DNA of 64,000 nucleotides from Sphaerochaetaceae bacterium (lineage in GTDB: Bacteria > Spirochaetota > Spirochaetia > Sphaerochaetales > Sphaerochaetaceae), in contig CAXXXN010000002.1 of assembly GCA_963677635.2 (NCBI GenBank), positions 4,724 to 68,723 on the forward strand. Reading direction: 5' to 3'. The position numbers were made by a program, and so were the translations under genes. The stretch's first letter is position 1. Every line of letters begins with the position of its first letter. This document shows positions 1 through 64,000 of the stretch, piece after piece. The notes below the pieces were generated by a model. That model was given only the letters and a program-made list of their open reading frames with translations, was not told the origin of the DNA and did no database searches.

Positions 1-1227
1 GCAACGATATTTCTAGTAAATGGATTATTAACTTCTCTGGCAGTAGGTTATAGTGTAATAGTTGCAAAAAATATAGGCTCTAAGAATTATAAAAGATCAA
101 GTTTAGCTTCAATTCAAGGACTATTAATAGCATTAATAATATCATTAATAATATTTACATTAATGCTTATATTAGGCCCTAATATACCATATATTCTAAA
201 AGCTGATATCTCAGTAGTAAAAGACTCTCAAGATTATATAAAATGGTTAACAATAGCTTTTATCCCACAAAGTATTATGATAATGAGTAGTGGAATATTA
301 AGAGCCTCTGGAAATACTAAAACACCATTCTTTGTTAATATAATAAATAATATAATAAATGTAGTATTAAATTATTTATTAATATTTCCATCAAAAGAAA
401 TAACAATATTTAATACCTCTTTTATATTAAAAAGAGCTAATTTAGGAGTACAAGGAGCTGCTATAGCTACTTGTACTTCAATAACTATATCTACTTTATT
501 AATATTATATTTATTAAAGAAAACAAAAGATAAAAGAATAAAACTTAAACTAATCAATCCATTAAAAATGGATTGGGATATAAACAAAAAAGCCTCAATA
601 TTAGCATTACCTAATGCATTTGAAAGATTCTCTCTATCTTTCGGGCAAATCCTTCTAACAGCTATTGTAACAACACTAGGGGTTAAAGCATTAGCTTCAC
701 ATTATCTAGCTATTCAAGCAGAATCAATAACTTATATGCCAACCTTTGGTTTTTCTACAGCAGCAACAACTCTTGTAGCTCAAGCAATAGGAGCAGAGAA
801 AATAGAATTAGCAAAGAAATATGCCAGAAACTCTCTTATAATGGGAACCATTACAATGAGTGTAGCTGGTATTTTCTTATTTCTTTTTTCTACGAATTTA
901 GTAAGTTTCTTTACAAATGATCAAGAAGTTATATTATCAGGTGCTCATTTACTTAGGATTGTTGCCATCTGTGAACCATTCTTTGGTTTATCTATGATGG
1001 TCTTTGGAATACTAAGAGGATCTGGAGATACAAAAAGGCCTTTTATTATAACAATAATAGGTATGTGGTGTATTCGATTACCTTTAGCATATATAGTTGT
1101 AAAATATACTAAATATGGTTTAAATGGAGCTTGGGCTGCTATGACTCTAGATTTAATAGTTAGAGGATTAATTAGTTATTCCATTTATAAAAAAGGTAAA
1201 TTCTTCAATAATAAAACTGATTTCTAA
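1..1227 (+). CDS. MATE family efflux transporter (5' end outside window)
   Basis: Frame 1 is open from base 1 into ORF 163..1227. The product is a polytopic hydrophobic protein with two MATE-type loops (LRASGNTKTPF, LRGSGDTKRPF). TAA stop. Confidence 0.8.
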   Translation, partial: ATIFLVNGLLTSLAVGYSVIVAKNIGSKNYKRSSLASIQGLLIALIISLIIFTLMLILGPNIPYILKADISVVKDSQDYIKWLTIAFIPQSIMIMSSGILRASGNTKTPFFVNIINNIINVVLNYLLIFPSKEITIFNTSFILKRANLGVQGAAIATCTSITISTLLILYLLKKTKDKRIKLKLINPLKMDWDINKKASILALPNAFERFSLSFGQILLTAIVTTLGVKALASHYLAIQAESITYMPTFGFSTAATTLVAQAIGAEKIELAKKYARNSLIMGTITMSVAGIFLFLFSTNLVSFFTNDQEVILSGAHLLRIVAICEPFFGLSMMVFGILRGSGDTKRPFIITIIGMWCIRLPLAYIVVKYTKYGLNGAWAAMTLDLIVRGLISYSIYKKGKFFNNKTDF

Positions 1228-1377
1228 GTTATTTTATTTTTATTATATTCTATCTTTCTAATAATTATTAATTATCAAATATTGTTAATTAATATTCTTT
1301 AACCAAATCAATTATTTATAAAAATTAGTTAAATATTTTTTGAATTATTAATTCTAAAAAATTTATAAAATTCTTTC

Positions 1378-1409
1378 TTGACAAACTTATTAAAAGACTT
1401 ATAATAAGT
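1378..1409 (+). promoter_or_regulatory. Sigma70-like promoter with embedded palindromic operator
   Basis: TTGACA (1378-1383), 16-nt spacer, TATAAT (1400-1405). The 13-bp palindrome ACTTATAATAAGT (1397-1409) overlaps the -10. The sequence is nearly identical to 3699-3730. Confidence 0.6.
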
Positions 1410-1437
1410 AAAAGATTAATACTTTGGAGGGCACTTA

Positions 1438-2559
1438 ATGCTAAAAGTTGGATTTGCATTTAATTTAAATATTCAAAGATGCGAAATTGAAGTTGGAGAA
1501 GAAAAACAAATAATTGATAAAGGTTATAAACCATTATTAGAATTATTTGAAAAATATAATATGAAAGCCAATTGGTTTGTTTCTGGGTACAGTTCAGAAA
1601 TAATTGAAAAAGAAGATAAATATTTTTTAAATAAAATTATTCAAGCTAAAGATAAAGTAATAAAATTAGGAACATATACTTATACTCATCCAATTCCTCA
1701 ATTATTAATAAAAGAAGAATTTGATCAACAAGTAAAAGTTGGTAAAGAATATGATAAAGCTAAATTAAAAGAAGATACTAAAGGATTCTTACCACCAGAA
1801 TTTGCTTATAGTAAAGAAATGGCTTCTGTTTTACATAATAATGGAATAGATTGGATTATAACCTTAGCTTCCCAAGTTGAGAAAAGTTATAAAGAAGCTA
1901 ATATTGAAGATGATCCTTATCAACCATGTATTTTAGATATTGGAGAAGGAAATACTCTAAAAGCTGTAGCTGCAGCATATGAATTACCTGATTGTCCTGC
2001 TAGATTCTTAAAATTAATGATGAAAGGGTTATTACCTGTTGATACAGTAATTGATGGAATTAAGAAATTCCATCTTGAACATCCAGATAAGTTCTTATTA
2101 TTCAAAAGAGATGGAGAAACTGTATTTATTGATTTCTTTAATAGTGGTTTTGAAAAAACATATGTAGTATTAGAAGAATTCTTATCAAAACTAAGTGCAT
2201 TAGACTTTGTTAAACCTGTATGGATTGAAGATGTTCTAGAAGCACAAGATAATTATCATACAATAAAATTAGAAGATTTCTTAGGTAATACTAAAATAGA
2301 AACTTTTACAGAAGGCGCTGCTAAACCTATATGGGATTTAACAATTGAAGTAAGAGATGCAATTCTTAAAGCTGAAGAAGAGAAGAGAGATCCACAACTT
2401 ATTAAAAAAGCTTGGCATCATTTATTATTATCACACAACTCAGATGGAAGAATTGGATACTGGTTTAGTAAATGGAATCCAGGAGAACATGAAGTTGCTC
2501 CTTCTAGAAGAAAGTTCTGTGAAGATAATTTAAAGGCTGCATTAGAAGTTTTAAAATAG
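1438..2559 (+). CDS. Hypothetical carbohydrate-active enzyme, GH57 / polysaccharide-deacetylase-like fold (weak)
   Basis: 373-aa ORF with RBS GGAGGG 7 nt upstream. The N-terminal beta-alpha pattern (KVGFAFNLN...ANWFVSGY) resembles GH57/deacetylase barrels. No catalytic motif is confidently identified. Confidence 0.3.
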   Translation: MLKVGFAFNLNIQRCEIEVGEEKQIIDKGYKPLLELFEKYNMKANWFVSGYSSEIIEKEDKYFLNKIIQAKDKVIKLGTYTYTHPIPQLLIKEEFDQQVKVGKEYDKAKLKEDTKGFLPPEFAYSKEMASVLHNNGIDWIITLASQVEKSYKEANIEDDPYQPCILDIGEGNTLKAVAAAYELPDCPARFLKLMMKGLLPVDTVIDGIKKFHLEHPDKFLLFKRDGETVFIDFFNSGFEKTYVVLEEFLSKLSALDFVKPVWIEDVLEAQDNYHTIKLEDFLGNTKIETFTEGAAKPIWDLTIEVRDAILKAEEEKRDPQLIKKAWHHLLLSHNSDGRIGYWFSKWNPGEHEVAPSRRKFCEDNLKAALEVLK

Positions 2560-2585
2560 AAAATTAGTTTATTATTGTTAGTTTG

Positions 2586-2620
2586 TTAATATAAGGAACT
2601 TGATAAGTTCCTTATATTAA
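2586..2620 (+). terminator. Rho-independent terminator-like hairpin
   Basis: Perfect 16-bp stem: TTAATATAAGGAACTT, loop gat, AAGTTCCTTATATTAA. It lies just after the 2559 stop. Confidence 0.6.
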
Positions 2621-2731
2621 TGCTCTTTGAGATTAACAATAATGATTTTCATGTTATTAATTATTAGTATTATATTTTTTTAAATATATATTTTATATTC
2701 ATTTATAAAGATTAAATTAAGGGAAACTATA

Positions 2732-3655
2732 ATGAGTGGGAAGAAAATCTTAATCTATGCCATTAGTGCAAATTTAATTTGGAGTACAGCTTTCCTCTTT
2801 GGAAAGATATGTTTAGAAGTTTTCCCTCCAATAATGCTTGCAGGTCTTAGATGTTTAATTGCAGCTTTAATGATTTATATCTTTATAAGAAGAAATCCTT
2901 TTAAATCCCTTAAAGGGAATTTAGGGTATATTATATTATTAGCTTTAGTAAATCCTTTTATTGGATTTACAATATATAATATTGGATTGAATTATTTACC
3001 AGGTTCTTATGTTGCGATGTTAAAAGGGAGTTCTCCTGCTTTTATAGTAATAGTTGCTACATTATTTATAAAAGATGAACATTTGACAAAGAAGAGTCTT
3101 TTGAGTTTAGGCTTAGGCCTTTTAGGAGTAGTAATACTTTCCTTATCTAAAACTTCTAATACAGATGTAATAAACAATACATTTATTATTGGAATAGTTT
3201 TATTAGTTTTGAGTAATTTTGCTAATGCTTTTGGTACTGTAATGATGAAAAAGAGGGTTAACATCAATCAAATATTAGATGTTAATGTTGTAATTAATTT
3301 AATAGGAGGAGTTTTAATAATAATATTATCCTTTTTCTTAGATGAAAAAGTAAATTATAATGAAATAAGTTCAAAGTTAATTTTTTCTCTTATTTATTTA
3401 TCTTTCATAACAGCTGGAGGTAGCTGTTTATGGAATACTATTGTAACTCATGAAGGAGTTAGTTTAAACGATATTAGTATTTGGAATTTTTTAATACCAG
3501 CTATGGGAGCCTTATTAAGTTGGCTATTTATAGATGGGGATACTCCTAATGTAATATCAGTAATTTGCCTGTTATTGGTTGTTTTATCAATTCTAATATC
3601 AGTATTAGATTTTTCAAATAAAACAAATAAAAAAAGAGAAAAGTTAGTCGGTTAA
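2732..3655 (+). CDS. DMT superfamily (EamA-like) transporter
   Basis: 307 aa with about 10 predicted TM helices in two similar halves, typical of EamA duplication. Confidence 0.7.
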   Translation: MSGKKILIYAISANLIWSTAFLFGKICLEVFPPIMLAGLRCLIAALMIYIFIRRNPFKSLKGNLGYIILLALVNPFIGFTIYNIGLNYLPGSYVAMLKGSSPAFIVIVATLFIKDEHLTKKSLLSLGLGLLGVVILSLSKTSNTDVINNTFIIGIVLLVLSNFANAFGTVMMKKRVNINQILDVNVVINLIGGVLIIILSFFLDEKVNYNEISSKLIFSLIYLSFITAGGSCLWNTIVTHEGVSLNDISIWNFLIPAMGALLSWLFIDGDTPNVISVICLLLVVLSILISVLDFSNKTNKKREKLVG

Positions 3656-3698
3656 AAATAAGAGTAATTTTCATAGTTGTTTCAAGTTAATTATTTTC

Positions 3699-3730
3699 TT
3701 GACAAACTTATGATAAGTCTTATAATAAGT
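3699..3730 (+). promoter_or_regulatory. Sigma70-like promoter with two overlapping palindromic operator sites
   Basis: TTGACA (3699-3704), 16-nt spacer, TATAAT (3721-3726). Palindromes are ACTTATGATAAGT (3706-3718) and CTTATAATAAG (3719-3729). Same core as 1378-1409. Confidence 0.6.
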
Positions 3731-3784
3731 ATAACAAAATGATTTTTATGCATTACTGTATGAAAATTAAACGGAGGTTTTTGT

Positions 3785-5065
3785 ATGAAGAAAAGAATTT
3801 TTGCGATTGTATTAGGATGTTTATTAATATTTAATTTGGCACCTATTTTTGCAAATGGAGAAAAAGAAGTAAAAGAGGATGGAGTTACTGAAATAGTTTA
3901 TTGGCAGTATTTTTATGAAACTAAGAAAAATCTCATGGATGAATTAATTAGTGAATTTGAAGCTGCTAATCCAGATATTAAAGTTACTCAACAAACTTTC
4001 CCTTATGCAGATTATAATACAAAAGTTGCAGCATCTGTTCCTAGTGGAAAAGGACCAAACGTAATTAACTTATATTATGGATGGCTTCCAACTTATGTTT
4101 CAGCTGGTTATTTACAACCATTAAGTGGAGATGATTTTACTCCAGCTAAAATTGAAAGTGAATTTTTCCCTTTGGTTAAAGCTGCTAAATTTGATGGTAG
4201 TTATTATGCTCTTCCAACAGCAGTTAGATCTTTAGCTATGTTCTATAACAAAGACCTATTAGCTGAAGGTGGTTATAGTGAAGCTCCTAAAACTTGGGAT
4301 GAAGCTGTAAAGATGGGTATGGATTTATCAAAATTTGATAAAAATGGTAATTTCTTACAAATTGGTTTAGGAATTAACTTAGATAACCAATTCCACCATG
4401 TAATTAGAGAAGTACTAAATAGACAAATGGGAACAGCTCCTTATAATGAAGATTCAACAAAAGTCCTTTATAATAACCAAGCTGGTTATGATGCAATGAA
4501 ATTTGTAACTGATTTAGAATTAGTTCAAAAAACTGGTCGTCAAGGATTTATGGAAGATGATAGAACTGCATTTAAAGCAGGAACTTGTGCTATGTTTGTA
4601 AGTGGTTCTTTTGCTCTAGGTACACTTGATAGTGTTAAAGAATTAAATTATGGAACTGCTGAACTTCCTACAATGAATGGTATTCAATCAAACTTTGCTT
4701 CCTTCTGGGCAAATGGTATTACTAGCTTTACTGAAGGTAAAGAATTAGAAGCTTCTAAGAAGTTCTTAAAATTCTTAACAAGTGAAGATGTAATGAAACG
4801 TTGGTTAACAGCAATTGGTGAATTACCAGCAAATCAAGAATTAGGTCTATCACAAGAAATTGCTAATGATCCTAAATATGGTCCTTTTGTAAGAGGCTTA
4901 GAATATGCTCATGCAACAGTATTCTATGATGAATCTGCTCAAAAGAGTGCAATGTTTGATGCATATAATAGAATTGTTTTAGAAGGTATGGATGTTAAAG
5001 AATCTGTTGATATCTGTGCAAAAGAAGAACAAGCTGTTATCGATAAATACTTTAGTAACAAATAG
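3785..5065 (+). CDS. ABC transporter solute-binding protein, sugar type (family 1)
   Basis: Signal peptide ending IFANG. About 400-aa mature protein with the typical SBP_bac_1 pattern (YWQYF..., NLYYGW, LPxxxR). It is followed by two MalF/MalG-type permeases. Confidence 0.85.
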   Translation: MKKRIFAIVLGCLLIFNLAPIFANGEKEVKEDGVTEIVYWQYFYETKKNLMDELISEFEAANPDIKVTQQTFPYADYNTKVAASVPSGKGPNVINLYYGWLPTYVSAGYLQPLSGDDFTPAKIESEFFPLVKAAKFDGSYYALPTAVRSLAMFYNKDLLAEGGYSEAPKTWDEAVKMGMDLSKFDKNGNFLQIGLGINLDNQFHHVIREVLNRQMGTAPYNEDSTKVLYNNQAGYDAMKFVTDLELVQKTGRQGFMEDDRTAFKAGTCAMFVSGSFALGTLDSVKELNYGTAELPTMNGIQSNFASFWANGITSFTEGKELEASKKFLKFLTSEDVMKRWLTAIGELPANQELGLSQEIANDPKYGPFVRGLEYAHATVFYDESAQKSAMFDAYNRIVLEGMDVKESVDICAKEEQAVIDKYFSNK

Positions 5066-5077
5066 TATGTTAATATT

Positions 5078-5103
5078 TATAGCAGGAGATATCTCCTGCT
5101 ATA
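5078..5103 (+). terminator. Intra-operon hairpin after the binding-protein gene (attenuator or mRNA stabiliser)
   Basis: Perfect 26-bp palindrome TATAGCAGGAGAT/ATCTCCTGCTATA, 13 nt after the stop. Confidence 0.5.
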
Positions 5104-5138
5104 TATTTAGTAACTTTATATAAATAGGATGTTAACAT

Positions 5139-6041
5139 ATGAAAAATAGAATACCGAAGGGTACTTTAGCAAGAGAAAAAGAGAAATGGGCTTATTTGTT
5201 TATTCTTGTTCCTGTTATCTTTTACCTCTTAGTAAGATTTCTTCCAACTATTTATGCTTTTTATCTCTCTTTCACAGATTGGGATATTATTAGCTCCAGT
5301 GCTAACTGGATTGGTTTAAGTAATTATAAGAAGTTATTTTCAGATAAAATATTTTACAAGACTTTATCAAATACTTTTTATTATGTTCTTTATGGATTGC
5401 CTATAAGTATCTTTATTGGTTTTGTCTTAGCTTATAATATCGATAAAGTTAAAATTGGTAGTGGTTTATTTAAAACTGTTTATTTCATGCCTTATATTAC
5501 TTCTATGGTAGCAGTGGCTTGGGTTTGGAGATGGCTTTTCCAACCTGCACCAATTGGTGTCTTTAATAATATCTTAATGTCTATGGGTTTCCCTATGCAA
5601 GAATTTCTTAATTCTGTTCAACAATCAAAAGGTTGTATTTTAGCTGCAACAATTTGGAGTGGTGTAGGTTTTCAGATGATTATTTTTATGGCTGGATTAA
5701 AAGGTATTTCAAAGCAATATTATGAAGCAGCTGAAATTGATGGAGCTTCTTCTTTTAATGTACTAAGATATATCACTCTTCCTTTGCTTAGGAATTCATT
5801 TATATTCCTTTTAATTACTGGAACAATTAGATTTTTAAGAATTTTTACTCAAGTTGTTAATATGACACGTGCCTCTGGAGGTGGACCATTAAATTCTGCA
5901 AAACCTCTTGTATTATATATTTATGATACTGCCTTTAGAAGTTTTGATATGGGATATGCTTCAGCATTAACTGTAATATTATTTTTGATAATACTCTTAA
6001 TTACGCTGATACAAATGAGGGTAACTAGAAATGAAAAATAA
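5139..6041 (+). CDS. Carbohydrate ABC transporter permease (MalF-like)
   Basis: 6 TM helices and an EAA loop (YYEAAEIDGASSFNVLRYITLPLL). Confidence 0.9.
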   Translation: MKNRIPKGTLAREKEKWAYLFILVPVIFYLLVRFLPTIYAFYLSFTDWDIISSSANWIGLSNYKKLFSDKIFYKTLSNTFYYVLYGLPISIFIGFVLAYNIDKVKIGSGLFKTVYFMPYITSMVAVAWVWRWLFQPAPIGVFNNILMSMGFPMQEFLNSVQQSKGCILAATIWSGVGFQMIIFMAGLKGISKQYYEAAEIDGASSFNVLRYITLPLLRNSFIFLLITGTIRFLRIFTQVVNMTRASGGGPLNSAKPLVLYIYDTAFRSFDMGYASALTVILFLIILLITLIQMRVTRNEK

Positions 6042-6849
6042 TAAAGTTAGTGATAAAATTAGATATGTAATATTGTTTGTTTTTGGTTTATTAATGCTAT
6101 TCCCATTTGTATGGATGCTTAGTACTTCAATTAAACAAGGTAGAGAAGTTTATAGTTTATCTTTATTGGTTAAAAGCCCTTCAATTGCAAACTATACTAG
6201 ATTATTTTCAAGTAGTTATTTTGTTCGTTGGTTTTTAAATTCATTTATTGCTGGGACCATTGTTACTTGTTCAATATTATTTTTTGACTCTTTAATGGGC
6301 TATACTTTTGCAAAGCATAATTTTAGAGGGAAAAAGTTAATTTTTATTTTAGTTCTATCAACAATGATGATTCCTACTGAAATGCTTGTTATCCCATGGT
6401 ATTTAATTTCTTCTAAATTTAATTGGGTTGATACTTATTGGGGAATTGTATTTCCAGGATTAATGACAGGTTTTGGTACATTCTTAATGAGACAGTTCTT
6501 TGATACTTTACCTGATGATCTTTTTGATGCAGGAAGAATTGATGGTATGAATGAATTTACTATTTGGGCTCAAATTGGAATTCCTTTAGTAAAAGCTGCT
6601 CTTTCTGCTTTAGCAATATTTAGCTTTGTTGGTAACTGGAATGCGTTCTTATGGCCATTAATTGTTTCAAGTGAAACTCATATGTATACACTCCCTGTTG
6701 GTTTGGCTCTATTTAATGGAGAATTTGCAACAGAATGGGAAATGATTATGACTGGAGCATCTGTTGCAACTATACCAGTTATTATAGTTTACATCATTTT
6801 CCAACGTCAGATTATTGAAGGAATAGCTTTAACAGGAGTTAAAGGATAA
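6031..6849 (+). CDS. Carbohydrate ABC transporter permease (MalG-like)
   Basis: EAA loop (LFDAGRIDGMNEFTIWAQIGIPL). It overlaps the previous gene by 11 nt. Confidence 0.9.
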   Translation: MKNNKVSDKIRYVILFVFGLLMLFPFVWMLSTSIKQGREVYSLSLLVKSPSIANYTRLFSSSYFVRWFLNSFIAGTIVTCSILFFDSLMGYTFAKHNFRGKKLIFILVLSTMMIPTEMLVIPWYLISSKFNWVDTYWGIVFPGLMTGFGTFLMRQFFDTLPDDLFDAGRIDGMNEFTIWAQIGIPLVKAALSALAIFSFVGNWNAFLWPLIVSSETHMYTLPVGLALFNGEFATEWEMIMTGASVATIPVIIVYIIFQRQIIEGIALTGVKG

Positions 6850-6869
6850 ATCTAAGAAAGGAGAAAAAA

Positions 6870-7802
6870 ATGATTCAAGGAATACCCGTTTTTGATTTAC
6901 ATTGCCACTTCCCAGTAGCAGGAGATTATTTCCCTGATTATCCAAAATTTGGAAAGGTTGATTTTGGTAAAGCCAGAATCGAAGGATTTGAAGCAAGAAA
7001 TTATGGGGAGGTTTGGAGAAAAGCATATAATTTTCCAAAACCAGAACCATCCGATGAAGATGATGCTGTTATGGCAGATAAATGGATAAAAGATATTGGT
7101 GCTAAGCAAATAGAAAAAATTGGGTGGACAAGTGGGGGAGGCAATGACAGATTAGAAAAGATTTGTAAAATGTACCCTGACAGATTCTATGGATTTGCTC
7201 ATCATCATCCTGATAGTGAAAATGCAGTTGAAGTTTTAGAAAAAGCTTTTAAAGAACAAAATATGATTGCTTATAAAATTCTAGGACCTATGGTACCAAC
7301 TGATTTAAGTGATAAAAAATATTATCCTCTTTGGGAAGTTTGTCAAAAATATGATAAACCTGTTTTAATTCACTTTGGACTTTTAGGAGCAGCAGGTGGA
7401 ACCCCAGCTGGCATAAACTTAAGTCCATATGCTATTGCTGATGTATCAAAAAAATTTCCTCATGTTAAATTTATAGTTCCGCATTTTGGTTGTACTTATA
7501 TGGAAGATTTACTTCAATTGATGTGGACTAGAGATAATATCTGGGTTGATACTTCAGGATCTAATCAATGGATAAGATGGATGTCTTATAGATTAAGTTT
7601 AGAAGATGTTCAAAGAAAGTTTGTAGAAACCGTCGGGCCAAGTAGAATTATATTCTCAACTGATTCAAGTTGGATGCCAAGAGGTTTTGCATATATCTAT
7701 TTAGAAGAACAACATAAAAACTTCAGATTTCTAAATTTGAATGATAATGAATTACATATGATATTCCATAAAAATGCAGAATATTTGACTGGTTTAATTT
7801 AA
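6870..7802 (+). CDS. Amidohydrolase-2 family metal-dependent hydrolase
   Basis: N-terminal FDLHCHFP, internal VLIHFG and VPHFG, and C-terminal IIFSTDSSW. These match the TIM-barrel amidohydrolase ligand pattern. Confidence 0.6.
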   Translation: MIQGIPVFDLHCHFPVAGDYFPDYPKFGKVDFGKARIEGFEARNYGEVWRKAYNFPKPEPSDEDDAVMADKWIKDIGAKQIEKIGWTSGGGNDRLEKICKMYPDRFYGFAHHHPDSENAVEVLEKAFKEQNMIAYKILGPMVPTDLSDKKYYPLWEVCQKYDKPVLIHFGLLGAAGGTPAGINLSPYAIADVSKKFPHVKFIVPHFGCTYMEDLLQLMWTRDNIWVDTSGSNQWIRWMSYRLSLEDVQRKFVETVGPSRIIFSTDSSWMPRGFAYIYLEEQHKNFRFLNLNDNELHMIFHKNAEYLTGLI

Positions 7803-7818
7803 AGATTTTTATTATAAT

Positions 7819-7855
7819 TTATAGCATACCTAATTGTTTTTTAGATATGCTATAA
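7819..7855 (+). terminator. Terminator-like hairpin
   Basis: TTATAGCATA ... TATGCTATAA, a 10-bp stem with a T-rich loop, 17 nt after the stop. Confidence 0.45.
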
Positions 7856-7944
7856 TTAATTATTTTAAAGAGAAATAACATATATTATAATTAATAAATA
7901 TTTTATTAATTTATGTATTTTTTATATTGTTGAGGGGCTAATTA

Positions 7945-9138
7945 TTGAAAAAACTAACAAATACAATGGACATAAGAGTTTCTAATGCTATTTCAATTTT
8001 ACAAATGTTAAGGCATCAAATTCCAAAAACAAAATCTCAAATAGCTAGTGATACTGGGTTGAGTTTTTCTTCCGCTTCAAATATAGCTACTATTCTAATT
8101 GACAAAGGGCTACTTCAAATTGATGAAAACTCTTTATCTACCGGTGGTAGAAAAGCCGCTTGTTTAAGTTTTAATGGTAATTTTGCTTATTCAATTGTTA
8201 TTGATCTTCATGATTTACGAACAGGGTATCTTGGCCTTGTTAATATGAACAGTGAAATAATAAAAACAATTTCTTTTGAAATTAAATCAAATGATACTTT
8301 AGATGATATTCTATTAAAAATATCAAAAGCTAATGACAATTTAATGAGGGATGTTTCAACCCCTATCATTGGTGTTTGTTGTGCAATAGCTGCAGTCTTT
8401 TTAGAAAATTCAAATATAGTTCTCTCTTGTTCAAATCCTGTTTTTGAAGGAATAAACATAGTTTCAATATTAAAAGATCTTTTTCATAATGATTTTGTTG
8501 TTGTTGAAAATGATGCAAACCTTTCTATTCTTGCTCAAGGTAATAATGACACAACTTCTACTAGTAAAATAAGTATCTTTTTAACACAAGGTGTTGGAAT
8601 GGGTATTATGATACATAACCAACTTTATAAAGGTAAAGATGGAATAGCTGGTGAATTGGGTCATATGAAAGTAAGAGGGGATAGTAGAAAGTGTAAATGT
8701 GGCCACTATGGTTGTTTAAGATTGTTTGTGCCTCTTGAATCTATTGCTTATGATTTAAATGAAATAGAATTATTAGAAAATGGCCTTTCAAATCTTGAAT
8801 ATGCTAAACAACTAGCAATTCGCTATAATGATAATGAAGTTGAAGTAGTTCAAAGAATTGAATTGGCAAAACAAAAGCTTGGTGAAGCTTTAGCTGTTCT
8901 CCTTGATATTTTTAATCCAGATGAATTTATAATTTGTGGAAATATGGTAGAATTATTTCCTATCTTTGATAATGGTGTTAAAGATATTTGTAGAAATAAT
9001 TCTAAACTTGCAAAACCTTTTGATTCAAAAATAAGCTTTGATACTAGAACTCCAAGTCAATTAATGCAAATTGGAGGAAGTGAAAGATTATTTACTTCTT
9101 GGTTACAAAATGGTTTTGAAAGCTATATTTCAAATTAA
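7945..9138 (+). CDS. ROK family transcriptional regulator
   Basis: TTG start with GAGGGG RBS 7 nt upstream. It has an N-terminal wHTH and the ROK signature GELGHMKV...CKCGHYGCL zinc motif. Confidence 0.85.
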   Translation: MKKLTNTMDIRVSNAISILQMLRHQIPKTKSQIASDTGLSFSSASNIATILIDKGLLQIDENSLSTGGRKAACLSFNGNFAYSIVIDLHDLRTGYLGLVNMNSEIIKTISFEIKSNDTLDDILLKISKANDNLMRDVSTPIIGVCCAIAAVFLENSNIVLSCSNPVFEGINIVSILKDLFHNDFVVVENDANLSILAQGNNDTTSTSKISIFLTQGVGMGIMIHNQLYKGKDGIAGELGHMKVRGDSRKCKCGHYGCLRLFVPLESIAYDLNEIELLENGLSNLEYAKQLAIRYNDNEVEVVQRIELAKQKLGEALAVLLDIFNPDEFIICGNMVELFPIFDNGVKDICRNNSKLAKPFDSKISFDTRTPSQLMQIGGSERLFTSWLQNGFESYISN

Positions 9139-10819
9139 TCTCTTTTTTAATAGTATTTAGTAATAAAATAGCAGTTAATTTATAATTTATTAATGTTGAT
9201 ATTGAAATTGATATCTTAGGTTCAGTGCCTGATTTTCTTATATAAATTAAACCAATCTCTTTATCTTCTTTATTTAATAATTTGTAGCCTAATACATTAT
9301 ATTCATAATCTAATGAGAATTCTTTGTAGTTAAATATATCGAATTCTAATATCTTATTATTTAATTCATTCCAAATATTTGAACCATTATAGAAATCTTC
9401 AAGTGGAAAGTCGTAAAAGGTAATTTTCTTATTAAACCCAGTATCATATTTTTTAATATCAAATTGAAGAGCAATTAATGCAGTAAGAAGACCATTACCA
9501 CTTAAAAGTGGTGGATCAAATTCATCATTTTTTATAATAACGTGACCTGATCTTTCGCAGCCTACAAACATAGCATCTTCATCAATAGAATTAATAAGAT
9601 ATCTATCTCCAACACCAACTTCATCGGTTGTCCAACCAAGTTCATTTTTTATTACAGAAGAGAGAGCATAATCACTTTCAATCGTTAAACAGAACTGACC
9701 TTTTTGATTATAATTACTAATATTCTTTGCAATAATATAACCTAGCATATCACCATTATAAACAAATACACATTGTTTTGTATTATCATATTTTAATATG
9801 AAAGCTCTATCCCCATCTCCATCACAAACAATAGCATAAAGAGTGGAGTCTAATCTTTTACCATCGAACAATAAACGATTAATAGAAGGATTCTTAGACT
9901 CTTTTACTATAAAGGGTAGATCTTCTAAAAGAGCAACGCCACAGTCTTTATTTATCTCTTTAACACCTAACTCACAAGCTAATTCAACATACTCTATGTT
10001 TTCACTATTTAAATAGTTTTTTGCTATGGATGAAAACGCACCGTTAGCTAAATCAAGATAGATAGGAGTGTTATTTAGAGTATTTTTTACTTTATTAAAA
10101 TCAACTTGATGGAATATCTTTTTAAATATATTAATAGGATATTCTTCTTTAACAGTATCAACATTTTTTATTTCAATATCACTCTTATCAAGAGTAAAGA
10201 AATTATAGGTTAATTGAAATTCACCGTATTTAGAGAAAGAGTATAATTTTTTCCCATCTATGAATAATTTAATCCCATTATATGTTGGGGGATTGTGAGA
10301 AGCAGTAATCATAATTGCTGGTATATTCTTATTTAGTGCATAAGCAACTAGAAAAGGAGTAGGGATTATTCCTAAATCAATTATCTTTATATTATTTTCA
10401 CTTAATGCAGTAATTACTGCATTTTTTATATTGTTGTTATTTAATAATTCTCTACCATCTTCAGCTATAACTATTTGATTAAGATTATTATCAAGCATTT
10501 TAATAAAAGCATTAATATAATGTTCAACAAATTTTGGTGTTAATTCTTTATTAAATATAAAAGAATTAAGAAAATTGTCATTAAATTTATTTTCTTTAGC
10601 AATGCCTCTAACCCCATCAGTGCCGGGAATTTTATAAGCACAACTATTTATTAATGTATCTAAATTATTATTATTTTTTTTAATAAAAAAATCTAATTTA
10701 TTAATATCTATTATAATATCAAAATCATATCTTTCTTCTATTATTGCTTTTATATTTCTTACTATATCACTTGGCTTTTCAACAAACTCCATTAAATCAA
10801 AATCAAAAAACTTTACCAT
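9092..10819 (-). CDS. Phosphohexomutase family protein (phosphoglucomutase / phosphomannomutase-like)
   Basis: Motifs seen: GTDGVRG, active-site ITASHNP, metal loop CDGDGDR, and GCERSGH. The ORF extends to 10885, but the ATG at 10819 (MVKFFDF) has an AAGG RBS. Confidence 0.85.
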   Translation of the reverse strand: MVKFFDFDLMEFVEKPSDIVRNIKAIIEERYDFDIIIDINKLDFFIKKNNNNLDTLINSCAYKIPGTDGVRGIAKENKFNDNFLNSFIFNKELTPKFVEHYINAFIKMLDNNLNQIVIAEDGRELLNNNNIKNAVITALSENNIKIIDLGIIPTPFLVAYALNKNIPAIMITASHNPPTYNGIKLFIDGKKLYSFSKYGEFQLTYNFFTLDKSDIEIKNVDTVKEEYPINIFKKIFHQVDFNKVKNTLNNTPIYLDLANGAFSSIAKNYLNSENIEYVELACELGVKEINKDCGVALLEDLPFIVKESKNPSINRLLFDGKRLDSTLYAIVCDGDGDRAFILKYDNTKQCVFVYNGDMLGYIIAKNISNYNQKGQFCLTIESDYALSSVIKNELGWTTDEVGVGDRYLINSIDEDAMFVGCERSGHVIIKNDEFDPPLLSGNGLLTALIALQFDIKKYDTGFNKKITFYDFPLEDFYNGSNIWNELNNKILEFDIFNYKEFSLDYEYNVLGYKLLNKEDKEIGLIYIRKSGTEPKISISISTLINYKLTAILLLNTIKKEINLKYSFQNHFVTKK

Positions 10820-11304
10820 TCTTATACCTTTATAATAACTATTTAATATACTTATTATAAGTATTATAAAAAGAAAGTCAAACAATATTTAATAGTTTTA
10901 ATAATAATCAAATAGTATTATTTTAACTTTTTTATATTGAAGCGTATTTTCAAAGTTGACCCTTTTTCAACTGAAAATTTAAATAAAACAATACCATATG
11001 AAAATAGAGTGGAAAAATATTTTTTTTGAGGTTCTCACTAGAAAAAAGATTTGTTTATTTCAAGCTTACATTAGAATATTTACATTAATAAATGTTGTAA
11101 TAAAAAATATTTGGGATATAATGAAAAAAAGTAAACTAATTTAAAATATTATTATTAGGTAAAATGACTATTGCTAAAAAAATAATTTAAGAAAGTAATT
11201 TTTTATATGAATATAATTCTAATTAAAAAATATTAAATAATCGCGAGTTAATATTTATGGTTTGTAAACAAATAGCATAAAATCTTTTAGGAGAAAAATA
11301 TTAC

Positions 11305-12114
11305 ATGATACGGAAACATCAAGAAATAATATCAATGGATATTAGGCAAAAAATCTCTACAAGATATCAACGTATAACTAGTGCAGTAAATAGAGAATTT
11401 TGGGGAATTAATAGTGAACAACTTCATAGTTTTTTTGTTGGATCTTATGGAAGAGGAACTGCTATAGATACTAGTGATTTAGATATATTAGTTGAATTAC
11501 CTACTATAGAATTTAATCGATATAATTATTGTAATGGCAATGGGCAATCTAGATTATTGCAAGCAGTAAGATTTGCATTAATAAATACTTATCCCAATAG
11601 TGATATTAGAGCGGATGGTCAAATTATAAAAATAAATTTTACTGATAGTATTAAATTTGAAATATTACCTGCTTTTAAAAATGAAAATTCTTATTATAAC
11701 TCAGAGAAAACCTATATATATCCCGATTCAAATATGGGAGGGAACTGGAAATCAACAAATCCTAAAAAGGAACAAAGTACTATGAAGGAGAAGAATAAGG
11801 GTAGTAATGGTTTGCTTTTTGATACTTGTAAGCATATAAGATATATAAGAGATACTTATTATAAGAGCTACCATTTATCAGGCATTTTGATAGATAGTTT
11901 TGTTTTTGAAGCTATAAATTCTTGGCGTTGGGTTGATGGAGAAGGTGCTTCTCCCGTTTTAGATTATGAAAAATATTTATATGAATATTTTATTCAAAAA
12001 AAAGATTGGTATAATTATTATGGATTATCTGCACCGGGTAGTAATCAGAATGTTGAATGTAGAGATGATTTAGTTTGTTTGAATAAAGTATTATATAAAA
12101 TAAAAACAGAATAA
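11305..12114 (+). CDS. SMODS-type (minimal CD-NTase-like) nucleotidyltransferase
   Basis: Pol-beta NTase motifs GSYGRGTAIDTSDLDILV and a third acidic strand KFEILPAF. A downstream NWKSTNP...CKHIRYIRD helix is typical of SMODS. AGGAG RBS. Confidence 0.75.
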   Translation: MIRKHQEIISMDIRQKISTRYQRITSAVNREFWGINSEQLHSFFVGSYGRGTAIDTSDLDILVELPTIEFNRYNYCNGNGQSRLLQAVRFALINTYPNSDIRADGQIIKINFTDSIKFEILPAFKNENSYYNSEKTYIYPDSNMGGNWKSTNPKKEQSTMKEKNKGSNGLLFDTCKHIRYIRDTYYKSYHLSGILIDSFVFEAINSWRWVDGEGASPVLDYEKYLYEYFIQKKDWYNYYGLSAPGSNQNVECRDDLVCLNKVLYKIKTE

Positions 12115-12129
12115 AATGAAGGTAATAAT

Positions 12130-12675
12130 ATGAATCAAGAATATAAATTAGATTTATTAAACCAAATTAGGGAATCATATGGGAGAGTAACATATTCATA
12201 TACTACTTATTTGAAAAAAATGAATAGGTTAGAAAAAAAATTTAATAATTTAAAGACATTTCAAATTATTTTGTCAGCTATAACAGCAGGGGGGTTTGTT
12301 GGGACTCTTTTTTCTGAATATTTATTTGCTATTATAGGAGCTATTATTTCAACACTTTTATTAACAATTAATGTATATTTAAAAGATTTTAAATTAAATG
12401 AAGAAATATCTTTATGCAGGAGAGCTTCAGATGATTTATGGGAAATAAGAGAAGAATATATTTCATTATTAACAGATTCTGTGGAATTGAATACTACACA
12501 ATTAAAAGAAAAACGCGATGATGAAATAAAAAAATTATCTATTATTTATAAAAAATATCCAAAGACAGATAAAAAAAGTTATACCGCTGCTCAAACGGCT
12601 TTAAAGTCAGAAGAAGAACAATTTTTTTCAGATGAGGAATTAAACAAAATGCTTCCAAAACATTTGAGAAATTAA
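12130..12675 (+). CDS. SLATT domain two-TM putative effector
   Basis: 181 aa. An N-terminal helix is followed by the hydrophobic hairpin FQIILSAITAGGFVGTLF / FAIIGAIISTLLLTINVYL and then a charged helical tail. It starts 15 nt after the SMODS gene. Confidence 0.65.
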   Translation: MNQEYKLDLLNQIRESYGRVTYSYTTYLKKMNRLEKKFNNLKTFQIILSAITAGGFVGTLFSEYLFAIIGAIISTLLLTINVYLKDFKLNEEISLCRRASDDLWEIREEYISLLTDSVELNTTQLKEKRDDEIKKLSIIYKKYPKTDKKSYTAAQTALKSEEEQFFSDEELNKMLPKHLRN

Positions 12676-12707
12676 TTTTATTAATTAAATTAATTGATTT
12701 TTGTTTT

Positions 12708-12735
12708 TTGAAATTGAATTTTAAGATAGTATAAA
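12708..12735 (+). promoter_or_regulatory. Possible internal promoter ahead of the KAP NTPase gene
   Basis: TTGAAA (12708-12713), 16-nt spacer, TATAAA (12730-12735) in the 81-nt gap. No terminator hairpin is seen in the gap. Confidence 0.3.
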
Positions 12736-12756
12736 AGGATAAAAATATTAAGGCTT

Positions 12757-14535
12757 ATGTGGCAAGATAGTGAAACAAATAGTGATTATATAGATTTTGA
12801 ATATTTAGCTGATTTAATAGATTCTATTATTAAAAATGACAATTTATTACCAGCAAGTATTGGAGTATTTGGTAATTGGGGCAGTGGTAAATCCAGTATA
12901 ATGAGATTGAGTGAGCAAAAACTTTCTCAAGAAAAAGATATTTTAACCATTTCTTTTAATTCATGGTTATTTGAAGGTTATGAAGATGCTAAAAAATCTT
13001 TAATTAATATAATAATTGACACTTTTGAAGAAAAAAACAAAGATACACTTAAATATGAAATAAATGAAATTAGAAAAAAAATATCTTTCCTTGATATTTC
13101 AAAAATTGTATTTAAAAATATTCCGAATATAATAACTTCAGTTGTAAAACCTGGAGTATCATTTTTATCTTGGTTAGATATTGCAAAATCAATATCTAAT
13201 GATATAAAAGAATTAAATAATGATGATGAATTTACGTATGGGAAAAAGATTAGAAATGATATAGTAAAATTTAGAGAAAATTTTAATAGATTAATAGAAA
13301 AAAGCGATTTTTCAAGAATAGTTGTATATATAGATGAATTAGATCGATGTAATACTGATACTATTTTAGAGACTTTGGAAGCTATGCGATTATTTTTATT
13401 TTGTGGAAAAGTTGCATTTGTTATTGGGGCTGATGAACGACAAATTTCTTTAGCAATAAAGAATAAATATTCAGATATCTTTTTTGATGAAAATGAAATA
13501 ATTAATATTGGGAAAGAATATTTAGAAAAAATAATTCAATATCCTATAAGGATACCAATTATGACTATACCAGAAACTGAATTGTATCTAACTTGTTTAT
13601 TGCTTAGTGATTCATTAAAAGAAAATGCAAGTGATTTTAATGAAATCAAAATGAGTTTTATTAATGATTTTAGGGGAAATAATTCTAATTTTATACTTGG
13701 GACAAATGAAAAATATAATAAATATCAAGAAATAATAAATACTTGTTATAATACTTCAAAATTAATATCAAGCTTATTAAATGTTTGTTTAAATGGTAAT
13801 CCAAGACAATTTAAAAGATTTTTAAATGAATTTGAGATGCGAAAAAATATAGCAAAATTTAAGAATGTAGAAATCGATAATCAAATCTTAATAAAAATGA
13901 TGATATTGCAATATGTTAAACCTTCAATTTATGATGACTTTATTAAATTAATTTATGAAGATAAGTTAAAAAATAATTTAGATTTTTATAAAAATAAAAG
14001 TGAAAAAACAAAAAAAAAATGGGGTGATGATCAATGGTTAAGTAATTGGATCAATCAAGAACCTGATATAATTAATATTGATTTAAATCGATATGTTTCT
14101 TTGTCTAGATCAAATAAAGTATATAATTTTGCTTCACTTTCAAATCATTTATCAGTTAATTCTCAAAATATTTTAAAAGCGTATAGTGCTAATTCTAAAA
14201 TAAAAATAAGACAAAGTAAATTGTTAATTGATGAAATTGATGTAATGGAAGGAAACACATTAATAAAAATATTTTTTGAAAAAATGAGTAAAAGTAATAA
14301 TAACGATATGATTAAGGTTTTTATAGCAGGGATAGTAGATATTGGTATTATAAAAGAGGAGTGTGCTTACGAAGCGTTATCTCAATTAGAAAAAATAGAT
14401 AATAAAAATATAGATGCTAGTATCGTTTATAGAGTAAAAGATTTTTCTAAAAGTTCAAATGTAGAAGAAAAATATAAAGCATTAAAAGATTTATGGATTA
14501 GAAATAACTCAAAACTAAAAAAATTTTTTGATTAG
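12757..14535 (+). CDS. qatA: KAP family P-loop NTPase (QatA-like)
   Basis: Walker A GNWGSGKS (residues 39-46) and the KAP-type Walker B VVYIDELDRC. The product is 592 aa with a long helical C-terminus. Confidence 0.7.
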   Translation: MWQDSETNSDYIDFEYLADLIDSIIKNDNLLPASIGVFGNWGSGKSSIMRLSEQKLSQEKDILTISFNSWLFEGYEDAKKSLINIIIDTFEEKNKDTLKYEINEIRKKISFLDISKIVFKNIPNIITSVVKPGVSFLSWLDIAKSISNDIKELNNDDEFTYGKKIRNDIVKFRENFNRLIEKSDFSRIVVYIDELDRCNTDTILETLEAMRLFLFCGKVAFVIGADERQISLAIKNKYSDIFFDENEIINIGKEYLEKIIQYPIRIPIMTIPETELYLTCLLLSDSLKENASDFNEIKMSFINDFRGNNSNFILGTNEKYNKYQEIINTCYNTSKLISSLLNVCLNGNPRQFKRFLNEFEMRKNIAKFKNVEIDNQILIKMMILQYVKPSIYDDFIKLIYEDKLKNNLDFYKNKSEKTKKKWGDDQWLSNWINQEPDIINIDLNRYVSLSRSNKVYNFASLSNHLSVNSQNILKAYSANSKIKIRQSKLLIDEIDVMEGNTLIKIFFEKMSKSNNNDMIKVFIAGIVDIGIIKEECAYEALSQLEKIDNKNIDASIVYRVKDFSKSSNVEEKYKALKDLWIRNNSKLKKFFD

Positions 14536-14550
14536 TAGGAGTAAAAATAA

Positions 14551-15258
14551 ATGGGAACATCAGGGCCTTATAAAGGACAAAAAGGAATTTTACCCAGAAA
14601 AAAAGATGATGATATTACTTGGACAGTAGCGAAAACATTTATGTCAAAATATATTACATCCGGGGGGAATGTTGGTACACCTAAAACTGTAGTTAAAAAT
14701 TATTTTAAAGCTGCTAATGGTTCTAATTCCTTTTTAAATCAAACAAAAAAAATTATTAGTGTTATATCAGATTTTAACAACATTTTAGGAAGTTTTATAG
14801 AACAAGGGCTTGAAAAAACATTTGAGGAATTAGGGATATCAATAGTTGATAAAGATATAAATGAAGCTTTTTCTATGTTAATAAATGTTATTTGTCCTGA
14901 ATCTTCAACAAAAAACGATATTGCTTTAAGACTGGCTATTATAAATACGCTAGATTCCCTTAGTAATTTAGATGAAGGTATTGAAAAAATATTAAATAAT
15001 TTTGATTCTTCACATGTTGATCTTTTAATTGAGATTTTTATTTCTGAAATTTTTTGGCAAAATATTATGATAGATTATGGATTTTCATTTGAAAAATATG
15101 GGGAAGATACTGGGCAATTGGTTCTAAGAGAAAAAGAGATACAAGATTATATCTATACTGTTGTAAGTTTAGAGTATGATAAAAATAAACAAGCAACACT
15201 TTCAGAAAAAAATATTGCTGAATTATATAAGAAAGTTCTAATAATAATGGAGGATTAG
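14551..15258 (+). CDS. Small protein of unknown function, QatB-like by position, N-terminus Met-Gly
   Basis: AGGAG RBS 9 nt upstream. The protein starts MGTSGPYKGQKG and has no recognisable catalytic motif. It sits between the KAP NTPase and QueC-like genes as QatB does. Confidence 0.5.
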   Translation: MGTSGPYKGQKGILPRKKDDDITWTVAKTFMSKYITSGGNVGTPKTVVKNYFKAANGSNSFLNQTKKIISVISDFNNILGSFIEQGLEKTFEELGISIVDKDINEAFSMLINVICPESSTKNDIALRLAIINTLDSLSNLDEGIEKILNNFDSSHVDLLIEIFISEIFWQNIMIDYGFSFEKYGEDTGQLVLREKEIQDYIYTVVSLEYDKNKQATLSEKNIAELYKKVLIIMED

Positions 15259-15259
15259 T

Positions 15260-16540
15260 TTGAATATATATTGTACAAATGAAAAAATAGAACCTCAAGA
15301 ACCTTATGATTATTACATAGATTTATCTGATAAAAAAAAGGTTGGATATGCTTTTTGGGATAAAATCCTAAAATTCCCTAAAGAATATTCTCCACTTTCA
15401 ATTGATTTATTATTTATTTCAATATTTGTATTTTGTACTGACCGTCTGATAACAAGAGAAACTCAAAATGATTCATGGATTAGAAAAGCATGTTTAAATA
15501 TTCCAGTTTCATCTCCTGATTTTTGGGATATTGAGAAAAATAGTTTAATTACATTATTGAATTTTTTGAGTGGAGACAAATGGGATTTTATTTTTCGCCA
15601 AAAAGAATTTTTTAATGAAAAAAAATATTATAATTCATTAAAAGTAAAAAAAGTTGAGGTTAAGAATTATAAATATGTATGTATGTTATCAGGGGGGCTT
15701 GATTCATATATAGGTGCAATTGATTTATTAGAATCTCAAAATAAAAACATATTGTTTGTGAGTCATTATGGAGGTGGAAAGGGAACAAAAGAATATCAAG
15801 ATGCAATTTTTAAAATATTAAAAGATATTTATAAATTAAACAAAAAAGATTATATTCAATATTATGTAGCTTGTAAACATGCTAAAGAAGATTCTACTAG
15901 AACACGATCATTTATGTTCTTTTCTCATGCAATAGCGTTAGCTTCTGCTATGAAAGATAATGTCAAGTTAATAATTCCTGAGAATGGATTTATTTCTTTA
16001 AATATTCCTATTACACAAGCTCGCTTTGGTAGCAGTAGTACTAGAACAACTCATCCATTTTATATGAATTTGTTAAGGATTTTAGTTAAATCAATGGGGT
16101 TAAATTTAGAAATAATTAATCCTTATCAAACAAAAACTAAAGGTGAAATGATAAAAGAGTGTAAAAATATTAGTTTATTGGAAGATACATATTTTAATAC
16201 TATGTCTTGTTCTCATCCTGATCAAGGGAGATATAAAGGAATAAAGTATCCAATCCATTGTGGTTGTTGCATACCTTGTATAATTCGAAGAGCTGCAATT
16301 AACGAAGGGTTTTGCATAGATAGAACAGAATATTTAGATGAAAAAATAAATTTAAATGATACTGCTAAAATTAATAAAAATGCTTACAATTTAATGTTAA
16401 AGCGAAATGAAATGACTAATACAAAATTATTAATTCAAGAGTCAGGAGTTTTAGAAAAAGATATTTTGGAAATTGCAAATATGTTTGATCGAGGTGTAGA
16501 AGAAATAAAGAATTTTTTTATTTCTTTAGAGGATGAGTAA
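15260..16540 (+). CDS. qatC: QueC-like PP-loop ATPase (QatC-like)
   Basis: TTG start 1 nt after the preceding stop, with GGAGG 6 nt upstream. It carries the PP-loop CMLSGGLDS at about residue 140 and a C-terminal Cys cluster (CSHPD...HCGCCIPCIIRR) like the QueC zinc site. Confidence 0.7.
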   Translation: MNIYCTNEKIEPQEPYDYYIDLSDKKKVGYAFWDKILKFPKEYSPLSIDLLFISIFVFCTDRLITRETQNDSWIRKACLNIPVSSPDFWDIEKNSLITLLNFLSGDKWDFIFRQKEFFNEKKYYNSLKVKKVEVKNYKYVCMLSGGLDSYIGAIDLLESQNKNILFVSHYGGGKGTKEYQDAIFKILKDIYKLNKKDYIQYYVACKHAKEDSTRTRSFMFFSHAIALASAMKDNVKLIIPENGFISLNIPITQARFGSSSTRTTHPFYMNLLRILVKSMGLNLEIINPYQTKTKGEMIKECKNISLLEDTYFNTMSCSHPDQGRYKGIKYPIHCGCCIPCIIRRAAINEGFCIDRTEYLDEKINLNDTAKINKNAYNLMLKRNEMTNTKLLIQESGVLEKDILEIANMFDRGVEEIKNFFISLEDE

Positions 16541-16542
16541 TT

Positions 16543-16821
16543 TTGGATAATGATAAATTGAAAAATAAAGATAATTTAAATATATATTTATCATTAGAAG
16601 AGAAAAATGATATTAAATATGTTTTAATTCCAGATGAAAGTGTTTTTAGAAGATAAATCAAAGAAAAAGCCATTCTGCATCAAGACCAGTTTAATAAAGC
16701 AGGAAAGAATTTTGATTATTCTAAGAATGATGATGAATTTTTTTCAGAAGATATTTTTTATTTTAGAGATGAAAATTATATTGTTTTTGGAGATTATTCA
16801 ATAATTGAAGAGGATTTTTAA
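16543..16821 (+). pseudogene. Decayed ORF fragment of unknown family
   Basis: Frame 1 reads LDNDKLKNK...VFRR*IKEK...FGDYSIIEEDF*, with an in-frame TAA at 16654-16656. The reading continues in another frame at 16824. Confidence 0.4.
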
Positions 16822-16823
16822 CA

Positions 16824-17195
16824 TTAGGCTTTGCTTCATATGCAATTGCTATTCATATAGTATATTTTAGAAATAAAGAGTTAAGAGTTCATCATTTTGT
16901 TTCAGACTCAAATGAGGGTATTGAAAATCCTGCATTAAACAAATCAAATTTAAAAGATATTGAAGAACATATCTCTAAACCACATAAGAGGACCGATAAT
17001 AATTTAGATTATTTACCAACTCAATATATTGCTGATTTAATTAAGTCGCAATCTCTATTTGATGGAATAAAATTTAAAAGCACTTTATTTGATAAAGGGT
17101 TTAATATAGCTATTTTCAATCCTATTTTATTCAAATGTATTGCTGTAAATAACATTGAAATAAATTCAATTGAATACAATAGTACAAATTTATAA
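16824..17195 (+). pseudogene. Start-less ORF remnant with RES-domain-like C-terminus
   Basis: A 124-codon open frame with no Met. Its C-terminus (DYLPTQYIADLIKSQSLFDGIKFKSTLFDKGFNIAIFNP) resembles the Ser-containing C-terminal half of RES toxins. The N-terminal Arg/Glu half was not found. Confidence 0.35.
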
Positions 17196-17437
17196 TTCTA
17201 TTTAATCTATTCTTTTTTATTTAGGATTATAAAACAAGCCAAATATAGATATTATCTATTTAATAAGAATTTTGTTTTTGTCTGTATTTTATGGAGAATA
17301 ATATGCCTTTAATTCCTTTTGCGTATGAAATACTTGCCCCAATAATTTAGTGATATTTTATAAAAATATAAAAATTATCAAAAAATATTTACTTGAATTC
17401 AGTTTTTATCTACATATTATGTATAAAGTATATAAAA

Positions 17438-18523
17438 ATGAGTTTTACTGATTATAACAAATTAATAAAGGAATTATATATACCAGAAATAATTAATCTA
17501 ATTACAGGTATTTATGAATATAAGGGTAAACAACAATTATTTATAGAATCTAAGGCAGATGTGTTAGGCTCTTTATTAAATATTGCAGAAATTCAAAGTA
17601 TTGAATCTTCAAATAGAATTGAATGAATTTATACTTCAAATAAAAGAATAAAAGAATTAATTAATGATAGTACTAAACCAATCGATAGAAATGAAGAAGA
17701 AATATTAGGATATAGAGATGTATTCACAACAATACATGAGAATTATAATTTTATTTCTATTTCACCTAATATAATTTTACAACTTCACAGAGATTTATAT
17801 AAATATAATAATAACTATTTTGTTGGCATGTGGAAAAATTCTGATAATATTATTGAAGGAATTGATCAAAGTGGAAAACATTTTGTTAGATTTAAACCTT
17901 TAGCTGCATATAAAACCCCTGATGCTATGAGTTCACTTTGTGATGAATATAATAAAGCAATTATAGAAAATAAAATTTAACCTTTATTACTAATTACTAA
18001 ATTTATATTAGATTTTTTATGTATTCATCCTTTTCCTGATGGAAATGGAAGAATGAGTAGATTATTGACTATTTTATTGTTATATAAAGAAGGTTATCTA
18101 GTTCCTAAATATATTAGCTTTGAAAAGCTTATTGAAGATACAAAAGATGAATATTATATAAGCTTATATGAAAGTTCATTAGGTTGGGTAGCCAATAATA
18201 ATTCTAATATTCCATTTATTAAATATTACTTATAACTTTTATTAAAAGCATATAAAGAATTTTCATTAAGAGTAGATTTTATTGATATTAATTCAAAAAT
18301 AAGTAAAGGCGATAGAATTAAAAATATATTTGATGATATGTTAAATAGTTATTCCAAAGCTGATATTTTAAATATATGTCCAGATATAAGTAAAATTATG
18401 GTTGAGAAAACTCTTAATCAATTATTAAATGAAAAATTTATTATTAAACTAGGGCATAGCAAAAGTACAAAATATATTAGAAATAATACTTTGTGCGAAA
18501 GTGTAAAATTATCATATGTTTAA
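17438..18523 (+). pseudogene. Fic family protein gene inactivated by three in-frame stop codons
   Basis: A single frame throughout carries SIESSNRIE-TGA-IYTS, the Fic motif HPFPDGNGRMSR and a C-terminal wHTH. Stops are at 17624-17626 (TGA), 17977-17979 (TAA) and 18233-18235 (TAA). Confidence 0.8.
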
Positions 18524-18566
18524 AGTTTTAATACTAATATTAATTTAATATTATAATCACAATTTT

Positions 18567-18600
18567 AAGAGGCATATAAACTATTGTTTGAATGCCTCTT
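18567..18600 (+). terminator. Terminator-like hairpin
   Basis: AAGAGGCAT, a 16-nt loop, ATGCCTCTT, then a T-rich tail. It lies between convergent genes. Confidence 0.5.
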
Positions 18601-18715
18601 TCTATTGAATTTATATTTAAAGAAATAATGTCTTAGAATATTATATATGAATTAATAATAGCTTTAAGATATAATAAATATTCTTTTATTAAGCCTCAAG
18701 GTTATTTATTAATAT

Positions 18716-19342
18716 CTATTTAAATATATCATTAAAAGCCATAATATCTTTAAAAAGTGTTTCTTTTGCTAGATCTGTTTTACCTTCTTTTAATAAATTG
18801 ATTAAATAAAGGTGAGTTGCAGCATCAGTTATTTTATGAGCATCCCAGTTTAAATGAAAATATTGATAAGCGTATCTAGAGCATTTATTTAAAGTTGCTT
18901 GGAGGGTATCTTTTAATACTTGATTATTAGTAAAACTACAGAGGAGATTGTGGAAATCCATATTATGGAACCAGTGTTTTGAGACTTCTTTTTCTTCAGC
19001 AAGTTGTCTTCCAACTTTTACATGTTCCATTAATTTTTCAATTATCTCATCGTTAATATTGTTTTTATAAAGATCGAACGCTCCAAGTTCTAGTATTGCT
19101 CTAAGTTCTAAGGTATCTTGTAATTCCTTCATACTAATTTGTGTTAATTGATAGCCACATCTTGGGATACTTTTTAGCATATTTTCTGAACAAAGTTGAG
19201 TTAACGCTTCTCTAACTGGAGCTTTGCTTACTCCATATATTTCCATTAAAGATTTTTCTGTGATAATTTCATTAAGAGAATATTCTCCTTTTAATATTTT
19301 AGAATATTCACTATCGTGGATTTCAGTTTTTAAGTTTTTCAT
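18716..19342 (-). CDS. GntR family transcriptional regulator (FCD-type C-terminal domain)
   Basis: wHTH segment ITEKSLMEIYGVSKAPVREALTQLCSENMLKSIPRCGY plus a helical effector domain. It is the last gene of the minus-strand sugar operon and a paralogue of 34166..34816. Confidence 0.85.
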   Translation of the reverse strand: MKNLKTEIHDSEYSKILKGEYSLNEIITEKSLMEIYGVSKAPVREALTQLCSENMLKSIPRCGYQLTQISMKELQDTLELRAILELGAFDLYKNNINDEIIEKLMEHVKVGRQLAEEKEVSKHWFHNMDFHNLLCSFTNNQVLKDTLQATLNKCSRYAYQYFHLNWDAHKITDAATHLYLINLLKEGKTDLAKETLFKDIMAFNDIFK

Positions 19343-19363
19343 TTCTTTAGTTCTCCTTATTAT

Positions 19364-20197
19364 TTAACCTTTAACCGCGCCTGCCATCAAGTCTTTATTT
19401 TGTAAGCTTTGTAGTAATAAGTAAACAATTATTATTGGAATAATTACTACTGTTGTCCCTGCTAGTATAACTTGCCATGGAGTAGATAATCCATCACTTA
19501 CCGGAAGTAATGATATAGAAACCATTAGAGTAAACTTTTGTGTTTTTCTCAAAAAGAGTAATGGCCAGAAAAAATCGTTCCATCTAGCAACTACTGTCAG
19601 AGAGGCCCAAGATGCTAAAGCTGGTTTAATAACTGGCATTATTATTCTATTAAATATTTTAAAGTCTTTACATCCATCAATTCTAGCAGCTTCAATTAAT
19701 TCATTTGGAACAGCAACAATGTATTGTCTCATATAAAAGATACCAACAGCTGTTGCTATTTTAGGAATAATTAATGACCATAAGCTATTAATTAAATGAA
19801 AATTCTTCATAATTATAAATTGTGGTATAGCTCCAACTTCTGGTGGTATTAGCATTGTTGCAATAACAAAATAGAATAAGAAATCTCTACCAGGGAATTT
19901 ATATTTTGCAAAGGCATACCCCGCTAAGGCACAAAAGTATACTGTTGTTATAGTTCCTACTACTGTAGTAAATAAACTATTACTAAAATGCTGAGCAATA
20001 GGTATTTGTTTAAATAAGTTAATATAGTTACTAAGTGTTGGACTTTCAATATAAAGAGATTTAAATCCACTTATGTTTTCATTTAATCCTTTTAAGGATA
20101 TTATACACATCCAAATTATTGGAAATATGCAAAATAGTACTATAATAAGAAGTAATATATGTAAAATAATTGTTTTATTTGCAGTGTTTGTTTTCAT
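19364..20197 (-). CDS. Carbohydrate ABC transporter permease (MalG-like)
   Basis: EAA loop LIEAARIDGCKDFKIFNRIIMP; 6 TM helices. Confidence 0.9.
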   Translation of the reverse strand: MKTNTANKTIILHILLLIIVLFCIFPIIWMCIISLKGLNENISGFKSLYIESPTLSNYINLFKQIPIAQHFSNSLFTTVVGTITTVYFCALAGYAFAKYKFPGRDFLFYFVIATMLIPPEVGAIPQFIIMKNFHLINSLWSLIIPKIATAVGIFYMRQYIVAVPNELIEAARIDGCKDFKIFNRIIMPVIKPALASWASLTVVARWNDFFWPLLFLRKTQKFTLMVSISLLPVSDGLSTPWQVILAGTTVVIIPIIIVYLLLQSLQNKDLMAGAVKG

Positions 20198-20217
20198 AAT
20201 TTTTATATATAACTCCT

Positions 20218-21096
20218 TTAAATTTCACCACTTCGTTTTCTAATTGTAAATTGTACTAATGAAATTATTAATAATATTAGTATCAATACACAACCAATTG
20301 CCGAAGCATATCCCATCTTAAATATTGTAAAACCACTTTCATACATATATTGGAATAGGGAAGTGTTACTTACTCCAGGTCCTTCTAAAATGTATGGTTC
20401 GTTAAATATTTTCCAAGAATCTACTGTTAATGTAATAAAACAGAAAAATAATATATTTGACAGAGAAGGAAGAGTTATATAAATAAATTGTCTTATTGCA
20501 TTTGCTCCATCAACTTTTGCAGCATCATAAAAGTCTTTATTTATATTCAATAATCCAGATAATATAATCATAGTGAACCATGGTGTATTTCTCCAAATAT
20601 TTAGGATAACTACAGGTATTTTACTTAGCTCTATGCTTGTAAGCCAAGGTTTAGAAGCAATTCCAAAAACATTTAATATTCCATTTAATAGGCCAACGTT
20701 TTCATCAAATAACATTCTAAATATTAATCCCATAGCAATTGCAGCACATACATTTGGTAAAAAAGTAACAGTTTTAAAGAAAGCTCTGTTTCTTAATTTG
20801 TCAGAATTCAGTATTAGTGCAAGTATCATCGCAAATATTAGAATAAATACAACACCACTTATCCAATAAACTATTGTATTAGAAAATGATTTAATAAATA
20901 ATTCATCACTAAAAAGCATTTTATAATTTTTTAATCCAACATTTTTTGGACTTCCAATTCCATTCCATTTTGTAAAACTAATTACTATTGTCCATAGTAA
21001 TGGTACAAACTGAAAGATAAAGAACAGTAGGAAAAATGGAAGTATAAAAAGGTAAGGATATTTGTAATTCTTAAACCCTTTAATAATCTTATTCAT
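20218..21096 (-). CDS. Carbohydrate ABC transporter permease (MalF-like)
   Basis: EAA loop FYDAAKVDGANAIRQFIYITLP; 6 TM helices. Confidence 0.9.
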   Translation of the reverse strand: MNKIIKGFKNYKYPYLFILPFFLLFFIFQFVPLLWTIVISFTKWNGIGSPKNVGLKNYKMLFSDELFIKSFSNTIVYWISGVVFILIFAMILALILNSDKLRNRAFFKTVTFLPNVCAAIAMGLIFRMLFDENVGLLNGILNVFGIASKPWLTSIELSKIPVVILNIWRNTPWFTMIILSGLLNINKDFYDAAKVDGANAIRQFIYITLPSLSNILFFCFITLTVDSWKIFNEPYILEGPGVSNTSLFQYMYESGFTIFKMGYASAIGCVLILILLIISLVQFTIRKRSGEI

Positions 21097-21118
21097 ATAA
21101 TTAAAGCTCCTATTATCT

Positions 21119-21148
21119 AGTATACCTGATTATTTAATCAGGTATACT
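21119..21148 (-). terminator. Intra-operon hairpin after the binding-protein gene
   Basis: Perfect 14-bp arms: AGTATACCTGATTA, tt, TAATCAGGTATACT. It lies between the SBP and permease genes. Confidence 0.5.
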
Positions 21149-21175
21149 ATTAATATTTATTTGTTAAGATTTGTT

Positions 21176-22543
21176 CTAGTTAATTTCAGCAGAACCAATT
21201 TTTGATTTTAAGTTTGAATCAATCTTTGATATAGTTTGATCCATTGTTTGATTGCCTGCAACATAATTTTCAATTTCATTGCTGATAATTGAATCTGCTT
21301 CAGCATCACTCTTTGTAACAATTAGGTTTTTACTTGAATTAGCTAATCCTTGGCCTTCCATTTGTCTAAAGCTTTGTCCACCATAGAACTCACTTGATTC
21401 TTTCCAGAATGGATCATTTAGCATTGCAAGATTAATTGGGTTAGCATAAGGTGCGTTTTGTTCAACCATTGATTTTACCCAAGTTTTTCTCTCTTCATTG
21501 TCACTGTGGAAGTCTTTCCATAATTTTTCAACCAAACCTGAGTAAACTCCTTCTGGTTTGTCTATTACAGCAAAGTAAGATGATACTGGAGCACCAGCTG
21601 TTCCAACACTCTCAAATACTGGAGCACTCATTACTCTCCATTCTCCAGAGGTTTCTGATACATTTTTTCTAATAAATTCATCCCAGAATGCACCAATGTA
21701 GAAGGTAGCTACTTCATGATTTCTCATTGAATCATATAGGGCTGGTTTAAACATTGCTGTTTTTAATAAAAGTCCTTTTGTATTCATTTCATCAAGTGTA
21801 GACAAAGCTAATTTAGTACCCTTGTCACTACCAAATACAACATCTCCATTATCTGCCCAGATTTTTGCATTAGCTTGAGGCATTAAACCTCTTCTTCCCC
21901 AATATCTCCAAGTATAAGAACCTGGATCAATATATGATAAATATACTTCACCATTACTTCTTTCTTTAAGTAATTCTCCAGCTTTGATATAACCTTTCAT
22001 TGTATTCATCATAGTTGGATCTACATTATATTTGTCAAAGATTGCTTTATTATAGAATAAAACTTGAGGTCTTACTGATTCAGGTAGTCCATAAATTTTT
22101 CCATCAACAACTGCATCATTTTCACAACCATCAACGAATTGATCTAATAATGGTGTTAAGAAAGCTGTTTCATCTTTAACAATTCCACCTTCAGCTAAAT
22201 CAATTAAATTAACTGGATCAATATAAACTGCATCAGGTAAATCTTCATAAGCTCCAGATAGGTAAGTCATAGCAATTTTTTCTCTACTATCAGCAGCGCC
22301 TTGAGTTTGTACTATTTCAATACTAACATTTGGAGCAATATCTCTATTATTTTCTAACCATACATCAAAATATTGTTGTAAATATTGTGGTTGTCCATGT
22401 CCATAAATAACAACTGTTCCTTCTGGATAAATAGTTTTTCCATCCTTTGTAACTTGTTGTTTCTCTTCACTTCCTCCTGCAAAAATATTTGTCATTGCAA
22501 GAGCTAAAATTAATAAAAACGCACTAATAATCCTTTTGTTCAT
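21176..22543 (-). CDS. ABC transporter solute-binding protein, sugar type
   Basis: Signal peptide ending NIFAGG. 455 aa, located upstream of the MalF/MalG-type permeases. Confidence 0.8.
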   Translation of the reverse strand: MNKRIISAFLLILALAMTNIFAGGSEEKQQVTKDGKTIYPEGTVVIYGHGQPQYLQQYFDVWLENNRDIAPNVSIEIVQTQGAADSREKIAMTYLSGAYEDLPDAVYIDPVNLIDLAEGGIVKDETAFLTPLLDQFVDGCENDAVVDGKIYGLPESVRPQVLFYNKAIFDKYNVDPTMMNTMKGYIKAGELLKERSNGEVYLSYIDPGSYTWRYWGRRGLMPQANAKIWADNGDVVFGSDKGTKLALSTLDEMNTKGLLLKTAMFKPALYDSMRNHEVATFYIGAFWDEFIRKNVSETSGEWRVMSAPVFESVGTAGAPVSSYFAVIDKPEGVYSGLVEKLWKDFHSDNEERKTWVKSMVEQNAPYANPINLAMLNDPFWKESSEFYGGQSFRQMEGQGLANSSKNLIVTKSDAEADSIISNEIENYVAGNQTMDQTISKIDSNLKSKIGSAEIN

Positions 22544-22552
22544 TTTTTACTC

Positions 22553-23509
22553 CTATATTCTAGCTGCTTTAACAGCATTTTTTATTCTTTGATAAGAAAT
22601 TTCTGTAGGTAGCGTACAATCAGCTCCAAATATAAATTTCTTTTTTCCTTGTTTATCAATAATAGATTTAATTTCATTTTCTAATTCTTCATCAGTTCCA
22701 TCTACTAAAACACCACTTCTATTTGCAATACCACCCATTATTGTAGTATCGTTAAATAGTTCTCTTCCTTCTTCTAAACTAAAGTTTGTTTCATAAACAC
22801 CCCAGTTAACAATATCAGCTAAATCTGTGTATGATTTGTAGCGTGACATTTCAAGATTCTCTTTGCAAGCATGTAACAAAACTTTTGCATTATTATCTTT
22901 AGCTGTTTTCATTATTTGTTTGTCAAAAGGTGCTATTATATTTGAAAATTCTTGATCAGTGAAATAATGTTTTTCAGCCCCTAGTGCTGCTAAGTATATT
23001 CCATCAGCTCCAGCTTTTATAACCTCTTCAGTTAAATAACACATTGCATCAGTTATTCTTTGACAAGCATCTGTGTAGGGAATTGGATTTTCTCTATAAT
23101 GTTTTACTTGTAATTCTCTAACAGGAACATAGCCATATCTTGCTTCAATAGGGTGAATACTTGATGCACATACACTATGTATTGTTACTAGAGAAAATGT
23201 ATCACTGTCGCATTTGTCTAAGATTCTTTTAACAAGTTCAACTTCTTTTTGAATAAATGATGATTTTCTAGTAAATGTTGGAATTTTATTCCAATCTTCA
23301 GCTTTTTTTATTTCACCAAAATCAGGAACTAAATTCTCATTCATTATCTTCATTATATCTACATCAGTTTCTTTATAGAAATCTAGATGAGCCTTTATTA
23401 CTTCTTCAGTGCTAGTTATTTCTTTTGGAAAGTGTAGTGAAAAACTTACTGGTACAAAATCTACTTCAGTACCATTTATGGCACTTAATACTCTTTCACG
23501 TTTTGTCAT
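22553..23509 (-). CDS. Uroporphyrinogen decarboxylase (URO-D) family protein
   Basis: The N-terminus (MTKRERVLSAINGTEVDFVPVSF) and the 318-aa TIM-barrel layout are typical of URO-D/MtaA-like proteins. It is the first gene of the operon. Confidence 0.55.
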   Translation of the reverse strand: MTKRERVLSAINGTEVDFVPVSFSLHFPKEITSTEEVIKAHLDFYKETDVDIMKIMNENLVPDFGEIKKAEDWNKIPTFTRKSSFIQKEVELVKRILDKCDSDTFSLVTIHSVCASSIHPIEARYGYVPVRELQVKHYRENPIPYTDACQRITDAMCYLTEEVIKAGADGIYLAALGAEKHYFTDQEFSNIIAPFDKQIMKTAKDNNAKVLLHACKENLEMSRYKSYTDLADIVNWGVYETNFSLEEGRELFNDTTIMGGIANRSGVLVDGTDEELENEIKSIIDKQGKKKFIFGADCTLPTEISYQRIKNAVKAARI

Positions 23510-23527
23510 TAATATGATCTCCTCTAA

Positions 23528-23567
23528 TATGATTACTAATCATACCAGAGATATGATTAGATGGCAA
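23528..23567 (-). promoter_or_regulatory. Promoter with palindromic operator overlapping the -10
   Basis: On the minus strand: TTGCCA (23567-23562), 17-nt spacer, TATGAT (23544-23539). A 17-bp perfect palindrome TATGATTACTAATCATA sits at 23528-23544, with an extra half-site ATATGATTAG at 23551-23560. Confidence 0.55.
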
Positions 23568-23834
23568 GAAAAAAATAAATAATTAATAGTTTATTATTAT
23601 GTTGTATTTAAGTCCTTATATTAAAAACAATTAAATCGTTTGTTTGCTTATTAATTTTGCTTTTTACTGCTATTTGTTTGTTAAAAAAACTCTTATATTA
23701 TTATTTGTTTCATTTTTTATATGGGTTAGTTTTAATGCCTAACTTATAACTAATAATACTATTTTTATACAAAATAACTCACATAATAATTGTTTTGAAT
23801 TTGTTAATTTTATATCCTAATTTTTAACCACTTA

Positions 23835-24806
23835 TTAGTAAGAGAAAAATTCAGGTATATATAACATTTCTGTTTTATCCTTGTCCTTTGTTTTTGTAAT
23901 GAATTCTGTAATTTCATTCCTTGTTGGCATAGAAATACTAGTCCCCAGTTTTGTAACAGAAAGGTTTGACACAATGGAAGCATATTTTACAGCTTCGAAT
24001 AAATTATAACCTAAACTTAAGCCAGCAAGTAATCCACCATTGTAGGCATCTCCAGCACCTGTTGAATCAATAACCTTTACATCATAATTATCAATTATTT
24101 CTTCTATTTCTCTATTATTAAAATAGACGCCCTTTTTGCCAAGCGTAATAATTACATTTTCAACCTTTTTATCGAAAAGGTAGTTTGCTATTTTTCTGTA
24201 ATCTTCAATATTTTCACACTTATGATTTGTAAGTTGAGCGGCTTCTGTTTCATTTGGTGTAATAAGGTATAAATGATCAAGCATTGATTTACAAATATCA
24301 CTGTAAGGCGCTGGATTTAGAATTATTTTAATATTTAACTTTTTTGCTTTTTCAATTATATAAAGCATAGCATCTTCATTTATTTCAAGCTGTACTAATA
24401 AGTATTCTATTTCTTTAAATTTATTAAAAACTAAGTCAATTTCACTTTTAGTAAAAGTATTACAAGCTCCAGGAACAACTATGATTTCATTGTTTTTAGT
24501 AATTTCATTTACTAATATCAATGCAATACCAGTGGTTTCTTTGTTACATTGAATTACATTATTAGTATTAATATTATTCTCTTTTAAACTAGATAATGCC
24601 ATATTACCAAAATCATCCACTCCTATCTTAGTGGAAAAAATTAAATTAGCTCCAGCTTTTTTTGCAGCAATAGCTTGGTTTAACCCCTTGCCACCAGGAC
24701 TTAATTTAAAATAAGAACCCTTTACGGTTTCTCCTTCTTTGGGAAAATGAGGAGCTCTTGCCATTGCATCAGTAACATAACTACCTATAACACCTACTTT
24801 AATCAT
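23835..24806 (-). CDS. PfkB family carbohydrate kinase, ribokinase-like
   Basis: Motifs PGGKGLNQAIAAKKAGA and DSTGAGDAYNGGLLAGL. Confidence 0.85.
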   Translation of the reverse strand: MIKVGVIGSYVTDAMARAPHFPKEGETVKGSYFKLSPGGKGLNQAIAAKKAGANLIFSTKIGVDDFGNMALSSLKENNINTNNVIQCNKETTGIALILVNEITKNNEIIVVPGACNTFTKSEIDLVFNKFKEIEYLLVQLEINEDAMLYIIEKAKKLNIKIILNPAPYSDICKSMLDHLYLITPNETEAAQLTNHKCENIEDYRKIANYLFDKKVENVIITLGKKGVYFNNREIEEIIDNYDVKVIDSTGAGDAYNGGLLAGLSLGYNLFEAVKYASIVSNLSVTKLGTSISMPTRNEITEFITKTKDKDKTEMLYIPEFFSY

Positions 24807-25483
24807 ACATTTAATCCTTTTGTTTCTTGTTCTTCGAGAGTTTTGAAATTATTTATATCTTCTAATAAATATTTTAATGCACGTTGTTTATCTCCATATA
24901 GAATTGCATTTACAATTTCAAAGTGACAATTGCAATCACTAACAATGTTTTCAGTGTGATAATTTGTCCAATAAGCTTGAGCATAGGCTATGCCTAATAT
25001 TTTCATTGCTTCAGCTAGTCTTTTTTTTGTATATGAATTTCTAAATAATGAAATTAATAATAAATGGAATTGGGTGTTTAATTGCCAATATTCTAAGGCT
25101 GTTTTTGTTTTACATCCATCTTGATAGTTTTTATCAACGAATTCCTTTAGTCTTAATACTTTTATTTCACTTATATCATCCCAAAAAAAATCGACTGATG
25201 TATATTCAATTAAAATTCTAAATTTAGTTATCTCTTCAATATCTTTTTCAGTAAAACTACAAATTTGATAACCATAGCGAGGAATACTGGTTAAAAAGCC
25301 ATTATTCTTTAATTCTAATAAAGCTTCTCTGATTGGTGATTTACTAACATTAAATTCATCAACAAGTCCTTTTTCAGTAATAATGTCATAGGATTTATAT
25401 TCGCATTTAATGATTCTACTTAATATTATTTCATAATAAATTTCTTTTTTTGATTTTTGACTTTTCTTAATTTGTACGTTCAA
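24803..25483 (-). CDS. GntR family transcriptional regulator (FCD-type)
   Basis: wHTH segment ITEKGLVDEFNVSKSPIREALLELKNNGFLTSIPRYGY. It ends in TGA, within an ATGA overlap with the kinase start. Confidence 0.85.
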   Translation of the reverse strand: MNVQIKKSQKSKKEIYYEIILSRIIKCEYKSYDIITEKGLVDEFNVSKSPIREALLELKNNGFLTSIPRYGYQICSFTEKDIEEITKFRILIEYTSVDFFWDDISEIKVLRLKEFVDKNYQDGCKTKTALEYWQLNTQFHLLLISLFRNSYTKKRLAEAMKILGIAYAQAYWTNYHTENIVSDCNCHFEIVNAILYGDKQRALKYLLEDINNFKTLEEQETKGLNV

Positions 25484-25640
25484 TTATTTCTCTCCTTAAA
25501 AGTTCCCGTTATTTTTTATTAAGTAATTTTCTTTATTTAGTTTTTGCTATCAACCCTTAATTTTGTTTTCTTAAATTAAGGATTTTTGATTATCGAATTA
25601 TGTTTCGAAAAATTCTTGAAAAATAAATTTAAAAAAATCC

Positions 25641-25708
25641 TTGCATTATTTTAATTCAGTGCTAGACTATTACTAATATATCACTGGTCATATCAGTAAT
25701 ATATCACT
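25641..25708 (+). promoter_or_regulatory. Promoter plus repeated operator-like elements
   Basis: TTGCAT (25641-25646), 16-nt spacer, TAGACT (25663-25668). A direct repeat TAATATATCACT occurs at 25674-25685 and 25697-25708. It flanks the inverted repeat ACTGGTCATATCAGT (25683-25697). Confidence 0.5.
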
Positions 25709-25749
25709 AATGTTATTAAAAATCAAATATTATTTTAAGGAGAATTAAA

Positions 25750-26238
25750 ATGATTGAAAACATTGAAAACGAAGTAGATGTAGTAGCAGCAACAAACAGA
25801 GCACAGATTGAACATCGTGCTGCCTGGATGGGTTTAATTTATGACGAAATGAAAAAGGCTGGTATTGATCCTGAACCAATAATGAGAAAAGCAATTACTC
25901 GTCGTGGGGAAATGGATGGAAAAAGATTCTTAGCAAAATGTAAGAATCCAGAAGATGTAAGAGATTTCAGAGTAGCATTTTTAGATAAATGTGGTGTTGA
26001 TTCTTTTAATATGGATTCAATTGAAGCAACTGAAGATGAATTACATATTTCTTTCCATTACTGTGCTTTAGTTAATTCTTGGAAGAAATTAGGTTTTGAT
26101 GATGCAACTTGTGAATTACTTTGTGATATGGCAATGGACGGAGATCGTGGTATTGCTAAATCAATGGGCTTAGAATTAGACCTTTCTGACACAATTGCAA
26201 AGGGTTGTAAGACTTGTGAATTAAGATTTCATAAATAA
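25750..26238 (+). CDS. Small cytoplasmic protein, possibly ATC-hydrolase-like
   Basis: 162 aa with a C-terminal Cys pattern (CELLCDMAMDGD...GCKTCELRF) reminiscent of the L-2-amino-thiazoline-4-carboxylate hydrolase family. The assignment is weak. Confidence 0.3.
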   Translation: MIENIENEVDVVAATNRAQIEHRAAWMGLIYDEMKKAGIDPEPIMRKAITRRGEMDGKRFLAKCKNPEDVRDFRVAFLDKCGVDSFNMDSIEATEDELHISFHYCALVNSWKKLGFDDATCELLCDMAMDGDRGIAKSMGLELDLSDTIAKGCKTCELRFHK

Positions 26239-26267
26239 TTAAATTAAAACAAAAGGAGGTCTTTTTT

Positions 26268-27434
26268 ATGAAAAAGAGTTTAATATTATTATTAATTTGT
26301 TTATTAACTGTAAGTAGTTTATTTGCTAATGGTAATGCTGAAGAAAAAGCAGCAATTGAAGAAGGGTATAAAGGTATAGTAAAACTTGGTGTTTTAGGTC
26401 CTTTAACTGGTACAAATGCAGAATATGGTGTTGGATTCCAAGTAGGTTCACAAATGGCTGCAGATAGAATCAATGCTGCTGGTGGTATTAATGGTTATAA
26501 ACTTTTATTAGAAGTAAATGATTCCAAAGGGGACCAAAAAGAAAGTTCTGACCTAGTAAGACAATTGTGTGATAACAAAGATATTTTAGGTATTGTTGGA
26601 GATTTCACTAGTGGTTGTTGTATGGCTAATGCTCCTATTGTAGACGATGCTGGTATTGTTCAATTATCTCCAACAGCTTCTAATCCTCAATTTGCAGGTA
26701 TGAGTGAGTATTGTTTTAGTATAATGGGTAGACAAGATGGGGAAGCTCCATTCTTTGCAAAATATATTTGCAAGAAATATATGGAACTAGATAACGTTGC
26801 TTTAATTTATATTAATAGTGACTGGGGTGTTTCTGCTGTTAAACACTTTAAAAATGCTGCAGCAGAATGTGACTTAGATGTAGTAGGTGAAGTAAATTAT
26901 GTTCAAGATGAAAAAGACTTTACATCTCTTATTACTAAAGTAAAGTCCTATAATCCTCAAGCTGTTGTTATTTTAGACCAAGGTGCAGTTGCACAAGTTA
27001 TCAATCAAATTAGATCTATGGGTTGGGATATCCCAATTGCAACTCTAGGCCCTGGTACTTCTGAACAACTTATTGGTTTAACTGGAGAAAACTCAGAAGG
27101 TCTAATATTATCAACTCCTTTCTTCTTTGATCCAAATGATGCTGATTTATCAGCTTGGAAAGATGAATTCTATGCAAAAGCAAAATTTAATCCAACTGTT
27201 CACCCTGCTTGTGCTTTTGATTGTGTAAATCTATATGCAAAGGCAATGGAAGCTTGTGGTGATGATATTACTAGAGAAAAGATCAAAGACAATTTACAAA
27301 AAATTAATCATTTCGGATTAACTGGTCCTATTAATTTTAATGTTGATGGCGATATTACAAGATCTTATTTAATTTGTGAAGTTGAAAATGGTCAATATGT
27401 AGTAAAAGAAGGCTTTGATTATTCACAAGAATAA
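26268..27434 (+). CDS. ABC transporter solute-binding protein, LIV / branched-chain amino-acid type
   Basis: Signal peptide ending LFANG. Periplasmic-binding type I pattern (KLGVLGPLTGTNAEYG, GIVGDFTSG). Confidence 0.8.
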   Translation: MKKSLILLLICLLTVSSLFANGNAEEKAAIEEGYKGIVKLGVLGPLTGTNAEYGVGFQVGSQMAADRINAAGGINGYKLLLEVNDSKGDQKESSDLVRQLCDNKDILGIVGDFTSGCCMANAPIVDDAGIVQLSPTASNPQFAGMSEYCFSIMGRQDGEAPFFAKYICKKYMELDNVALIYINSDWGVSAVKHFKNAAAECDLDVVGEVNYVQDEKDFTSLITKVKSYNPQAVVILDQGAVAQVINQIRSMGWDIPIATLGPGTSEQLIGLTGENSEGLILSTPFFFDPNDADLSAWKDEFYAKAKFNPTVHPACAFDCVNLYAKAMEACGDDITREKIKDNLQKINHFGLTGPINFNVDGDITRSYLICEVENGQYVVKEGFDYSQE

Positions 27435-27450
27435 TTAATTTCCACCTATC

Positions 27451-27478
27451 ATAGATGCTTATTTATTTAAGCATCTAT
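27451..27478 (+). terminator. Intra-operon hairpin after the binding-protein gene
   Basis: ATAGATGCTTA, loop tttatt, TAAGCATCTAT: a perfect 11-bp stem. Confidence 0.5.
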
Positions 27479-27502
27479 TGATATTGGAGTTTGGAGGATT
27501 AA

Positions 27503-28378
27503 ATGGATTATTTTTTTAATCAACTGATAAATGGTTTATGTCAGGGAGCTATATATGCACTAATGGCTGTCGGTTATTCTGTTGTAGTTGGTGTTGTTGG
27601 AATGGTTACCTTCACTCATGGTGAAGTTATGATCATGGGAGCTTTTGCAGCATATTATGCTTTCTTATATTGTGGAACAAATTTACTTTTAGGCTTTATT
27701 GTTGCTTTTAGTGCTTCATGGATAATGGGAATTTTAGTTTATAAGGTTTGTTATGAACACTTTTTTAATGCGCCAAGACATATTTCGTTATTATGTACAA
27801 TTGGTTTCTCAATGCTTGTTAAGAATTTAGCTCAAATCATATTTGGACCGAATCAAGTTCCAATGTTAAATATTGTTAATATCAAATTTTATCATATCGG
27901 GCCTGTCCAAATTTCATCATTACAATTATTAATTATTTTCTTAGTAATTGGGTTATCCGTAGCACTTAGCTATGTTTTTAATCATACAAAGTTTGGTGTA
28001 ATGCTTAGAGCAGTTAGTCAAGATAAAACAGCAGCTTATATGGTTGGAATTAATGTTAAAAAAATTGCACGTTTAGGTAACTGTGTTGGTTGTGGGCTTG
28101 GAGGAATAGCTGGTTTACTTATTTGTATTTATTATCAAGTTGTTCAAGCAACTATGGGTGGTGCTTTAGGGATGAAGGCTTTCTCTGCTTCTGTATTAGG
28201 TGGACTAACTGATGTAAGGTTCTCAGCTTTAGGTGGTCTTTGTATTGGTATTGTTGAAAATCTTGGTATTACAGTTACTTCTGCTAGTTATAGAGATGTA
28301 TTTGCATTTGGATTTTTAATTTTAGTTTTAATTTTTAAACCAACAGGATTTGTAACAAAGAGGAGTACAAAAGTATAA
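27503..28378 (+). CDS. Branched-chain amino-acid-type ABC permease (LivH-like)
   Basis: The N-terminus (FFNQLINGLCQGAIYALMAVGYSVV) is typical of the LivH family. Confidence 0.85.
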   Translation: MDYFFNQLINGLCQGAIYALMAVGYSVVVGVVGMVTFTHGEVMIMGAFAAYYAFLYCGTNLLLGFIVAFSASWIMGILVYKVCYEHFFNAPRHISLLCTIGFSMLVKNLAQIIFGPNQVPMLNIVNIKFYHIGPVQISSLQLLIIFLVIGLSVALSYVFNHTKFGVMLRAVSQDKTAAYMVGINVKKIARLGNCVGCGLGGIAGLLICIYYQVVQATMGGALGMKAFSASVLGGLTDVRFSALGGLCIGIVENLGITVTSASYRDVFAFGFLILVLIFKPTGFVTKRSTKV

Positions 28379-29433
28379 TGAATAAAACTATTACTTTATT
28401 AAAAAATACAAAGGCTTCATTACAAAAGAAATATGAATCAAATAAAATTTTGTGGCAACTTATTTTAATTGTTATTCTAGCTTTAATTCCATTGACAACT
28501 AGTCGTGGTTATCTAATGGGCGTTTTATGCAGAATATTATTGTATTCTACAATTTCTGGGGCTTTAAATATTATTAATGGCTATACAGGTCAAACTTGTT
28601 TAGGTATTGCTGGGTTCTTTTGCATAGGTTGTTATACTGAAGCTGTATTGGCAACACAATATGGATTAAACTTTTGGTATTGTATTCCTATTGCTGGTAT
28701 TTTTGCTGCAATAATTGGATTATTAGTAGCATTACCTACTTTAAAAATGGGTGGAATTTATTTAGCAATTGTAACTTTAGGTTTCTCTGAAATTGTAAGA
28801 TTGCTTGCTTTAAATTTAACTTCTGTTACTGGAGGCGCTTTAGGAATTAAAAATATTCCAGTACCTCAAATATTTGGATTTGTTTTTAAGAATTCTCAAT
28901 CTTATTACTATTTATTCTTAGTATTAGCTATTGTTTTTATAATTATAACAAAACGAGTAATTAACAGTAAATTAGGAAGAGCTTGGATGTCTATAAGAGA
29001 AGATCAATTAGCAGCTCAAAGTTTAGGTGTTAATGCATCTTTCTATAAAGCAACAAACTTTATGTATGGTGCTTTCTGGGTTGGTGTTGCTGGTTCTGTT
29101 TATGCTCCATATGTTAGATTCATTGATTCAACATATTTTACTCTAGATGAAGGTTGGAATATTTTATCAATGGTAATTCTTGGTGGACAAGGTACATTAA
29201 TTGGACCAATTGTCGGTTCTGTTATTGTTAACTTCTTAACCGAAGTATTACGTCCTATTGGACAATGGCGTTTAGTTGGATTTGCATTATTAATTATTAT
29301 TATGATGTGGAGAAGACCTCAAGGTTTAGCTGGTGCTTCCGATAGTAAGTTAGCAGGACAAACTAATGAAAAGAAAACATTGAAGAAAAATCTTTCTAAA
29401 TTAATGGAAGAGGAGAAGAAAAATGGAAAATAA
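28378..29433 (+). CDS. Branched-chain amino-acid-type ABC permease (LivM-like)
   Basis: Polytopic protein containing GQTCLGIAGFFCIGCYT. ATGA-type junction with the previous gene. Confidence 0.85.
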   Translation: MNKTITLLKNTKASLQKKYESNKILWQLILIVILALIPLTTSRGYLMGVLCRILLYSTISGALNIINGYTGQTCLGIAGFFCIGCYTEAVLATQYGLNFWYCIPIAGIFAAIIGLLVALPTLKMGGIYLAIVTLGFSEIVRLLALNLTSVTGGALGIKNIPVPQIFGFVFKNSQSYYYLFLVLAIVFIIITKRVINSKLGRAWMSIREDQLAAQSLGVNASFYKATNFMYGAFWVGVAGSVYAPYVRFIDSTYFTLDEGWNILSMVILGGQGTLIGPIVGSVIVNFLTEVLRPIGQWRLVGFALLIIIMMWRRPQGLAGASDSKLAGQTNEKKTLKKNLSKLMEEEKKNGK

Positions 29434-30220
29434 AGTAATCCTCAAAACTGAAGATATATGTATGTATTTCGGAGGTCTCCACGCTGTAGAAAATGTTAAT
29501 ATGGAAATATATGAAGGTGATATTTTTGGAATCATTGGCCCTAATGGTGCTGGGAAAACAACTTTTTTTAATTCTTGTACTGGCTTTAATAAACCAACTA
29601 AAGGTAAAGTTTTTCTTAATGGTGAAAATATTGTTAATTTGAAACCAGAAATAGTTGCAAGTCATGGAATGGCAAGAACTTTCCAAAATATTAAATTGTT
29701 TAAGTATATGAGTGTTTTAGATAATATAAAAATTGGATTTCATATGAGTTTAAAATCTCATATTTGGGATTCTATTTTACATACTAAAACATATAAAGAG
29801 GATGAAGCTTTTACTATAAAGAAAGGTAAAGAAATCTTAGATTTATTAGAATTAACAAAATATACAGAAACTAAAGCTGGAAATCTTCCATATGGTGTTC
29901 AAAGAAAAGTTGAAATAGCTAGAGCCTTAGCTCTTGATCCCAAAATATTACTTCTTGATGAACCCGCTGCTGGTATGAACCCAAATGAAACTATGGAATT
30001 ATCAAAGTTTATTAAAAAAATAAATAATCTTGGTTATACAATTGCTGTAATTGAGCATGATATGAAGTTTGTTATGGGAACTTGTAACAGAATAATGGTT
30101 TTAAATTTTGGTCAAAAAATATGTGAAGGAGATCCTAGCATAATTAAATCAAATCAAAAGGTTCATGAAGCCTATTTTGGTAAAGGAACTTTAGGAGGAG
30201 TAGATCATGCCACTACTTAA
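29423..30220 (+). CDS. ABC transporter ATP-binding protein (LivG-like)
   Basis: Walker A GPNGAGKTT, signature region, and Walker B LLLDEPAAGMNP. Confidence 0.9.
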   Translation: MENKVILKTEDICMYFGGLHAVENVNMEIYEGDIFGIIGPNGAGKTTFFNSCTGFNKPTKGKVFLNGENIVNLKPEIVASHGMARTFQNIKLFKYMSVLDNIKIGFHMSLKSHIWDSILHTKTYKEDEAFTIKKGKEILDLLELTKYTETKAGNLPYGVQRKVEIARALALDPKILLLDEPAAGMNPNETMELSKFIKKINNLGYTIAVIEHDMKFVMGTCNRIMVLNFGQKICEGDPSIIKSNQKVHEAYFGKGTLGGVDHATT

Positions 30221-30923
30221 TATAGAAAATTTAAGCGTTAATTATGGTTATATTTCAGCTATTAGAGGTGAAAATTTATATGTTGATAAAGGTGAAATTG
30301 TTACTTTAATTGGTGGTAATGGTGCTGGGAAAACAAGTACCTTAATGTCTATTTCAAATTTAGTACCAAAATTACAAGGTAAAATCACATTTAAAGATAT
30401 AGATATAACAAATCTTAATCCTGATAAAATTGTAAAATTAGGTTTAGCACATGTCCCTGAAGGAAGAAAAATCTTTCCTGATATGAGTGTGTATGAAAAT
30501 CTAGTTGCAGGCTCTATTGGTAACTCAAAAGTTAAGAAGGATAAGTTTAAAGAATTAATTGAAATGAATTATACTTTGTTCCCTCGCCTTAAAGAGAGAG
30601 CGAATCAAGCAGGTGGATCTTTATCTGGAGGAGAACAACAAATGCTTGCAATAGCAAGAGGCTTGATGATGGATCCAGAGTTATTAATGCTTGATGAACC
30701 ATCACTAGGTTTAGCTCCAATTATTGTTGAAGAAATATTTGAATTATTACTTAGGATTAAGAATATTGGTACAACCATTTTATTAATAGAGCAAAATGCT
30801 TCAATGGCTCTTTCTATAGCAGATAGAGGTTATGTATTAGAAACTGGAAATATAATATTAGAAGATGAAGGTAAAAAACTATTAAATAATGAAGAAGTTA
30901 TAAAGGCTTATTTAGGAGGCTAA
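30207..30923 (+). CDS. ABC transporter ATP-binding protein (LivF-like)
   Basis: Walker A GGNGAGKTS, signature LSGGEQQM, and Walker B LMLDEPSLGLAP. Confidence 0.9.
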   Translation: MPLLNIENLSVNYGYISAIRGENLYVDKGEIVTLIGGNGAGKTSTLMSISNLVPKLQGKITFKDIDITNLNPDKIVKLGLAHVPEGRKIFPDMSVYENLVAGSIGNSKVKKDKFKELIEMNYTLFPRLKERANQAGGSLSGGEQQMLAIARGLMMDPELLMLDEPSLGLAPIIVEEIFELLLRIKNIGTTILLIEQNASMALSIADRGYVLETGNIILEDEGKKLLNNEEVIKAYLGG

Positions 30924-30931
30924 GAAATAAC

Positions 30932-31939
30932 ATGAAAAAGATAATGAATAAAGCAGAAAATTTCGTTGATGAAGTAATGGATGGAATTATCGAAGCTTAT
31001 GGCGATAGGGTTAAATTACTTAATAATGATAAGAGAGTTCTTTTAAGTAATTATAAAAAAGTTACTGGAAAGGTTGGTATTGTAACCGCTGGGGGTAGTG
31101 GACATTTACCACTTTTCTTAGGTTATGTCGGTTCTGGTCTTCTTGATGGCTGTGCTGTTGGCAATGTTTTTGCTTCTCCTGCTGCATCTAAGATGGCAGA
31201 TATGATCAAAGCTTGTGATCAAGGTAATGGTGTAATTTGTCTTTTTGGAAATTATGGCGGGGATAAAATGAATTTTGAAATGGCCTGCGATATTGTTGAT
31301 ATGGATGATATTACAACTAGATGTATCCTAGCACGCGATGATGTTGCCTCAAGTTCAATTGAAGCAAGTGATAAAAGACGTGGGGTCGCTGGAATATTAT
31401 ATGCTTATAAAATTGCAGGAGCTGCAGCTGATAGTTTGATGAATATTGATGAGATTGTTGAAGTAACAAATAAAGCTTTGTCAAATATTAAAACTATGGG
31501 AGTAGCAACTTCTCCTTGTATTGTTCCAGAAGTTGGTAGTGCAACCTTCAAAATCAAGGATGATGAAATAGAAATTGGTATGGGGATTCATGGAGAGCCA
31601 GGTATTGATGTTAAAAAGATGATGAGTGCTAATGAAATAGCTGATACTTGTTTATCAAAAATACTTCCAGAATTAGATTTAGTAGAGGGTGATGAAGTAT
31701 CTGTAATGATAAACGGATTAGGGGCAACTCCTCTCGAAGAGCAATTTTTAGTTTATAGAAGAGTATCTGAATGTTTAAAAGAAAAAAACATTAAAATAAT
31801 TATGCCTCATATTGGTGAATTTGCAACTTCTATGGAAATGGCAGGTTTGTCAGTAACTATATTTAAGTTAGATAGTCAATTAAAAGCTCTATTAAGAGCT
31901 GATGCACAAACTCCATTTTATACATCAATTAATAAGTAA
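30932..31939 (+). CDS. dhaK: Dihydroxyacetone kinase DhaK-like subunit
   Basis: The N-terminus (MNKAENFVDEVMDGI), the TAGGSGHLP loop (canonical GGGSGHEP) and the 335-aa length fit the Dak1 domain. Confidence 0.75.
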   Translation: MKKIMNKAENFVDEVMDGIIEAYGDRVKLLNNDKRVLLSNYKKVTGKVGIVTAGGSGHLPLFLGYVGSGLLDGCAVGNVFASPAASKMADMIKACDQGNGVICLFGNYGGDKMNFEMACDIVDMDDITTRCILARDDVASSSIEASDKRRGVAGILYAYKIAGAAADSLMNIDEIVEVTNKALSNIKTMGVATSPCIVPEVGSATFKIKDDEIEIGMGIHGEPGIDVKKMMSANEIADTCLSKILPELDLVEGDEVSVMINGLGATPLEEQFLVYRRVSECLKEKNIKIIMPHIGEFATSMEMAGLSVTIFKLDSQLKALLRADAQTPFYTSINK

Positions 31940-31970
31940 ATATTGTCATCTAGAGTAAAGGAAAATAAAA

Positions 31971-32594
31971 ATGAATAACAACGATTTTAAAAAAGTTTTA
32001 ACAAAAATAGCTTTAATTATTGAAGAGAATAAAGATTATTTAATTCAATTAGATCAGCAAAATGGAGATGGAGATTTAGGAATCTCAATGACTAATGGGT
32101 TTAATAGTATCTCCAAATTAGCTAGTGAATCTGAAGTTTCTAATTTAGGAGCATTAATTATGCCTCTAGCAATTAATTTTAATGAAACTGCTCCTTCTTC
32201 CTTAGGTACAATACTATCCTTTGGATTAATGGGAATGGCAAAGCAATTAAAAGGTAAAACTGATATTAGTGTATTAGAACTAGGGGATGCTTTGGATGCT
32301 GGAATAAATAATATTATGTTAAAAGCAAAAAGCAAGCGGGGTGAAAAAACTATTTTGGATTCATTGATTCCTGCAATTGAAGTAATTAAAGATCAACATG
32401 ATAATAAAGATGTTTTTGAATTAGCATATAATGCAGCAAAAGAAGGTTCTCAGAAAACTAAAGAAATGAAATCAGTCCATGGTAGAGCAGCATATTATTC
32501 TGAGAAGAGTATTGGAACTCTTGATGGAGGTTCAGTTGTAGGTGAATTAATCTTTAAAGGTATTTATGAATGCTTGGGGAGTTCTTGTGAATAA
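31971..32594 (+). CDS. dhaL: Dihydroxyacetone kinase DhaL-like (Dak2) subunit
   Basis: LDQQNGDGDLGISM nucleotide/Mg-binding motif; 207-aa helical protein. Confidence 0.75.
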   Translation: MNNNDFKKVLTKIALIIEENKDYLIQLDQQNGDGDLGISMTNGFNSISKLASESEVSNLGALIMPLAINFNETAPSSLGTILSFGLMGMAKQLKGKTDISVLELGDALDAGINNIMLKAKSKRGEKTILDSLIPAIEVIKDQHDNKDVFELAYNAAKEGSQKTKEMKSVHGRAAYYSEKSIGTLDGGSVVGELIFKGIYECLGSSCE

Positions 32595-33873
32595 AAAAAT
32601 GTATAAGGCTTTCCTTGAGTTATTAAAAGAAGAATTGGTTCCAGCTTTAGGCTGTACTGAGCCAATTGCTATTGCTTATGCTGCTGCTAAATGCAGATCT
32701 GTTTTAGGATCTTTTCCCAAAAATATAAAAATTGGATGTAGCGGGAATATTGTAAAAAATGTTCAAGGTGTTACTGTACCAAATTCTGGTGGATTAAAAG
32801 GTATTTGTGTTGCTGCAACCTTAGGTTGTGTTGGTGGCGATGAAACTAATGTATTAGAAGTATTAAAATCAGTAGATATTAGCGATATTGAAAAAACAAG
32901 AGAATTGGTTTCAAATAAGTTTTGTGAAACTTATTTGATAGAAGATTGTGATAATTTATTTATCAAAGTTGAAGCTTATAATGGTGATGATGAAGCAGAA
33001 GTAATTCTTTCAAATACTCATACTAATATAAGTAAAATTGTGAAAAATGGTAAAATCCTATTTGAACCAAATGATTGCTCTGATGTTCAAGTAAGCAATA
33101 TTGATGATTATTTAACAGATATTAATATTAAAAATATCGTTGAGTTTGCAAATAATGTAGCCATTGATGATGTTAAGGAAATGATTAATCGTCAAATTGA
33201 ATTTAATACAGCTATATCAGAAGAAGGTTTATTAAATGATTGGGGTTTGTCCGTTGGTAAAACAATTCGAAAATATTATGACTCTAATGATGTAAGAATA
33301 AAAGCTATCTCTGCAGCTGCAGCGGGATCTGATGCTAGAATGGGTGGTTGTTCAATGCCTGTTATAATTAACAGTGGTAGTGGAAACCAAGGTATAACTA
33401 TTTCTTTGCCAATTATAGAATATGCAAAATCATATAATATTGGTGAAGAAAAATTGATAAGAGCTTTAGTTTTAGCAAATTTAATTTCAATTGAAGAAAA
33501 AAGTAAAATTGGTAGTTTAAGTGCTTATTGCGGGGCAGTTTGTGCAGGTATTGCTTCAGCAACTGGTATTGCATACCTATTTGATGGTAATGAAGAAGAT
33601 ATTTCCAATGTAATTACAAATGGTTTAGCAAATGTTGGTGGTATTGTTTGTGATGGTGCAAAACCATCTTGTGCTGCAAAAATTGCAACTGCTGTTCAAG
33701 CAGGGATTTGGGGTTATGAGATTGGAATGAAAGAGCATAAAGCTTTCAAACAAGGTGAAGGTTTAGTTAAATCAACAGCAGATAAAACAATTGCTAGTTT
33801 TGGTAGATTAGGTAAGTACGGAATGAAAACAACTGACACCGAAATACTAAACATTATGTTAGAACAAGATTAA
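32566..33873 (+). CDS. UPF0597 / L-cysteine desulfidase-like (serine dehydratase alpha-like) protein
   Basis: Hallmark N-terminal motif VPALGCTEPIAIAYAAAK plus Gly/Cys-rich segments. An alternative start at 32599 (MYKAF) is possible. Confidence 0.6.
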   Translation: MNAWGVLVNKKMYKAFLELLKEELVPALGCTEPIAIAYAAAKCRSVLGSFPKNIKIGCSGNIVKNVQGVTVPNSGGLKGICVAATLGCVGGDETNVLEVLKSVDISDIEKTRELVSNKFCETYLIEDCDNLFIKVEAYNGDDEAEVILSNTHTNISKIVKNGKILFEPNDCSDVQVSNIDDYLTDINIKNIVEFANNVAIDDVKEMINRQIEFNTAISEEGLLNDWGLSVGKTIRKYYDSNDVRIKAISAAAAGSDARMGGCSMPVIINSGSGNQGITISLPIIEYAKSYNIGEEKLIRALVLANLISIEEKSKIGSLSAYCGAVCAGIASATGIAYLFDGNEEDISNVITNGLANVGGIVCDGAKPSCAAKIATAVQAGIWGYEIGMKEHKAFKQGEGLVKSTADKTIASFGRLGKYGMKTTDTEILNIMLEQD

Positions 33874-33909
33874 AATTATTCTTCTAAATTGAACAATAGA
33901 ATTATATTT

Positions 33910-33944
33910 AGCATATAATACTTTTCAGGTATTATATGCTTTTT
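33910..33944 (+). terminator. Rho-independent terminator
   Basis: AGCATATAATAC, loop ttttcag, GTATTATATGCT, followed by TTTT. Confidence 0.65.
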
Positions 33945-34165
33945 AAATTTTTATTTCATCTAACAATATTTTATAAAAAATTAATTGTATTATTAGTATA
34001 ATTTGTTTATTATATTTTTATAAAATTGATCTATTATTTTAATTTATTATATAGAATTTCCCAATTTATAATATTATAGTATACTACCAATTGTATTTAT
34101 AATAAAAATTAGAATAATTTATAATGCAAAAAAAATATTTTTCAATTAAATTATAGGGGCTTGTT

Positions 34166-34816
34166 ATGTATATAAAAGAGATGAAAACAACATTAAAAGA
34201 AAAGATTCATGATAGTGAATATAAAGAAATCTTAAAAGGAACCTATTTAAATAATTATATTATCACAGAAAAATTCTTAATGGAAAAATACAATGTTAGT
34301 AAAGCCCCAATAAGAGATGCATTAATTCAATTATGTTCAGAAGATCTTCTCATTAGTATTCCACGCTGTGGTTACAAAATTAAAGATATTAGTAATTTTG
34401 AATTACAAGATACTCTTCAATTAAGAGTTGTTGTTGAATTAGGAGCTTTTGATTTATATAAAAATAAATTAACTGAAGAAGAATTTAATATTTTAGAAGA
34501 ACATATAGCTATAGATAAACAACTTGCAAAGGATAAAGAAGTTTACCAACATTGGTTTCATAATATGGATTTTCATCTAGTATTAGCTAAGTTTTGTAGA
34601 AATGAATTAATGGTAAAAGTTATTCAAGAAACACTAAATAAGTGTTCTCGCTACGCTTATCAATATTTCCAAACAAGTTGGACAGATCAAAAATTAACTG
34701 ATGCTTCTAGTCATGAAGAATTTATTAATTTAATGAAAGCAAAAGAATTAGATAAAGCCAAGAAATGTCTTGCTGATGATATAATGGAATTTAATAATAT
34801 TTTTTATAAAAATTAA
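34166..34816 (+). CDS. GntR family transcriptional regulator (FCD-type), paralogue of 18716..19342
   Basis: wHTH segment ITEKFLMEKYNVSKAPIRDALIQLCSEDLLISIPRCGY. Long identical blocks are shared with the other copy (LNKCSRYAYQYF, HWFHNMDFH, ELGAFDLYKN). Confidence 0.85.
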   Translation: MYIKEMKTTLKEKIHDSEYKEILKGTYLNNYIITEKFLMEKYNVSKAPIRDALIQLCSEDLLISIPRCGYKIKDISNFELQDTLQLRVVVELGAFDLYKNKLTEEEFNILEEHIAIDKQLAKDKEVYQHWFHNMDFHLVLAKFCRNELMVKVIQETLNKCSRYAYQYFQTSWTDQKLTDASSHEEFINLMKAKELDKAKKCLADDIMEFNNIFYKN

Positions 34817-34850
34817 TAAATCTTTTATTTTAACAAGTGAGATTATTAGT

Positions 34851-35570
34851 TTATTTGATGTAATTACTTTTTATGAATATGTAATAGATATAAAAAAACT
34901 GTAAAAGAAACTGCTGTTGAGAAAATTTAAGTATTAGCTTAAGATAAGTTAAAGAAAGTTTGTGACGCAAAATTTGCAACATAAAGAGCTTTGATACAAG
35001 AATTATAGATAGCAATATTCTTGAAGCTTTTTTGTTTGGAAGTTCCATCCAAACAAGAGGCCAATTAATTATTTCTTTAATACTTTTTTTGTCTAATAAA
35101 AATATTCAAAATTAGCTTTTGAGTCATCAATATATAATTCACATCCAATTTGGTTTTGTCGACTGTTTATTGTTTAACCTAAATGAGCTAGTGATGATCC
35201 AATACTTATATCATAACAATGTTGAGGTCTTTCTTTTCTAAGTTTTTAACTATATTTATTATTAGAAACTTATTCTCTAAAATTTGTCCAAAATTCAAGT
35301 TGCAATAGTTTATTATCAGTCATACTGTTTTGAGTGTTTCTTTTTTTTATAGTTTTTGTCTAATCATTTGGTTTGCAATTACTTGAAATTTTAGAGCATA
35401 TGGATAATCCCAAATTTTTCTCAAGAATTTTGGTTGATGCTATGAAGACTTATTTGCATTAGTAAATACAACTATTTTATTTGCAATATTTAGTGCAATC
35501 AATTTCCCTTAAGAAAAAATAAAAGGGGTTGCATTAGATAATTCAATTAACACCTCATCTTTTCTCTTAA
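34851..35570 (-). pseudogene. Decayed DUF4268-like gene (several stops and at least one frameshift)
   Basis: The minus-strand translation gives LQLEFWTNFRE*..RKERPQHCYDISIGSSLAHLG*TINSRQNQIGCELYIDDSKANFEYFY*. It then shifts frame to MELPNKKASRILLS (ORF 34851..35048). The pattern matches the DUF4268 C-terminal module as I remember it. Confidence 0.45.
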
Positions 35571-35588
35571 AAAAAATAAATAAAAAAC

Positions 35589-35657
35589 TTGACAGCTCAA
35601 GAAAGTGGGGTTAAAGTTCTTTTAACTGGTCATGACGACATGACGGCATGACGACAT
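35589..35657 (+). promoter_or_regulatory. Promoter followed by a GC-rich triple tandem operator-like repeat
   Basis: TTGACA (35589-35594), 17-nt spacer, TAAAGT (35612-35617). Next comes AACTGGTCATGAC and three 8-bp units ATGACGAC/ATGACGGC/ATGACGAC (35632-35655). This is upstream of the HutC-type regulator gene. Confidence 0.55.
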
Positions 35658-35685
35658 AATAGCTTAAATATTTTGAGGTGTAACA

Positions 35686-36426
35686 ATGAATCATTTTTCT
35701 GGAGCAAAGTATTCACAGGTTGGAAATTCAATTATTCAAAAAATTGAAGATGGTATTTATAAAACTGGAGAGGCAATCCCTAGTGAAAGAGAATTGATAG
35801 AACATTTTAATGTAAGCCGTATTACAATTAGAAAAGCCATTGATGAATTAGTTGCAAAAGGATTTTTAACAAAAGTTCAAGGAAAAGGGACTTATGTTAA
35901 GAGTGGAGTTCATAGACAAAATTTATTTTCATTAACAAGTTGTAAAAATGATATTGAAAAACAGGGAATGGAACCTTCTACTAAAATTATTGATTCAAGA
36001 GTAGAAGAGGTTAATGAAGAAATTGCTAAATCCTTAAATTTAGAAGATAAAGATTTAGTATTTACCTTAGAAAGAGTTTATTACGCTGATGGAATTCCTG
36101 TTAACTATACTACAACACATTTACCTTTAAAATTATTTCCAGGAATTGAAGAAATTGATTTCCACAATAAATCTCTATATGAAACTTTAGAATCAAAATA
36201 TGGGGTTAAGTTAATAGAAGCTACAAGAACAATAGAAGCTGCAATTCCAAATAATCAAATTGCTTCAGTCTTGGATTTATCACCAAATATGCCAGTTTTA
36301 TTATTTAAAGCTACAACAATAGCAGAGATCAATGGTGTTTTATGTCCTATAGAAAATTTTATCTGTAATTACAGAACAGATATGTTCAAGTTTTACATTA
36401 CTCAAGTTAATAGTCCAAATAATTAA
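35686..36426 (+). CDS. GntR family regulator, HutC subfamily (UTRA effector domain)
   Basis: wHTH segment PSERELIEHFNVSRITIRKAIDELVAKGFLTKVQGKGTYV plus a UTRA-like C-terminus. Confidence 0.85.
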   Translation: MNHFSGAKYSQVGNSIIQKIEDGIYKTGEAIPSERELIEHFNVSRITIRKAIDELVAKGFLTKVQGKGTYVKSGVHRQNLFSLTSCKNDIEKQGMEPSTKIIDSRVEEVNEEIAKSLNLEDKDLVFTLERVYYADGIPVNYTTTHLPLKLFPGIEEIDFHNKSLYETLESKYGVKLIEATRTIEAAIPNNQIASVLDLSPNMPVLLFKATTIAEINGVLCPIENFICNYRTDMFKFYITQVNSPNN

Positions 36427-36442
36427 GAAGGAGAATATAGAA

Positions 36443-37603
36443 ATGAAAAAAAGCATAATAACATTTGTTTTAATTATGTTAGCAGTATTTCCATTGTTTG
36501 CTAATGGAGAGAAAGAGAAAAAAGCGGATAGTAGTGATTTAAAGATTGCTATTGTATGTTCAAGTGCAGGTCAAAATGATAATGGTTATAATCAATCAGC
36601 TGTTGAAGGATTAAAATCATTTAGCGAAAAAAATAGCATTGATTATAAAGTTGTAGAACCTACTAATGGCGTTCCAGCAGCTTTAGAAGCTTTAGCTGAT
36701 GATGGTTATAATTTAATTTTTAGCTTAGAATATGATTTTGAAGCATTAATTAAAGGCGTTGGAGGATCAAAAGCTATTGCAGATATGTATCCAGATACAA
36801 CTTTTGTAATATTTAATGATAATCCAAATGTTGATGGATCAGGTAATGTATTACATAATAATGTAATTTCTGTTTTATTTGATGTTCATGAAGGTTCTTT
36901 CTTAGCTGGTGTATTATCAGTTGAAGTAATTGAAAATCAAGCAAAACTCTTTGGATCTGATTATAATTTAACTCCAGCAGCTGATGGTGGTCGTACAGTT
37001 GGTTTTATTGGTGGAACAAATAGCAATGGTATAACAGTATTTTCTAATGGATATATTGCTGGTGTAAATTATCAAGCTCAAAAATACAATCAAGTTTATG
37101 ATTATTATTCTAAATATGATGCTGGTTTCGGAGATCCTGCAACTGGTTCAACTGTAGCTGGGACTTTCTTTAGTAAAGGTGCAAATGTTGTTTATGGTTG
37201 TGCTGGTGTTGTTGGTGATGGAATCGATGCAAAAGCAAAAGAAGTTAAAAAGTTTGCTATAGAAGTTGATGCTAATAAAGATAATAAACAACCAGGATAT
37301 ATTTTAACTAGTGTACTAAAGAATACAGATGTACCTGTAATGAAAATTTCTCAAGCAGCACTAGATGGAAGTATTAATTCAATGGATAAACTTCAAAACT
37401 ATAGTTTAGCAAGTGGTGCAGCAGGTATAACTGATTTAGCAACTATTTCTTCAAAAGTTCAAGATAAAGAAGTTTGGAATAATGTTCTAAAACAAGTTAA
37501 TGAAGCTAAAGCAAAAATTACTTCAGGTGAAATAATTGTTACTAATGCTCAAGGTGGAGATATATTTGTAGCAGCAGATTATCCAAATGTAAATATTAAG
37601 TAA
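36443..37603 (+). CDS. BMP family ABC transporter substrate-binding protein (nucleoside-type)
   Basis: Signal peptide ending LFANG. It contains KIAIVCSSAGQNDNGYNQSAVEGL, typical of the Bmp/PnrA/Med family. Confidence 0.8.
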   Translation: MKKSIITFVLIMLAVFPLFANGEKEKKADSSDLKIAIVCSSAGQNDNGYNQSAVEGLKSFSEKNSIDYKVVEPTNGVPAALEALADDGYNLIFSLEYDFEALIKGVGGSKAIADMYPDTTFVIFNDNPNVDGSGNVLHNNVISVLFDVHEGSFLAGVLSVEVIENQAKLFGSDYNLTPAADGGRTVGFIGGTNSNGITVFSNGYIAGVNYQAQKYNQVYDYYSKYDAGFGDPATGSTVAGTFFSKGANVVYGCAGVVGDGIDAKAKEVKKFAIEVDANKDNKQPGYILTSVLKNTDVPVMKISQAALDGSINSMDKLQNYSLASGAAGITDLATISSKVQDKEVWNNVLKQVNEAKAKITSGEIIVTNAQGGDIFVAADYPNVNIK

Positions 37604-37627
37604 TAAGAATAATTTAAACAATTTAAT

Positions 37628-37649
37628 TCTGCCCAAGTTTTTGGGCAGA
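37628..37649 (+). terminator. Intra-operon hairpin after the binding-protein gene
   Basis: TCTGCCCAA, loop gttt, TTGGGCAGA: a perfect 9-bp GC-containing stem. Confidence 0.5.
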
Positions 37650-37670
37650 TTATAATAAAATGGAACTTTT

Positions 37671-39221
37671 ATGGATATAATAAAAACCGAAAATCTTACC
37701 AAGAAATTTGGTAATTTTACTGCAAACGATAATATAAATTTATATATAAAAGAAAATGAAATAAAATGTATTGTTGGAGAAAATGGTGCAGGTAAATCAA
37801 CATTAATGAATATGTTGTATGGTGTACTAAAACCAACTTCAGGTGAAATTTATATAAGAAATGAATTAGTTAATTTTTCTAGTCCTTCCGATGCAATGGC
37901 TCATGGTATTGGCATGGTTCATCAGCATTTTAAATTAGTCCCATCTCTAAGTGTATTTGAAAATATAGTATTAGGGACTGAAATAAGTAAAAGAACAAAG
38001 GGTGGACTTAAACTCCCATTAATTGATACCAAAAAAGAATTAGAAGTTGTTAGAAATTTAATTAATGAACAAAATTTCGAATTAGATCCCTTATCAAAAA
38101 TTGAAGATCTATCAGTTGGCGCTCGCCAAAGAGTTGAAATTTTGAAAATGTTGTATAGAAAAGTAGATATTTTAATTTTAGATGAACCTACTGCTGTATT
38201 AATTCCACAAGAAGTTGATCAATTAATTTTAACATTAAAAAAGTTAAGAGATTTAGGTAAAACAATAATTGTAATAACTCACAAATTACGAGAAGTTTTA
38301 GCTCTAAGTGATAGCGTTACTGTTATAAAGCAAGGAAAAGTAACAGGTTGTGTAAATACAATTGATACAAATGAAAAAGAACTAGCTCAAATGATGGTAG
38401 GTCGTGATGTTGTTCTATCAATAGAAAATAATCATGAATGTGAAAATAATGCAAAAACCCTCTATGAAGCAAAAAATATTACTACATTAAATAGTTATGG
38501 TAAAAAATGTGTAGATAATATTAGCTTTAATCTTCATGAAAATGAAATTCTAGGGATTGCCGGAGTTGAGGGAAATGGCCAAAGTGAATTAGTTAAAATT
38601 TTAACAGGTCTTATGGAATCCTCCGACGGTCAAATTCTTCTTGATGGAAAAGATGTTACAAATAAATGGCCTGATGAACTTAGAAATTATGGACTTGGTA
38701 TTATCCCTGAGGATAGATATAAAGAAGGTTTATGTAAAACGATGAGTATTGCAGAAAACTGTATTGCTGGTTATCACAGTCAAAATCAAGTATGTAATCA
38801 TGGACTTTTGAATAAAAAAAATATCAAAGAAAGAAGAAATCAATTGATTAATTCTTTTGATATAAGAGTTGGTGATATTGATGGAGAAGTTGGGCAACTT
38901 TCAGGTGGTAATGCTCAAAAAATTATTTTAGCTAGAGAATTACATCAAAATCCTAAAGTATTGTTAGCTTGTCAACCAACAAGAGGAGTTGATATTGGTT
39001 CAATAGAATTTATACATAAGCAACTATTAAATTATAGAGATGAAGGTCATGGTGTTTTATTAATTTCAAGTGAATTATCTGAAATAATGTCTTTATCAGA
39101 TAGAATTATGGTTATGTACAAAGGAAAAATTATTGGTGAAGTTTGTGCAAAAGGCGCAACAACACAGCAATTAGGTTTATTAATGGCAGGAATAGTAGAG
39201 GATGAAAATAATGAAAGATAA
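37671..39221 (+). CDS. ABC transporter ATP-binding protein with duplicated ATPase domains
   Basis: Walker A GENGAGKST and Walker B ILILDEPTA. The second cassette has LSGGNAQK and the protein is 516 aa. Confidence 0.9.
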   Translation: MDIIKTENLTKKFGNFTANDNINLYIKENEIKCIVGENGAGKSTLMNMLYGVLKPTSGEIYIRNELVNFSSPSDAMAHGIGMVHQHFKLVPSLSVFENIVLGTEISKRTKGGLKLPLIDTKKELEVVRNLINEQNFELDPLSKIEDLSVGARQRVEILKMLYRKVDILILDEPTAVLIPQEVDQLILTLKKLRDLGKTIIVITHKLREVLALSDSVTVIKQGKVTGCVNTIDTNEKELAQMMVGRDVVLSIENNHECENNAKTLYEAKNITTLNSYGKKCVDNISFNLHENEILGIAGVEGNGQSELVKILTGLMESSDGQILLDGKDVTNKWPDELRNYGLGIIPEDRYKEGLCKTMSIAENCIAGYHSQNQVCNHGLLNKKNIKERRNQLINSFDIRVGDIDGEVGQLSGGNAQKIILARELHQNPKVLLACQPTRGVDIGSIEFIHKQLLNYRDEGHGVLLISSELSEIMSLSDRIMVMYKGKIIGEVCAKGATTQQLGLLMAGIVEDENNER

Positions 39222-40278
39222 AAAAGTTATATATGAAATTTTAAATTCAATAATTCCAGTTTTTTTAGCTTTTGTTATTGGTGGTTTTATAATTGTTGCA
39301 TTAGGAGAGAATCCTTTTACAACTTATTGGATATTAATCAAAAAATCATTATTAACTGCAAAAGGATTTGCTAATACTCTTCATTATGCAGCTCCAATGA
39401 TTTTAACAGGATTGGCAATTGCAATTACTTTTAAAGCAAACATATTCAATATGGGTGTTGAAGGGTCTTTTGTCTTAGGTGGATTTTGTGCAGGAGTATT
39501 TGCTTCCTCTTTTACAAATTTTGATCCTATTACTGCTAAAATTGTTTGTTTAACTCTTGGTGTAGTTTTTGGAATGTTGTTCTCTCTTATTCCCGCGTTA
39601 CTTAAAGCATATTTTAAAGTAGATGAAATGGTTGTAACCTTAATGCTAAATTATGCATTAGTTAAAATTTTAGAGTTTTTAGCGACAGGTCCATTTAGAG
39701 ATTTAAGTTCTGGCTATGTTAGTACACCTACAGTTTCAAAATCATCAATGTTTTTAAGGTTCGGTAATACCCGTTTAACGATGTTCTTTTTTCTAACTCT
39801 TATAGCTTTCACAATAGTATATATAATAATGAAAAAATCAAAATTAGGTTATGAAATAACTGCAATTGGAGCTAATTGCTCATTTTCTGAAGCTTGTGGA
39901 ATGAGAGTAAAGAGAAAGATCATTATATTGATGTTAATTTCTGGAGCTTTAGCAGGTTTTGGAGGAGCTGGATATATGTTATCTGATCAATTTAAATATA
40001 CATTAAGTTTTTCTGGTACTCCAGGAATGGGTTGGGATGGAATGTTAATTTCTTTACTTGGTGGACATTCTCCAATAGGTGTTTTTGTTGCAGCTATTTT
40101 TTACAGTGTATTAAAGACTGGAAGTGATAATATAAATCTATATACTTCAGTGCCAAAAGAAATAGTTGCTGTAATTCAAAGTTTAATAATTTTATTATTA
40201 GCAATCAAATTTATAAACGATAGAACTTCTTTTTTCTCAAAAAAAAGTAGAACTTTGAAATTAAAAGGAGCTAAGTAA
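39202..40278 (+). CDS. ABC transporter permease (BMP/nucleoside system)
   Basis: 358-aa polytopic protein that follows the ATPase with an overlap. Confidence 0.8.
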   Translation: MKIMKDKKVIYEILNSIIPVFLAFVIGGFIIVALGENPFTTYWILIKKSLLTAKGFANTLHYAAPMILTGLAIAITFKANIFNMGVEGSFVLGGFCAGVFASSFTNFDPITAKIVCLTLGVVFGMLFSLIPALLKAYFKVDEMVVTLMLNYALVKILEFLATGPFRDLSSGYVSTPTVSKSSMFLRFGNTRLTMFFFLTLIAFTIVYIIMKKSKLGYEITAIGANCSFSEACGMRVKRKIIILMLISGALAGFGGAGYMLSDQFKYTLSFSGTPGMGWDGMLISLLGGHSPIGVFVAAIFYSVLKTGSDNINLYTSVPKEIVAVIQSLIILLLAIKFINDRTSFFSKKSRTLKLKGAK

Positions 40279-41183
40279 TGAATTTCCTTTCTATAATAAC
40301 TTATGATACTGTTTTTCATAGCATTCCTATTATTTTATGTGTTATTGGTGGTGCTTTTGCTTATAAAGCCAATGTATTAAATATTGCTTTAGAAGGATTT
40401 ATGTTAAATGGTGCATTTGTCTTTACTTTTTTTGTATATAAAACAAACAATGTTTTTCTTTCTACCATATTAGCAATTATATCTTGTCTATTTTTGGGGC
40501 TTATCTTTTCATATATGGGTGTAACTAAAAAGGGAAACGTTATAGTAATAGGTTTAGCAATAAACATGTTTGTATCAGCCTTTTCAGGCTTTGTTTTAAA
40601 AATAATGGGTACTAGTAATATTGTTCTAAACAATTATTCTGTTTCAGATATGAAAATTAATATACCCATAATTGAGAAGATACCGTTAATTGGAGCCTTA
40701 TTATCTGGGCATCCATTTATAACCTATTTAACTATTGTTCTCGTTGCTCTGATGTGGGTAATTATGTATAAAACAAAATTTGGTGTATATGTAAGAGTAG
40801 TTGGAGAAAATGAAGACGCAGCTAAAAGTTTAGGAATTAAAACAGATTTTTATAAGTATATGGCAATATTGATGGGTTCTTTAACCTGTGTTCTTGCAGG
40901 AATAAATTTATCCTTTGAAAGTTTAGCCTTATATACAAACAATATGACAGCAGGAAGAGGCTTTATAGCAATTGCAGCAATTTATTGCGGTCAAGGTAAT
41001 CCTTTAACATCAGCTCTTTATGCAATAATTTTTGGATTAGCAAGAGCTCTTGCTGTAAACTTAGGTATTTATGCTGGTCCTGTAGCAGGTCTATTTGATG
41101 TAATTCCATATATAATGATGGTTGTTGTATTGAGTGTGGTATCAGTTCTTAAACAAAAAAATAATAAATTAAGGGGCTTCTAA
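40278..41183 (+). CDS. ABC transporter permease (BMP/nucleoside system)
   Basis: 301-aa polytopic protein with an ATGA-type junction. Confidence 0.8.
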   Translation: MNFLSIITYDTVFHSIPIILCVIGGAFAYKANVLNIALEGFMLNGAFVFTFFVYKTNNVFLSTILAIISCLFLGLIFSYMGVTKKGNVIVIGLAINMFVSAFSGFVLKIMGTSNIVLNNYSVSDMKINIPIIEKIPLIGALLSGHPFITYLTIVLVALMWVIMYKTKFGVYVRVVGENEDAAKSLGIKTDFYKYMAILMGSLTCVLAGINLSFESLALYTNNMTAGRGFIAIAAIYCGQGNPLTSALYAIIFGLARALAVNLGIYAGPVAGLFDVIPYIMMVVVLSVVSVLKQKNNKLRGF

Positions 41184-41750
41184 ATGAAAAAAAGTGCTTT
41201 ACTAATTGTAGATATGGTAAATGATTTTACCAAAGAAGATGGATTAGTGTTTTATCCCGCAAATAGAATAATTTTACCCAAAATTAAAGATTTGTTAGAT
41301 GTTTCTAGAAAAAATGATTTGCTAATTATTTTTTTACAACATTGTTATAGAAAAGGTAAGTATGACAAAAACTTAATCAATATGAGACCAAATTGTGTTG
41401 AAGGCAGTGGCGGTGAAGATATTGATGAAATGTTAGATGTTGATTTTGAAAAAGATTATGTCATTAAGAAGAGAAGATATAGTGGTTTTTTTGGAACTGA
41501 TTTAGATTTAGTTTTAAGAGAAAATAACATTGAAAATACTATAATTGTTGGAACAAAAACAAACTGTTGTATAAGAGCAACTGCTATGGATGCTTATTAT
41601 AGAGATTATAATGTTTTTGTAGTTAGTGATTGTGTTGCAACAAATGATGAAACTGTAAATCAAGTTTATTTAAATGATATTGATAAATATATTGGTAAAG
41701 TTGTTGATTTAGATAGTTGTAAAATGATGATAAATGAGGGTTCTTTATAA
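41184..41750 (+). CDS. Isochorismatase-family cysteine hydrolase
   Basis: Motifs ALLIVDMVNDF, a KRRYSGFFGTDLD segment, and the catalytic Cys context GTKTNCCIRATAMDA. Confidence 0.85.
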   Translation: MKKSALLIVDMVNDFTKEDGLVFYPANRIILPKIKDLLDVSRKNDLLIIFLQHCYRKGKYDKNLINMRPNCVEGSGGEDIDEMLDVDFEKDYVIKKRRYSGFFGTDLDLVLRENNIENTIIVGTKTNCCIRATAMDAYYRDYNVFVVSDCVATNDETVNQVYLNDIDKYIGKVVDLDSCKMMINEGSL

Positions 41751-42706
41751 TGAAAAATAAAAAATATTCTGTTTTAGTAACAGGATATCCGAGTATGGAT
41801 CATATTATAAAAATTAATACTCCAGCAAAAGTTGGATTTACTTCTTTAGTTAGTAATAAAGACAATACTGATATATATTATGGCGGTTGCTCAGTAAATA
41901 TTGCTTATGCACTTTCTAAATTAGGAGTATCAGCTTTACCAGCAATAAGAGTTGGAAATGATTTTGAAAAAATTGGGTTTAAAAAATTTCTAGAAGATAA
42001 TAATGTTTTATTAGATGGTGTTAAAAAAATTGAAGATGATATTACTTCAACAACTTATTTACTAGAAGATAATAATGGAGATCATATAACAATTTTCTAT
42101 CCAGGGGCTATGGATGAAAAATATTTTAATGAAGTTGATGATTCTCTATTTATTAATTCAGAACTAGGTGTTATTACCGTAGGACCAGCAAAGGATAATC
42201 TCTATTTCGCTCAAAAATGTTTAGAGTATAATTTACCAATTGTTTTTGGAATGAAAGGGGATATTGTCTCTTTAACAAAACCATTTTTATTAAAAGTTCT
42301 AAATAATAGTAGAATTATTTTTACAAATGAAAGTGAAAAACAAACAATTGAAGAACTTTTTGCTTTAGATTCTATTACAGATTTTTTTGAAACTGGTATT
42401 TGTGAAGTTATTGTTACAACTAAGGGAAAAGAAGGTAGTACATATTATCAGAATAAAAACAATAAAATAGAGAGCGGAAGTATAAAAGCTTACGATTTAT
42501 TTGAAAGAAAAGATACAACTGGTTGTGGGGATGGATATATATCAGGATTTCTGTATGGCTATTTAAATGAATTCTCAGTTGCTGAATGTTGTTTATATGG
42601 CTCTTTGGTTTCATCCTTTGTATTAAGTGGACAAGGTTGCTGTACTGCATTACCTACAAAAGCACAATTAGAATTAGAATTTGATAAGAGAAAGGAAGAA
42701 ATATAA
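41750..42706 (+). CDS. PfkB family kinase
   Basis: DTTGCGDGYISGFLYG ATP-binding motif and a ribokinase-like fold layout. Confidence 0.8.
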   Translation: MKNKKYSVLVTGYPSMDHIIKINTPAKVGFTSLVSNKDNTDIYYGGCSVNIAYALSKLGVSALPAIRVGNDFEKIGFKKFLEDNNVLLDGVKKIEDDITSTTYLLEDNNGDHITIFYPGAMDEKYFNEVDDSLFINSELGVITVGPAKDNLYFAQKCLEYNLPIVFGMKGDIVSLTKPFLLKVLNNSRIIFTNESEKQTIEELFALDSITDFFETGICEVIVTTKGKEGSTYYQNKNNKIESGSIKAYDLFERKDTTGCGDGYISGFLYGYLNEFSVAECCLYGSLVSSFVLSGQGCCTALPTKAQLELEFDKRKEEI

Positions 42707-43458
42707 TGAGTACTTTATATATGAATGCAAAAAAAGAAGATATTGCAGATATGGTTATTTTTTCTGGCGATCCTTGGAGAGTTAACGTATTAAAGAATTA
42801 TTTAGATGATGTTAAGCATATTGATTTTAAAAGAGAATTTAATACTTATACTGGGTTTTATAAGGGCGTAAAAATTACTGTAACCTCAACTGGTATTGGA
42901 GCTCCTTCAGCTGCAATTGCAATGGAAGAAATGTATCAGTGTGGTATGAAAGTTGCTGTTAGAATGGGAACAATAATGTCATTAATCGATGATACTTTAG
43001 GTGATTTTATGATTCCAGTTGGAGCTGTTAGGAAAGAGTGCACTAGTGATACATATGTCGATAAAAGCTATCCAGCTGTTGCAGACTTTGATTTAGTTAA
43101 TTGTATGAATGAAAGTGTAAGAACTGCAGGGAAAAAACATCATAATGGAATTAGTGCAACTTTAGATGGATTTTATTCACAGATGCATGATTCTAAATTT
43201 TCTTTAGAACAAAATAAAGATATGTCTAAAATCTTTGATGAAATGAAAAGCATTGGTGTATGTGGATTAGATATGGAAAGCTCCTTGATATTAACTCTTG
43301 GTAGATTAATGAATGTAAAAACAGCAATAGTAACTCTTGTTACAGTTTTAGAGAATTTAAAAGACTCTTTAAAAGGAACAAATAGAAGTGAAGCTGAAGA
43401 TTTATTATGTAAAGTAGTTTTAGATGGCTTAGTAAATTTTTCAAAAAGAGAAGGATAA
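42706..43458 (+). CDS. Nucleoside phosphorylase (PNP_UDP_1 family, uridine/purine nucleoside phosphorylase-like)
   Basis: N-terminal IADMVIFSGDPWRV, TSTGIGAPSAAIAMEE, and a GLDMES segment. Confidence 0.7.
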   Translation: MSTLYMNAKKEDIADMVIFSGDPWRVNVLKNYLDDVKHIDFKREFNTYTGFYKGVKITVTSTGIGAPSAAIAMEEMYQCGMKVAVRMGTIMSLIDDTLGDFMIPVGAVRKECTSDTYVDKSYPAVADFDLVNCMNESVRTAGKKHHNGISATLDGFYSQMHDSKFSLEQNKDMSKIFDEMKSIGVCGLDMESSLILTLGRLMNVKTAIVTLVTVLENLKDSLKGTNRSEAEDLLCKVVLDGLVNFSKREG

Positions 43459-43464
43459 AAACTT

Positions 43465-44256
43465 ATGGATATAAAAACAATAATAAAAAAGAGAAATAAT
43501 TTTGTAATAGGTATGGTTCATTGTCTTCCATTACCTGGGACTTGGAAATTTGATGACAATTGTGAATATATAACTCAAAGGGCAATTGAAGATGCTGTTA
43601 CTTTAGAAAAAGCTGGTTGTGATGCAATTATGATTGAAAATATGTGTGATGACCCTTTATCTGTAAAACTTGATATAGCTCAAGCGGTAGCTCTTTCAGC
43701 TATTACTGCAAAAATTAGAGAAAAAGTTTCTCTTCCAATAGGAATAGACGCAGCATTTTGTGATTATGAAGTTGCAATTAGTATAGCAAAGTTTAATAAC
43801 TGTCAGTTTGTTAGATTACCAGTTTTTGTTGATAGAGTTCAATTCTTTGGAGGCGTTATTGATCCTTGTGCAAGGGAAAGTATTTTGTATCGAAAAAATT
43901 TAAATGCTCAAGATATAATGATATTAGCAGATATACAAGTTAAACATACAAATTTAATAACTCCAACTCCAATAGAAGCATCTGCGAAAAATGCAGTAGC
44001 TTGTGGGGCTGATGCTGTTATTGTAACTGGTAGTACAACAGGAGAAGCAACTCCATTAGAAATGATTGAGAGAGTACAAAAGGTCGTAAATGTTCCAGTA
44101 ATAGTTGGTAGTGGTGCAAATAAAGACAATATTAATAACCAATTTGAAATTGCAGATGGAGCAATTATCGGTAGTTCATTCAAAGAAAGCGGGGTTTTAA
44201 CTAATCCAATTGTTTTTGAGAAAGTTGAACAGTTAATGAAAAATATAAGAAAATAA
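43465..44256 (+). CDS. BtpA/SgcQ family TIM-barrel protein
   Basis: N-terminal VIGMVHCLPLPGT plus a C-terminal VIVGSG...GAIIGSSFK phosphate-binding-like pattern. Confidence 0.6.
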   Translation: MDIKTIIKKRNNFVIGMVHCLPLPGTWKFDDNCEYITQRAIEDAVTLEKAGCDAIMIENMCDDPLSVKLDIAQAVALSAITAKIREKVSLPIGIDAAFCDYEVAISIAKFNNCQFVRLPVFVDRVQFFGGVIDPCARESILYRKNLNAQDIMILADIQVKHTNLITPTPIEASAKNAVACGADAVIVTGSTTGEATPLEMIERVQKVVNVPVIVGSGANKDNINNQFEIADGAIIGSSFKESGVLTNPIVFEKVEQLMKNIRK

Positions 44257-44273
44257 TATAGGAGCAAATAGAT

Positions 44274-45431
44274 ATGATGAGACCAATGAAGTTGGCAGGA
44301 AGTCAATTGATGTTTGGAGAAGGTTGCCTTGAGTTTTTAGCTCAACTAGATTCAAAAAGAGCTAGTTTAGTTATTGGTGGCCACAGTATGGAAAAAAGTG
44401 GAATACTTGATAAAGTAGTTAAAATTTTAGAAGAAAATAAAGTTGAAGTCTCAATTATTAGAGATGTAGAACCAGATCCTAGTTTTAAGACCGTTATTAC
44501 TGGTGCGAAAAAGATGCTTGAATTTGAACCAGATACAATAATTGCTTTAGGTGGTGGTTCTGTTATGGATGCTGCTAAAACCATGTGGGTATATTATGAA
44601 CATCCTGAATTAAAGACATTAGAAGATATTTTACCACCAAATGATTTCCCAAAATTACATATTAAAGCAAAATTTGTATGTATTCCTTCTACTGCTGGAA
44701 CAGCAAGTGAAGTATCTAGATCTGTTGTAATTTCAGATGAAAATGGGATGAAACATGGAATAGGTAATATGGAAATGATGCCTGATGTAGCAATTTGTGA
44801 TCCTTTAGTTACATTAAGCATGCCTTTATCAACAACAGCAGATACAGGCTTAGATGCATTAACTCACGCATTAGAAGCTTTTGCTTCAAATAGAGCAAAT
44901 TACTTATCAGATATATTAGCAACTCAATCAGCCATTGATATTATAAATACTTTACCAAAAGTATTCAAAAATAGAAATGATGTTAAATTAAGAGAAATCA
45001 TGTTGAATGCATCAATGGTTGCAGGTCTTGCTTTTACAAATGTATCATTAGGGATTGTTCACTCAATGGCTCATACCGTTGGTTCTTATTTCCATGTTCC
45101 ACACGGTTTAGCAAATGCAATTATTCTCCCTTATATAATTGAATTTAATAGCCAAAATGAAGTTGCTAAAAATAAATATGATGATTTTGTAAAACAATTA
45201 GGTAAAGATAAACCATTACAAAATATTATTAGAGATTTAAATTCTCAATTAAATATTCCGTCTAACTTCTCTTCAGTAATAAAAGATAGAAGTTTATATC
45301 TTGAAAAACTAGATGAGATGGCTGAATGTGCTAAAAGCGATGGATGTACAAAAACTAATCCAATTATTCCAACTATAGAACAATTTAAAGAACTATTTCT
45401 TTTAATTTTTCCAGAAAAAGGGGAGTGTTAA
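44274..45431 (+). CDS. Iron-containing (group III) alcohol dehydrogenase
   Basis: GGGSVMDAAK, a His-rich metal site (HSMAHTVGSYFHVPHG), 385 aa. Confidence 0.85.
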   Translation: MMRPMKLAGSQLMFGEGCLEFLAQLDSKRASLVIGGHSMEKSGILDKVVKILEENKVEVSIIRDVEPDPSFKTVITGAKKMLEFEPDTIIALGGGSVMDAAKTMWVYYEHPELKTLEDILPPNDFPKLHIKAKFVCIPSTAGTASEVSRSVVISDENGMKHGIGNMEMMPDVAICDPLVTLSMPLSTTADTGLDALTHALEAFASNRANYLSDILATQSAIDIINTLPKVFKNRNDVKLREIMLNASMVAGLAFTNVSLGIVHSMAHTVGSYFHVPHGLANAIILPYIIEFNSQNEVAKNKYDDFVKQLGKDKPLQNIIRDLNSQLNIPSNFSSVIKDRSLYLEKLDEMAECAKSDGCTKTNPIIPTIEQFKELFLLIFPEKGEC

Positions 45432-46151
45432 ATGGATTTAATTTGTTACTTATCAAATGGATATCCATCAATAGAATCTAGTATTGATGTAGCTAAAACT
45501 TATGTTGAAGCTGGTTGTGATATTATTGAGATTGATTTTCCATCTAGAGACCCATATTTAGAAGGAGATTTCATTGCTAATCGTATGAGAGAAGCCTTAA
45601 AGGCTTGTGATGACTATGAAAAGTATATGGAAGGAATGATTAAAATTAAAAAATCATTACCTCAAACTTCATTTATTCTTTTAGTTTATGAAAATACTAT
45701 TAAAGAAATTGGAGTTGATAAATTCATAAAATTTTGTGTAGATAATGATTTTAGTGATATTATTCTTTGTGGTTTAGAAGATGATAAAATTAAAAATGCC
45801 ATCATAGCTAATAAATTAAGAGTAAGTTGCTATGTTCAGAGAAAATTAGATAGAACTGAGATTTTATATGCAAAGGAATCTAATGGCTTTGTATACTTAC
45901 AAGCAAAAACTCGTGATGAAAGTGAAATAAATAAAACTTATCCAACTTTAGAGTCCTGCATTAGCTATTTAAGAGAAGAGGGAATAGAGAGACCAATTTA
46001 TTGTGGTGTTGGTATTCATACTCCTGAAGATGCATTATATGCAAAAAATGCAAAAGCTGATGCTATTTTTGTAGGTTCTGCAATTTTAAAAGTACAAGAA
46101 GATAAAAAACAATTAATTAAAGTTATAAGAAGTTTTAAAAATAATTGCTAA
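45432..46151 (+). CDS. Tryptophan synthase alpha chain-like TIM-barrel protein (orphan, no trpB nearby)
   Basis: GCDIIEIDFPSRDPYLEGDFI aligns with the TrpA ElGxPFSDPxADG loop. C-terminal CGVGIH and IFVGSAILK match the phosphate-binding loops. Confidence 0.6.
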   Translation: MDLICYLSNGYPSIESSIDVAKTYVEAGCDIIEIDFPSRDPYLEGDFIANRMREALKACDDYEKYMEGMIKIKKSLPQTSFILLVYENTIKEIGVDKFIKFCVDNDFSDIILCGLEDDKIKNAIIANKLRVSCYVQRKLDRTEILYAKESNGFVYLQAKTRDESEINKTYPTLESCISYLREEGIERPIYCGVGIHTPEDALYAKNAKADAIFVGSAILKVQEDKKQLIKVIRSFKNNC

Positions 46152-46171
46152 ATTTTGAGTGGTAAAAAATG

Positions 46172-46216
46172 AAGAGACTGTTGTTATATTTATTTGTAAT
46201 ATAGCAACAGTCTCTT
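46172..46216. terminator. Bidirectional terminator between convergent genes
   Basis: AAGAGACTGTTG ... CAACAGTCTCTT: a 12-bp perfect stem extended by AT pairs. Confidence 0.6.
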
Positions 46217-46317
46217 TGCTAATAAAAATATCCTAAACTTTTGAGAATAATTATGCTAAATTAAATAAAACTCAGTTTTAATAAAAAAGTTAAATTAGTA
46301 TTAATAATTAGTAGATT

Positions 46318-47148
46318 TTATTTTATTGTTGATTTTATTTTATTTATTAAATTATTTATTAGTTCAATATAATTTTTTGAATTTAAATATATTGTTGATT
46401 TAGTTCCTTTTTCTTGGTCTAAAACATTAATTATAAAAAAATATTTATTTTCAGTTTCACTATAAACAAATATACCTGATATGATATAATTTATCATATT
46501 ATCAAATTCTGTAGTATCAATGTTTTTTGATATGATTTCAATTTCCTTTTGAGATATTACGTTTGTAAATTCTTCCATTTTTTTTGAAACTAAATCTGTA
46601 ATATCAATATTTTCTTTTTTATTAAAAGTTGAGATATCTTTTATTAGAAAGATTTTATCCTTCAAGGAAATAGGTGATTCTGAAACTTGAAGGCTTTTTG
46701 AATTGATTGGTGTGCTATTTGGTGTGCTACTTGGTGTGCTACTTGGTGTGCTACTTGGTGTGCTACTTGGTGTGCTACTTGGTGTGCTACTTGGTGTGCT
46801 ACTTGGTGTGCTACTTGGTGTGCTACTTGGTGTGCTACTTGGTGTCAATTTTACAATTGGACTAGGTGTATAAGTGGAATAAGTTGATGTACTAGAACTA
46901 CTTCTATGGGAATAATGAGAACTATGCGAGCTGTGTGATCGATGAGAACTATGTGATCGATGTGCTGCTATAAGATTTGAATTTGTTGGTAAATTGCCAG
47001 AATATAGTGTGAAATTATTAAGATTTTTATAGTTTTTATCTGTCTCGTTATCTGAACTAGACGCGAATAATGATATATTTGTTTTTGTTGGAATTAAAAA
47101 TAATAATCCAAAAATTAATGATAAAAGTTTTCCTTTAATGTATTTCAT
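46318..47148 (-). CDS. hxsA: His-Xaa-Ser repeat protein HxsA (secreted)
   Basis: Signal peptide ending SLFA/SSS. It carries seven consecutive HXS triplets (HRSHSSHRSHSSHSSHYSHRS), a (TPSS)x10 linker and a C-terminal domain of about 125 aa. It lies downstream of two radical SAM genes. Confidence 0.8.
   Translation of the reverse strand: MKYIKGKLLSLIFGLLFLIPTKTNISLFASSSDNETDKNYKNLNNFTLYSGNLPTNSNLIAAHRSHSSHRSHSSHSSHYSHRSSSSTSTYSTYTPSPIVKLTPSSTPSSTPSSTPSSTPSSTPSSTPSSTPSSTPSSTPSSTPNSTPINSKSLQVSESPISLKDKIFLIKDISTFNKKENIDITDLVSKKMEEFTNVISQKEIEIISKNIDTTEFDNMINYIISGIFVYSETENKYFFIINVLDQEKGTKSTIYLNSKNYIELINNLINKIKSTIK
46708..46845 (-). repeat. 12-bp perfect tandem repeat (about 11.5 copies) encoding (TPSS)n
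   Basis: The unit TTGGTGTGCTAC is repeated head to tail. Ten copies are identical at the DNA level, and the terminal copies are degenerate. Confidence 0.95.
46900..46962 (-). repeat. Coding region of the seven His-Xaa-Ser triplets
   Basis: The reverse complement reads cat cga tca cat agt tct cat cga tca cac agc tcg cat agt tct cat tat tcc cat aga agt. Confidence 0.9.
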
Positions 47149-47149
47149 C

Positions 47150-48274
47150 TTATAGTCCTTTCACCTTATAGTTTATTGGTGTTATACAAGTATCTAAATA
47201 GTCCTTATTACTTGTTGCAAAGAATCCACCACAAATATCTCTCATCACACAGAATTTACATTCGGGTAAATAGTGTGTTTTCCAATCAGATATAGTTGGC
47301 ACACAGTATTCCCAAATTTTTTTATCCAATTTACAAACTTGATGATTAAATATATATATAGGTAAATTTCTTTGTTTTGCAAATTTAATTGCCTGAATTA
47401 ATTCAATATTATAGTTATATTGTGAAATAAATAATTGCTTAGCATTTTTATTAGCTTCTCCTGAATATTCCATTCCAATCAAAGCTAGTCTTTTTATATA
47501 AGGTAAATTATCGTAACAAAAAATAATAAAAGATGGTAATCGAATATAATTTAGTTTGTTTATAATAAAACGCAGTTCAATTTTTTGGTTGAAAGCTGCT
47601 AAATAATGTAATGATTTAATTGTATCCCAGAAAGATCCTTTTTTCTGGGTTAATCTATCATGAATTTCTGCAATATCAGCATATAAAGCTATGCAAAAAG
47701 TTACATCGATTTGTTTTTCAATAATAAAATTTAATAAATCTGTATTTTTATATATATTCATTGCATTTGTTAATATATCAATTTGTAAGTTTTTATTTTT
47801 GCTATGTAAACGGTTCATGATTTCGATTAAATAGTTTATATCTAAGGTTGGTTCTCCTCCGGTAAGTCCAATTTGAGTAATATTTTTGTTGAGCAAATCA
47901 ATTATTTCAAAATTTTTTTTGGGTAAATTGACTATTTTATTTTTATCAATTTGAGGGCAATTAATACAATTCAAATTACAGTGGTTATTAACTAACAAAG
48001 AATTATCATTTGAATTTGTTGAAATATGTAAGATAATTTGATTATCTTTTGTTAGTTCTATGATATCATTTATTTGAAATAAAGGGTCATTTTTTATATA
48101 AATAGAATTTTTTATTTTTGGGGAATTTGTAATGTAAATTTTTTTAATATTAAAATTTTCATGAACCCTTACAGAATATATAAATAAATTAAGATTCTTT
48201 TTTATTTTAATTATTTTCCCTATTAAATATTCAGGTAAAATTATTGTTGATGTTAAATAGTTTAATGTTTTCAT
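47150..48274 (-). CDS. hxsC: Radical SAM/SPASM maturase HxsC-like
   Basis: CxxxCxxC cluster (CNLNCINC) and a C-terminal CKFCVMRDICGG SPASM-like motif. ATGA overlap with the upstream gene. Confidence 0.75.
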   Translation of the reverse strand: MKTLNYLTSTIILPEYLIGKIIKIKKNLNLFIYSVRVHENFNIKKIYITNSPKIKNSIYIKNDPLFQINDIIELTKDNQIILHISTNSNDNSLLVNNHCNLNCINCPQIDKNKIVNLPKKNFEIIDLLNKNITQIGLTGGEPTLDINYLIEIMNRLHSKNKNLQIDILTNAMNIYKNTDLLNFIIEKQIDVTFCIALYADIAEIHDRLTQKKGSFWDTIKSLHYLAAFNQKIELRFIINKLNYIRLPSFIIFCYDNLPYIKRLALIGMEYSGEANKNAKQLFISQYNYNIELIQAIKFAKQRNLPIYIFNHQVCKLDKKIWEYCVPTISDWKTHYLPECKFCVMRDICGGFFATSNKDYLDTCITPINYKVKGL

Positions 48275-49701
48275 AAAACAACCTCATTATATTTTCTATA
48301 AGTAACCCAACTCCAAAAAACATCTAAATATTTATCATCTTCTAAAATTAATTTAAATAATATATCAATAATTCCTTTATGTTTAATACAATTATTATCT
48401 TCAATATTTAAATTCTTTTCTTGATATTTTCTCACAGCATCTTTTCCACAATAGGGAATATATGGACATAAAAAGCATTCTTTTTCTGCTTCAACAATAT
48501 TGTTTTCGACAATCTTATGTAATTTCTCATTATTAAAAATTTGTTGATAATTGTCAAAAAATATATTTCCTATCTCAAAAGTATTATCCTGGTTTTTTGC
48601 TAACATCCTAGCTTCATCTGACACATAAACTTTACCTTCTATGTCGTAAACTGCACAGCCTATTCCATCGCCTGTAGGAGATTGGATATCTACAAAACCA
48701 TTAGAAAAGGGAGTTAAAATTTTTCTTAAAAAAATGCATGCAAATTCTTCTCGTATTAAAGTTCCTAAAATATTTTTTTGTAAAATGTATCTAAGACCTT
48801 TTTCATAATTATTTAAATAATCTTTCATTGAATAGGACAAAAATTTTTTTGTTTTTTCAGCCATTCCATAGGGATTTATAGGTCTAAAAAAAATTGAATT
48901 TAAGTTTAATTTGATATAAGTATCAACACATTCTTCGATCCTAAATATTGAATCTTTTGTTATTGTCATTAAAGCAGAAACTTTGTCTTGCCCATATTGT
49001 TTTTGGATATATTCAATATTATTACATACCAGTTCAAAATTATTTTGATCACTGATAGCTTTCCTATTTTTGTTATGTATATCTTGAGGCCCATCTATCG
49101 AGGTTGATAAATAAATATTGTTCTTTATAATAAAATTAATTTGTTTTTGATTAAGAAATATTAAATTTGTGCATAAGATATATTCAATATATTTCTTAGC
49201 AGTTTTATTTAAAAATTTCATATAATTTACTATAAATATTAAAGTTTCAAAATTTAAGGTAGGTTCTCCCCCTTGAAATTCAATTTTGATAGAATTTGAG
49301 GGACTTTGAATAATTTTTTTGCAGACTTCTTTAGCTGTTGTAATAGACATGTTTAAGTGATTATTAATGTAATGTGAATTACTGCTTGCCTGGCAATAAG
49401 AGCAGTTAGAATTACAATTGTGAGAAAGTATAATAATATGAAGGGTTGTGAAATAATTTAGAAAATCTTTTTTTGTCCTTAGTTTTATAGCCATTTCTTC
49501 AAGAGTTTCATTTAATATTTCATTTTCACATAAAAAAAAAGTACTAGTTAAATCGTTTAATAAATTTTTATCTAATTTCTCAGGATTATTTAGCAAATCT
49601 AAGAAATCTTTTTTTGATACAAACTTATATTGGCCTAATTCATTAATTAATAATAAGTTATCATTAATTTGTTTATATCTAAAAGGTAATAATTTAATCA
49701 T
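48271..49701 (-). CDS. hxsB: Radical SAM/SPASM maturase HxsB-like
   Basis: CxxxCxxC cluster (CNSNCSYC), QGGEPTL, and a C-terminal CFLCPYIPYCG SPASM-like motif. 476 aa. Confidence 0.75.
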   Translation of the reverse strand: MIKLLPFRYKQINDNLLLINELGQYKFVSKKDFLDLLNNPEKLDKNLLNDLTSTFFLCENEILNETLEEMAIKLRTKKDFLNYFTTLHIIILSHNCNSNCSYCQASSNSHYINNHLNMSITTAKEVCKKIIQSPSNSIKIEFQGGEPTLNFETLIFIVNYMKFLNKTAKKYIEYILCTNLIFLNQKQINFIIKNNIYLSTSIDGPQDIHNKNRKAISDQNNFELVCNNIEYIQKQYGQDKVSALMTITKDSIFRIEECVDTYIKLNLNSIFFRPINPYGMAEKTKKFLSYSMKDYLNNYEKGLRYILQKNILGTLIREEFACIFLRKILTPFSNGFVDIQSPTGDGIGCAVYDIEGKVYVSDEARMLAKNQDNTFEIGNIFFDNYQQIFNNEKLHKIVENNIVEAEKECFLCPYIPYCGKDAVRKYQEKNLNIEDNNCIKHKGIIDILFKLILEDDKYLDVFWSWVTYRKYNEVVL

Positions 49702-49966
49702 AATTTATTGGACTAAATGCTTTTTTATATAAAATCTTTCTAATTTCAGAAACCTTATTCTCTATATAAAATGAATTTTGAATATAAATTATTTCATTTT
49801 TAATATCTTTTATTTGCTTTTGTGAAAGCTCTTCATCAGTTTCAAGAATCCAAGAATTATTAAATTCGTTAATTGAAAATTTTTTATTGGTATTTAAAAA
49901 CCAAATCAATGATTCTTTTTGAATTAATGATTTAAGTATATTTATAGTTGCCATCATAAACCTCAT
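49694..49966 (-). CDS. hxsD: Small HxsD-like protein
   Basis: About 86-90 aa. It overlaps the hxsB start by 8 nt. The assignment rests on position and size. The GAGG inside the first codons suggests the true start is the ATG at 49954. Confidence 0.5.
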   Translation of the reverse strand: MRFMMATINILKSLIQKESLIWFLNTNKKFSINEFNNSWILETDEELSQKQIKDIKNEIIYIQNSFYIENKVSEIRKILYKKAFSPINYD

Positions 49967-50041
49967 TATTTTAAATATATTATACTATATAATTAGTTTT
50001 ATTCATACAATTATTTTTTAGTCTACTTAAGACTAAAATTA

Positions 50042-50074
50042 TTAAAGGGTAATTAAAATTTAATTACCCTTTAA
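50042..50074. terminator. 33-bp near-perfect palindrome between the GntR gene and the hxs operon
   Basis: TTAAAGGGTAATTAAA, a, TTTAATTACCCTTTAA. It lies just downstream of the 50105 stop on the minus strand. Confidence 0.55.
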
Positions 50075-50104
50075 TATTTAAAACTTTAAATATAAAAATT
50101 ATAT

Positions 50105-50752
50105 TTAGGAAGAAATATTATTTAATAGTTTAAAAGCACTAGTTTTAGAATTTTGTAAATGATTAATTAAAGCTAGAGAAGCTTCTTCCCAATTTTCTGT
50201 TAAAAGATGATTTATGATAGTAATATGTTCTTCCTGACCCAATTCAATTCTATTTGAATAATCAGATCCAGATAATATTCTAAGTCTTTTGTTTTGAGCA
50301 GAAATTATTCCATAAAAAATTTTTAGGTAATTGTTAGAAAGACAATTAATAATTAAATCATGAAAACTATCATCTAGTTCTATAACTTTTTCTTTTGTTA
50401 ATGGATTTTCATTTTGACCTTGATAATATTTAAGATATTCTAATAAAGTGTTGCTTTCAATTTTATATCCATATTTTTTGATAGCATATGGTTCTATCAA
50501 CAATCTAACTTCGAATATTTTGTTGATTTCTGCTATTGTAATAGGAGAAATCAAAATGCCTTTTTTTGGTTTGATTTGAATTAGACCTTCTTGTTCTATT
50601 CTACCTAGGGCATCTCTAATAGGGGTTCGACTTATGTTTAGATCAGTTTTTAGCTGTTCTTCATTTATCATTGAGCCTGGTTTATATACACAGTCTACTA
50701 TATTCTGTTTGATCAAATTGTATGCTTGTAGTTTTAAAGACTCTTGTTTCAT
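50105..50752 (-). CDS. GntR family transcriptional regulator (FCD-type)
   Basis: wHTH segment INEEQLKTDLNISRTPIRDALGRIEQEGLIQIKPKKGI. Confidence 0.85.
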   Translation of the reverse strand: MKQESLKLQAYNLIKQNIVDCVYKPGSMINEEQLKTDLNISRTPIRDALGRIEQEGLIQIKPKKGILISPITIAEINKIFEVRLLIEPYAIKKYGYKIESNTLLEYLKYYQGQNENPLTKEKVIELDDSFHDLIINCLSNNYLKIFYGIISAQNKRLRILSGSDYSNRIELGQEEHITIINHLLTENWEEASLALINHLQNSKTSAFKLLNNISS

Positions 50753-51043
50753 AATCTACTCCTTAATGCTTATAGTAAATAAAATAAAGATGAAAGTAAA
50801 TAGATTTTTTGTAAAATTTACCTGCTTTATTAGTTGTTGTATATATCAAATAATTTCATAGTTGTTGGTTTTTATTTAAAATTGGTTGCTTATATAGCAT
50901 TAGTAAAAAAAATATTTAGCTACTAAATCGGTATTTTATCGATAATTATTAGATGCTGGTTTTTAAATATCACTTAAATTTGTAATTTAGTTAAAGGTTT
51001 TGTATAAATTATTAAGTATTTATATTGCAGTCATTTGTCAATA

Positions 51044-51053
51044 TTGTATACAA
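51044..51053. promoter_or_regulatory. GntR-box-like perfect palindrome TTGTATACAA
   Basis: A 10-bp perfect palindrome with a GT-N4-AC core, in the 720-bp divergent intergenic region. A degenerate copy (TTGTATGCA on the minus strand) lies at 51429-51437. Confidence 0.4.
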
Positions 51054-51394
51054 GTATTTATTGTCCTATATTCTATTTATAATTTTTTATTGATTAAGTG
51101 TTAATCATATCACATATTTATAGAATGAGTTTAAGAACTTTTTTTGTTATATAGCTAATATAGCTAATAGAAAAATATATGTCCTTTAAAATAAATACAA
51201 TTTATTAACATTTTATATAAGAATTAAGAATAACATATTAGTGATATCTGATAAATATAACAGAATCAAATATATAAAAATTTACTGATTTAAGTAAGTA
51301 TTTTAAATTGTTGTATATAATAGAATTATAAAAATTATCACCAATTATGAGCTATTTTGTTACTTAAATGGCTAAAAATAGTTAAAATTTTTTG

Positions 51395-51437
51395 TTGACA
51401 GATTATATAACTGTATTTATACTGTGATGCATACAAC
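51395..51437 (+). promoter_or_regulatory. Promoter of the dehydrogenase/TRAP operon with a downstream degenerate GntR box
   Basis: TTGACA (51395-51400), 17-nt spacer, TATACT (51418-51423), then GCATACAAC. Confidence 0.5.
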
Positions 51438-51473
51438 AGATAAATATTTTAAAAAAAATAAGGATATTATTTA

Positions 51474-52493
51474 ATGAAAGAATTAAAAATCAACAAACCA
51501 AGAAATGTTGTCATTTTAGATACTGATATGCCTAAAAGAAAAAAAGGTGAAGCTCTACTTAAAATGCTTTATGGTGGTATTTGTGGTAGCGATTTAGGAG
51601 CCTATAGAGGCACTTTTGCATATTTTTCTTATCCAAGAACTCCAGGACATGAATTGTCGATGCAAATAGTAGATATTGATGAAAATGATTTAGGTCTTGA
51701 AAAAGGTATGATTGTAACAGCTAATCCATATTTTAATTGTGGTGAATGCTATTCCTGTCATAATAATAAACTAAATGTATGCATGCACAATGAAACTATG
51801 GGAGTTCAACGTGAAGGTGGGTTTTCCCAGTTTTTAACACTTCCAATTGAGAGATTGTATGATAGTAAAGGCTTAGATCCAAAAGTCTTGGCTGTTATTG
51901 AACCCTTTTGTATAAGTTATCATGGAGTAAAAACTGCTAATGTACAAAAAGGTGAAAATGTTTTAATACTTGGTGCAGGAACAATTGGAATTTTAGCGGC
52001 TATTTCAGCTCTAGCTAAAGGCGCCAATGTTTGGGTTGCAGATGTTTCTGAAGGAAAATTAGAAATTGCTAAAACTTTTGGTATCAACGGTACAATTTTA
52101 AATGATACAAATGAAAATTTTATTAAGCAAGTAAATGAAATTACAAACAATAATGGATTTGATGTAACTATCGAAGCTGTTGGATTACCTTCAACTTTCC
52201 AAAATTGTATAGATGCTGCTTGTTTTGGTGGCAGAATGGTTTTGATAGGAATTGGTAAACAAAATTTAGATTTTAATTTTACTATAATTCAAAAGAAGGA
52301 ACTTAGTATCTTTGGTTCAAGAAATGCATTAAAAGAAGATTTCATTGAACTAATTGATTTAGTTAAATCAGGTAAAATTCCATTAGAAAAAGTAATTACT
52401 AATACATATAAATTTGAAGACGCACAACAAGCTTTTTCAGATTTTGATAAAAATTCAGGAGATATGCTTAAAGTAATACTAGATTTTACTTAA
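51474..52493 (+). CDS. Zinc-dependent medium-chain alcohol / polyol dehydrogenase
   Basis: GICGSDL, GHE, the structural zinc cluster CGECYSCHNNKLNVC, and the Rossmann motif GAGTIG. Confidence 0.85.
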   Translation: MKELKINKPRNVVILDTDMPKRKKGEALLKMLYGGICGSDLGAYRGTFAYFSYPRTPGHELSMQIVDIDENDLGLEKGMIVTANPYFNCGECYSCHNNKLNVCMHNETMGVQREGGFSQFLTLPIERLYDSKGLDPKVLAVIEPFCISYHGVKTANVQKGENVLILGAGTIGILAAISALAKGANVWVADVSEGKLEIAKTFGINGTILNDTNENFIKQVNEITNNNGFDVTIEAVGLPSTFQNCIDAACFGGRMVLIGIGKQNLDFNFTIIQKKELSIFGSRNALKEDFIELIDLVKSGKIPLEKVITNTYKFEDAQQAFSDFDKNSGDMLKVILDFT

Positions 52494-52525
52494 GCAAAAT
52501 TATATACACATTAAAGGAGCCATTT

Positions 52526-53557
52526 ATGAAAAAAAGGTTAATTATTGGATTATTAATGGGAGCAATGTGCTTACCAGCAATGTTTGCAAATGGAAGTTCA
52601 GAAGCAAAAGCTACTGAAACACAAAACAAAGTAGTGACAATTCAAGTTGGATATGAAAATGCAACTTCAGAACCAGCTGCAAAAGCAGTTGAAAAATGGA
52701 AACAAATTGTAGAAGAAAAAAGTAATGGTTCTATTAAGTTAGAATTATTCCCTAACTCTGCTTTAGGAAAGAAAACCGAGATTATTGACCAAATGATTTT
52801 AGGTGAACCTGTTATTACAGTAGCTGATGGTGCTTTTCTAGCAGACTATGGCATAGCTGATTTTGGTATTTTCTATGCTCCATTTATGTTTGATAACTGG
52901 GACGAAGAATGGAATGTAATTAATAGCGATTGGTATGCTGGATTATGTGATCAACTTGCAAGTAAAGCTGGAATTAGAGTAATGTCTTCTAACTGGATTT
53001 ATGGTGCAAGAGATATGCTAACTGTAAAGAAAGTTGTAATGCCTGAAGATTTAAATGGTGTTAAATTAAGAGTATCATCAAATAAATTATCTATTGAAAG
53101 TTTCAATGATTTAGGTATTTCTTCTGTTGGTATGGATATGAGTGATGTTTATCAAGCTTTACAAGCAAAAACTATTGATGGTGTAGAAAATCCAATTGTT
53201 TCTCTTGCAAATAGAAGTTTCCAAGAAGTTGCAAAGTATTTAGTAAAAGATAATCATATTTTAGCTGTTTCAATGTGGATTTGTGGTGAAGATTTCTTTA
53301 ACACTTTAACAAAAGATCAACAAAAGATCTTAATTGATGCTGCAAATGAAGCAGGATTATATAATAATGAATTACAAGCTTCTGCAAATGAAGTAGCAAC
53401 ACAAATCTTAATTGATGATGGTGTTGAAATTACTGAACTTACTCCAGAACAAAAAGCTGCATGGAATGAAGCTGGTCAAAAATTCTTTAATCACGCTTCA
53501 GAAAAATTAGGTTGGAGTGAAAACCTATACCAAACTGTTAAAAACGCAGCTAAGTAA
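52526..53557 (+). CDS. TRAP transporter substrate-binding protein (DctP family)
   Basis: Signal peptide ending MFANG. 343 aa, followed by DctQ- and DctM-type genes. Confidence 0.85.
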   Translation: MKKRLIIGLLMGAMCLPAMFANGSSEAKATETQNKVVTIQVGYENATSEPAAKAVEKWKQIVEEKSNGSIKLELFPNSALGKKTEIIDQMILGEPVITVADGAFLADYGIADFGIFYAPFMFDNWDEEWNVINSDWYAGLCDQLASKAGIRVMSSNWIYGARDMLTVKKVVMPEDLNGVKLRVSSNKLSIESFNDLGISSVGMDMSDVYQALQAKTIDGVENPIVSLANRSFQEVAKYLVKDNHILAVSMWICGEDFFNTLTKDQQKILIDAANEAGLYNNELQASANEVATQILIDDGVEITELTPEQKAAWNEAGQKFFNHASEKLGWSENLYQTVKNAAK

Positions 53558-53578
53558 ATAAATTAATGTAGGGATAAC

Positions 53579-54100
53579 ATGAATAAGGAAAAAATTAAAT
53601 ACAATATTATTCACCTTGATGTATATGTAGCTTCAATATCTATGGCTATATTGGTAGGAGTTACATTTTTAGGTGTTATTATGAGATATGTAGTAGGGAA
53701 ACCATTTGGATGGATTGAAGAAATTCAAGCTTTTCTAATTGTTTGGGTCGTATTTTTAGGTGCTGGTTCGGCTTATAGAACTGGGAATCATGCTAGAATT
53801 GAGTTTTTATATGATAAGTTCAATCCTCATGTCAAAAAAATATTAGACTTAGTTATAAGTATTATTGCAACAATAGTAATTGGTTTCTTTTTATATGCAA
53901 GTATAAAATATATTGGATTATTTATTAAAACAGGACGAAAAACTTCTGTATTACAATTTTCTTATGTAGCCATTTATTCTGTTGTCCCTATCTCGTGTAT
54001 ATTACAATTAATAAATTATTTCGTAGTAGAGGTTTTTCATAAATGGGATGAAAAAGAATCTATTATTATAGAAAGCTCAGAGGAGAAGGACAATGCATAA
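53579..54100 (+). CDS. TRAP transporter small permease (DctQ family)
   Basis: 173 aa with 4 TM helices. Confidence 0.8.
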   Translation: MNKEKIKYNIIHLDVYVASISMAILVGVTFLGVIMRYVVGKPFGWIEEIQAFLIVWVVFLGAGSAYRTGNHARIEFLYDKFNPHVKKILDLVISIIATIVIGFFLYASIKYIGLFIKTGRKTSVLQFSYVAIYSVVPISCILQLINYFVVEVFHKWDEKESIIIESSEEKDNA

Positions 54101-55379
54101 TGTAATAATATTCGCATCAATACTTTTATTAGTATTATTATTTATTAAGGTGCCAGTATATCTTTCAGTACTCGCGGCTTCAGTTACTTATTTTTTATTT
54201 ACTCCGAAGATGAACATAATGATTTTTGCACAAAAAGTTATTAGTGGTACAGAAAGTCTTTCATTATTAGCTATACCATTCTTTGTTTGTGCAGGTATCT
54301 TTATGAACTACACTGGAGTAACAAAACGTATTATGAATTTTTGTGTTGTCATTACAGGTAGAATGTCTGGTGGTCTAGCTCAAGTTAATGTATTACTATC
54401 AACTCTTATGGGAGGTCTTTCAGGTTCCAGTTTAGCTGATGCAGCTATGGAAGCTAAAATGTTAGTTCCTACCATGGAAAAAAATGGTTATTCTAAAGCT
54501 TTTTCTTCAGTAATCACTGCAGCCTCAGGTATGGTTGTACCATTAATTCCACCAGGGGTTGGGCTTATTATTTATGGATGTATTAATAATATATCTATTG
54601 GTAAACTATTTATTGCAGGTATTGGTCCAGGATTATTTATGTGTGTTACATTAATGATTTATGTACACTTTTTATCTATAAAAAGGGGTTATTTACCAGT
54701 AAGAGAAGATAAAATTTCTGTAAAGGAAAAAGTTGAAGCTTTTAAACCTGCATTTTTCCCTTTACTTCTACCTATAATTATTATTGGTGGTGTTCGTATT
54801 GGAGTATTTACAGCATCAGAAGCTGGAACTGTGGCTATTGTATATGCTGTTCTTTTAGGATTATTTTATCGTGAATTAGGATGGACAGAAGTTAAGAAGA
54901 GTTTATCTGAAACTGTTACTACTACAGCTTCAATTATGTTAATTGTTGCAGCAGCCTCAGCTTTCTCTTGGATATTAACAAAAGAATCTATTCCACAAAG
55001 TTTCTCCTTGTGGATGATTAGTGTAATTCATAATAAATATGTATTTTTGATTATGGTAAATGTTTTCTTATGGTTTGTTGGTATGTTTATCGAAGGAAAT
55101 GCTTCAATGATTGTATTAGCCCCATTGTTAGCTCCGGTTGCAGCTTCATATGGTATTGATCCAATTCATTTTGCAATGGTATACATATTTAACTGTACTA
55201 TTGGAGCATTTACGCCTCCAATGGGAACTTTAATATTTGTTACTTGTGGTGTAACTCATTGTCCAACTAGTGACTTTATAAAAGAATCAATACCATTCTA
55301 CTTCCTATTTCTTGCTGATTTGATTATATTGACATATTTCCCACCACTATCAACATTTTTAGTTAATTTAATTTATTAG
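54093..55379 (+). CDS. TRAP transporter large permease (DctM family)
   Basis: 428-aa polytopic protein that overlaps the dctQ-like gene by 8 nt. Confidence 0.85.
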   Translation: MHNVIIFASILLLVLLFIKVPVYLSVLAASVTYFLFTPKMNIMIFAQKVISGTESLSLLAIPFFVCAGIFMNYTGVTKRIMNFCVVITGRMSGGLAQVNVLLSTLMGGLSGSSLADAAMEAKMLVPTMEKNGYSKAFSSVITAASGMVVPLIPPGVGLIIYGCINNISIGKLFIAGIGPGLFMCVTLMIYVHFLSIKRGYLPVREDKISVKEKVEAFKPAFFPLLLPIIIIGGVRIGVFTASEAGTVAIVYAVLLGLFYRELGWTEVKKSLSETVTTTASIMLIVAAASAFSWILTKESIPQSFSLWMISVIHNKYVFLIMVNVFLWFVGMFIEGNASMIVLAPLLAPVAASYGIDPIHFAMVYIFNCTIGAFTPPMGTLIFVTCGVTHCPTSDFIKESIPFYFLFLADLIILTYFPPLSTFLVNLIY

Positions 55380-55388
55380 GAGAAAATA

Positions 55389-56675
55389 ATGGATTATTCT
55401 TTAATTTCAAAGATTTTAGAAGAAACTGAAATACCTCGATTTTTTAAAGTTCGTCAGATATTTCCTAGACCTAAAATTGATGTTGCTGATATTCCTGGAA
55501 AAATTAGTGAATTATTAAGTGAACCAAAATTTTCAGATCAAATTAAACCTGGTATGAGAATTGCAATTACTGTGGGTTCAAGAGGTGTTGCTAATGTTGC
55601 ATTAACAACTAAGTGTATTGTTGATTTTGTTAAACAGAAAAAGGCTTTCCCTTTTATTGTTCCTTCCATGGGTAGTCATGGAGGAGCAACTGCTGAAGGT
55701 CAAAGAAAAATAGTTGAAGGCTATGGTGTTACTGAAGAATATATTGGTTGTCCGATTCTATCTTCAATGGAAGTAAAAAAAATAGGACAAACAGATGATG
55801 GTTTAGATGTTTATATTGATAAAAATGCCGCTGAAGCAGATGGTATTATTGTAGGTTGTAGAATTAAACCACATACTGCTTTTAGAGGTCCTTATGAAAG
55901 TGGAATCATGAAGATGATGGCAATTGGATTAGGAAAACAGTATGGTGCTCAAGTTTGTCATGAAGCAGGATTTAAAAATATGCATAAAAATGTACCATTG
56001 TTTGGTCGTGCAATTTTAAAACATGCGCCTATTCTTTTTGCTGTTCCAACTATTGAAAATGCATTTGATGAGACAAGTGAAATTTTTGCAATTAACAGTG
56101 ATGAAGTTGATGAAAAAGAGCCTCAGATTTTGAAAAAAGCTTTCAGCTTGATGCCTAAAATTTGGGAAAAATCATGTGATGTACTAGTCGTTGACCATAT
56201 TGGAAAAAATTATAGTGGTGATGGAATGGATCCTAATATTACTGGAACATTTTGTACCCCTTATGCAACTGGTGGAATAGATGCTCAAAGAGTATGTGTT
56301 TTAGATTTGAGTGAAGAGACTCATGGTAACGGAATTGGTTTAGGTTATGCTAATGCAACAACAAAGAGAGTTTTTGATAAACTTGATTTAGAATCTATGT
56401 ATCCTAATGCTATTACTTGTACTGTTTTGGGTGGAGTAAGAATTCCAATTATTATGAAAAATGATGAAGAGACTTTGAAAGTTTGTATTCAAACTTGCAA
56501 TGAAATTGACAAAAAGAATCCTAAAATAGTAAGAATTCCAAATAGTTTATTTTTGGAACATGTTTTATTAAGTGAAGCTTATTATGATGAGGCTGTTAAT
56601 AATCCTAATTTAGTTATCGAGAGTGATTTGGAATATCTTCCTTTTGATGATAGTGGTAATTTATTAGATTTATAA
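55389..56675 (+). CDS. LarA-N-terminal-like (DUF2088-type) domain protein, function unknown
   Basis: 428-aa soluble protein with ITVGSRGVANV and PSMGSHGGATAEGQ segments. I associate these with lactate-racemase-domain proteins. Not verified. Confidence 0.35.
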   Translation: MDYSLISKILEETEIPRFFKVRQIFPRPKIDVADIPGKISELLSEPKFSDQIKPGMRIAITVGSRGVANVALTTKCIVDFVKQKKAFPFIVPSMGSHGGATAEGQRKIVEGYGVTEEYIGCPILSSMEVKKIGQTDDGLDVYIDKNAAEADGIIVGCRIKPHTAFRGPYESGIMKMMAIGLGKQYGAQVCHEAGFKNMHKNVPLFGRAILKHAPILFAVPTIENAFDETSEIFAINSDEVDEKEPQILKKAFSLMPKIWEKSCDVLVVDHIGKNYSGDGMDPNITGTFCTPYATGGIDAQRVCVLDLSEETHGNGIGLGYANATTKRVFDKLDLESMYPNAITCTVLGGVRIPIIMKNDEETLKVCIQTCNEIDKKNPKIVRIPNSLFLEHVLLSEAYYDEAVNNPNLVIESDLEYLPFDDSGNLLDL

Positions 56676-56751
56676 AATAACTAAATAGATAATTATTAAT
56701 GGGATTTTGATTGACCTTATTTCAAAGCAAATCTAATTAAGTGCAAAATAA

Positions 56752-56806
56752 TTGCACTCCTTACTTATGAAGTATATTTACATAAGAAGAGAGTGCAAAT
56801 TTTTTT
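56752..56806. terminator. Bidirectional terminator between convergent operons
   Basis: Outer stem TTGCACTC/GAGTGCAA encloses the inner stem CTTACTTATG/CATAAGAAG and is followed by T7. Confidence 0.6.
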
Positions 56807-56862
56807 AATATAGTAATCTCTAAAAAATTAAAATTAATTTAAATATTAGTTTTAAGATTTCT

Positions 56863-58290
56863 TTATTGATTTATATCTTTTAATGCAGGATATAGTTTTT
56901 TAAATTTAGTAAATTTATCTCTATATCTATTATATCTTTCCACTTGAGGGGAGTAGGTAGTTTTGTCTTTTTTTGAAAGTAAATTTGCTATAAATTCATC
57001 ATAAGAGTTTATAAGGCCTTCTTTAATTAATACAGAACTTGTTAATGAAATACTTGGAAGGTATTCACTATCACTATAGACAGTAACAGGAACTTCAAAA
57101 ATATTACTAAATATTTGATTCCAAACTTTTGTTAATGCGCCACCACCTATAAGAGATATAGTGGTTGGTGTAACGCCTAATTCAACAATTCCTTGCTTAA
57201 GGGAGAATGCGACCCCTTCTAATGCACTTATTACTAAATCTATTAATGTAGTTTTTGGGGTTAAGCCGAAGTAGCAGCCTCTAATTTTATTATCTGCAAC
57301 AGGATATCTTTCTCCAACTAAATAAGGAAGTGTTATTAAATCGGTTTCATAATTAATATTATCTTCTAATAATTTATCCATTTCTTGATACTTGTTATCA
57401 TTATTTTGGAAAATCATATTAGTTACCCATTTATGGATAGATGATGCATTTAATACTGGGATTACATTAATATAATAGTTTTCATTAATAGCACATAAAT
57501 TAAAAGCATCTTTATTAGGAGTTCTAGATATATTAGCAATCCAACCACTAGTCCCTAAGTTTATGTTTAATTCATTATCTTTAACAATTCCACTTGCAAG
57601 AGTTGTAGCACCTGCGTCTCCAGAACCTGCAAAAACTACTAATTTCTCATTCAATCCAAGTTCTATTGCTATATCTTTTTCTATAGTTCCCACTACATCT
57701 CCACAATTTAATATCTTAGGAAGGATTTCTTCTTTAACTTCTATTTCTTCTATATATTCTTTTTTATAAATATCCATCATACCAGTAGTGGATAGGGTTA
57801 CTGTATCAGCTACTGCGATATTTGTTAGATATAGTGTTATGTAATCTTTGGGAGAAAATAATATCTTTTTAGTTTTATTAATTATTTGAGCTTTATTATC
57901 TCTCATCCAGTACATTTTTGCTAAAGGAATAGAACCATTCATTTTTATTGTTGTCTTTTCTTCTATTTCTTTACTTATTTTATTAACATAATTATCTCCT
58001 CTTTGATCATTGTAAAGAATTGCATTACAAAGAGGTGTGTTATTTTCATCAATAAATATTAAATCTTGCATTTGCCCTGAGGAGATGAGATGAGTTAGTT
58101 GATCTTTTTCTTTATAAGATTTTATTAAATCATTAAACACATTTAGCCACTGAGCTGGAGATTGCTCAATAAAACCATCTTTTATTATAGTATCTATATC
58201 TATTTTTTTATTATATAAAATATTTGCTTTTTCATCTAAAACTACAAATTTAATAGCCGTAGTTCCAAAATCAAATGTAGCTATTTTCAT
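56863..58290 (-). CDS. FGGY family carbohydrate kinase
   Basis: N-terminal MKIATFDFGTTAIKFVV, with internal GSGDAGATTLASG and GGGALTKVW motifs. Confidence 0.8.
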   Translation of the reverse strand: MKIATFDFGTTAIKFVVLDEKANILYNKKIDIDTIIKDGFIEQSPAQWLNVFNDLIKSYKEKDQLTHLISSGQMQDLIFIDENNTPLCNAILYNDQRGDNYVNKISKEIEEKTTIKMNGSIPLAKMYWMRDNKAQIINKTKKILFSPKDYITLYLTNIAVADTVTLSTTGMMDIYKKEYIEEIEVKEEILPKILNCGDVVGTIEKDIAIELGLNEKLVVFAGSGDAGATTLASGIVKDNELNINLGTSGWIANISRTPNKDAFNLCAINENYYINVIPVLNASSIHKWVTNMIFQNNDNKYQEMDKLLEDNINYETDLITLPYLVGERYPVADNKIRGCYFGLTPKTTLIDLVISALEGVAFSLKQGIVELGVTPTTISLIGGGALTKVWNQIFSNIFEVPVTVYSDSEYLPSISLTSSVLIKEGLINSYDEFIANLLSKKDKTTYSPQVERYNRYRDKFTKFKKLYPALKDINQ

Positions 58291-59054
58291 AAATCTTTAC
58301 TCCTAGATAAATCTATTAAGAAGTTAAATAATTCTTCTTCTGAAGTATTATATCTTTTTAGTAGTTCAGTTCCTATAACAGCCCCTTTAAATCCTTTATT
58401 ATAGACAATATCTAACTTTTCTTTATTATTTAATCCAAAACCTGCAAAAGGAATTGTATTGGGATATTTTGTTAATGAGTAATTAAGCATTTTATCATAA
58501 TTTGTTTCACTATGATTACTTCCTGTAACTCCAACATATAATTGTTCATAAATAAAAGTAAATTTACTTAATACTTGATCCATTTCAATTTCACTCATAG
58601 AAGGGTTTACAAAGCCTATAACATCAACATCATATTGCTTTAATTCTTCTTGAAGTTTGATTCTATTTTCATTATTGGTATCAGGAATAACAATTGCATC
58701 GATTAAATTTAATTTTGCGAATTCTTTATAAATTCCTGTGGTAATAAAATCATCTTTATAAGCCATTAACCAGATAGGATAATCAGTTGTTTTTCTTATT
58801 TTTTCCCAATAAGAGGGAGAAGTTGCAACATTTTTATCAACAATGGAATGAGCATTAGATATTACTTTTCCATCAGAATATGGATTAGTTGATGGAAATC
58901 CTAATTCTAAAACATCAATTGTATTATTTGGAATATTGTTTATTAGGTTTAAAAATTCATCACAGTCTTTGTAACCGGCTAATAAATATCCGATTAAAAA
59001 TGGATTGTCTTTTTCAGTAATTAATTTATTTTTCAGTGAATATATTTTAGTCAT
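58287..59054 (-). CDS. Tryptophan synthase alpha chain-like TIM-barrel protein (second orphan copy)
   Basis: IDVLELGFPSTNPYSDGKVI matches the TrpA catalytic Glu and Asp loop. FAGFGL and GAVIGTELLK match the phosphate-binding loops. ATGA-type overlap with the kinase. Confidence 0.6.
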   Translation of the reverse strand: MTKIYSLKNKLITEKDNPFLIGYLLAGYKDCDEFLNLINNIPNNTIDVLELGFPSTNPYSDGKVISNAHSIVDKNVATSPSYWEKIRKTTDYPIWLMAYKDDFITTGIYKEFAKLNLIDAIVIPDTNNENRIKLQEELKQYDVDVIGFVNPSMSEIEMDQVLSKFTFIYEQLYVGVTGSNHSETNYDKMLNYSLTKYPNTIPFAGFGLNNKEKLDIVYNKGFKGAVIGTELLKRYNTSEEELFNFLIDLSRSKDL

Positions 59055-60030
59055 TATTACTGTTTCCTACTTTTTGTCCTACTACTGCAATTATAATTAT
59101 TAGTCCTGTTAGAATGTTTTGGATAAAGGTAGGAACTTGAAGGATTGTTAATCCATTTGCTAATACTGTAAATATTGCAACACCTACTAGAGTCCCTAGT
59201 ATGTTTGGAACGCCTTCTTTGAATAATGTTATTCCAATAAATATAGTTGCATAAGCATTTAAGTTATATGCATCTCCTGCTGTAGGGGATGCAGATCCAA
59301 CTCTACTTGCTAATAATACTCCAGCAAAACCAGCCATTAGTCCTGAGATAGCAAAAGCTAGAGTTTTATTAAGTTCTACTTTTACACCAGATACTTTACT
59401 TGCTACTTCATTTCCACCGATAGCATATAATTTTCTACCAAAAGCTGTATATTTAGTTATATAAACAAATATTATAGATATTATTATCATTAGAATTGTT
59501 AAATAGGGGATAGGTCCAATTTTAGCTGTTCCAATAAACTTAAATGATTTAGGAATATCATTGAAAATTATTGCTCCACCACTTAACCAATATGTTAAGC
59601 CATATATCATTCTTCCCATAGCAAGAGTAATAATAAAAGACATTACTTTAAACTTTGTAACAATAAAACCATTTATTAAGCCTAAGATTCCACTTATAAA
59701 AGTAGCTATAATTAAGGCAAAAACAAAAGGCACGCCATTTATAGCTAGAAGAGCAGATAATACTCCACTAAAAGATGCAATATTTCCAACACTCAAATCG
59801 AATTCAGAAACACACATTATTAATGTAGCCCCTAATGCTATAACAGCTAATATTGCCATTTGTCTTGTAATATTCCAAAAGTTTGTTGAAGAAAGAAATG
59901 CTCTTGGATTTAATATTCCAAATAATATGATTATTAGAACTAGAGCAATTATTGTCCCATATGTATACATTATATCTTTGAACTTTGTGTTTTTAAAATT
60001 ATTCATTATATTTACCTTTCTTTGTAGCAA
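59047..60030 (-). CDS. Sugar ABC transporter permease (RbsC/AraH-like)
   Basis: 327-aa polytopic protein of BPD_transp_2 type that overlaps its neighbours. Confidence 0.85.
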   Translation of the reverse strand: MLQRKVNIMNNFKNTKFKDIMYTYGTIIALVLIIILFGILNPRAFLSSTNFWNITRQMAILAVIALGATLIMCVSEFDLSVGNIASFSGVLSALLAINGVPFVFALIIATFISGILGLINGFIVTKFKVMSFIITLAMGRMIYGLTYWLSGGAIIFNDIPKSFKFIGTAKIGPIPYLTILMIIISIIFVYITKYTAFGRKLYAIGGNEVASKVSGVKVELNKTLAFAISGLMAGFAGVLLASRVGSASPTAGDAYNLNAYATIFIGITLFKEGVPNILGTLVGVAIFTVLANGLTILQVPTFIQNILTGLIIIIAVVGQKVGNSNND

Positions 60031-61514
60031 TATTGTAGGATTGTTTTTGAATCAATATTGTTATTATTTATTAATTCGTGGGTTTTCCCATTTGCCATAA
60101 TTAATATATTATCGGCTATTTCAAGCATTTCTAATAAATCACTTGTAACATAAACTATAGCTTTACCTTCAGCTGCTTTTGCTCTTAGAAGTGTATGTAT
60201 TTCACTTCTTGTCATAATATCTACAGCTTGTGTTGGTTCATCACATAGAAATACTTCAGGATTGAATATTAGGGATTTTGCAAAAACTACTTTTTGTTGA
60301 TTCCCTCCAGATAACTGTGCAACTTTTTGATTATTGTTAACAGCCTTTATATTTAGTTCTTGTATTTTATCATTTACATCACTATTTTCTTTTTTGCTAT
60401 TATATAATCCTTTTTGGACATAACTATCTATTATAGGTAAAACAACATTGTTTTTAATACTTCTATTTATTACTAAAGAATGACCTCGTCTATCTTCATG
60501 TATCAACCCAATTCCATTTTTAATTGAATTTTTAGGAGATAGTTTTTCAAGGCGTTTTCCCTTATAAAAGACTTCTCCATTAGTTATATTTTTATAACCA
60601 TAGATCCCTTCTAATAGCTCTGTTCTACCACTTCCACCAAGTCCGAAAATACCAAGTATTTCTCCTTTGTGAACTTCAAATGAAGCATCTTTTACAACTT
60701 TATCCTTAGTAGCTATATTTTTTACACTAAAGAGTACTTGCTCTAACTCTTTGTTATCATGGTTTATAGTTGAAGTTTTCTCTTTTGATTTTTCATTATC
60801 AGTCATTGCTGAAATTAAATCATCTTTAGTTGTGTTTTTTGTTAAAACAGTTTCAACCATTTCACCGTTTCTAAAAACTGTAATTCTATCTGTCAATGCA
60901 AAGATTTCGTCCATTCTGTGTGTAACATATAAAATTGCAGTTCCAGCTTTATTTAATTTTTTGATTATATCAAATAATATAATTGTCTCTTTATCTGTTA
61001 ATGCAGCCGTTGGTTCATCAAGAATTAATAACTTACAATCACTTAACATTGCTCTTATTATTTCAATGAGAGTCTGCTGAGGAGGGGATAATTCTTTTGC
61101 CATAAGATTTAATGGTACTTCTATTCCATATTTATCCATTATGACTTCTATTTTTGCTCTCATAGCATTAAAATCGACTGATACTTTGTTTTTCTTTTTT
61201 TCATAGGGTAAACCTAGGAATATGTTTTCTATACCGTTAAAAGAGGGGATTAAGTGTCTATCTTGATGTATAACATTAATACCTAAGTCTCTACTTTTAA
61301 CTGGATCTTTTATATCTGCTAACTCTCCATTAACATAGATTTCTCCCTCTGTTAATGAATAAACTCCTGTTAAGATTTTAATAAGAGTAGATTTACCTGC
61401 TCCATTTTCTCCAACCAGGCCATGTATTTCCCCTTTCTTTATAGAAAAGTTAATATCATTAAGAGCATACATTGATCCAAATACTTTTGTTAAATGTTTA
61501 GTTTCAACTATCAT
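60012..61514 (-). CDS. Sugar ABC transporter ATP-binding protein with duplicated ATPase domains (RbsA-like)
   Basis: Walker A GENGAGKST, Walker B LLILDEPTAALT, and a second-cassette LSGGNQQK. Confidence 0.9.
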   Translation of the reverse strand: MIVETKHLTKVFGSMYALNDINFSIKKGEIHGLVGENGAGKSTLIKILTGVYSLTEGEIYVNGELADIKDPVKSRDLGINVIHQDRHLIPSFNGIENIFLGLPYEKKKNKVSVDFNAMRAKIEVIMDKYGIEVPLNLMAKELSPPQQTLIEIIRAMLSDCKLLILDEPTAALTDKETIILFDIIKKLNKAGTAILYVTHRMDEIFALTDRITVFRNGEMVETVLTKNTTKDDLISAMTDNEKSKEKTSTINHDNKELEQVLFSVKNIATKDKVVKDASFEVHKGEILGIFGLGGSGRTELLEGIYGYKNITNGEVFYKGKRLEKLSPKNSIKNGIGLIHEDRRGHSLVINRSIKNNVVLPIIDSYVQKGLYNSKKENSDVNDKIQELNIKAVNNNQKVAQLSGGNQQKVVFAKSLIFNPEVFLCDEPTQAVDIMTRSEIHTLLRAKAAEGKAIVYVTSDLLEMLEIADNILIMANGKTHELINNNNIDSKTILQYCYKER

Positions 61515-61530
61515 AAGGTTTCCTTATTTT

Positions 61531-61566
61531 AATAAATATCCAACCAAAATTGGCTGGATATTTATT
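61531..61566 (-). terminator. Intra-operon hairpin after the binding-protein gene
   Basis: AATAAATATCCAACC ... GGCTGGATATTTATT: 15-bp arms with one mismatch (a G-U pair in RNA). Confidence 0.45.
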
Positions 61567-61577
61567 TATCAACTCAA

Positions 61578-62492
61578 TTAATCAATTAAAAGAGCTGGAA
61601 CGTATTTCTCGCCTTTTTCTACTTTTTCACCATTCAAAACTTTTGTAACATCATTTGCAACTAAATCAGCCATTGATAAGAAATCTTGAGCTAATGTTGC
61701 TTTGAAGTTAGTGCCTTGCTCAATTAATTTTAGAGCTTGTTCATTTCCATCAACACCAACAACTAATACTTCATCTCTTCCTGCTTCTTGTAATGCTTGT
61801 GTTGCACCAATTGCTGGTTCATCCCATGCACATAGTATTGCATTGATACTTCCTTTTTCTGGGTAAGTGGTTAATAAATTTTCAACAATTTCTTTTGAAT
61901 TATTTATTTGATTTGGTACATCAACATGATGTTCACTAATTAGAGTTATGTCAGGATTTTGTTTTAAAACATCTTCCATTGCATAAGATCTTTGAACAAC
62001 ACCAGGATGTGGTCTATGTGTTAAATGTACGATTGTTCCTTTGTGATCCATCTTATCAAATAAATAAGAGCTTATCATTTCTCCCATTTGATAGTTATCA
62101 CTTGAAGCATTCATTTGCATTGAATCAATGTATCCAGCATCACAGCCAAATACACTAACTCCAGCATCAGCAGCCTCATTGATTTGTGTTTCACAAATTT
62201 TTGGATCAACACTTACAATAATAATAGCACTGGAGCCTGAAACTACACTTGTTTCAATGTCACTTACTAATCTGCTATTATCATTAGCTGAATCATTTAC
62301 TATTACAGTAAATCCATTTTCAACAAGTTTTGCTTCCATATCTTCTACCATTTGTTTTGTAGTAACAGATGATAAATATGGAGTACAAATTGATACTTGT
62401 TTTTGCTTTTCACTATTACCACCGGCAAATAGTGTTGATGGTATTATAAATAAAACCATTGCCATAATTAATAAAAGATTTCTTTTTTTCAT
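61578..62492 (-). CDS. Sugar ABC transporter substrate-binding protein (RbsB-like, type I periplasmic binding fold)
   Basis: Signal peptide ending TLFAGG. 304 aa, upstream of the RbsA/RbsC-like genes. Confidence 0.8.
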   Translation of the reverse strand: MKKRNLLLIMAMVLFIIPSTLFAGGNSEKQKQVSICTPYLSSVTTKQMVEDMEAKLVENGFTVIVNDSANDNSRLVSDIETSVVSGSSAIIIVSVDPKICETQINEAADAGVSVFGCDAGYIDSMQMNASSDNYQMGEMISSYLFDKMDHKGTIVHLTHRPHPGVVQRSYAMEDVLKQNPDITLISEHHVDVPNQINNSKEIVENLLTTYPEKGSINAILCAWDEPAIGATQALQEAGRDEVLVVGVDGNEQALKLIEQGTNFKATLAQDFLSMADLVANDVTKVLNGEKVEKGEKYVPALLID

Positions 62493-62511
62493 AACTTTCT
62501 CCTCTTTTTGT

Positions 62512-63450
62512 TTAATCTATTAATTTTTTTGCTGTTTCAAGAGATGTAATAAATACATCTACGTATTCACCTTTAAGAACTGCTTTTATAGCAGCTAATT
62601 TTTCATCACCCATTGCTATTGCAACTTTTTTAGATTGTTTTAGATCTAAAATGGAATGACCTAATATTTTGTTTGCAATGCTTGAATTGATTACTTTCCC
62701 ATCTTTATTAATATAGGAACAACAGATGTTTGCAACGGCTCCTTCTTTTTTTAGTATTTCCAATTCATTTTTCGATAAACCACTTGCTAATATACCTGTT
62801 GAATTTGTTGTAACAGAACCTATTCCTAACAAAGCAACATCACAGTGTTTGCCCATTTGCATTACTTCATTTATTGATTCTTCATTCATTAGTGCAACTT
62901 TAGTTGCTTCACTGGTAAAATAGTTTGGAGCATTTAATAAATAGCATGTTCCATTTGTTTTTTTTGCAAATTCTTGACAAATATTGTTTGCTTGCCAAGT
63001 TTTTCCATTAATGCTTAATCCTCCGCAAAGAGGGACAAATGTTAATCCTCTGTTTTTAGAGCTATCTATTTTCTCACTTAATATTTCAACAGTTCTACCT
63101 GCCATTATTCCAACTATTTGATTGTTTTTAATTAATATATTGAATAATTCTTTTGAGGCGTTGGCTAATAGAGACATAGCTTCAGTATTATCGACTTGAC
63201 CAATATCATAAATATAAACCTCAGGGATGTTATATTTTTCACTTATCATATTTTGATAATTGTTTTCTTCAATATTTGGATAGTTTAATTTTATTGAAAT
63301 TAAATTCTCTTCTTTTGCTTTTGCTATAAATCTTGAGACTTGAGGTCTTGAAATATTTAAAATAGCTGAAATTTCTTTTTGGCTTTTTCCTTGAATATAA
63401 AACAGTTCACATATTTCTAATAAGTATTTTATATTATCTAAATTTTTCAT
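62512..63450 (-). CDS. SorC family sugar-binding transcriptional regulator
   Basis: N-terminal HTH (GKSQKEISAILNISRPQVSRFIAKAKEENLI) plus a sugar-phosphate-binding domain of about 250 aa. Confidence 0.8.
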   Translation of the reverse strand: MKNLDNIKYLLEICELFYIQGKSQKEISAILNISRPQVSRFIAKAKEENLISIKLNYPNIEENNYQNMISEKYNIPEVYIYDIGQVDNTEAMSLLANASKELFNILIKNNQIVGIMAGRTVEILSEKIDSSKNRGLTFVPLCGGLSINGKTWQANNICQEFAKKTNGTCYLLNAPNYFTSEATKVALMNEESINEVMQMGKHCDVALLGIGSVTTNSTGILASGLSKNELEILKKEGAVANICCSYINKDGKVINSSIANKILGHSILDLKQSKKVAIAMGDEKLAAIKAVLKGEYVDVFITSLETAKKLID

Positions 63451-63460
63451 TTTCCTCCTC

Positions 63461-63567
63461 TGAAATTAATTTCAAGCTATATAATTAATTTCATCTTTTA
63501 ATTTACTGTAACATAGAAATATATAAAAGCAAGGGAAAAATAGGGGAATGAAGAGAAATTAATTTCA
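63461..63567. promoter_or_regulatory. Three copies of an operator-like motif (TGAAATTAATTTCA palindrome)
   Basis: A perfect 14-bp palindrome at 63461-63474 abuts the RBS of the SorC gene. The other copies are ATTAATTTCA at 63484-63493 and GAAATTAATTTCA at 63555-63567. Confidence 0.5.
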
Positions 63568-63615
63568 ACTCATATTTGTATTTACTCAAATATAAATTAA
63601 AAAAGCATTAGTGAG

Positions 63616-64000
63616 GATTTTTATATTTAAAATTACAATTGTACAAACGAAGTTAATAATGAATTAGCAAAAATCCCTGTTTTTACTATAAATGATATAA
63701 TAAATATGGTTGGTAATGAAAAAACAGCATATTCAATTATATATCGTTTAATGAAAAAAGATTTAGAAAAGAAAATTAGAAATAATATTTATTCAGTTGT
63801 AAATCCAGCAACAGGTGATATAATTGCAAATTCTTATCAAATAGCATGTGCAATTTCTTCTTCAGCATATATTTCTCATCATAGCGCATTTGAATATTAT
63901 GGTTTAACAACTCAAGTGTATTATGAAATATGTGTGCCTTCAGATAACCGATTTAACAACTTTACTTATAATAACATGCATTATAAATATGTAGCTTCAA
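63616..64000 (+). CDS. AbiEi-like antitoxin/transcriptional regulator, 3' end outside window, start unclear
   Basis: The frame is open from 63616 to the window end. The wHTH-like N-terminus (FTINDIINMVGNEKTAYSIIYRLMKKD...IRNNIYSV) and ISHHSAFEYYGLT resemble AbiEi. There is no canonical start codon upstream of the ATG at 63706, so the gene may be decayed. Confidence 0.4.

What the first reader, a model, noticed from the sequence alone, without database searches (positions are those of the whole stretch)
11305..16540. Five-gene SMODS / SLATT / KAP NTPase / Met-Gly protein / QueC-like cluster: possible hybrid of a CBASS-like pair and a TatD-less Qat module
Five same-strand genes are separated by 15, 81, 15 and 1 nt.
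- Gene 1 is a minimal pol-beta nucleotidyltransferase of SMODS / CD-NTase type (GSYGRGT...DLDILV...FEILPAF).
- Gene 2 is a SLATT-type two-TM protein, the membrane effector class that comparative genomics links to SMODS.
- Gene 3 is a KAP P-loop NTPase (GNWGSGKS, IDELDRC).
- Gene 4 is a 235-aa orphan protein.
- Gene 5 is a QueC-like PP-loop ATPase (SGGLDS plus a C-terminal Cys knuckle) with an N-terminal extension of about 135 aa.

Genes 3-5 reproduce the order and content of QatA-QatB-QatC of the Qat defence system. The TatD nuclease gene (QatD) is missing.

QueC-like enzymes are otherwise known as accessory genes of type IV CBASS. There they accompany a CD-NTase and a TM effector together with TGT- and OGG-like genes, and those two gene types are absent here.

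The locus therefore has the CD-NTase-like + 2TM + QueC-like logic of type IV CBASS and the KAP + QatB partners of Qat. It is either two adjacent systems or a single undescribed hybrid in which SMODS/SLATT replace the nuclease effector. I do not know of a description of this arrangement.
Basis: partly seen in the sequence, partly recalled or inferred. Interest (0 to 1): 0.9.

Follow-up and report, generated by a model that had tools for sequence, protein, structure and literature searches.

The report
CBASS pair beside truncated Qat system
Two already-described anti-phage systems, a two-gene CBASS and a Qat system that lacks its nuclease gene, lie side by side in a fast-changing defence hotspot, and nothing indicates that they form a new hybrid.

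Summary
The five genes are real, at the stated coordinates, and every family assignment holds. They are a CD-NTase (SMODS), a SLATT_4 two-TM effector, QatA, QatB (N-terminus MGTS) and QatC. No QatD is present, not even as a remnant.

The hybrid reading is not supported:
- None of 80 species-representative loci with QatC relatives has a cyclase or SLATT gene within 10 kb.
- None of 89 loci with close cyclase relatives has any Qat gene, while 88 of them have a SLATT_4 partner.
- The cyclase lacks the N-terminal Gly tail that QueC-like enzymes modify in type IV CBASS. QatB has the equivalent motif.

Near-identical relatives (97.5-98.3% DNA identity in both flanks) carry other cargo at the same site: SIR2-HerA, Gabija plus PD-Lambda-1, a PDC-S21 candidate, or nothing.

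QatD's absence coincides with a junction at the qatC stop codon. There the sequence runs into codon ~105 of a dead sce7725-family gene. That remnant is fused by a 1-kb deletion to a RES gene tail, and a SoFic pseudogene follows.

Best reading: a type I CBASS next to an independently acting QatABC. This fits published evidence that QatBC alone defends. The finding is ordinary, with a few minor leads.

The parts
10890..10986 (.). Left edge of the variable hotspot. Homology with four near-identical relatives ends here, just past the start of the phosphoglucomutase-like gene (9092-10885, minus strand).
   Evidence: blastn: window 1-10889, 1-10900 and 1-10986 match L185, L184 and L182/L183 at 97.5-98.0% identity. 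After that point each relative carries different genes.
11305..12114 (+). CD-NTase (SMODS) cyclase of a two-gene type I CBASS. It has GSYGRGT and DLD catalytic motifs and no N-terminal Gly-rich tail (it starts MIRKHQ).
   Evidence: Pfam SMODS 6.7e-34 and PADLOC Cyclase 1.6e-122. The catalytic residues are invariant among 29 relatives. The only solved relative is CdnD 9ntn, a weak hit at 7.6e-4.
12130..12675 (+). SLATT_4 two-transmembrane protein, the predicted membrane effector of the CBASS pair.
   Evidence: Pfam SLATT_4 6e-49 covering profile positions 1-165 of 165; PADLOC Effector 2TM 5.7e-63. It is adjacent to the cyclase in 88 of 89 related loci.
12676..12756 (+). 81-nt gap between the two modules. 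It holds an A/T-only 9-bp hairpin followed by a T-run, then TTGAAA (12708-12713), a 16-nt spacer and TATAAA (12730-12735).
   Evidence: Sequence read; fold (z-score 1.04, not significant). The consensus scan reports no G+C-rich terminator here. Whether the modules are transcribed separately is not settled.
12757..14535 (+). QatA, a KAP-family P-loop NTPase (Walker A GNWGSGKS, Walker B IDELDRC).
   Evidence: KAP_NTPase 5.8e-40, PADLOC QatA 1.7e-88, NCBIfam QatA 1.8e-103. It is 46% identical over about 612 aa to QatA of canonical QatABCD loci.
14551..15258 (+). QatB, with the conserved N-terminal MGTS acceptor motif (MGTSGPY).
   Evidence: PADLOC QatB 6.8e-14 and NCBIfam QatB 2.1e-16. Weak match to the QatB chain of 9vll, E = 0.009. 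The MGTS motif is essential according to PMC13279940.
15260..16540 (+). QatC, a QueC-like PP-loop ATPase with N- and C-terminal extensions. It has SGGLDS, the STRTTHP motif and the Cys cluster C316/C333/C336/C339.
   Evidence: NCBIfam QatC equivalog 434 bits, above the cut-off of 280. Matches PDB QatC at 7e-63. It carries every column that is invariant among 31 QatC sequences.
16537..16939 (+). Dead internal fragment of a sce7725-family gene, roughly codons 105-239, with one in-frame stop and one frameshift. It begins at the qatC stop codon.
   Evidence: blastn: window 16537-16939 matches L181 10314-10716 at 91%. The L181 gene scores 4e-91 against NCBIfam sce7725_fam. Junction shown; translation.
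16932..17195 (+). The 3' 88 codons of a RES-domain gene, joined to the sce7725 fragment by a roughly 1008-nt deletion with GCAT microhomology.
   Evidence: Pfam RES 5.2e-6. 100% identical to the C-terminus of the 360-aa RES protein P0250. Window 16932 onward matches L181 11724 onward at 98.3%.
17435..18523 (+). SoFic-type Fic gene inactivated by three nonsense codons.
   Evidence: Pfam Fic 8e-15 on the conceptual translation. The intact 352-aa orthologues in L181 and L185 score 3e-31 and 2e-33 against PADLOC SoFic. The stops replace Gly, Glu and Ser codons.

Best explanation
Window 10.9-18.7 kb is a small defence island in a chromosomal hotspot between a phosphoglucomutase-like gene and a GntR/ABC-transporter operon. 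It holds two separate, already known anti-phage systems placed next to each other, followed by dead remnants of older cargo.

(1) Type I CBASS. The CD-NTase senses infection and makes a cyclic nucleotide signal. That signal activates the SLATT_4 two-TM protein, which damages the membrane and aborts the infection. This mechanism is inferred from the families, not shown here.

(2) Qat without QatD. QatC uses ATP to activate a carboxylate substrate, probably 7-carboxy-7-deazaguanine, and attaches it to the N-terminal Gly2 amine of its bound partner QatB. The QatBC complex is the defensive core, and QatA, a DNA-binding KAP NTPase, widens the range of phages covered. This is inferred from published work on the E. 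coli and P. aeruginosa systems.

QatD is missing because the qat segment ends at a recombination or deletion junction at the qatC stop codon. The junction is shown. Whether the donor ever had qatD is not known. The system is therefore expected to work as QatABC, with a narrower phage range than QatABCD.
For: Family assignments.

No linkage on the Qat side:
- 0 of 80 GTDB species-representative QatC loci (10-kb flanks), and 0 of 10 further loci, contain a cyclase or SLATT relative.
- Their 116 upstream neighbour ORFs are heterogeneous: R-M types I-III, AriA, SoFic, mad3, AbiE, integrases. No family occurs in more than 5 of them, and SMODS is not among the families seen twice or more.

No linkage on the CBASS side:
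- 0 of 89 loci (1.08 Mb) with 55-69% identical cyclases contain QatA, B, C or D. 88 of them have SLATT_4.
- 77 of 80 metagenome loci have SLATT_4 adjacent on the same strand, in either gene order. No third gene recurs in more than 16 of 80 loci, and the recurrent ones are HsdR, BrxL, PglZ, TnpV and KilA-N.
- The closest cyclase relatives are plain two-gene pairs.

Hotspot:
- The left flank is 97.5-98% identical in L182-L185, and the right flank is 98.3% identical over 9.2 kb in L181.
- The cargo there is instead SIR2-HerA + SoFic, PD-Lambda-1 + Gabija + sce7726/sce7725/RES + SoFic, a PDC-S21 candidate, or no defence genes.

Junctions and pseudogenes.

Published work:
- QatBC alone defends against lambda-vir, and QatA and QatD broaden the range (PMC13279940).
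- A two-gene CD-NTase + SLATT6 operon defends (bioRxiv 10.1101/2023.05.21.541620).

Natural QatD-less relatives: L001/L011 and L006 (QatBC only), and L044 (QatABC).
Against: - The nearest database relatives of both modules are only 60-69% identical, so the window's own lineage is unsampled. A lineage-specific coupling could not have been seen.
- The gap between the modules is only 81 nt, with no convincing terminator, so co-transcription is possible.
- All five genes are intact while everything downstream has decayed. That would also fit selection on the five as a set.
- The loci in the surveys are not phylogenetically independent.
- No experiment supports activity of this particular CBASS or Qat.
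Confidence: 0.86

Rival explanations
1. The five genes form one hybrid system. QatABC regulates or senses for the CD-NTase, as Cap9 does in type IV CBASS, or the SLATT protein has replaced QatD as the effector.
For: All five genes are on one strand with short gaps. QatD is absent. The 81-nt gap has no clear terminator. QueC-like enzymes do regulate CD-NTases in type IV CBASS. The only solved relative of the cyclase is the type IV CdnD, although the hit is weak at E = 7.6e-4.
Against: The modules never co-occur in 90 QatC loci or 89 cyclase loci. The cyclase starts MIRKHQ, and its relatives also lack the M(G/S)G(G/S)GG tail that is universal in type IV CBASS. QatB keeps its own MGTS acceptor, so QatC has its normal substrate. 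QatC is a full-length QatC equivalog of 426 aa, not a Cap9-type enzyme of about 185 aa. QatD's place is occupied by a recombination scar, not by an alternative effector.
Confidence: 0.04
2. The Qat part is a decaying, non-functional remnant. Loss of QatD was the first step of erosion in a region that is already full of pseudogenes, and only the CBASS pair is active.
For: Everything from 16537 to 18523 is dead: the sce7725 fragment, the RES tail and the SoFic gene with three stop codons. QatD is kept in 74 of 77 evaluable species-representative loci and in 98.1% of a QatD-seeded census (PMC13434339). Other Qat loci show decay through IS insertions (L003, L038).
Against: QatA, QatB and QatC are full-length. 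They retain every invariant residue, both Walker motifs, the MGTS motif and the zinc cysteines. QatBC alone is experimentally sufficient against some phages. Intact QatBC-only and QatABC loci exist in other genomes.
Confidence: 0.1

Closest known systems
Type I CBASS with a SLATT-family transmembrane effector (for example EcCdnF04-SLATT6; bioRxiv 10.1101/2023.05.21.541620)
   Same: It is a two-gene operon of a CD-NTase and a SLATT two-TM protein with no Cap2/Cap3, HORMA/TRIP13 or Cap9/Cap10 genes. The pair is the conserved unit in 88 of 89 related loci.
   Different: The effector belongs to SLATT_4, not SLATT_6. The cyclase is short (269 aa) and scores below the NCBIfam CBASS_cyclase_b cut-off (79 bits against 200). 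Its product and trigger are unknown, and no member of this exact clade has been tested as far as I could find.
QatABCD anti-phage system (Gao et al. 2020; PMC13279940, PMC13376578, PMC13434339)
   Same: QatA-QatB-QatC are in the canonical order with tight spacing. QatC is an equivalog. QatB has the MGTS N-terminus. QatA is a KAP NTPase.
   Different: There is no QatD (TatD nuclease). The locus ends at a junction at the qatC stop codon. QatA and QatB score below the NCBIfam equivalog cut-offs because the proteins come from a divergent lineage.
Minimal QatBC module (experimental truncation in PMC13279940; natural loci L001/L011 and L006 found here)
   Same: A QatD-less configuration built around the QatB-QatC core. 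The closest QatC relatives of the window (60-61% identity) are natural QatBC-only loci.
   Different: The window keeps QatA.
Type IV CBASS (CD-NTase + effector + Cap9 QueC-like + Cap10 TGT-like, with or without Cap11)
   Same: A CD-NTase, a membrane effector and a QueC-family enzyme lie within 5 kb of each other.
   Different: There is no Cap10 or Cap11. The QueC-family protein is QatC-type (426 aa, remodelled active site), not Cap9-type (about 185 aa). The cyclase has no N-terminal Gly-rich acceptor tail.

Membership tests
CBASS type I | A CD-NTase (SMODS / pol-beta fold) with the GS...DxD catalytic motifs | tested here: met
   Pfam SMODS 6.7e-34 and PADLOC Cyclase 1.6e-122. G46-S47, D58 and D60 are invariant in the alignment of 29 sequences. 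The NCBIfam CBASS_cyclase_b score of 79 bits is below its equivalog cut-off of 200.
CBASS type I | An adjacent effector gene in the same operon | tested here: met
   SLATT_4 lies 15 nt downstream. PADLOC Effector 2TM 5.7e-63. The pairing is conserved in 88 of 89 related loci.
CBASS type I | No ancillary genes (Cap2/3, HORMA/TRIP13, Cap9/10) | tested here: met
   No such ORFs flank the pair. No third gene recurs around relatives of the pair. The neighbouring QueC-like gene is QatC-type, not Cap9-type.
CBASS type I | Cyclic nucleotide synthesis on infection and nucleotide-dependent activation of the effector | not testable with these tools
   This needs biochemistry. SLATT_4 has no recognised nucleotide-sensor domain.
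Qat (QatABCD) | QatC: a QueC-like PP-loop ATPase with Qat-specific extensions and motifs | tested here: met
   NCBIfam NF041925 434 bits, above 280. PDB QatC 7e-63. SGGLDS, STRTTHP and the Cys cluster are all present.
Qat (QatABCD) | QatB immediately upstream of QatC, with the N-terminal MGTS glycine motif | tested here: met
   It starts MGTSGPY and its stop lies 1 nt before the qatC start. PADLOC QatB 6.8e-14. NCBIfam 60 bits is below the cut-off of 100.
Qat (QatABCD) | QatA: a KAP-family NTPase upstream of QatB | tested here: met
   KAP_NTPase 5.8e-40 and PADLOC QatA 1.7e-88. NCBIfam 347 bits is below the cut-off of 600. It is 46% identical over its full length to QatA of canonical loci.
Qat (QatABCD) | QatD: a TatD-family nuclease downstream of, and overlapping, qatC | tested here: not met
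   There is no ORF, no tblastn hit and no profile hit downstream. The sequence after the qatC stop codon is an sce7725 fragment. QatD is present in 74 of 77 evaluable relatives.
CBASS type IV | A CD-NTase N-terminal extension beginning M(G/S)G(G/S)GG, the acceptor of deazaguanylation | tested here: not met
   The cyclase starts MIRKHQEIIS. The consensus of its relatives starts MSxxVxKHGEIIS. The feature is described as universal in type IV.
CBASS type IV | A Cap9 (short QueC-like) and Cap10 (TGT-like) gene pair | tested here: not met
   The five proteins give no TGT-like hit. The QueC-like protein hits only QatC models. Cap9 has a median length of about 185 aa and a different motif set.

The most novel reading that the evidence does not exclude
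In this lineage the CBASS pair and QatABC were acquired as one cassette and are functionally coupled. Modified QatB, or QatA, would feed into CD-NTase activation, or the SLATT pore would serve as the killing arm that QatD-less Qat lacks. That would be a new route by which a QueC-type protein modification controls nucleotide signalling without Cap10 and without a Gly-tailed cyclase.
Probability: 0.04. Interest if true: 0.7.

Novelty: new member of a known kind. Interest (0 to 1): 0.15.

Why it matters
As a candidate for a new defence architecture it does not hold up. It is a divergent example of two catalogued systems sharing a defence hotspot.

Its modest value lies elsewhere:
- It gives a natural QatD-less QatABC, and its closest relatives are natural QatBC-only loci. 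These match the recently published minimal QatBC unit, and the published QatD-seeded census could not have detected such forms.
- Five near-identical genomes with different cargo at one site make a clean example of defence-island turnover, with mapped junctions.
- The dead remnant points to an uncharacterised sce7726-sce7725-RES gene triad that may deserve its own look.

Tried and rejected
- QatD elsewhere or degraded. tblastn with 80 QatD proteins and a permissive QatD profile search of the six-frame fragments from 16400-18700 found nothing. The one weak hit in the window (E = 0.001, 23042-23476) is a URO-D family protein.
- RES as a replacement effector in QatD's slot. I first read 16543-17195 as one frameshifted RES pseudogene starting 2 nt after qatC. 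The homology search showed a chimera instead: the first 59% is an sce7725-family fragment and the last 40% is the tail of a separate RES gene. Both derive from an older sce7726-sce7725-RES module that is intact in L180 and L181. No QatC locus has a RES gene after qatC.
- Island att sites. A 24-nt direct repeat (10696 and 18704) brackets the island. It lies in coding sequence, no copy was found in L181, and similar repeats are common in this A/T-rich DNA, so it is probably chance. The window has no tRNA gene.
- Terminator or promoter in the 81-nt gap. There is only an A/T hairpin with a non-significant fold and a by-eye -35/-10 pair. Inconclusive.
- Exact look-up of the window's own QatC in the contig index found nothing. 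The five proteins are singletons in the protein collection.
- The Science version of the deazaguanylation paper was not held, so I used the bioRxiv version.
Full report
**Observation**

The five same-strand ORFs are at the stated coordinates, with gaps of 15, 81, 15 and 1 nt, and all quoted motifs are present.

Profile searches confirm every assignment:
- Gene 1 is a SMODS CD-NTase (Pfam 6.7e-34; PADLOC Cyclase 1.6e-122).
- Gene 2 is a full-length SLATT_4 two-TM protein (Pfam 6e-49; PADLOC 2TM effector 5.7e-63).
- Gene 3 is QatA, a KAP NTPase (PADLOC 1.7e-88; NCBIfam 1.8e-103, below the equivalog cut-off).
- Gene 4 is QatB (PADLOC 6.8e-14) and starts MGTSGPY.
- Gene 5 is QatC (NCBIfam equivalog 434 bits against a cut-off of 280). 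It matches the solved QatC structures 9zee and 9vlk at about 1e-62.

QatC carries every residue that is invariant among 31 QatC sequences, including SGGLDS, STRTTHP and the zinc cysteines.

**Is QatD really missing?**

Yes. I built a QatD profile from 83 relatives and ran tblastn with their proteins. Nothing is found after qatC. The only weak hit in the window is a URO-D family enzyme in a sugar operon.

**What lies after qatC**

I first took 16543-17195 for a frameshifted RES pseudogene sitting in QatD's slot. The homology search showed it is a chimera. The first 59% matches sce7725-family proteins of about 300 aa at 87-88% identity. The last 40% is identical to the C-terminus of a 360-aa RES protein.

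In two related genomes (L180, L181) an intact sce7726-sce7725-RES triad is present. blastn places the pieces as follows:
- Window 16537-16939 matches the internal part of sce7725 at 91%.
- Window 16932-26112 matches L181 from the RES tail onward at 98.3% over 9.2 kb.

The two pieces are joined by a deletion of about 1 kb with GCAT microhomology. Homology on the left begins at the qatC stop codon. The Fic gene that follows has three nonsense codons where L181 and L185 have an intact SoFic of 352 aa.

So the qat segment ends at a junction with older, now dead, cargo.

**The site is a hotspot**

A look-up of a permease from the left flank found four loci in related genomes. Window 1-10889/10986 is 97.5-98% identical to them. 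After the phosphoglucomutase-like gene they carry different genes:
- L185: SIR2-HerA, then SoFic.
- L182 and L183: a PDC-S21 candidate plus an ATPase.
- L184: ordinary sugar genes.

L181, which shares the right flank, carries PD-Lambda-1, Gabija, the sce7726-sce7725-RES triad and SoFic.

The block at about 10987-16536 (CBASS pair plus QatABC) is therefore strain-specific cargo. It is also lower in G+C than its flanks, at 21-25% against 27-31%.

**Are the two modules linked elsewhere?**

On the Qat side, a scan of one genome per species returned 80 loci with QatC relatives of 40-60% identity and 10-kb flanks.
- Iterated profile searches find QatA, QatB and QatD in almost all of them, and no relative of the cyclase or the SLATT protein in any.
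- QatD is present in 74 of the 77 loci where it can be judged.
- The exceptions are L011 (QatBC only), L044 (QatABC) and L038 (split qatA with an IS next door).
- The 116 ORFs just upstream of these Qat loci are a mixed bag of R-M systems, AriA, SoFic, mad3, AbiE and integrases. No family occurs in more than 5 of them, and SMODS is not among the recurrent ones.
- The two closest QatC relatives (60-61% identity) are QatB-QatC pairs with nothing else. The next closest are canonical QatABCD loci beside R-M systems.

On the CBASS side, 89 loci with cyclases 55-69% identical to the window's (1.08 Mb in all) contain no Qat gene, and 88 of them have a SLATT_4 partner.
- The pair occurs in both gene orders.
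- No third gene recurs in more than 16 of 80 loci.
- The recurrent neighbours are HsdR, BrxL, PglZ, TnpV and KilA-N.

**Mechanistic compatibility with a hybrid**

In type IV CBASS the QueC-like Cap9 modifies Gly2 of a Gly-rich N-terminal tail of the cyclase, and that tail is reported as universal. The window's cyclase starts MIRKHQ, and its relatives have no such tail either. QatB has the MGTS motif that is essential in Qat.

QatC here is the long, remodelled QatC type, not the short Cap9 type. The cyclase's only solved relative is the type IV CdnD, but the hit is weak at E = 7.6e-4.

**Most likely function**

There are two independent systems.

The CBASS part is a cyclase-to-signal-to-SLATT membrane effector system that aborts infection. 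This is inferred from the families. A CD-NTase + SLATT6 two-gene operon has been shown to defend.

The Qat part works through the QatBC core. That core alone protects against lambda-vir in two tested systems, and QatA and QatD broaden the range. The window's QatABC should therefore be active with a narrower range. This is an inference.

Co-transcription across the 81-nt gap cannot be excluded. There is only an A/T hairpin with a T-run and a by-eye promoter.

**Limits**

- The nearest relatives of both modules are distant (60-69% identity).
- The five proteins are singletons in the protein collection.
- The surveyed loci are not independent of each other.
- Nothing here is experimental.

**Verdict**

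This is a new, divergent member of two known kinds of system, located in a defence hotspot, with QatD lost at a mapped junction. Interest is low.

Noticed in passing
window 16537-17195; L180 9145-11987; L181 9145-11987: A three-gene sce7726 - sce7725 - RES module is intact in two related genomes in different contexts, and the window keeps only a dead remnant of it. NCBIfam gives family names only. PADLOC has no model for sce7725 or this RES protein. The three papers that mention sce7725 do not address its function. It is a candidate uncharacterised defence or toxin-antitoxin module.
   Followed up: partly
L001/L011 9288-11311; L006 7288-9338; L044 7376-11230: Natural QatB-QatC-only loci occur in a Sphaerochaetaceae MAG and in a metagenome contig, and a natural QatABC without QatD occurs in a Bacilli MAG. 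These are natural counterparts of the experimentally minimal QatBC unit. The published census was seeded on QatD and could not have detected them.
   Followed up: partly
window 10890-18715 compared with L181-L185: Near-identical genomes (97.5-98.3% in the flanks) carry different defence cargo at or near this site: SIR2-HerA + SoFic; PD-Lambda-1 + Gabija + sce7726/sce7725/RES + SoFic; a PDC-S21 candidate + ATPase; or none. SoFic recurs at the right-hand end of the cargo.
   Followed up: yes
L184 and L185 (both ENA ERZ21831251 ctg13062l, at 3.46 Mb and 0.12 Mb): The same 3.53-Mb contig holds two copies of the roughly 11-kb MatE...ROK-PGM segment. Each is about 98% identical to window 1-10890, and each is followed by different genes. 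This is either a real segmental duplication or an assembly artefact.
   Followed up: no
window 17435-18523: The SoFic-type Fic gene carries three nonsense codons (in place of Gly, Glu and Ser) and diverges about 8% from the intact L181 copy, against 1.7% for the surrounding 9 kb.
   Followed up: partly
window 10696-10719 and 18704-18727: A 24-nt direct repeat (22 of 24 identical) brackets the island. Both copies lie in or at the ends of coding sequence, and no copy was found in L181, so it is probably chance.
   Followed up: partly
L003 5576-6940 and 9843-11306: In one otherwise canonical QatABCD locus an IS110 transposase gene sits between qatA and qatB, and an ISL3 element splits qatD. This is an example of Qat decay by insertion sequences.
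   Followed up: no
L100-L179: The cyclase-SLATT_4 pair occurs in both gene orders: SLATT first in 60 of 80 metagenome loci, usually with a 4-nt overlap, and cyclase first, as in the window, in 17.
   Followed up: no
window 18716-19342, 24803-25483, 34166-34816, 50105-50752: There are four GntR/FCD regulators, each next to sugar-uptake or sugar-catabolism genes. Window 34175-34821 is 69% identical at the DNA level to the L181 counterpart of the 18716-19342 gene, which points to paralogous sugar operons.
   Followed up: no

What the first reader, a model, noticed from the sequence alone, without database searches (positions are those of the whole stretch)
46318..49966. Complete His-Xaa-Ser (HxsDBCA) radical SAM system with an unusually large secreted HxsA
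The minus-strand operon has overlapping or abutting genes:
- a small protein of about 88 aa
- a 476-aa radical SAM enzyme (CNSNCSYC, plus the SPASM-like CFLCPYIPYCG)
- a 374-aa radical SAM enzyme (CNLNCINC, plus CKFCVMRDICGG)
- a 276-aa protein with seven consecutive His-Xaa-Ser triplets (HRSHSSHRSHSSHSSHYSHRS)

This matches the HxsD/HxsB/HxsC/HxsA system. As far as I know, that system was defined only by comparative genomics (TIGRFAMs), and its chemistry and biological role are unknown.

Here HxsA does not look like a short RiPP precursor. It has a cleavable signal peptide, the HXS block about 30 residues after the cleavage site, a (TPSS)10 linker and a C-terminal domain of about 125 aa. That suggests modification of a secreted or surface protein, possibly a metal-binding His/Ser crosslinked motif.
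Basis: partly seen in the sequence, partly recalled or inferred. Interest (0 to 1): 0.8.

Follow-up and report, generated by a model that had tools for sequence, protein, structure and literature searches.

The report
Spirochaete HXS phage-defence operon, variant effector
This is a four-gene HxsD-B-C-A operon, a system shown in 2026 to block phage DNA entry in E. coli, found here in a Sphaerochaetaceae spirochaete whose secreted His-Xaa-Ser effector has a lineage-specific domain of unknown fold where the usual peptidoglycan-binding domain would be.

Summary

HxsB (483.8 bits, cutoff 370) and HxsC (271.6, cutoff 267.9) pass NCBIfam's curated cutoffs. HxsD (20.5, cutoff 50) and HxsA (31.9, cutoff 121.65) do not.

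- The role is no longer unknown. Li et al., Nat Commun 2026 (PMC13128918), showed that HXS is an antiphage system. HxsB, C and D mature HxsA (N-terminal processing and +8 Da on SHRSS). [quoted passage not shown]
- Canonical HxsA is not a short peptide. It is about 190-214 aa, with a signal peptide, an HxS array, a Ser-rich linker and a C-terminal PG_binding_1 domain. Being secreted and multi-domain is therefore normal.

What differs here:
- The host is a Sphaerochaetaceae MAG; 99.7% of reported systems are in Pseudomonadota.
- There is no PG_binding_1. A ~125-aa domain with no Pfam or PDB sequence match takes its place, shared by about 10 related operons.
- The (TPSS)10 linker is a 12-bp tandem repeat whose copy number differs between two strains.
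- HxsD lacks the LLNDYxLRE motif.

Five of seven related loci lie next to defence genes.

Verdict: a new variant of a known kind, of moderate interest.

The parts
49694..49966 (-). hxsD-like small protein. The maximal ORF is 90 aa; the likely start is Met4/Met5 at about 49954-49957.
   Evidence: TIGR03976 is the only NCBIfam hit, but it is below cutoff (20.5 vs 50 bits). Four of six clade homologues hit only this family, best E 4.4e-6. It has the same size and position as canonical HxsD and overlaps hxsB by 8 nt. LIW replaces LYW, LLNDYxLRE is absent, and the clade motif is IRxxLYxKAF.
48271..49701 (-). hxsB, radical SAM maturase, 476 aa
   Evidence: TIGR03978 483.8 bits against a cutoff of 370, covering the full length. 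It is 26% identical to Klebsiella HxsB, E 6e-57. The CX3CX2C Cys (C96/C100/C103) and C409/C412/C418/C438 are conserved through to Klebsiella.
47150..48274 (-). hxsC, radical SAM maturase, 374 aa
   Evidence: TIGR03977 271.6 bits against a cutoff of 267.9. It is 30% identical to Klebsiella HxsC, E 9e-43. C99/C103/C106 and C314/C339/C342/C348 are conserved.
46318..47148 (-). hxsA-like effector precursor, 276 aa
   Evidence: Below every HxsA cutoff: TIGR03979 31.9 vs 121.65, and the HxsA2/3/4 models are also sub-threshold. It shares the core AAHRSHSSHRSHSSH and a terminal SHRSS with Klebsiella HxsA. It lies immediately downstream of hxsC.
47062..47148 (-). Predicted Sec signal peptide, residues 1-29, with cleavage inferred at LFA|SSS
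   Evidence: Hydrophobic core LLSLIFGLLFLI. Ala29 is invariant in the clade. There is no Cys, so it is not a lipoprotein.
46969..47061 (-). Conserved pre-repeat segment, residues 30-60, containing NFTLY. It is the counterpart of E. coli residues 23-47, which are needed for defence.
   Evidence: F46, T47, L48 and Y49 are invariant in clade alignment A4. An LNxxxL-type motif aligns with Klebsiella and Halomonas HxsA. The requirement for E. coli residues 23-47 is.
46900..46962 (-). Seven tandem His-Xaa-Ser repeats, residues 63-83. The last one, together with flanking Ser, forms SHRSS.
   Evidence: SHRSS is the site of the +8 Da modification in E. coli. Residues 61-86 have pI 11.7.
46707..46845 (-). 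12-bp tandem repeat encoding (TPSS)10 within the S/T/P linker (residues 84-150, window 46699-46899). Copy number is variable.
   Evidence: TRF gives 11.6 copies at 99% matches. A 96%-identical strain (L006) has a 272-aa HxsA with one unit fewer.
46321..46698 (-). C-terminal domain, residues 151-276. It belongs to a lineage-specific family of unknown fold and takes the place of PG_binding_1.
   Evidence: No Pfam hit at E<=10. No PDB sequence hit. An exhaustive phmmer search of 1.84 billion representatives gave only 2 spurious hits. The domain is conserved in L009, L010 and L011 (A5). It is alignable with L014-L017, L019 and P0001 (A8; the links are).
46163..46216 (-). Intrinsic terminator after hxsA: hairpin at 46172-46216 followed by UCAUUUUUU
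   Evidence: RNA fold -20.7 kcal/mol, z-score -7.7, and 0 of 200 shuffles fold as well.
50040..50076 (-). Terminator-like hairpin between the upstream GntR/FCD gene (50105-50752) and hxsD. It marks the 5' boundary of the operon.
   Evidence: 17-bp stem. The GntR gene is not found next to hxs in any related locus except the near-identical strain L006.

Best explanation
This is an HXS antiphage defence operon (hxsD-hxsB-hxsC-hxsA) of a divergent lineage found in Sphaerochaetaceae and related uncultured bacteria.

Proposed mechanism, by homology with the E. coli system:
1. In the cytoplasm, the two radical SAM enzymes HxsB and HxsC act on the HxsA precursor together with the small partner HxsD. 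Each enzyme has a CX3CX2C cluster and one four-Cys auxiliary cluster.
2. They install a covalent modification on the last His-Xaa-Ser repeat (here YSHRSSSS; +8 Da in E. coli).
3. They also promote N-terminal processing.
4. HxsA is exported through its N-terminal signal sequence to the periplasm of this diderm spirochaete.
5. There the basic array of seven HxS repeats (pI about 11.7) interferes with incoming phage DNA.

What is shown and what is inferred:
- Shown here: the gene content, the family membership of HxsB and HxsC, conservation of all cluster cysteines, conservation of the HxS core and of SHRSS, and the defence-gene neighbourhoods of relatives.
- Inferred by homology: the modification, the export and the block to DNA entry.

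Lineage-specific differences:
- The peptidoglycan-binding anchor, which is essential in E. coli, is replaced by an unrelated ~125-aa domain. I infer that this domain positions the effector on another envelope component.
- The anchor is joined to the warhead by an S/T/P linker whose (TPSS)n length varies between strains.
For: - HxsB and HxsC exceed the curated equivalog cutoffs, and no other family comes close.
- The order is D-B-C-A with translationally coupled junctions. The operon has its own terminator and is insulated from the upstream gene.
- All seven Cys per enzyme that are conserved to Klebsiella are present. They include the positions equivalent to those whose mutation abolished or reduced HxsA cleavage in E. 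coli.
- The HxsA core AAHRSHSSHRSHSSH and the terminal SHRSS align with Klebsiella and Halomonas HxsA.
- The published function and mechanism of the E. coli system are in PMC13128918.
- Relatives of this clade sit beside defence genes: a UG9-type DRT reverse transcriptase plus its RT-associated PolA in L001 (474.6 and 305.2 bits); three ThsB-like TIR genes and a TIR/LD_cluster2 gene in L010; AbiLii/RloB in L011 and L013; AAA_13 (603 bits) and an AbiEii fragment in L015.
- The operon's GC is 24.2% against 29% in the flanks, and copies occupy different loci in different genomes. This is the pattern of a mobile accessory module.
Against: - HxsA and HxsD fail their curated cutoffs.
- The HxsD LLNDYxLRE motif is absent. 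Its D61A/R65A mutant abolished defence in E. coli.
- The PG-binding domain is absent. Mutating it abolished defence in E. coli.
- HxsB and HxsC are only 26-30% identical to the characterised type.
- In this window the immediate neighbours are metabolic genes and give no PADLOC hits.
- No experiment exists for any non-proteobacterial HXS system.
- The E. coli mechanism itself (DNA binding versus channel blockade, and the chemistry of +8 Da) is unresolved.
Confidence: 0.65

Rival explanations
1. One reading: HxsA is a secreted or surface metal-binding protein. Its His/Ser array is crosslinked by the radical SAM enzymes into a metal site (Ni, Zn or Cu handling, or a redox cofactor), with no role in immunity.
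For: - Seven His at fixed three-residue spacing form a plausible metal ligand array.
- The immediate neighbours in the window are metabolic and transport genes, not defence genes.
- The chemistry of the modification is unsolved even in E. coli.
Against: - The only experimental data for the family show antiphage function, with each repeat and SHRSS required.
- Five of seven related loci are flanked by defence genes.
- No metal transporter or metallochaperone is conserved next to the operon in L001, L006, L009-L011 or L013-L015.
Confidence: 0.1
2. A RiPP-type pathway: HxsA is a precursor from which a small modified His/Ser-rich peptide is cut out and released as a bacteriocin or signal. The linker and C-terminal domain would be dispensable carrier sequence.
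For: - HxsB's nearest non-Hxs relatives are peptide maturases such as PapB, CcpM and SCIFF.
- The conserved segment before the repeats resembles a leader or recognition sequence.
- HxsBCD-dependent proteolysis occurs in E. coli.
Against: - No peptidase or exporter gene lies in or next to the operon in any locus examined.
- In E. coli the product retained in the periplasm spans residues ~48-214, including the C-terminal domain, which is required.
- The C-terminal domain is conserved within the clade. That argues it is functional.
Confidence: 0.07
3. An envelope-maintenance factor specific to wall-weakened Sphaerochaetaceae. The matured HxsA would be a structural periplasmic tether (anchor domain, extended TPSS spacer and basic array) rather than an immune effector.
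For: - Cultured Sphaerochaeta lack penicillin-binding proteins and have a non-rigid wall (PMC3372971).
- The anchor domain is lineage-specific.
- The linker length varies between strains.
Against: - The operon is sporadic. It sits at different loci, has lower GC and is next to transposase or defence genes in relatives. That is not the pattern of a core envelope gene.
- Only 14 HxsC relatives with E<1e-20 were found among 5.8 billion proteins.
Confidence: 0.05

Closest known systems
HXS antiphage system of E. coli/Klebsiella (HxsD, HxsB, HxsC, HxsA; Li et al., Nat Commun 2026, PMC13128918; NCBIfam TIGR03976-TIGR03979)
   Same: - Four genes in the order D-B-C-A.
- Two radical SAM enzymes that pass the HxsB and HxsC equivalog cutoffs, with the same conserved Cys.
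- A small HxsD-sized partner.
- A secreted HxsA with the core AxHRSHSSHRSHSSH, a terminal SHRSS and a Ser-rich linker.
   Different: - The host is a Sphaerochaetaceae spirochaete rather than a member of the Pseudomonadota.
- There are 7 repeats instead of 5.
- There is no PG_binding_1; an unassigned ~125-aa domain takes its place.
- The linker is a repeat-expanded (TPSS)10.
- HxsD lacks LLNDYxLRE.
- HxsA and HxsD are below the curated cutoffs.
- The enzymes are only 26-30% identical.
NCBIfam variant families HxsA2 (NF038296), HxsA3 (NF038309), HxsA4 (NF038313) and HxsC4 (NF038332)
   Same: These are recognised sequence variants of His-Xaa-Ser repeat proteins and their maturases. The window's HxsA gives weak hits to all three HxsA variants through the repeat block.
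   Different: - Those profiles are 81-96 positions long.
- The scores here are 21-30 bits against cutoffs of 48-65.
- HxsC here matches the main HxsC model, not HxsC4 (31.4 vs 500). It is therefore none of the catalogued variants.
Radical SAM/SPASM-twitch peptide and protein maturases (PapB ranthipeptide maturase, anaerobic sulfatase maturase anSME, SCIFF maturase)
   Same: They are the next-best families for HxsB (110.6, 92.3 and 75.8 bits). They share the CX3CX2C cluster plus a C-terminal Cys-rich auxiliary-cluster domain. anSME likewise modifies a Ser or Cys of a full-size protein destined for export.
   Different: - The scores are far below those families' cutoffs.
- Only four C-terminal Cys are conserved, not the seven or eight of a full SPASM domain.
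- The substrate is a His/Ser repeat array, and the product chemistry (+8 Da) is unknown.
Phage-encoded superinfection exclusion proteins acting at DNA entry (T4 Imm and Sp)
   Same: They act at the same step in the E. coli HXS model, which is the blocking or delaying of genome entry at the envelope. Li et al. discuss the comparison.
   Different: They are unrelated in sequence, phage-encoded and narrow in spectrum, and they involve no enzymatic maturation.

Membership tests
HXS system (HxsDBCA) | HxsB-type radical SAM enzyme scoring above the TIGR03978 cutoff | tested here: met
   483.8 bits vs 370, with profile positions 1-466 of 466 aligned.
HXS system (HxsDBCA) | HxsC-type radical SAM enzyme scoring above the TIGR03977 cutoff | tested here: met
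   271.6 bits vs 267.9, which is marginal. It is 30% identical to Klebsiella HxsC, E 9e-43.
HXS system (HxsDBCA) | A radical SAM CX3CX2C cluster plus a second Cys cluster in both enzymes | tested here: met
   HxsB has C96/100/103 and C409/412/418/438. HxsC has C99/103/106 and C314/339/342/348. All are conserved across the clade and in Klebsiella.
HXS system (HxsDBCA) | HxsD: TIGR03976 above cutoff, with the LYW and LLNDYxLRE motifs | tested here: not met
   20.5 bits vs 50. LIW stands in place of LYW, and LLNDYxLRE is not recognisable. hhalign of the clade profile against Klebsiella HxsD gives E 0.046. Remote homology is still likely: TIGR03976 is the only family hit, and 4 of 6 clade members hit it. 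Size and position are also the same.
HXS system (HxsDBCA) | HxsA: at least five tandem His-Xaa-Ser repeats downstream of a signal sequence, with the last repeat in an SHRSS context | tested here: met
   Seven repeats at residues 63-83, ending in YSHRSSSS. The N-terminal hydrophobic segment is shown.
HXS system (HxsDBCA) | HxsA scoring above the TIGR03979 cutoff (or the cutoffs of the HxsA2-4 variants) | tested here: not met
   31.9 vs 121.65; HxsA2 30.4 vs 48; HxsA4 23 vs 55; HxsA3 21.2 vs 65.
HXS system (HxsDBCA) | C-terminal peptidoglycan-binding domain (PF01471) in HxsA, which is required for defence in E. coli | tested here: not met
   The C-terminal domain gives no Pfam hit at E<=10. None of 5 clade HxsA proteins hits PF01471 at E<=1. 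Canonical HxsA hits do carry PF01471.
HXS system (HxsDBCA) | Gene order hxsD-hxsB-hxsC-hxsA in one operon | tested here: met
   The same order is seen in L001, L009, L010, L011 and L014.
HXS system (HxsDBCA) | Antiphage activity through delayed DNA entry; HxsBCD-dependent N-terminal cleavage and a +8 Da modification | not testable with these tools
   Known only for the E. coli system.
RiPP biosynthetic cluster (short precursor plus radical SAM maturase) | A short precursor peptide with leader and core, plus a dedicated peptidase and/or exporter | tested here: not met
   The precursor is 276 aa with a conserved C-terminal domain. No peptidase or exporter is present in the operon or conserved nearby.
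Defence-island resident | Adjacent to known defence genes | tested here: inconclusive
   The window's immediate neighbours are metabolic genes with no PADLOC hits. CBASS and Qat genes lie 30 kb away. Relatives L001, L010, L011, L013 and L015 are adjacent to DRT, ThsB-TIR, AbiLii or AAA_13/AbiEii genes. No statistical enrichment test was done.

The most novel reading that the evidence does not exclude
The HXS effector is modular: a conserved radical-SAM-matured HxS 'warhead', a flexible spacer and an interchangeable envelope anchor.

In Sphaerochaetaceae the peptidoglycan-binding anchor has been replaced by a new domain family. Cultured members of this family lack penicillin-binding proteins and have a non-rigid wall. 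The new domain would dock the effector onto a different periplasmic or membrane target. The strain-variable (TPSS)n repeat would tune how far the warhead reaches.

If so, these variants show that peptidoglycan binding as such is not part of the mechanism. They would also offer natural domain swaps for working out where in the envelope phage DNA entry is intercepted.
Probability: 0.35. Interest if true: 0.55.

Novelty: new variant of a known kind. Interest (0 to 1): 0.4.

Why it matters
HXS is a defence system reported to act on phage genome entry. How the matured HxsA does this is unresolved.

In E. coli the peptidoglycan-binding domain and the HxsD LLNDYxLRE motif are both needed. This spirochaete lineage keeps the enzymes, the repeat core and the modified SHRSS site, but lacks both of those features.

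That separates what is universal from what is host-specific:
- Universal: the HxS array, SHRSS, two radical SAM enzymes and a small partner.
- Host-specific: the anchor, the linker and the HxD motif.

The finding also extends a system reported as 99.7% proteobacterial to the Spirochaetota. It shows that HxsA-based surveys and the current HxsA and HxsD models miss such variants. Searches anchored on HxsB or HxsC would find them.

It is not a new kind of system, and the open chemistry question (+8 Da) is the same as in E. coli.

Tried and rejected
Searches and predictions that led nowhere:
1. Exact-sequence look-ups of the window's HxsA and HxsB, and of P0043 (the HxsC match reported as 100% identical), found nothing on record.
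2. A full-length HxsA search gave only weak hits through the repeat block or the TPSS low-complexity region. The PADLOC 'REase_II' hit on HxsA covers the TPSS linker and was rejected as compositional.
3. An exhaustive phmmer search with the C-terminal domain against 1.84 billion representatives gave two hits. Both are repetitive, unrelated proteins and were rejected.
4. A profile search with the four-sequence C-terminal alignment A5 in the 5.8-billion-protein collection returned nothing, not even its own members. This is probably a word-index limitation and says little.
5. AlphaFold2 on the C-terminal domain as a single sequence gave pLDDT 53.6. Foldseek against the PDB then had a best E of 0.23 and TM about 0.18, which is meaningless. 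The P0001 C-terminal domain gave pLDDT 41.9.
6. Profile searches of A5 and A8 against PDB sequences gave nothing credible. The best hit was CIP2A at E 0.022, a helical repeat protein.
7. The first metagenome scan, with the HxsB alignment, picked uninformative N-terminal patterns and found nothing. The viral-contig scan also found nothing.

Ideas considered and not adopted:
8. From memory, the beta-alpha...'x-G-x-V...Y-V...' beta-hairpin plus terminal-helix pattern of the C-terminal family resembles LpoB/TolB-N/CsgG-like periplasmic alpha/beta domains. I could not test this, and it is only a lead.
9. The GntR/FCD gene upstream was considered as a regulator of the operon. It was rejected because a terminator-like hairpin intervenes and it is absent from all related loci except the near-identical strain.

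Full report
**1. The observation**

- 49966..49694, 90 aa
- 49701..48271, 476 aa
- 48274..47150, 374 aa
- 47148..46318, 276 aa

The first two junctions overlap by 8 and 4 nt. The third reads TAA-g-ATG.

Every quoted motif is present. The array HRSHSSHRSHSSHSSHYSHRS (residues 63-83, window 46900-46962) is the only run of three or more in-phase H-x-S triplets in any frame of the window. No run longer than 3 appeared in 100,000 shuffles of the protein.

The (TPSS)10 stretch is encoded by a near-perfect 12-bp tandem repeat at 46707-46845 (11.6 copies, 99% matches).

A strong hairpin followed by a U-tract closes the operon (46172-46216; -20.7 kcal/mol, z -7.7). A terminator-like hairpin at 50040-50076 separates it from the upstream GntR/FCD gene.

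**2. Family assignment**

Against NCBIfam:
- The 476-aa protein scores 483.8 bits to TIGR03978 (HxsB, cutoff 370).
- The 374-aa protein scores 271.6 bits to TIGR03977 (HxsC, cutoff 267.9).
- The small protein hits only TIGR03976 (HxsD), at 20.5 bits against a cutoff of 50.
- The repeat protein hits TIGR03979 (HxsA) at 31.9 bits against 121.65, with sub-threshold hits to the HxsA2, A3 and A4 variants.

Pfam sees only Radical_SAM and Fer4_12 in the enzymes and nothing in HxsA or HxsD.

**3. What is known**

Li et al. (Nat Commun 2026, PMC13128918) reported the following for an E. coli hxsDBCA operon:
- It restricts 110 of 113 coliphages without abortive infection and without blocking adsorption.
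- T7 escape mutations map to the ejectosome proteins gp15 and gp16.
- Genome entry is delayed from about 10 min to 30-50 min.
- HxsA has a signal peptide (residues 1-22), five HxS repeats and a C-terminal peptidoglycan-binding domain.
- HxsB, HxsC and HxsD are all needed for N-terminal cleavage of HxsA and for its accumulation in the periplasm.
- A +8 Da modification maps to SHRSS in the last repeat.
- Each repeat, the SHRSS residues, the signal peptide and the PG-binding domain are all required.
- HxsC binds HxsD.
- 99.7% of systems are in Pseudomonadota, and 99.6% have the order D-B-C-A.

The canonical HxsA is therefore already a secreted, multi-domain protein. The 'unusually large, not a RiPP precursor' contrast does not hold.

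**4. Host and relatives**

The window is 96.2% identical over 14 kb to a MAG annotated as a Sphaerochaetaceae bacterium (CAXXHV010000002.1).
- That strain carries the same operon at the same locus. HxsD is identical, HxsB differs at 2 residues and HxsC at 5.
- Its HxsA is 272 aa and has one TPSS unit fewer. The linker is therefore a variable-number repeat.

Compared with a complete Klebsiella plasmid operon (L008), HxsB is 26% identical and HxsC 30% identical.

A search of 5.8 billion proteins with HxsC found only 14 relatives at E<1e-20. They include proteins from Sphaerochaetaceae and Pleomorphochaeta MAGs that NCBI already names HxsC.

Contexts were retrieved for these relatives and for five further metagenome loci. 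They all show the order D-B-C-A followed by an HxsA-like gene. The one exception is L013, where no HxsD gene was called.

**5. Conserved and changed features**

Conserved:
- All radical SAM and auxiliary-cluster cysteines are conserved across the clade and through to Klebsiella: HxsB C96/100/103 and C409/412/418/438, and HxsC C99/103/106 and C314/339/342/348. That is one four-Cys auxiliary site per enzyme rather than a full SPASM set.
- The HxsA core A-x-HRSHSSHRSHSSH and the terminal SHRSS align with Klebsiella and Halomonas HxsA.
- A pre-repeat segment containing NFTLY is invariant in the clade. It corresponds to the E. coli region 23-47, which is needed for defence.

Changed:
- HxsD has LIW where LYW stands and has no LLNDYxLRE. 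The clade instead has a C-terminal IRxxLYxKAF motif.
- The HxsA C-terminal domain is not PG_binding_1.
- This domain has no Pfam, PDB-sequence or library-wide sequence relatives.
- It is 36-45% identical among the Sphaerochaetaceae and Pleomorphochaeta operons L009-L011 (A5).
- It can be aligned end to end with the C-termini of L014-L017, L019 and P0001 (A8). The linking evidence is a BLASTP E of 4e-7 between L014 and P0001 and a weak hhalign E of 0.013 between A5 and L014.
- I regard this as one divergent, clade-specific domain family, with moderate confidence.
- Its fold could not be determined. Single-sequence AlphaFold2 models had pLDDT 53.6 and 41.9, and Foldseek found nothing.

Other non-proteobacterial HxsA-like proteins carry yet other small C-terminal domains. 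The anchor therefore appears to be an exchangeable module.

**6. Context**

In the window, the genes on either side of the operon are metabolic or transport genes: TrpA-like, Fe-ADH, BtpA, a nucleoside phosphorylase, an ABC transporter, and a DctP-like solute-binding protein that suggests a TRAP transporter. The neighbours scanned gave no meaningful PADLOC hits.

Relatives are different:
- L001 lies beside a UG9-type defence reverse transcriptase and its PolA partner.
- L010 lies beside three ThsB-like TIR genes and a TIR/LD_cluster2 gene.
- L011 and L013 lie near AbiLii/RloB genes.
- L015 lies beside an AAA_13 ATPase and an AbiEii fragment.
- L009 lies beside an ISL3 transposase fragment.

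The operon's GC content is 24.2% against about 29% in the flanks. Together these features fit a mobile defence module. I did not run a formal enrichment test.

**7. Mechanism**

Most likely (confidence about 0.65), the operon works like the E. coli HXS system:
- HxsA is matured in the cytoplasm by HxsB and HxsC with HxsD.
- It is exported.
- The basic HxS array (pI 11.7 for residues 61-86) then interferes with phage DNA entry in the periplasm.

The steps from modification onward are inferred by homology.

The replaced anchor is notable because cultured Sphaerochaeta lack penicillin-binding proteins and have a non-rigid wall (PMC3372971). Whether that explains the domain swap is speculation. 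I also did not check whether this MAG lacks PBPs.

Rival readings are a metal-binding secreted protein, a released RiPP and a structural tether. None is excluded, but each is less well supported. Details are in the rival explanations section.

**8. Verdict**

The finding is a real and correctly recognised HxsDBCA operon. It belongs to a system whose function has been published since 2026. It is a lineage variant with a new effector anchor, a repeat-variable linker and a divergent HxsD, in a phylum where the system was considered sporadic.

Novelty: new variant of a known kind. Interest: moderate (0.4). It is useful as a natural experiment on which parts of HXS are essential, but it is not a new type of system.

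Noticed in passing
window 11305-16540 (+): A defence island lies about 30 kb from the hxs operon. It holds a CBASS-type oligonucleotide cyclase (11305-12114, PADLOC 406 bits) with a 2TM effector (12130-12675, 210 bits). These are followed by QatA (12757-14535, 295.9 bits), QatB (14551-15258, 50.5 bits) and QatC (15260-16540, 376.4 bits). No QatD/TatD-like ORF follows.
   Followed up: partly
window 16541-18715: This ~2.2-kb stretch has no ORF of 150 aa or more; its longest ORF is 77 aa. By eye, several fragments (17393-17626, 17828-17980, 18053-18235, 18338-18523) look like pieces of a Fic-like gene, probably pseudogene debris at the edge of the defence island. This was not tested. There is no Rfam or tRNA hit.
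   Followed up: no
window 46707-46845 vs L006 8554-9372: The (TPSS)n repeat differs by one unit between two strains that are 96% identical (276 vs 272 aa HxsA). At 50% GC, the repeat stands out from the 23% GC of the rest of the operon.
   Followed up: partly
L018 2149-2538: An HxsA homologue from another metagenome has an independent tandem-repeat linker, (YKAPSTTT)n, cut off by the contig end. Repeat expansion of the spacer appears to have happened more than once in this clade.
   Followed up: no
L013 7086-7571: In a high-GC relative, HxsA (161 aa) has five His-Ala-Ser repeats (HASHASHASHASHAS). By eye its C-terminus resembles a peptidoglycan-binding domain, but this was not tested. No HxsD gene was called upstream, and AAA_21 and RloB/AbiLii genes are nearby.
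   Followed up: no
L001 5676-8877: The locus containing P0001, the closest HxsA homologue in the full-length HxsA search, is followed by a UG9-small defence reverse transcriptase (474.6 bits) and an RT-associated PolA (305.2 bits). A small Bflower-domain (PF21784) gene lies directly after hxsA in three independent contigs.
   Followed up: partly
L010 2013-5722: In a Sphaerochaetaceae MAG (GCA_028532815.1), hxsDBCA lies next to three ThsB-like TIR genes and a 683-aa TIR_2/LD_cluster2 protein. This looks like a Thoeris-like cluster without a recognisable ThsA.
   Followed up: partly
window 50105-50752 (-) and 51474-56675 (+): A GntR/FCD regulator (215 aa) is transcribed divergently from a cluster that includes a Zn-dependent-dehydrogenase-like ORF, a DctP-like solute-binding protein and a LarA_N-domain protein. 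It is probably their regulator rather than part of hxs. Only the GntR and LarA_N assignments come from Pfam; the other two are read from the translations.
   Followed up: partly
Tool behaviour: The profile search with the C-terminal alignment A5 returned no hit in the 5.8-billion-protein collection. Yet homologous genes are called on contigs of that collection (L009-L011). Low-complexity, AT-rich-genome proteins may escape the word index.
   Followed up: no
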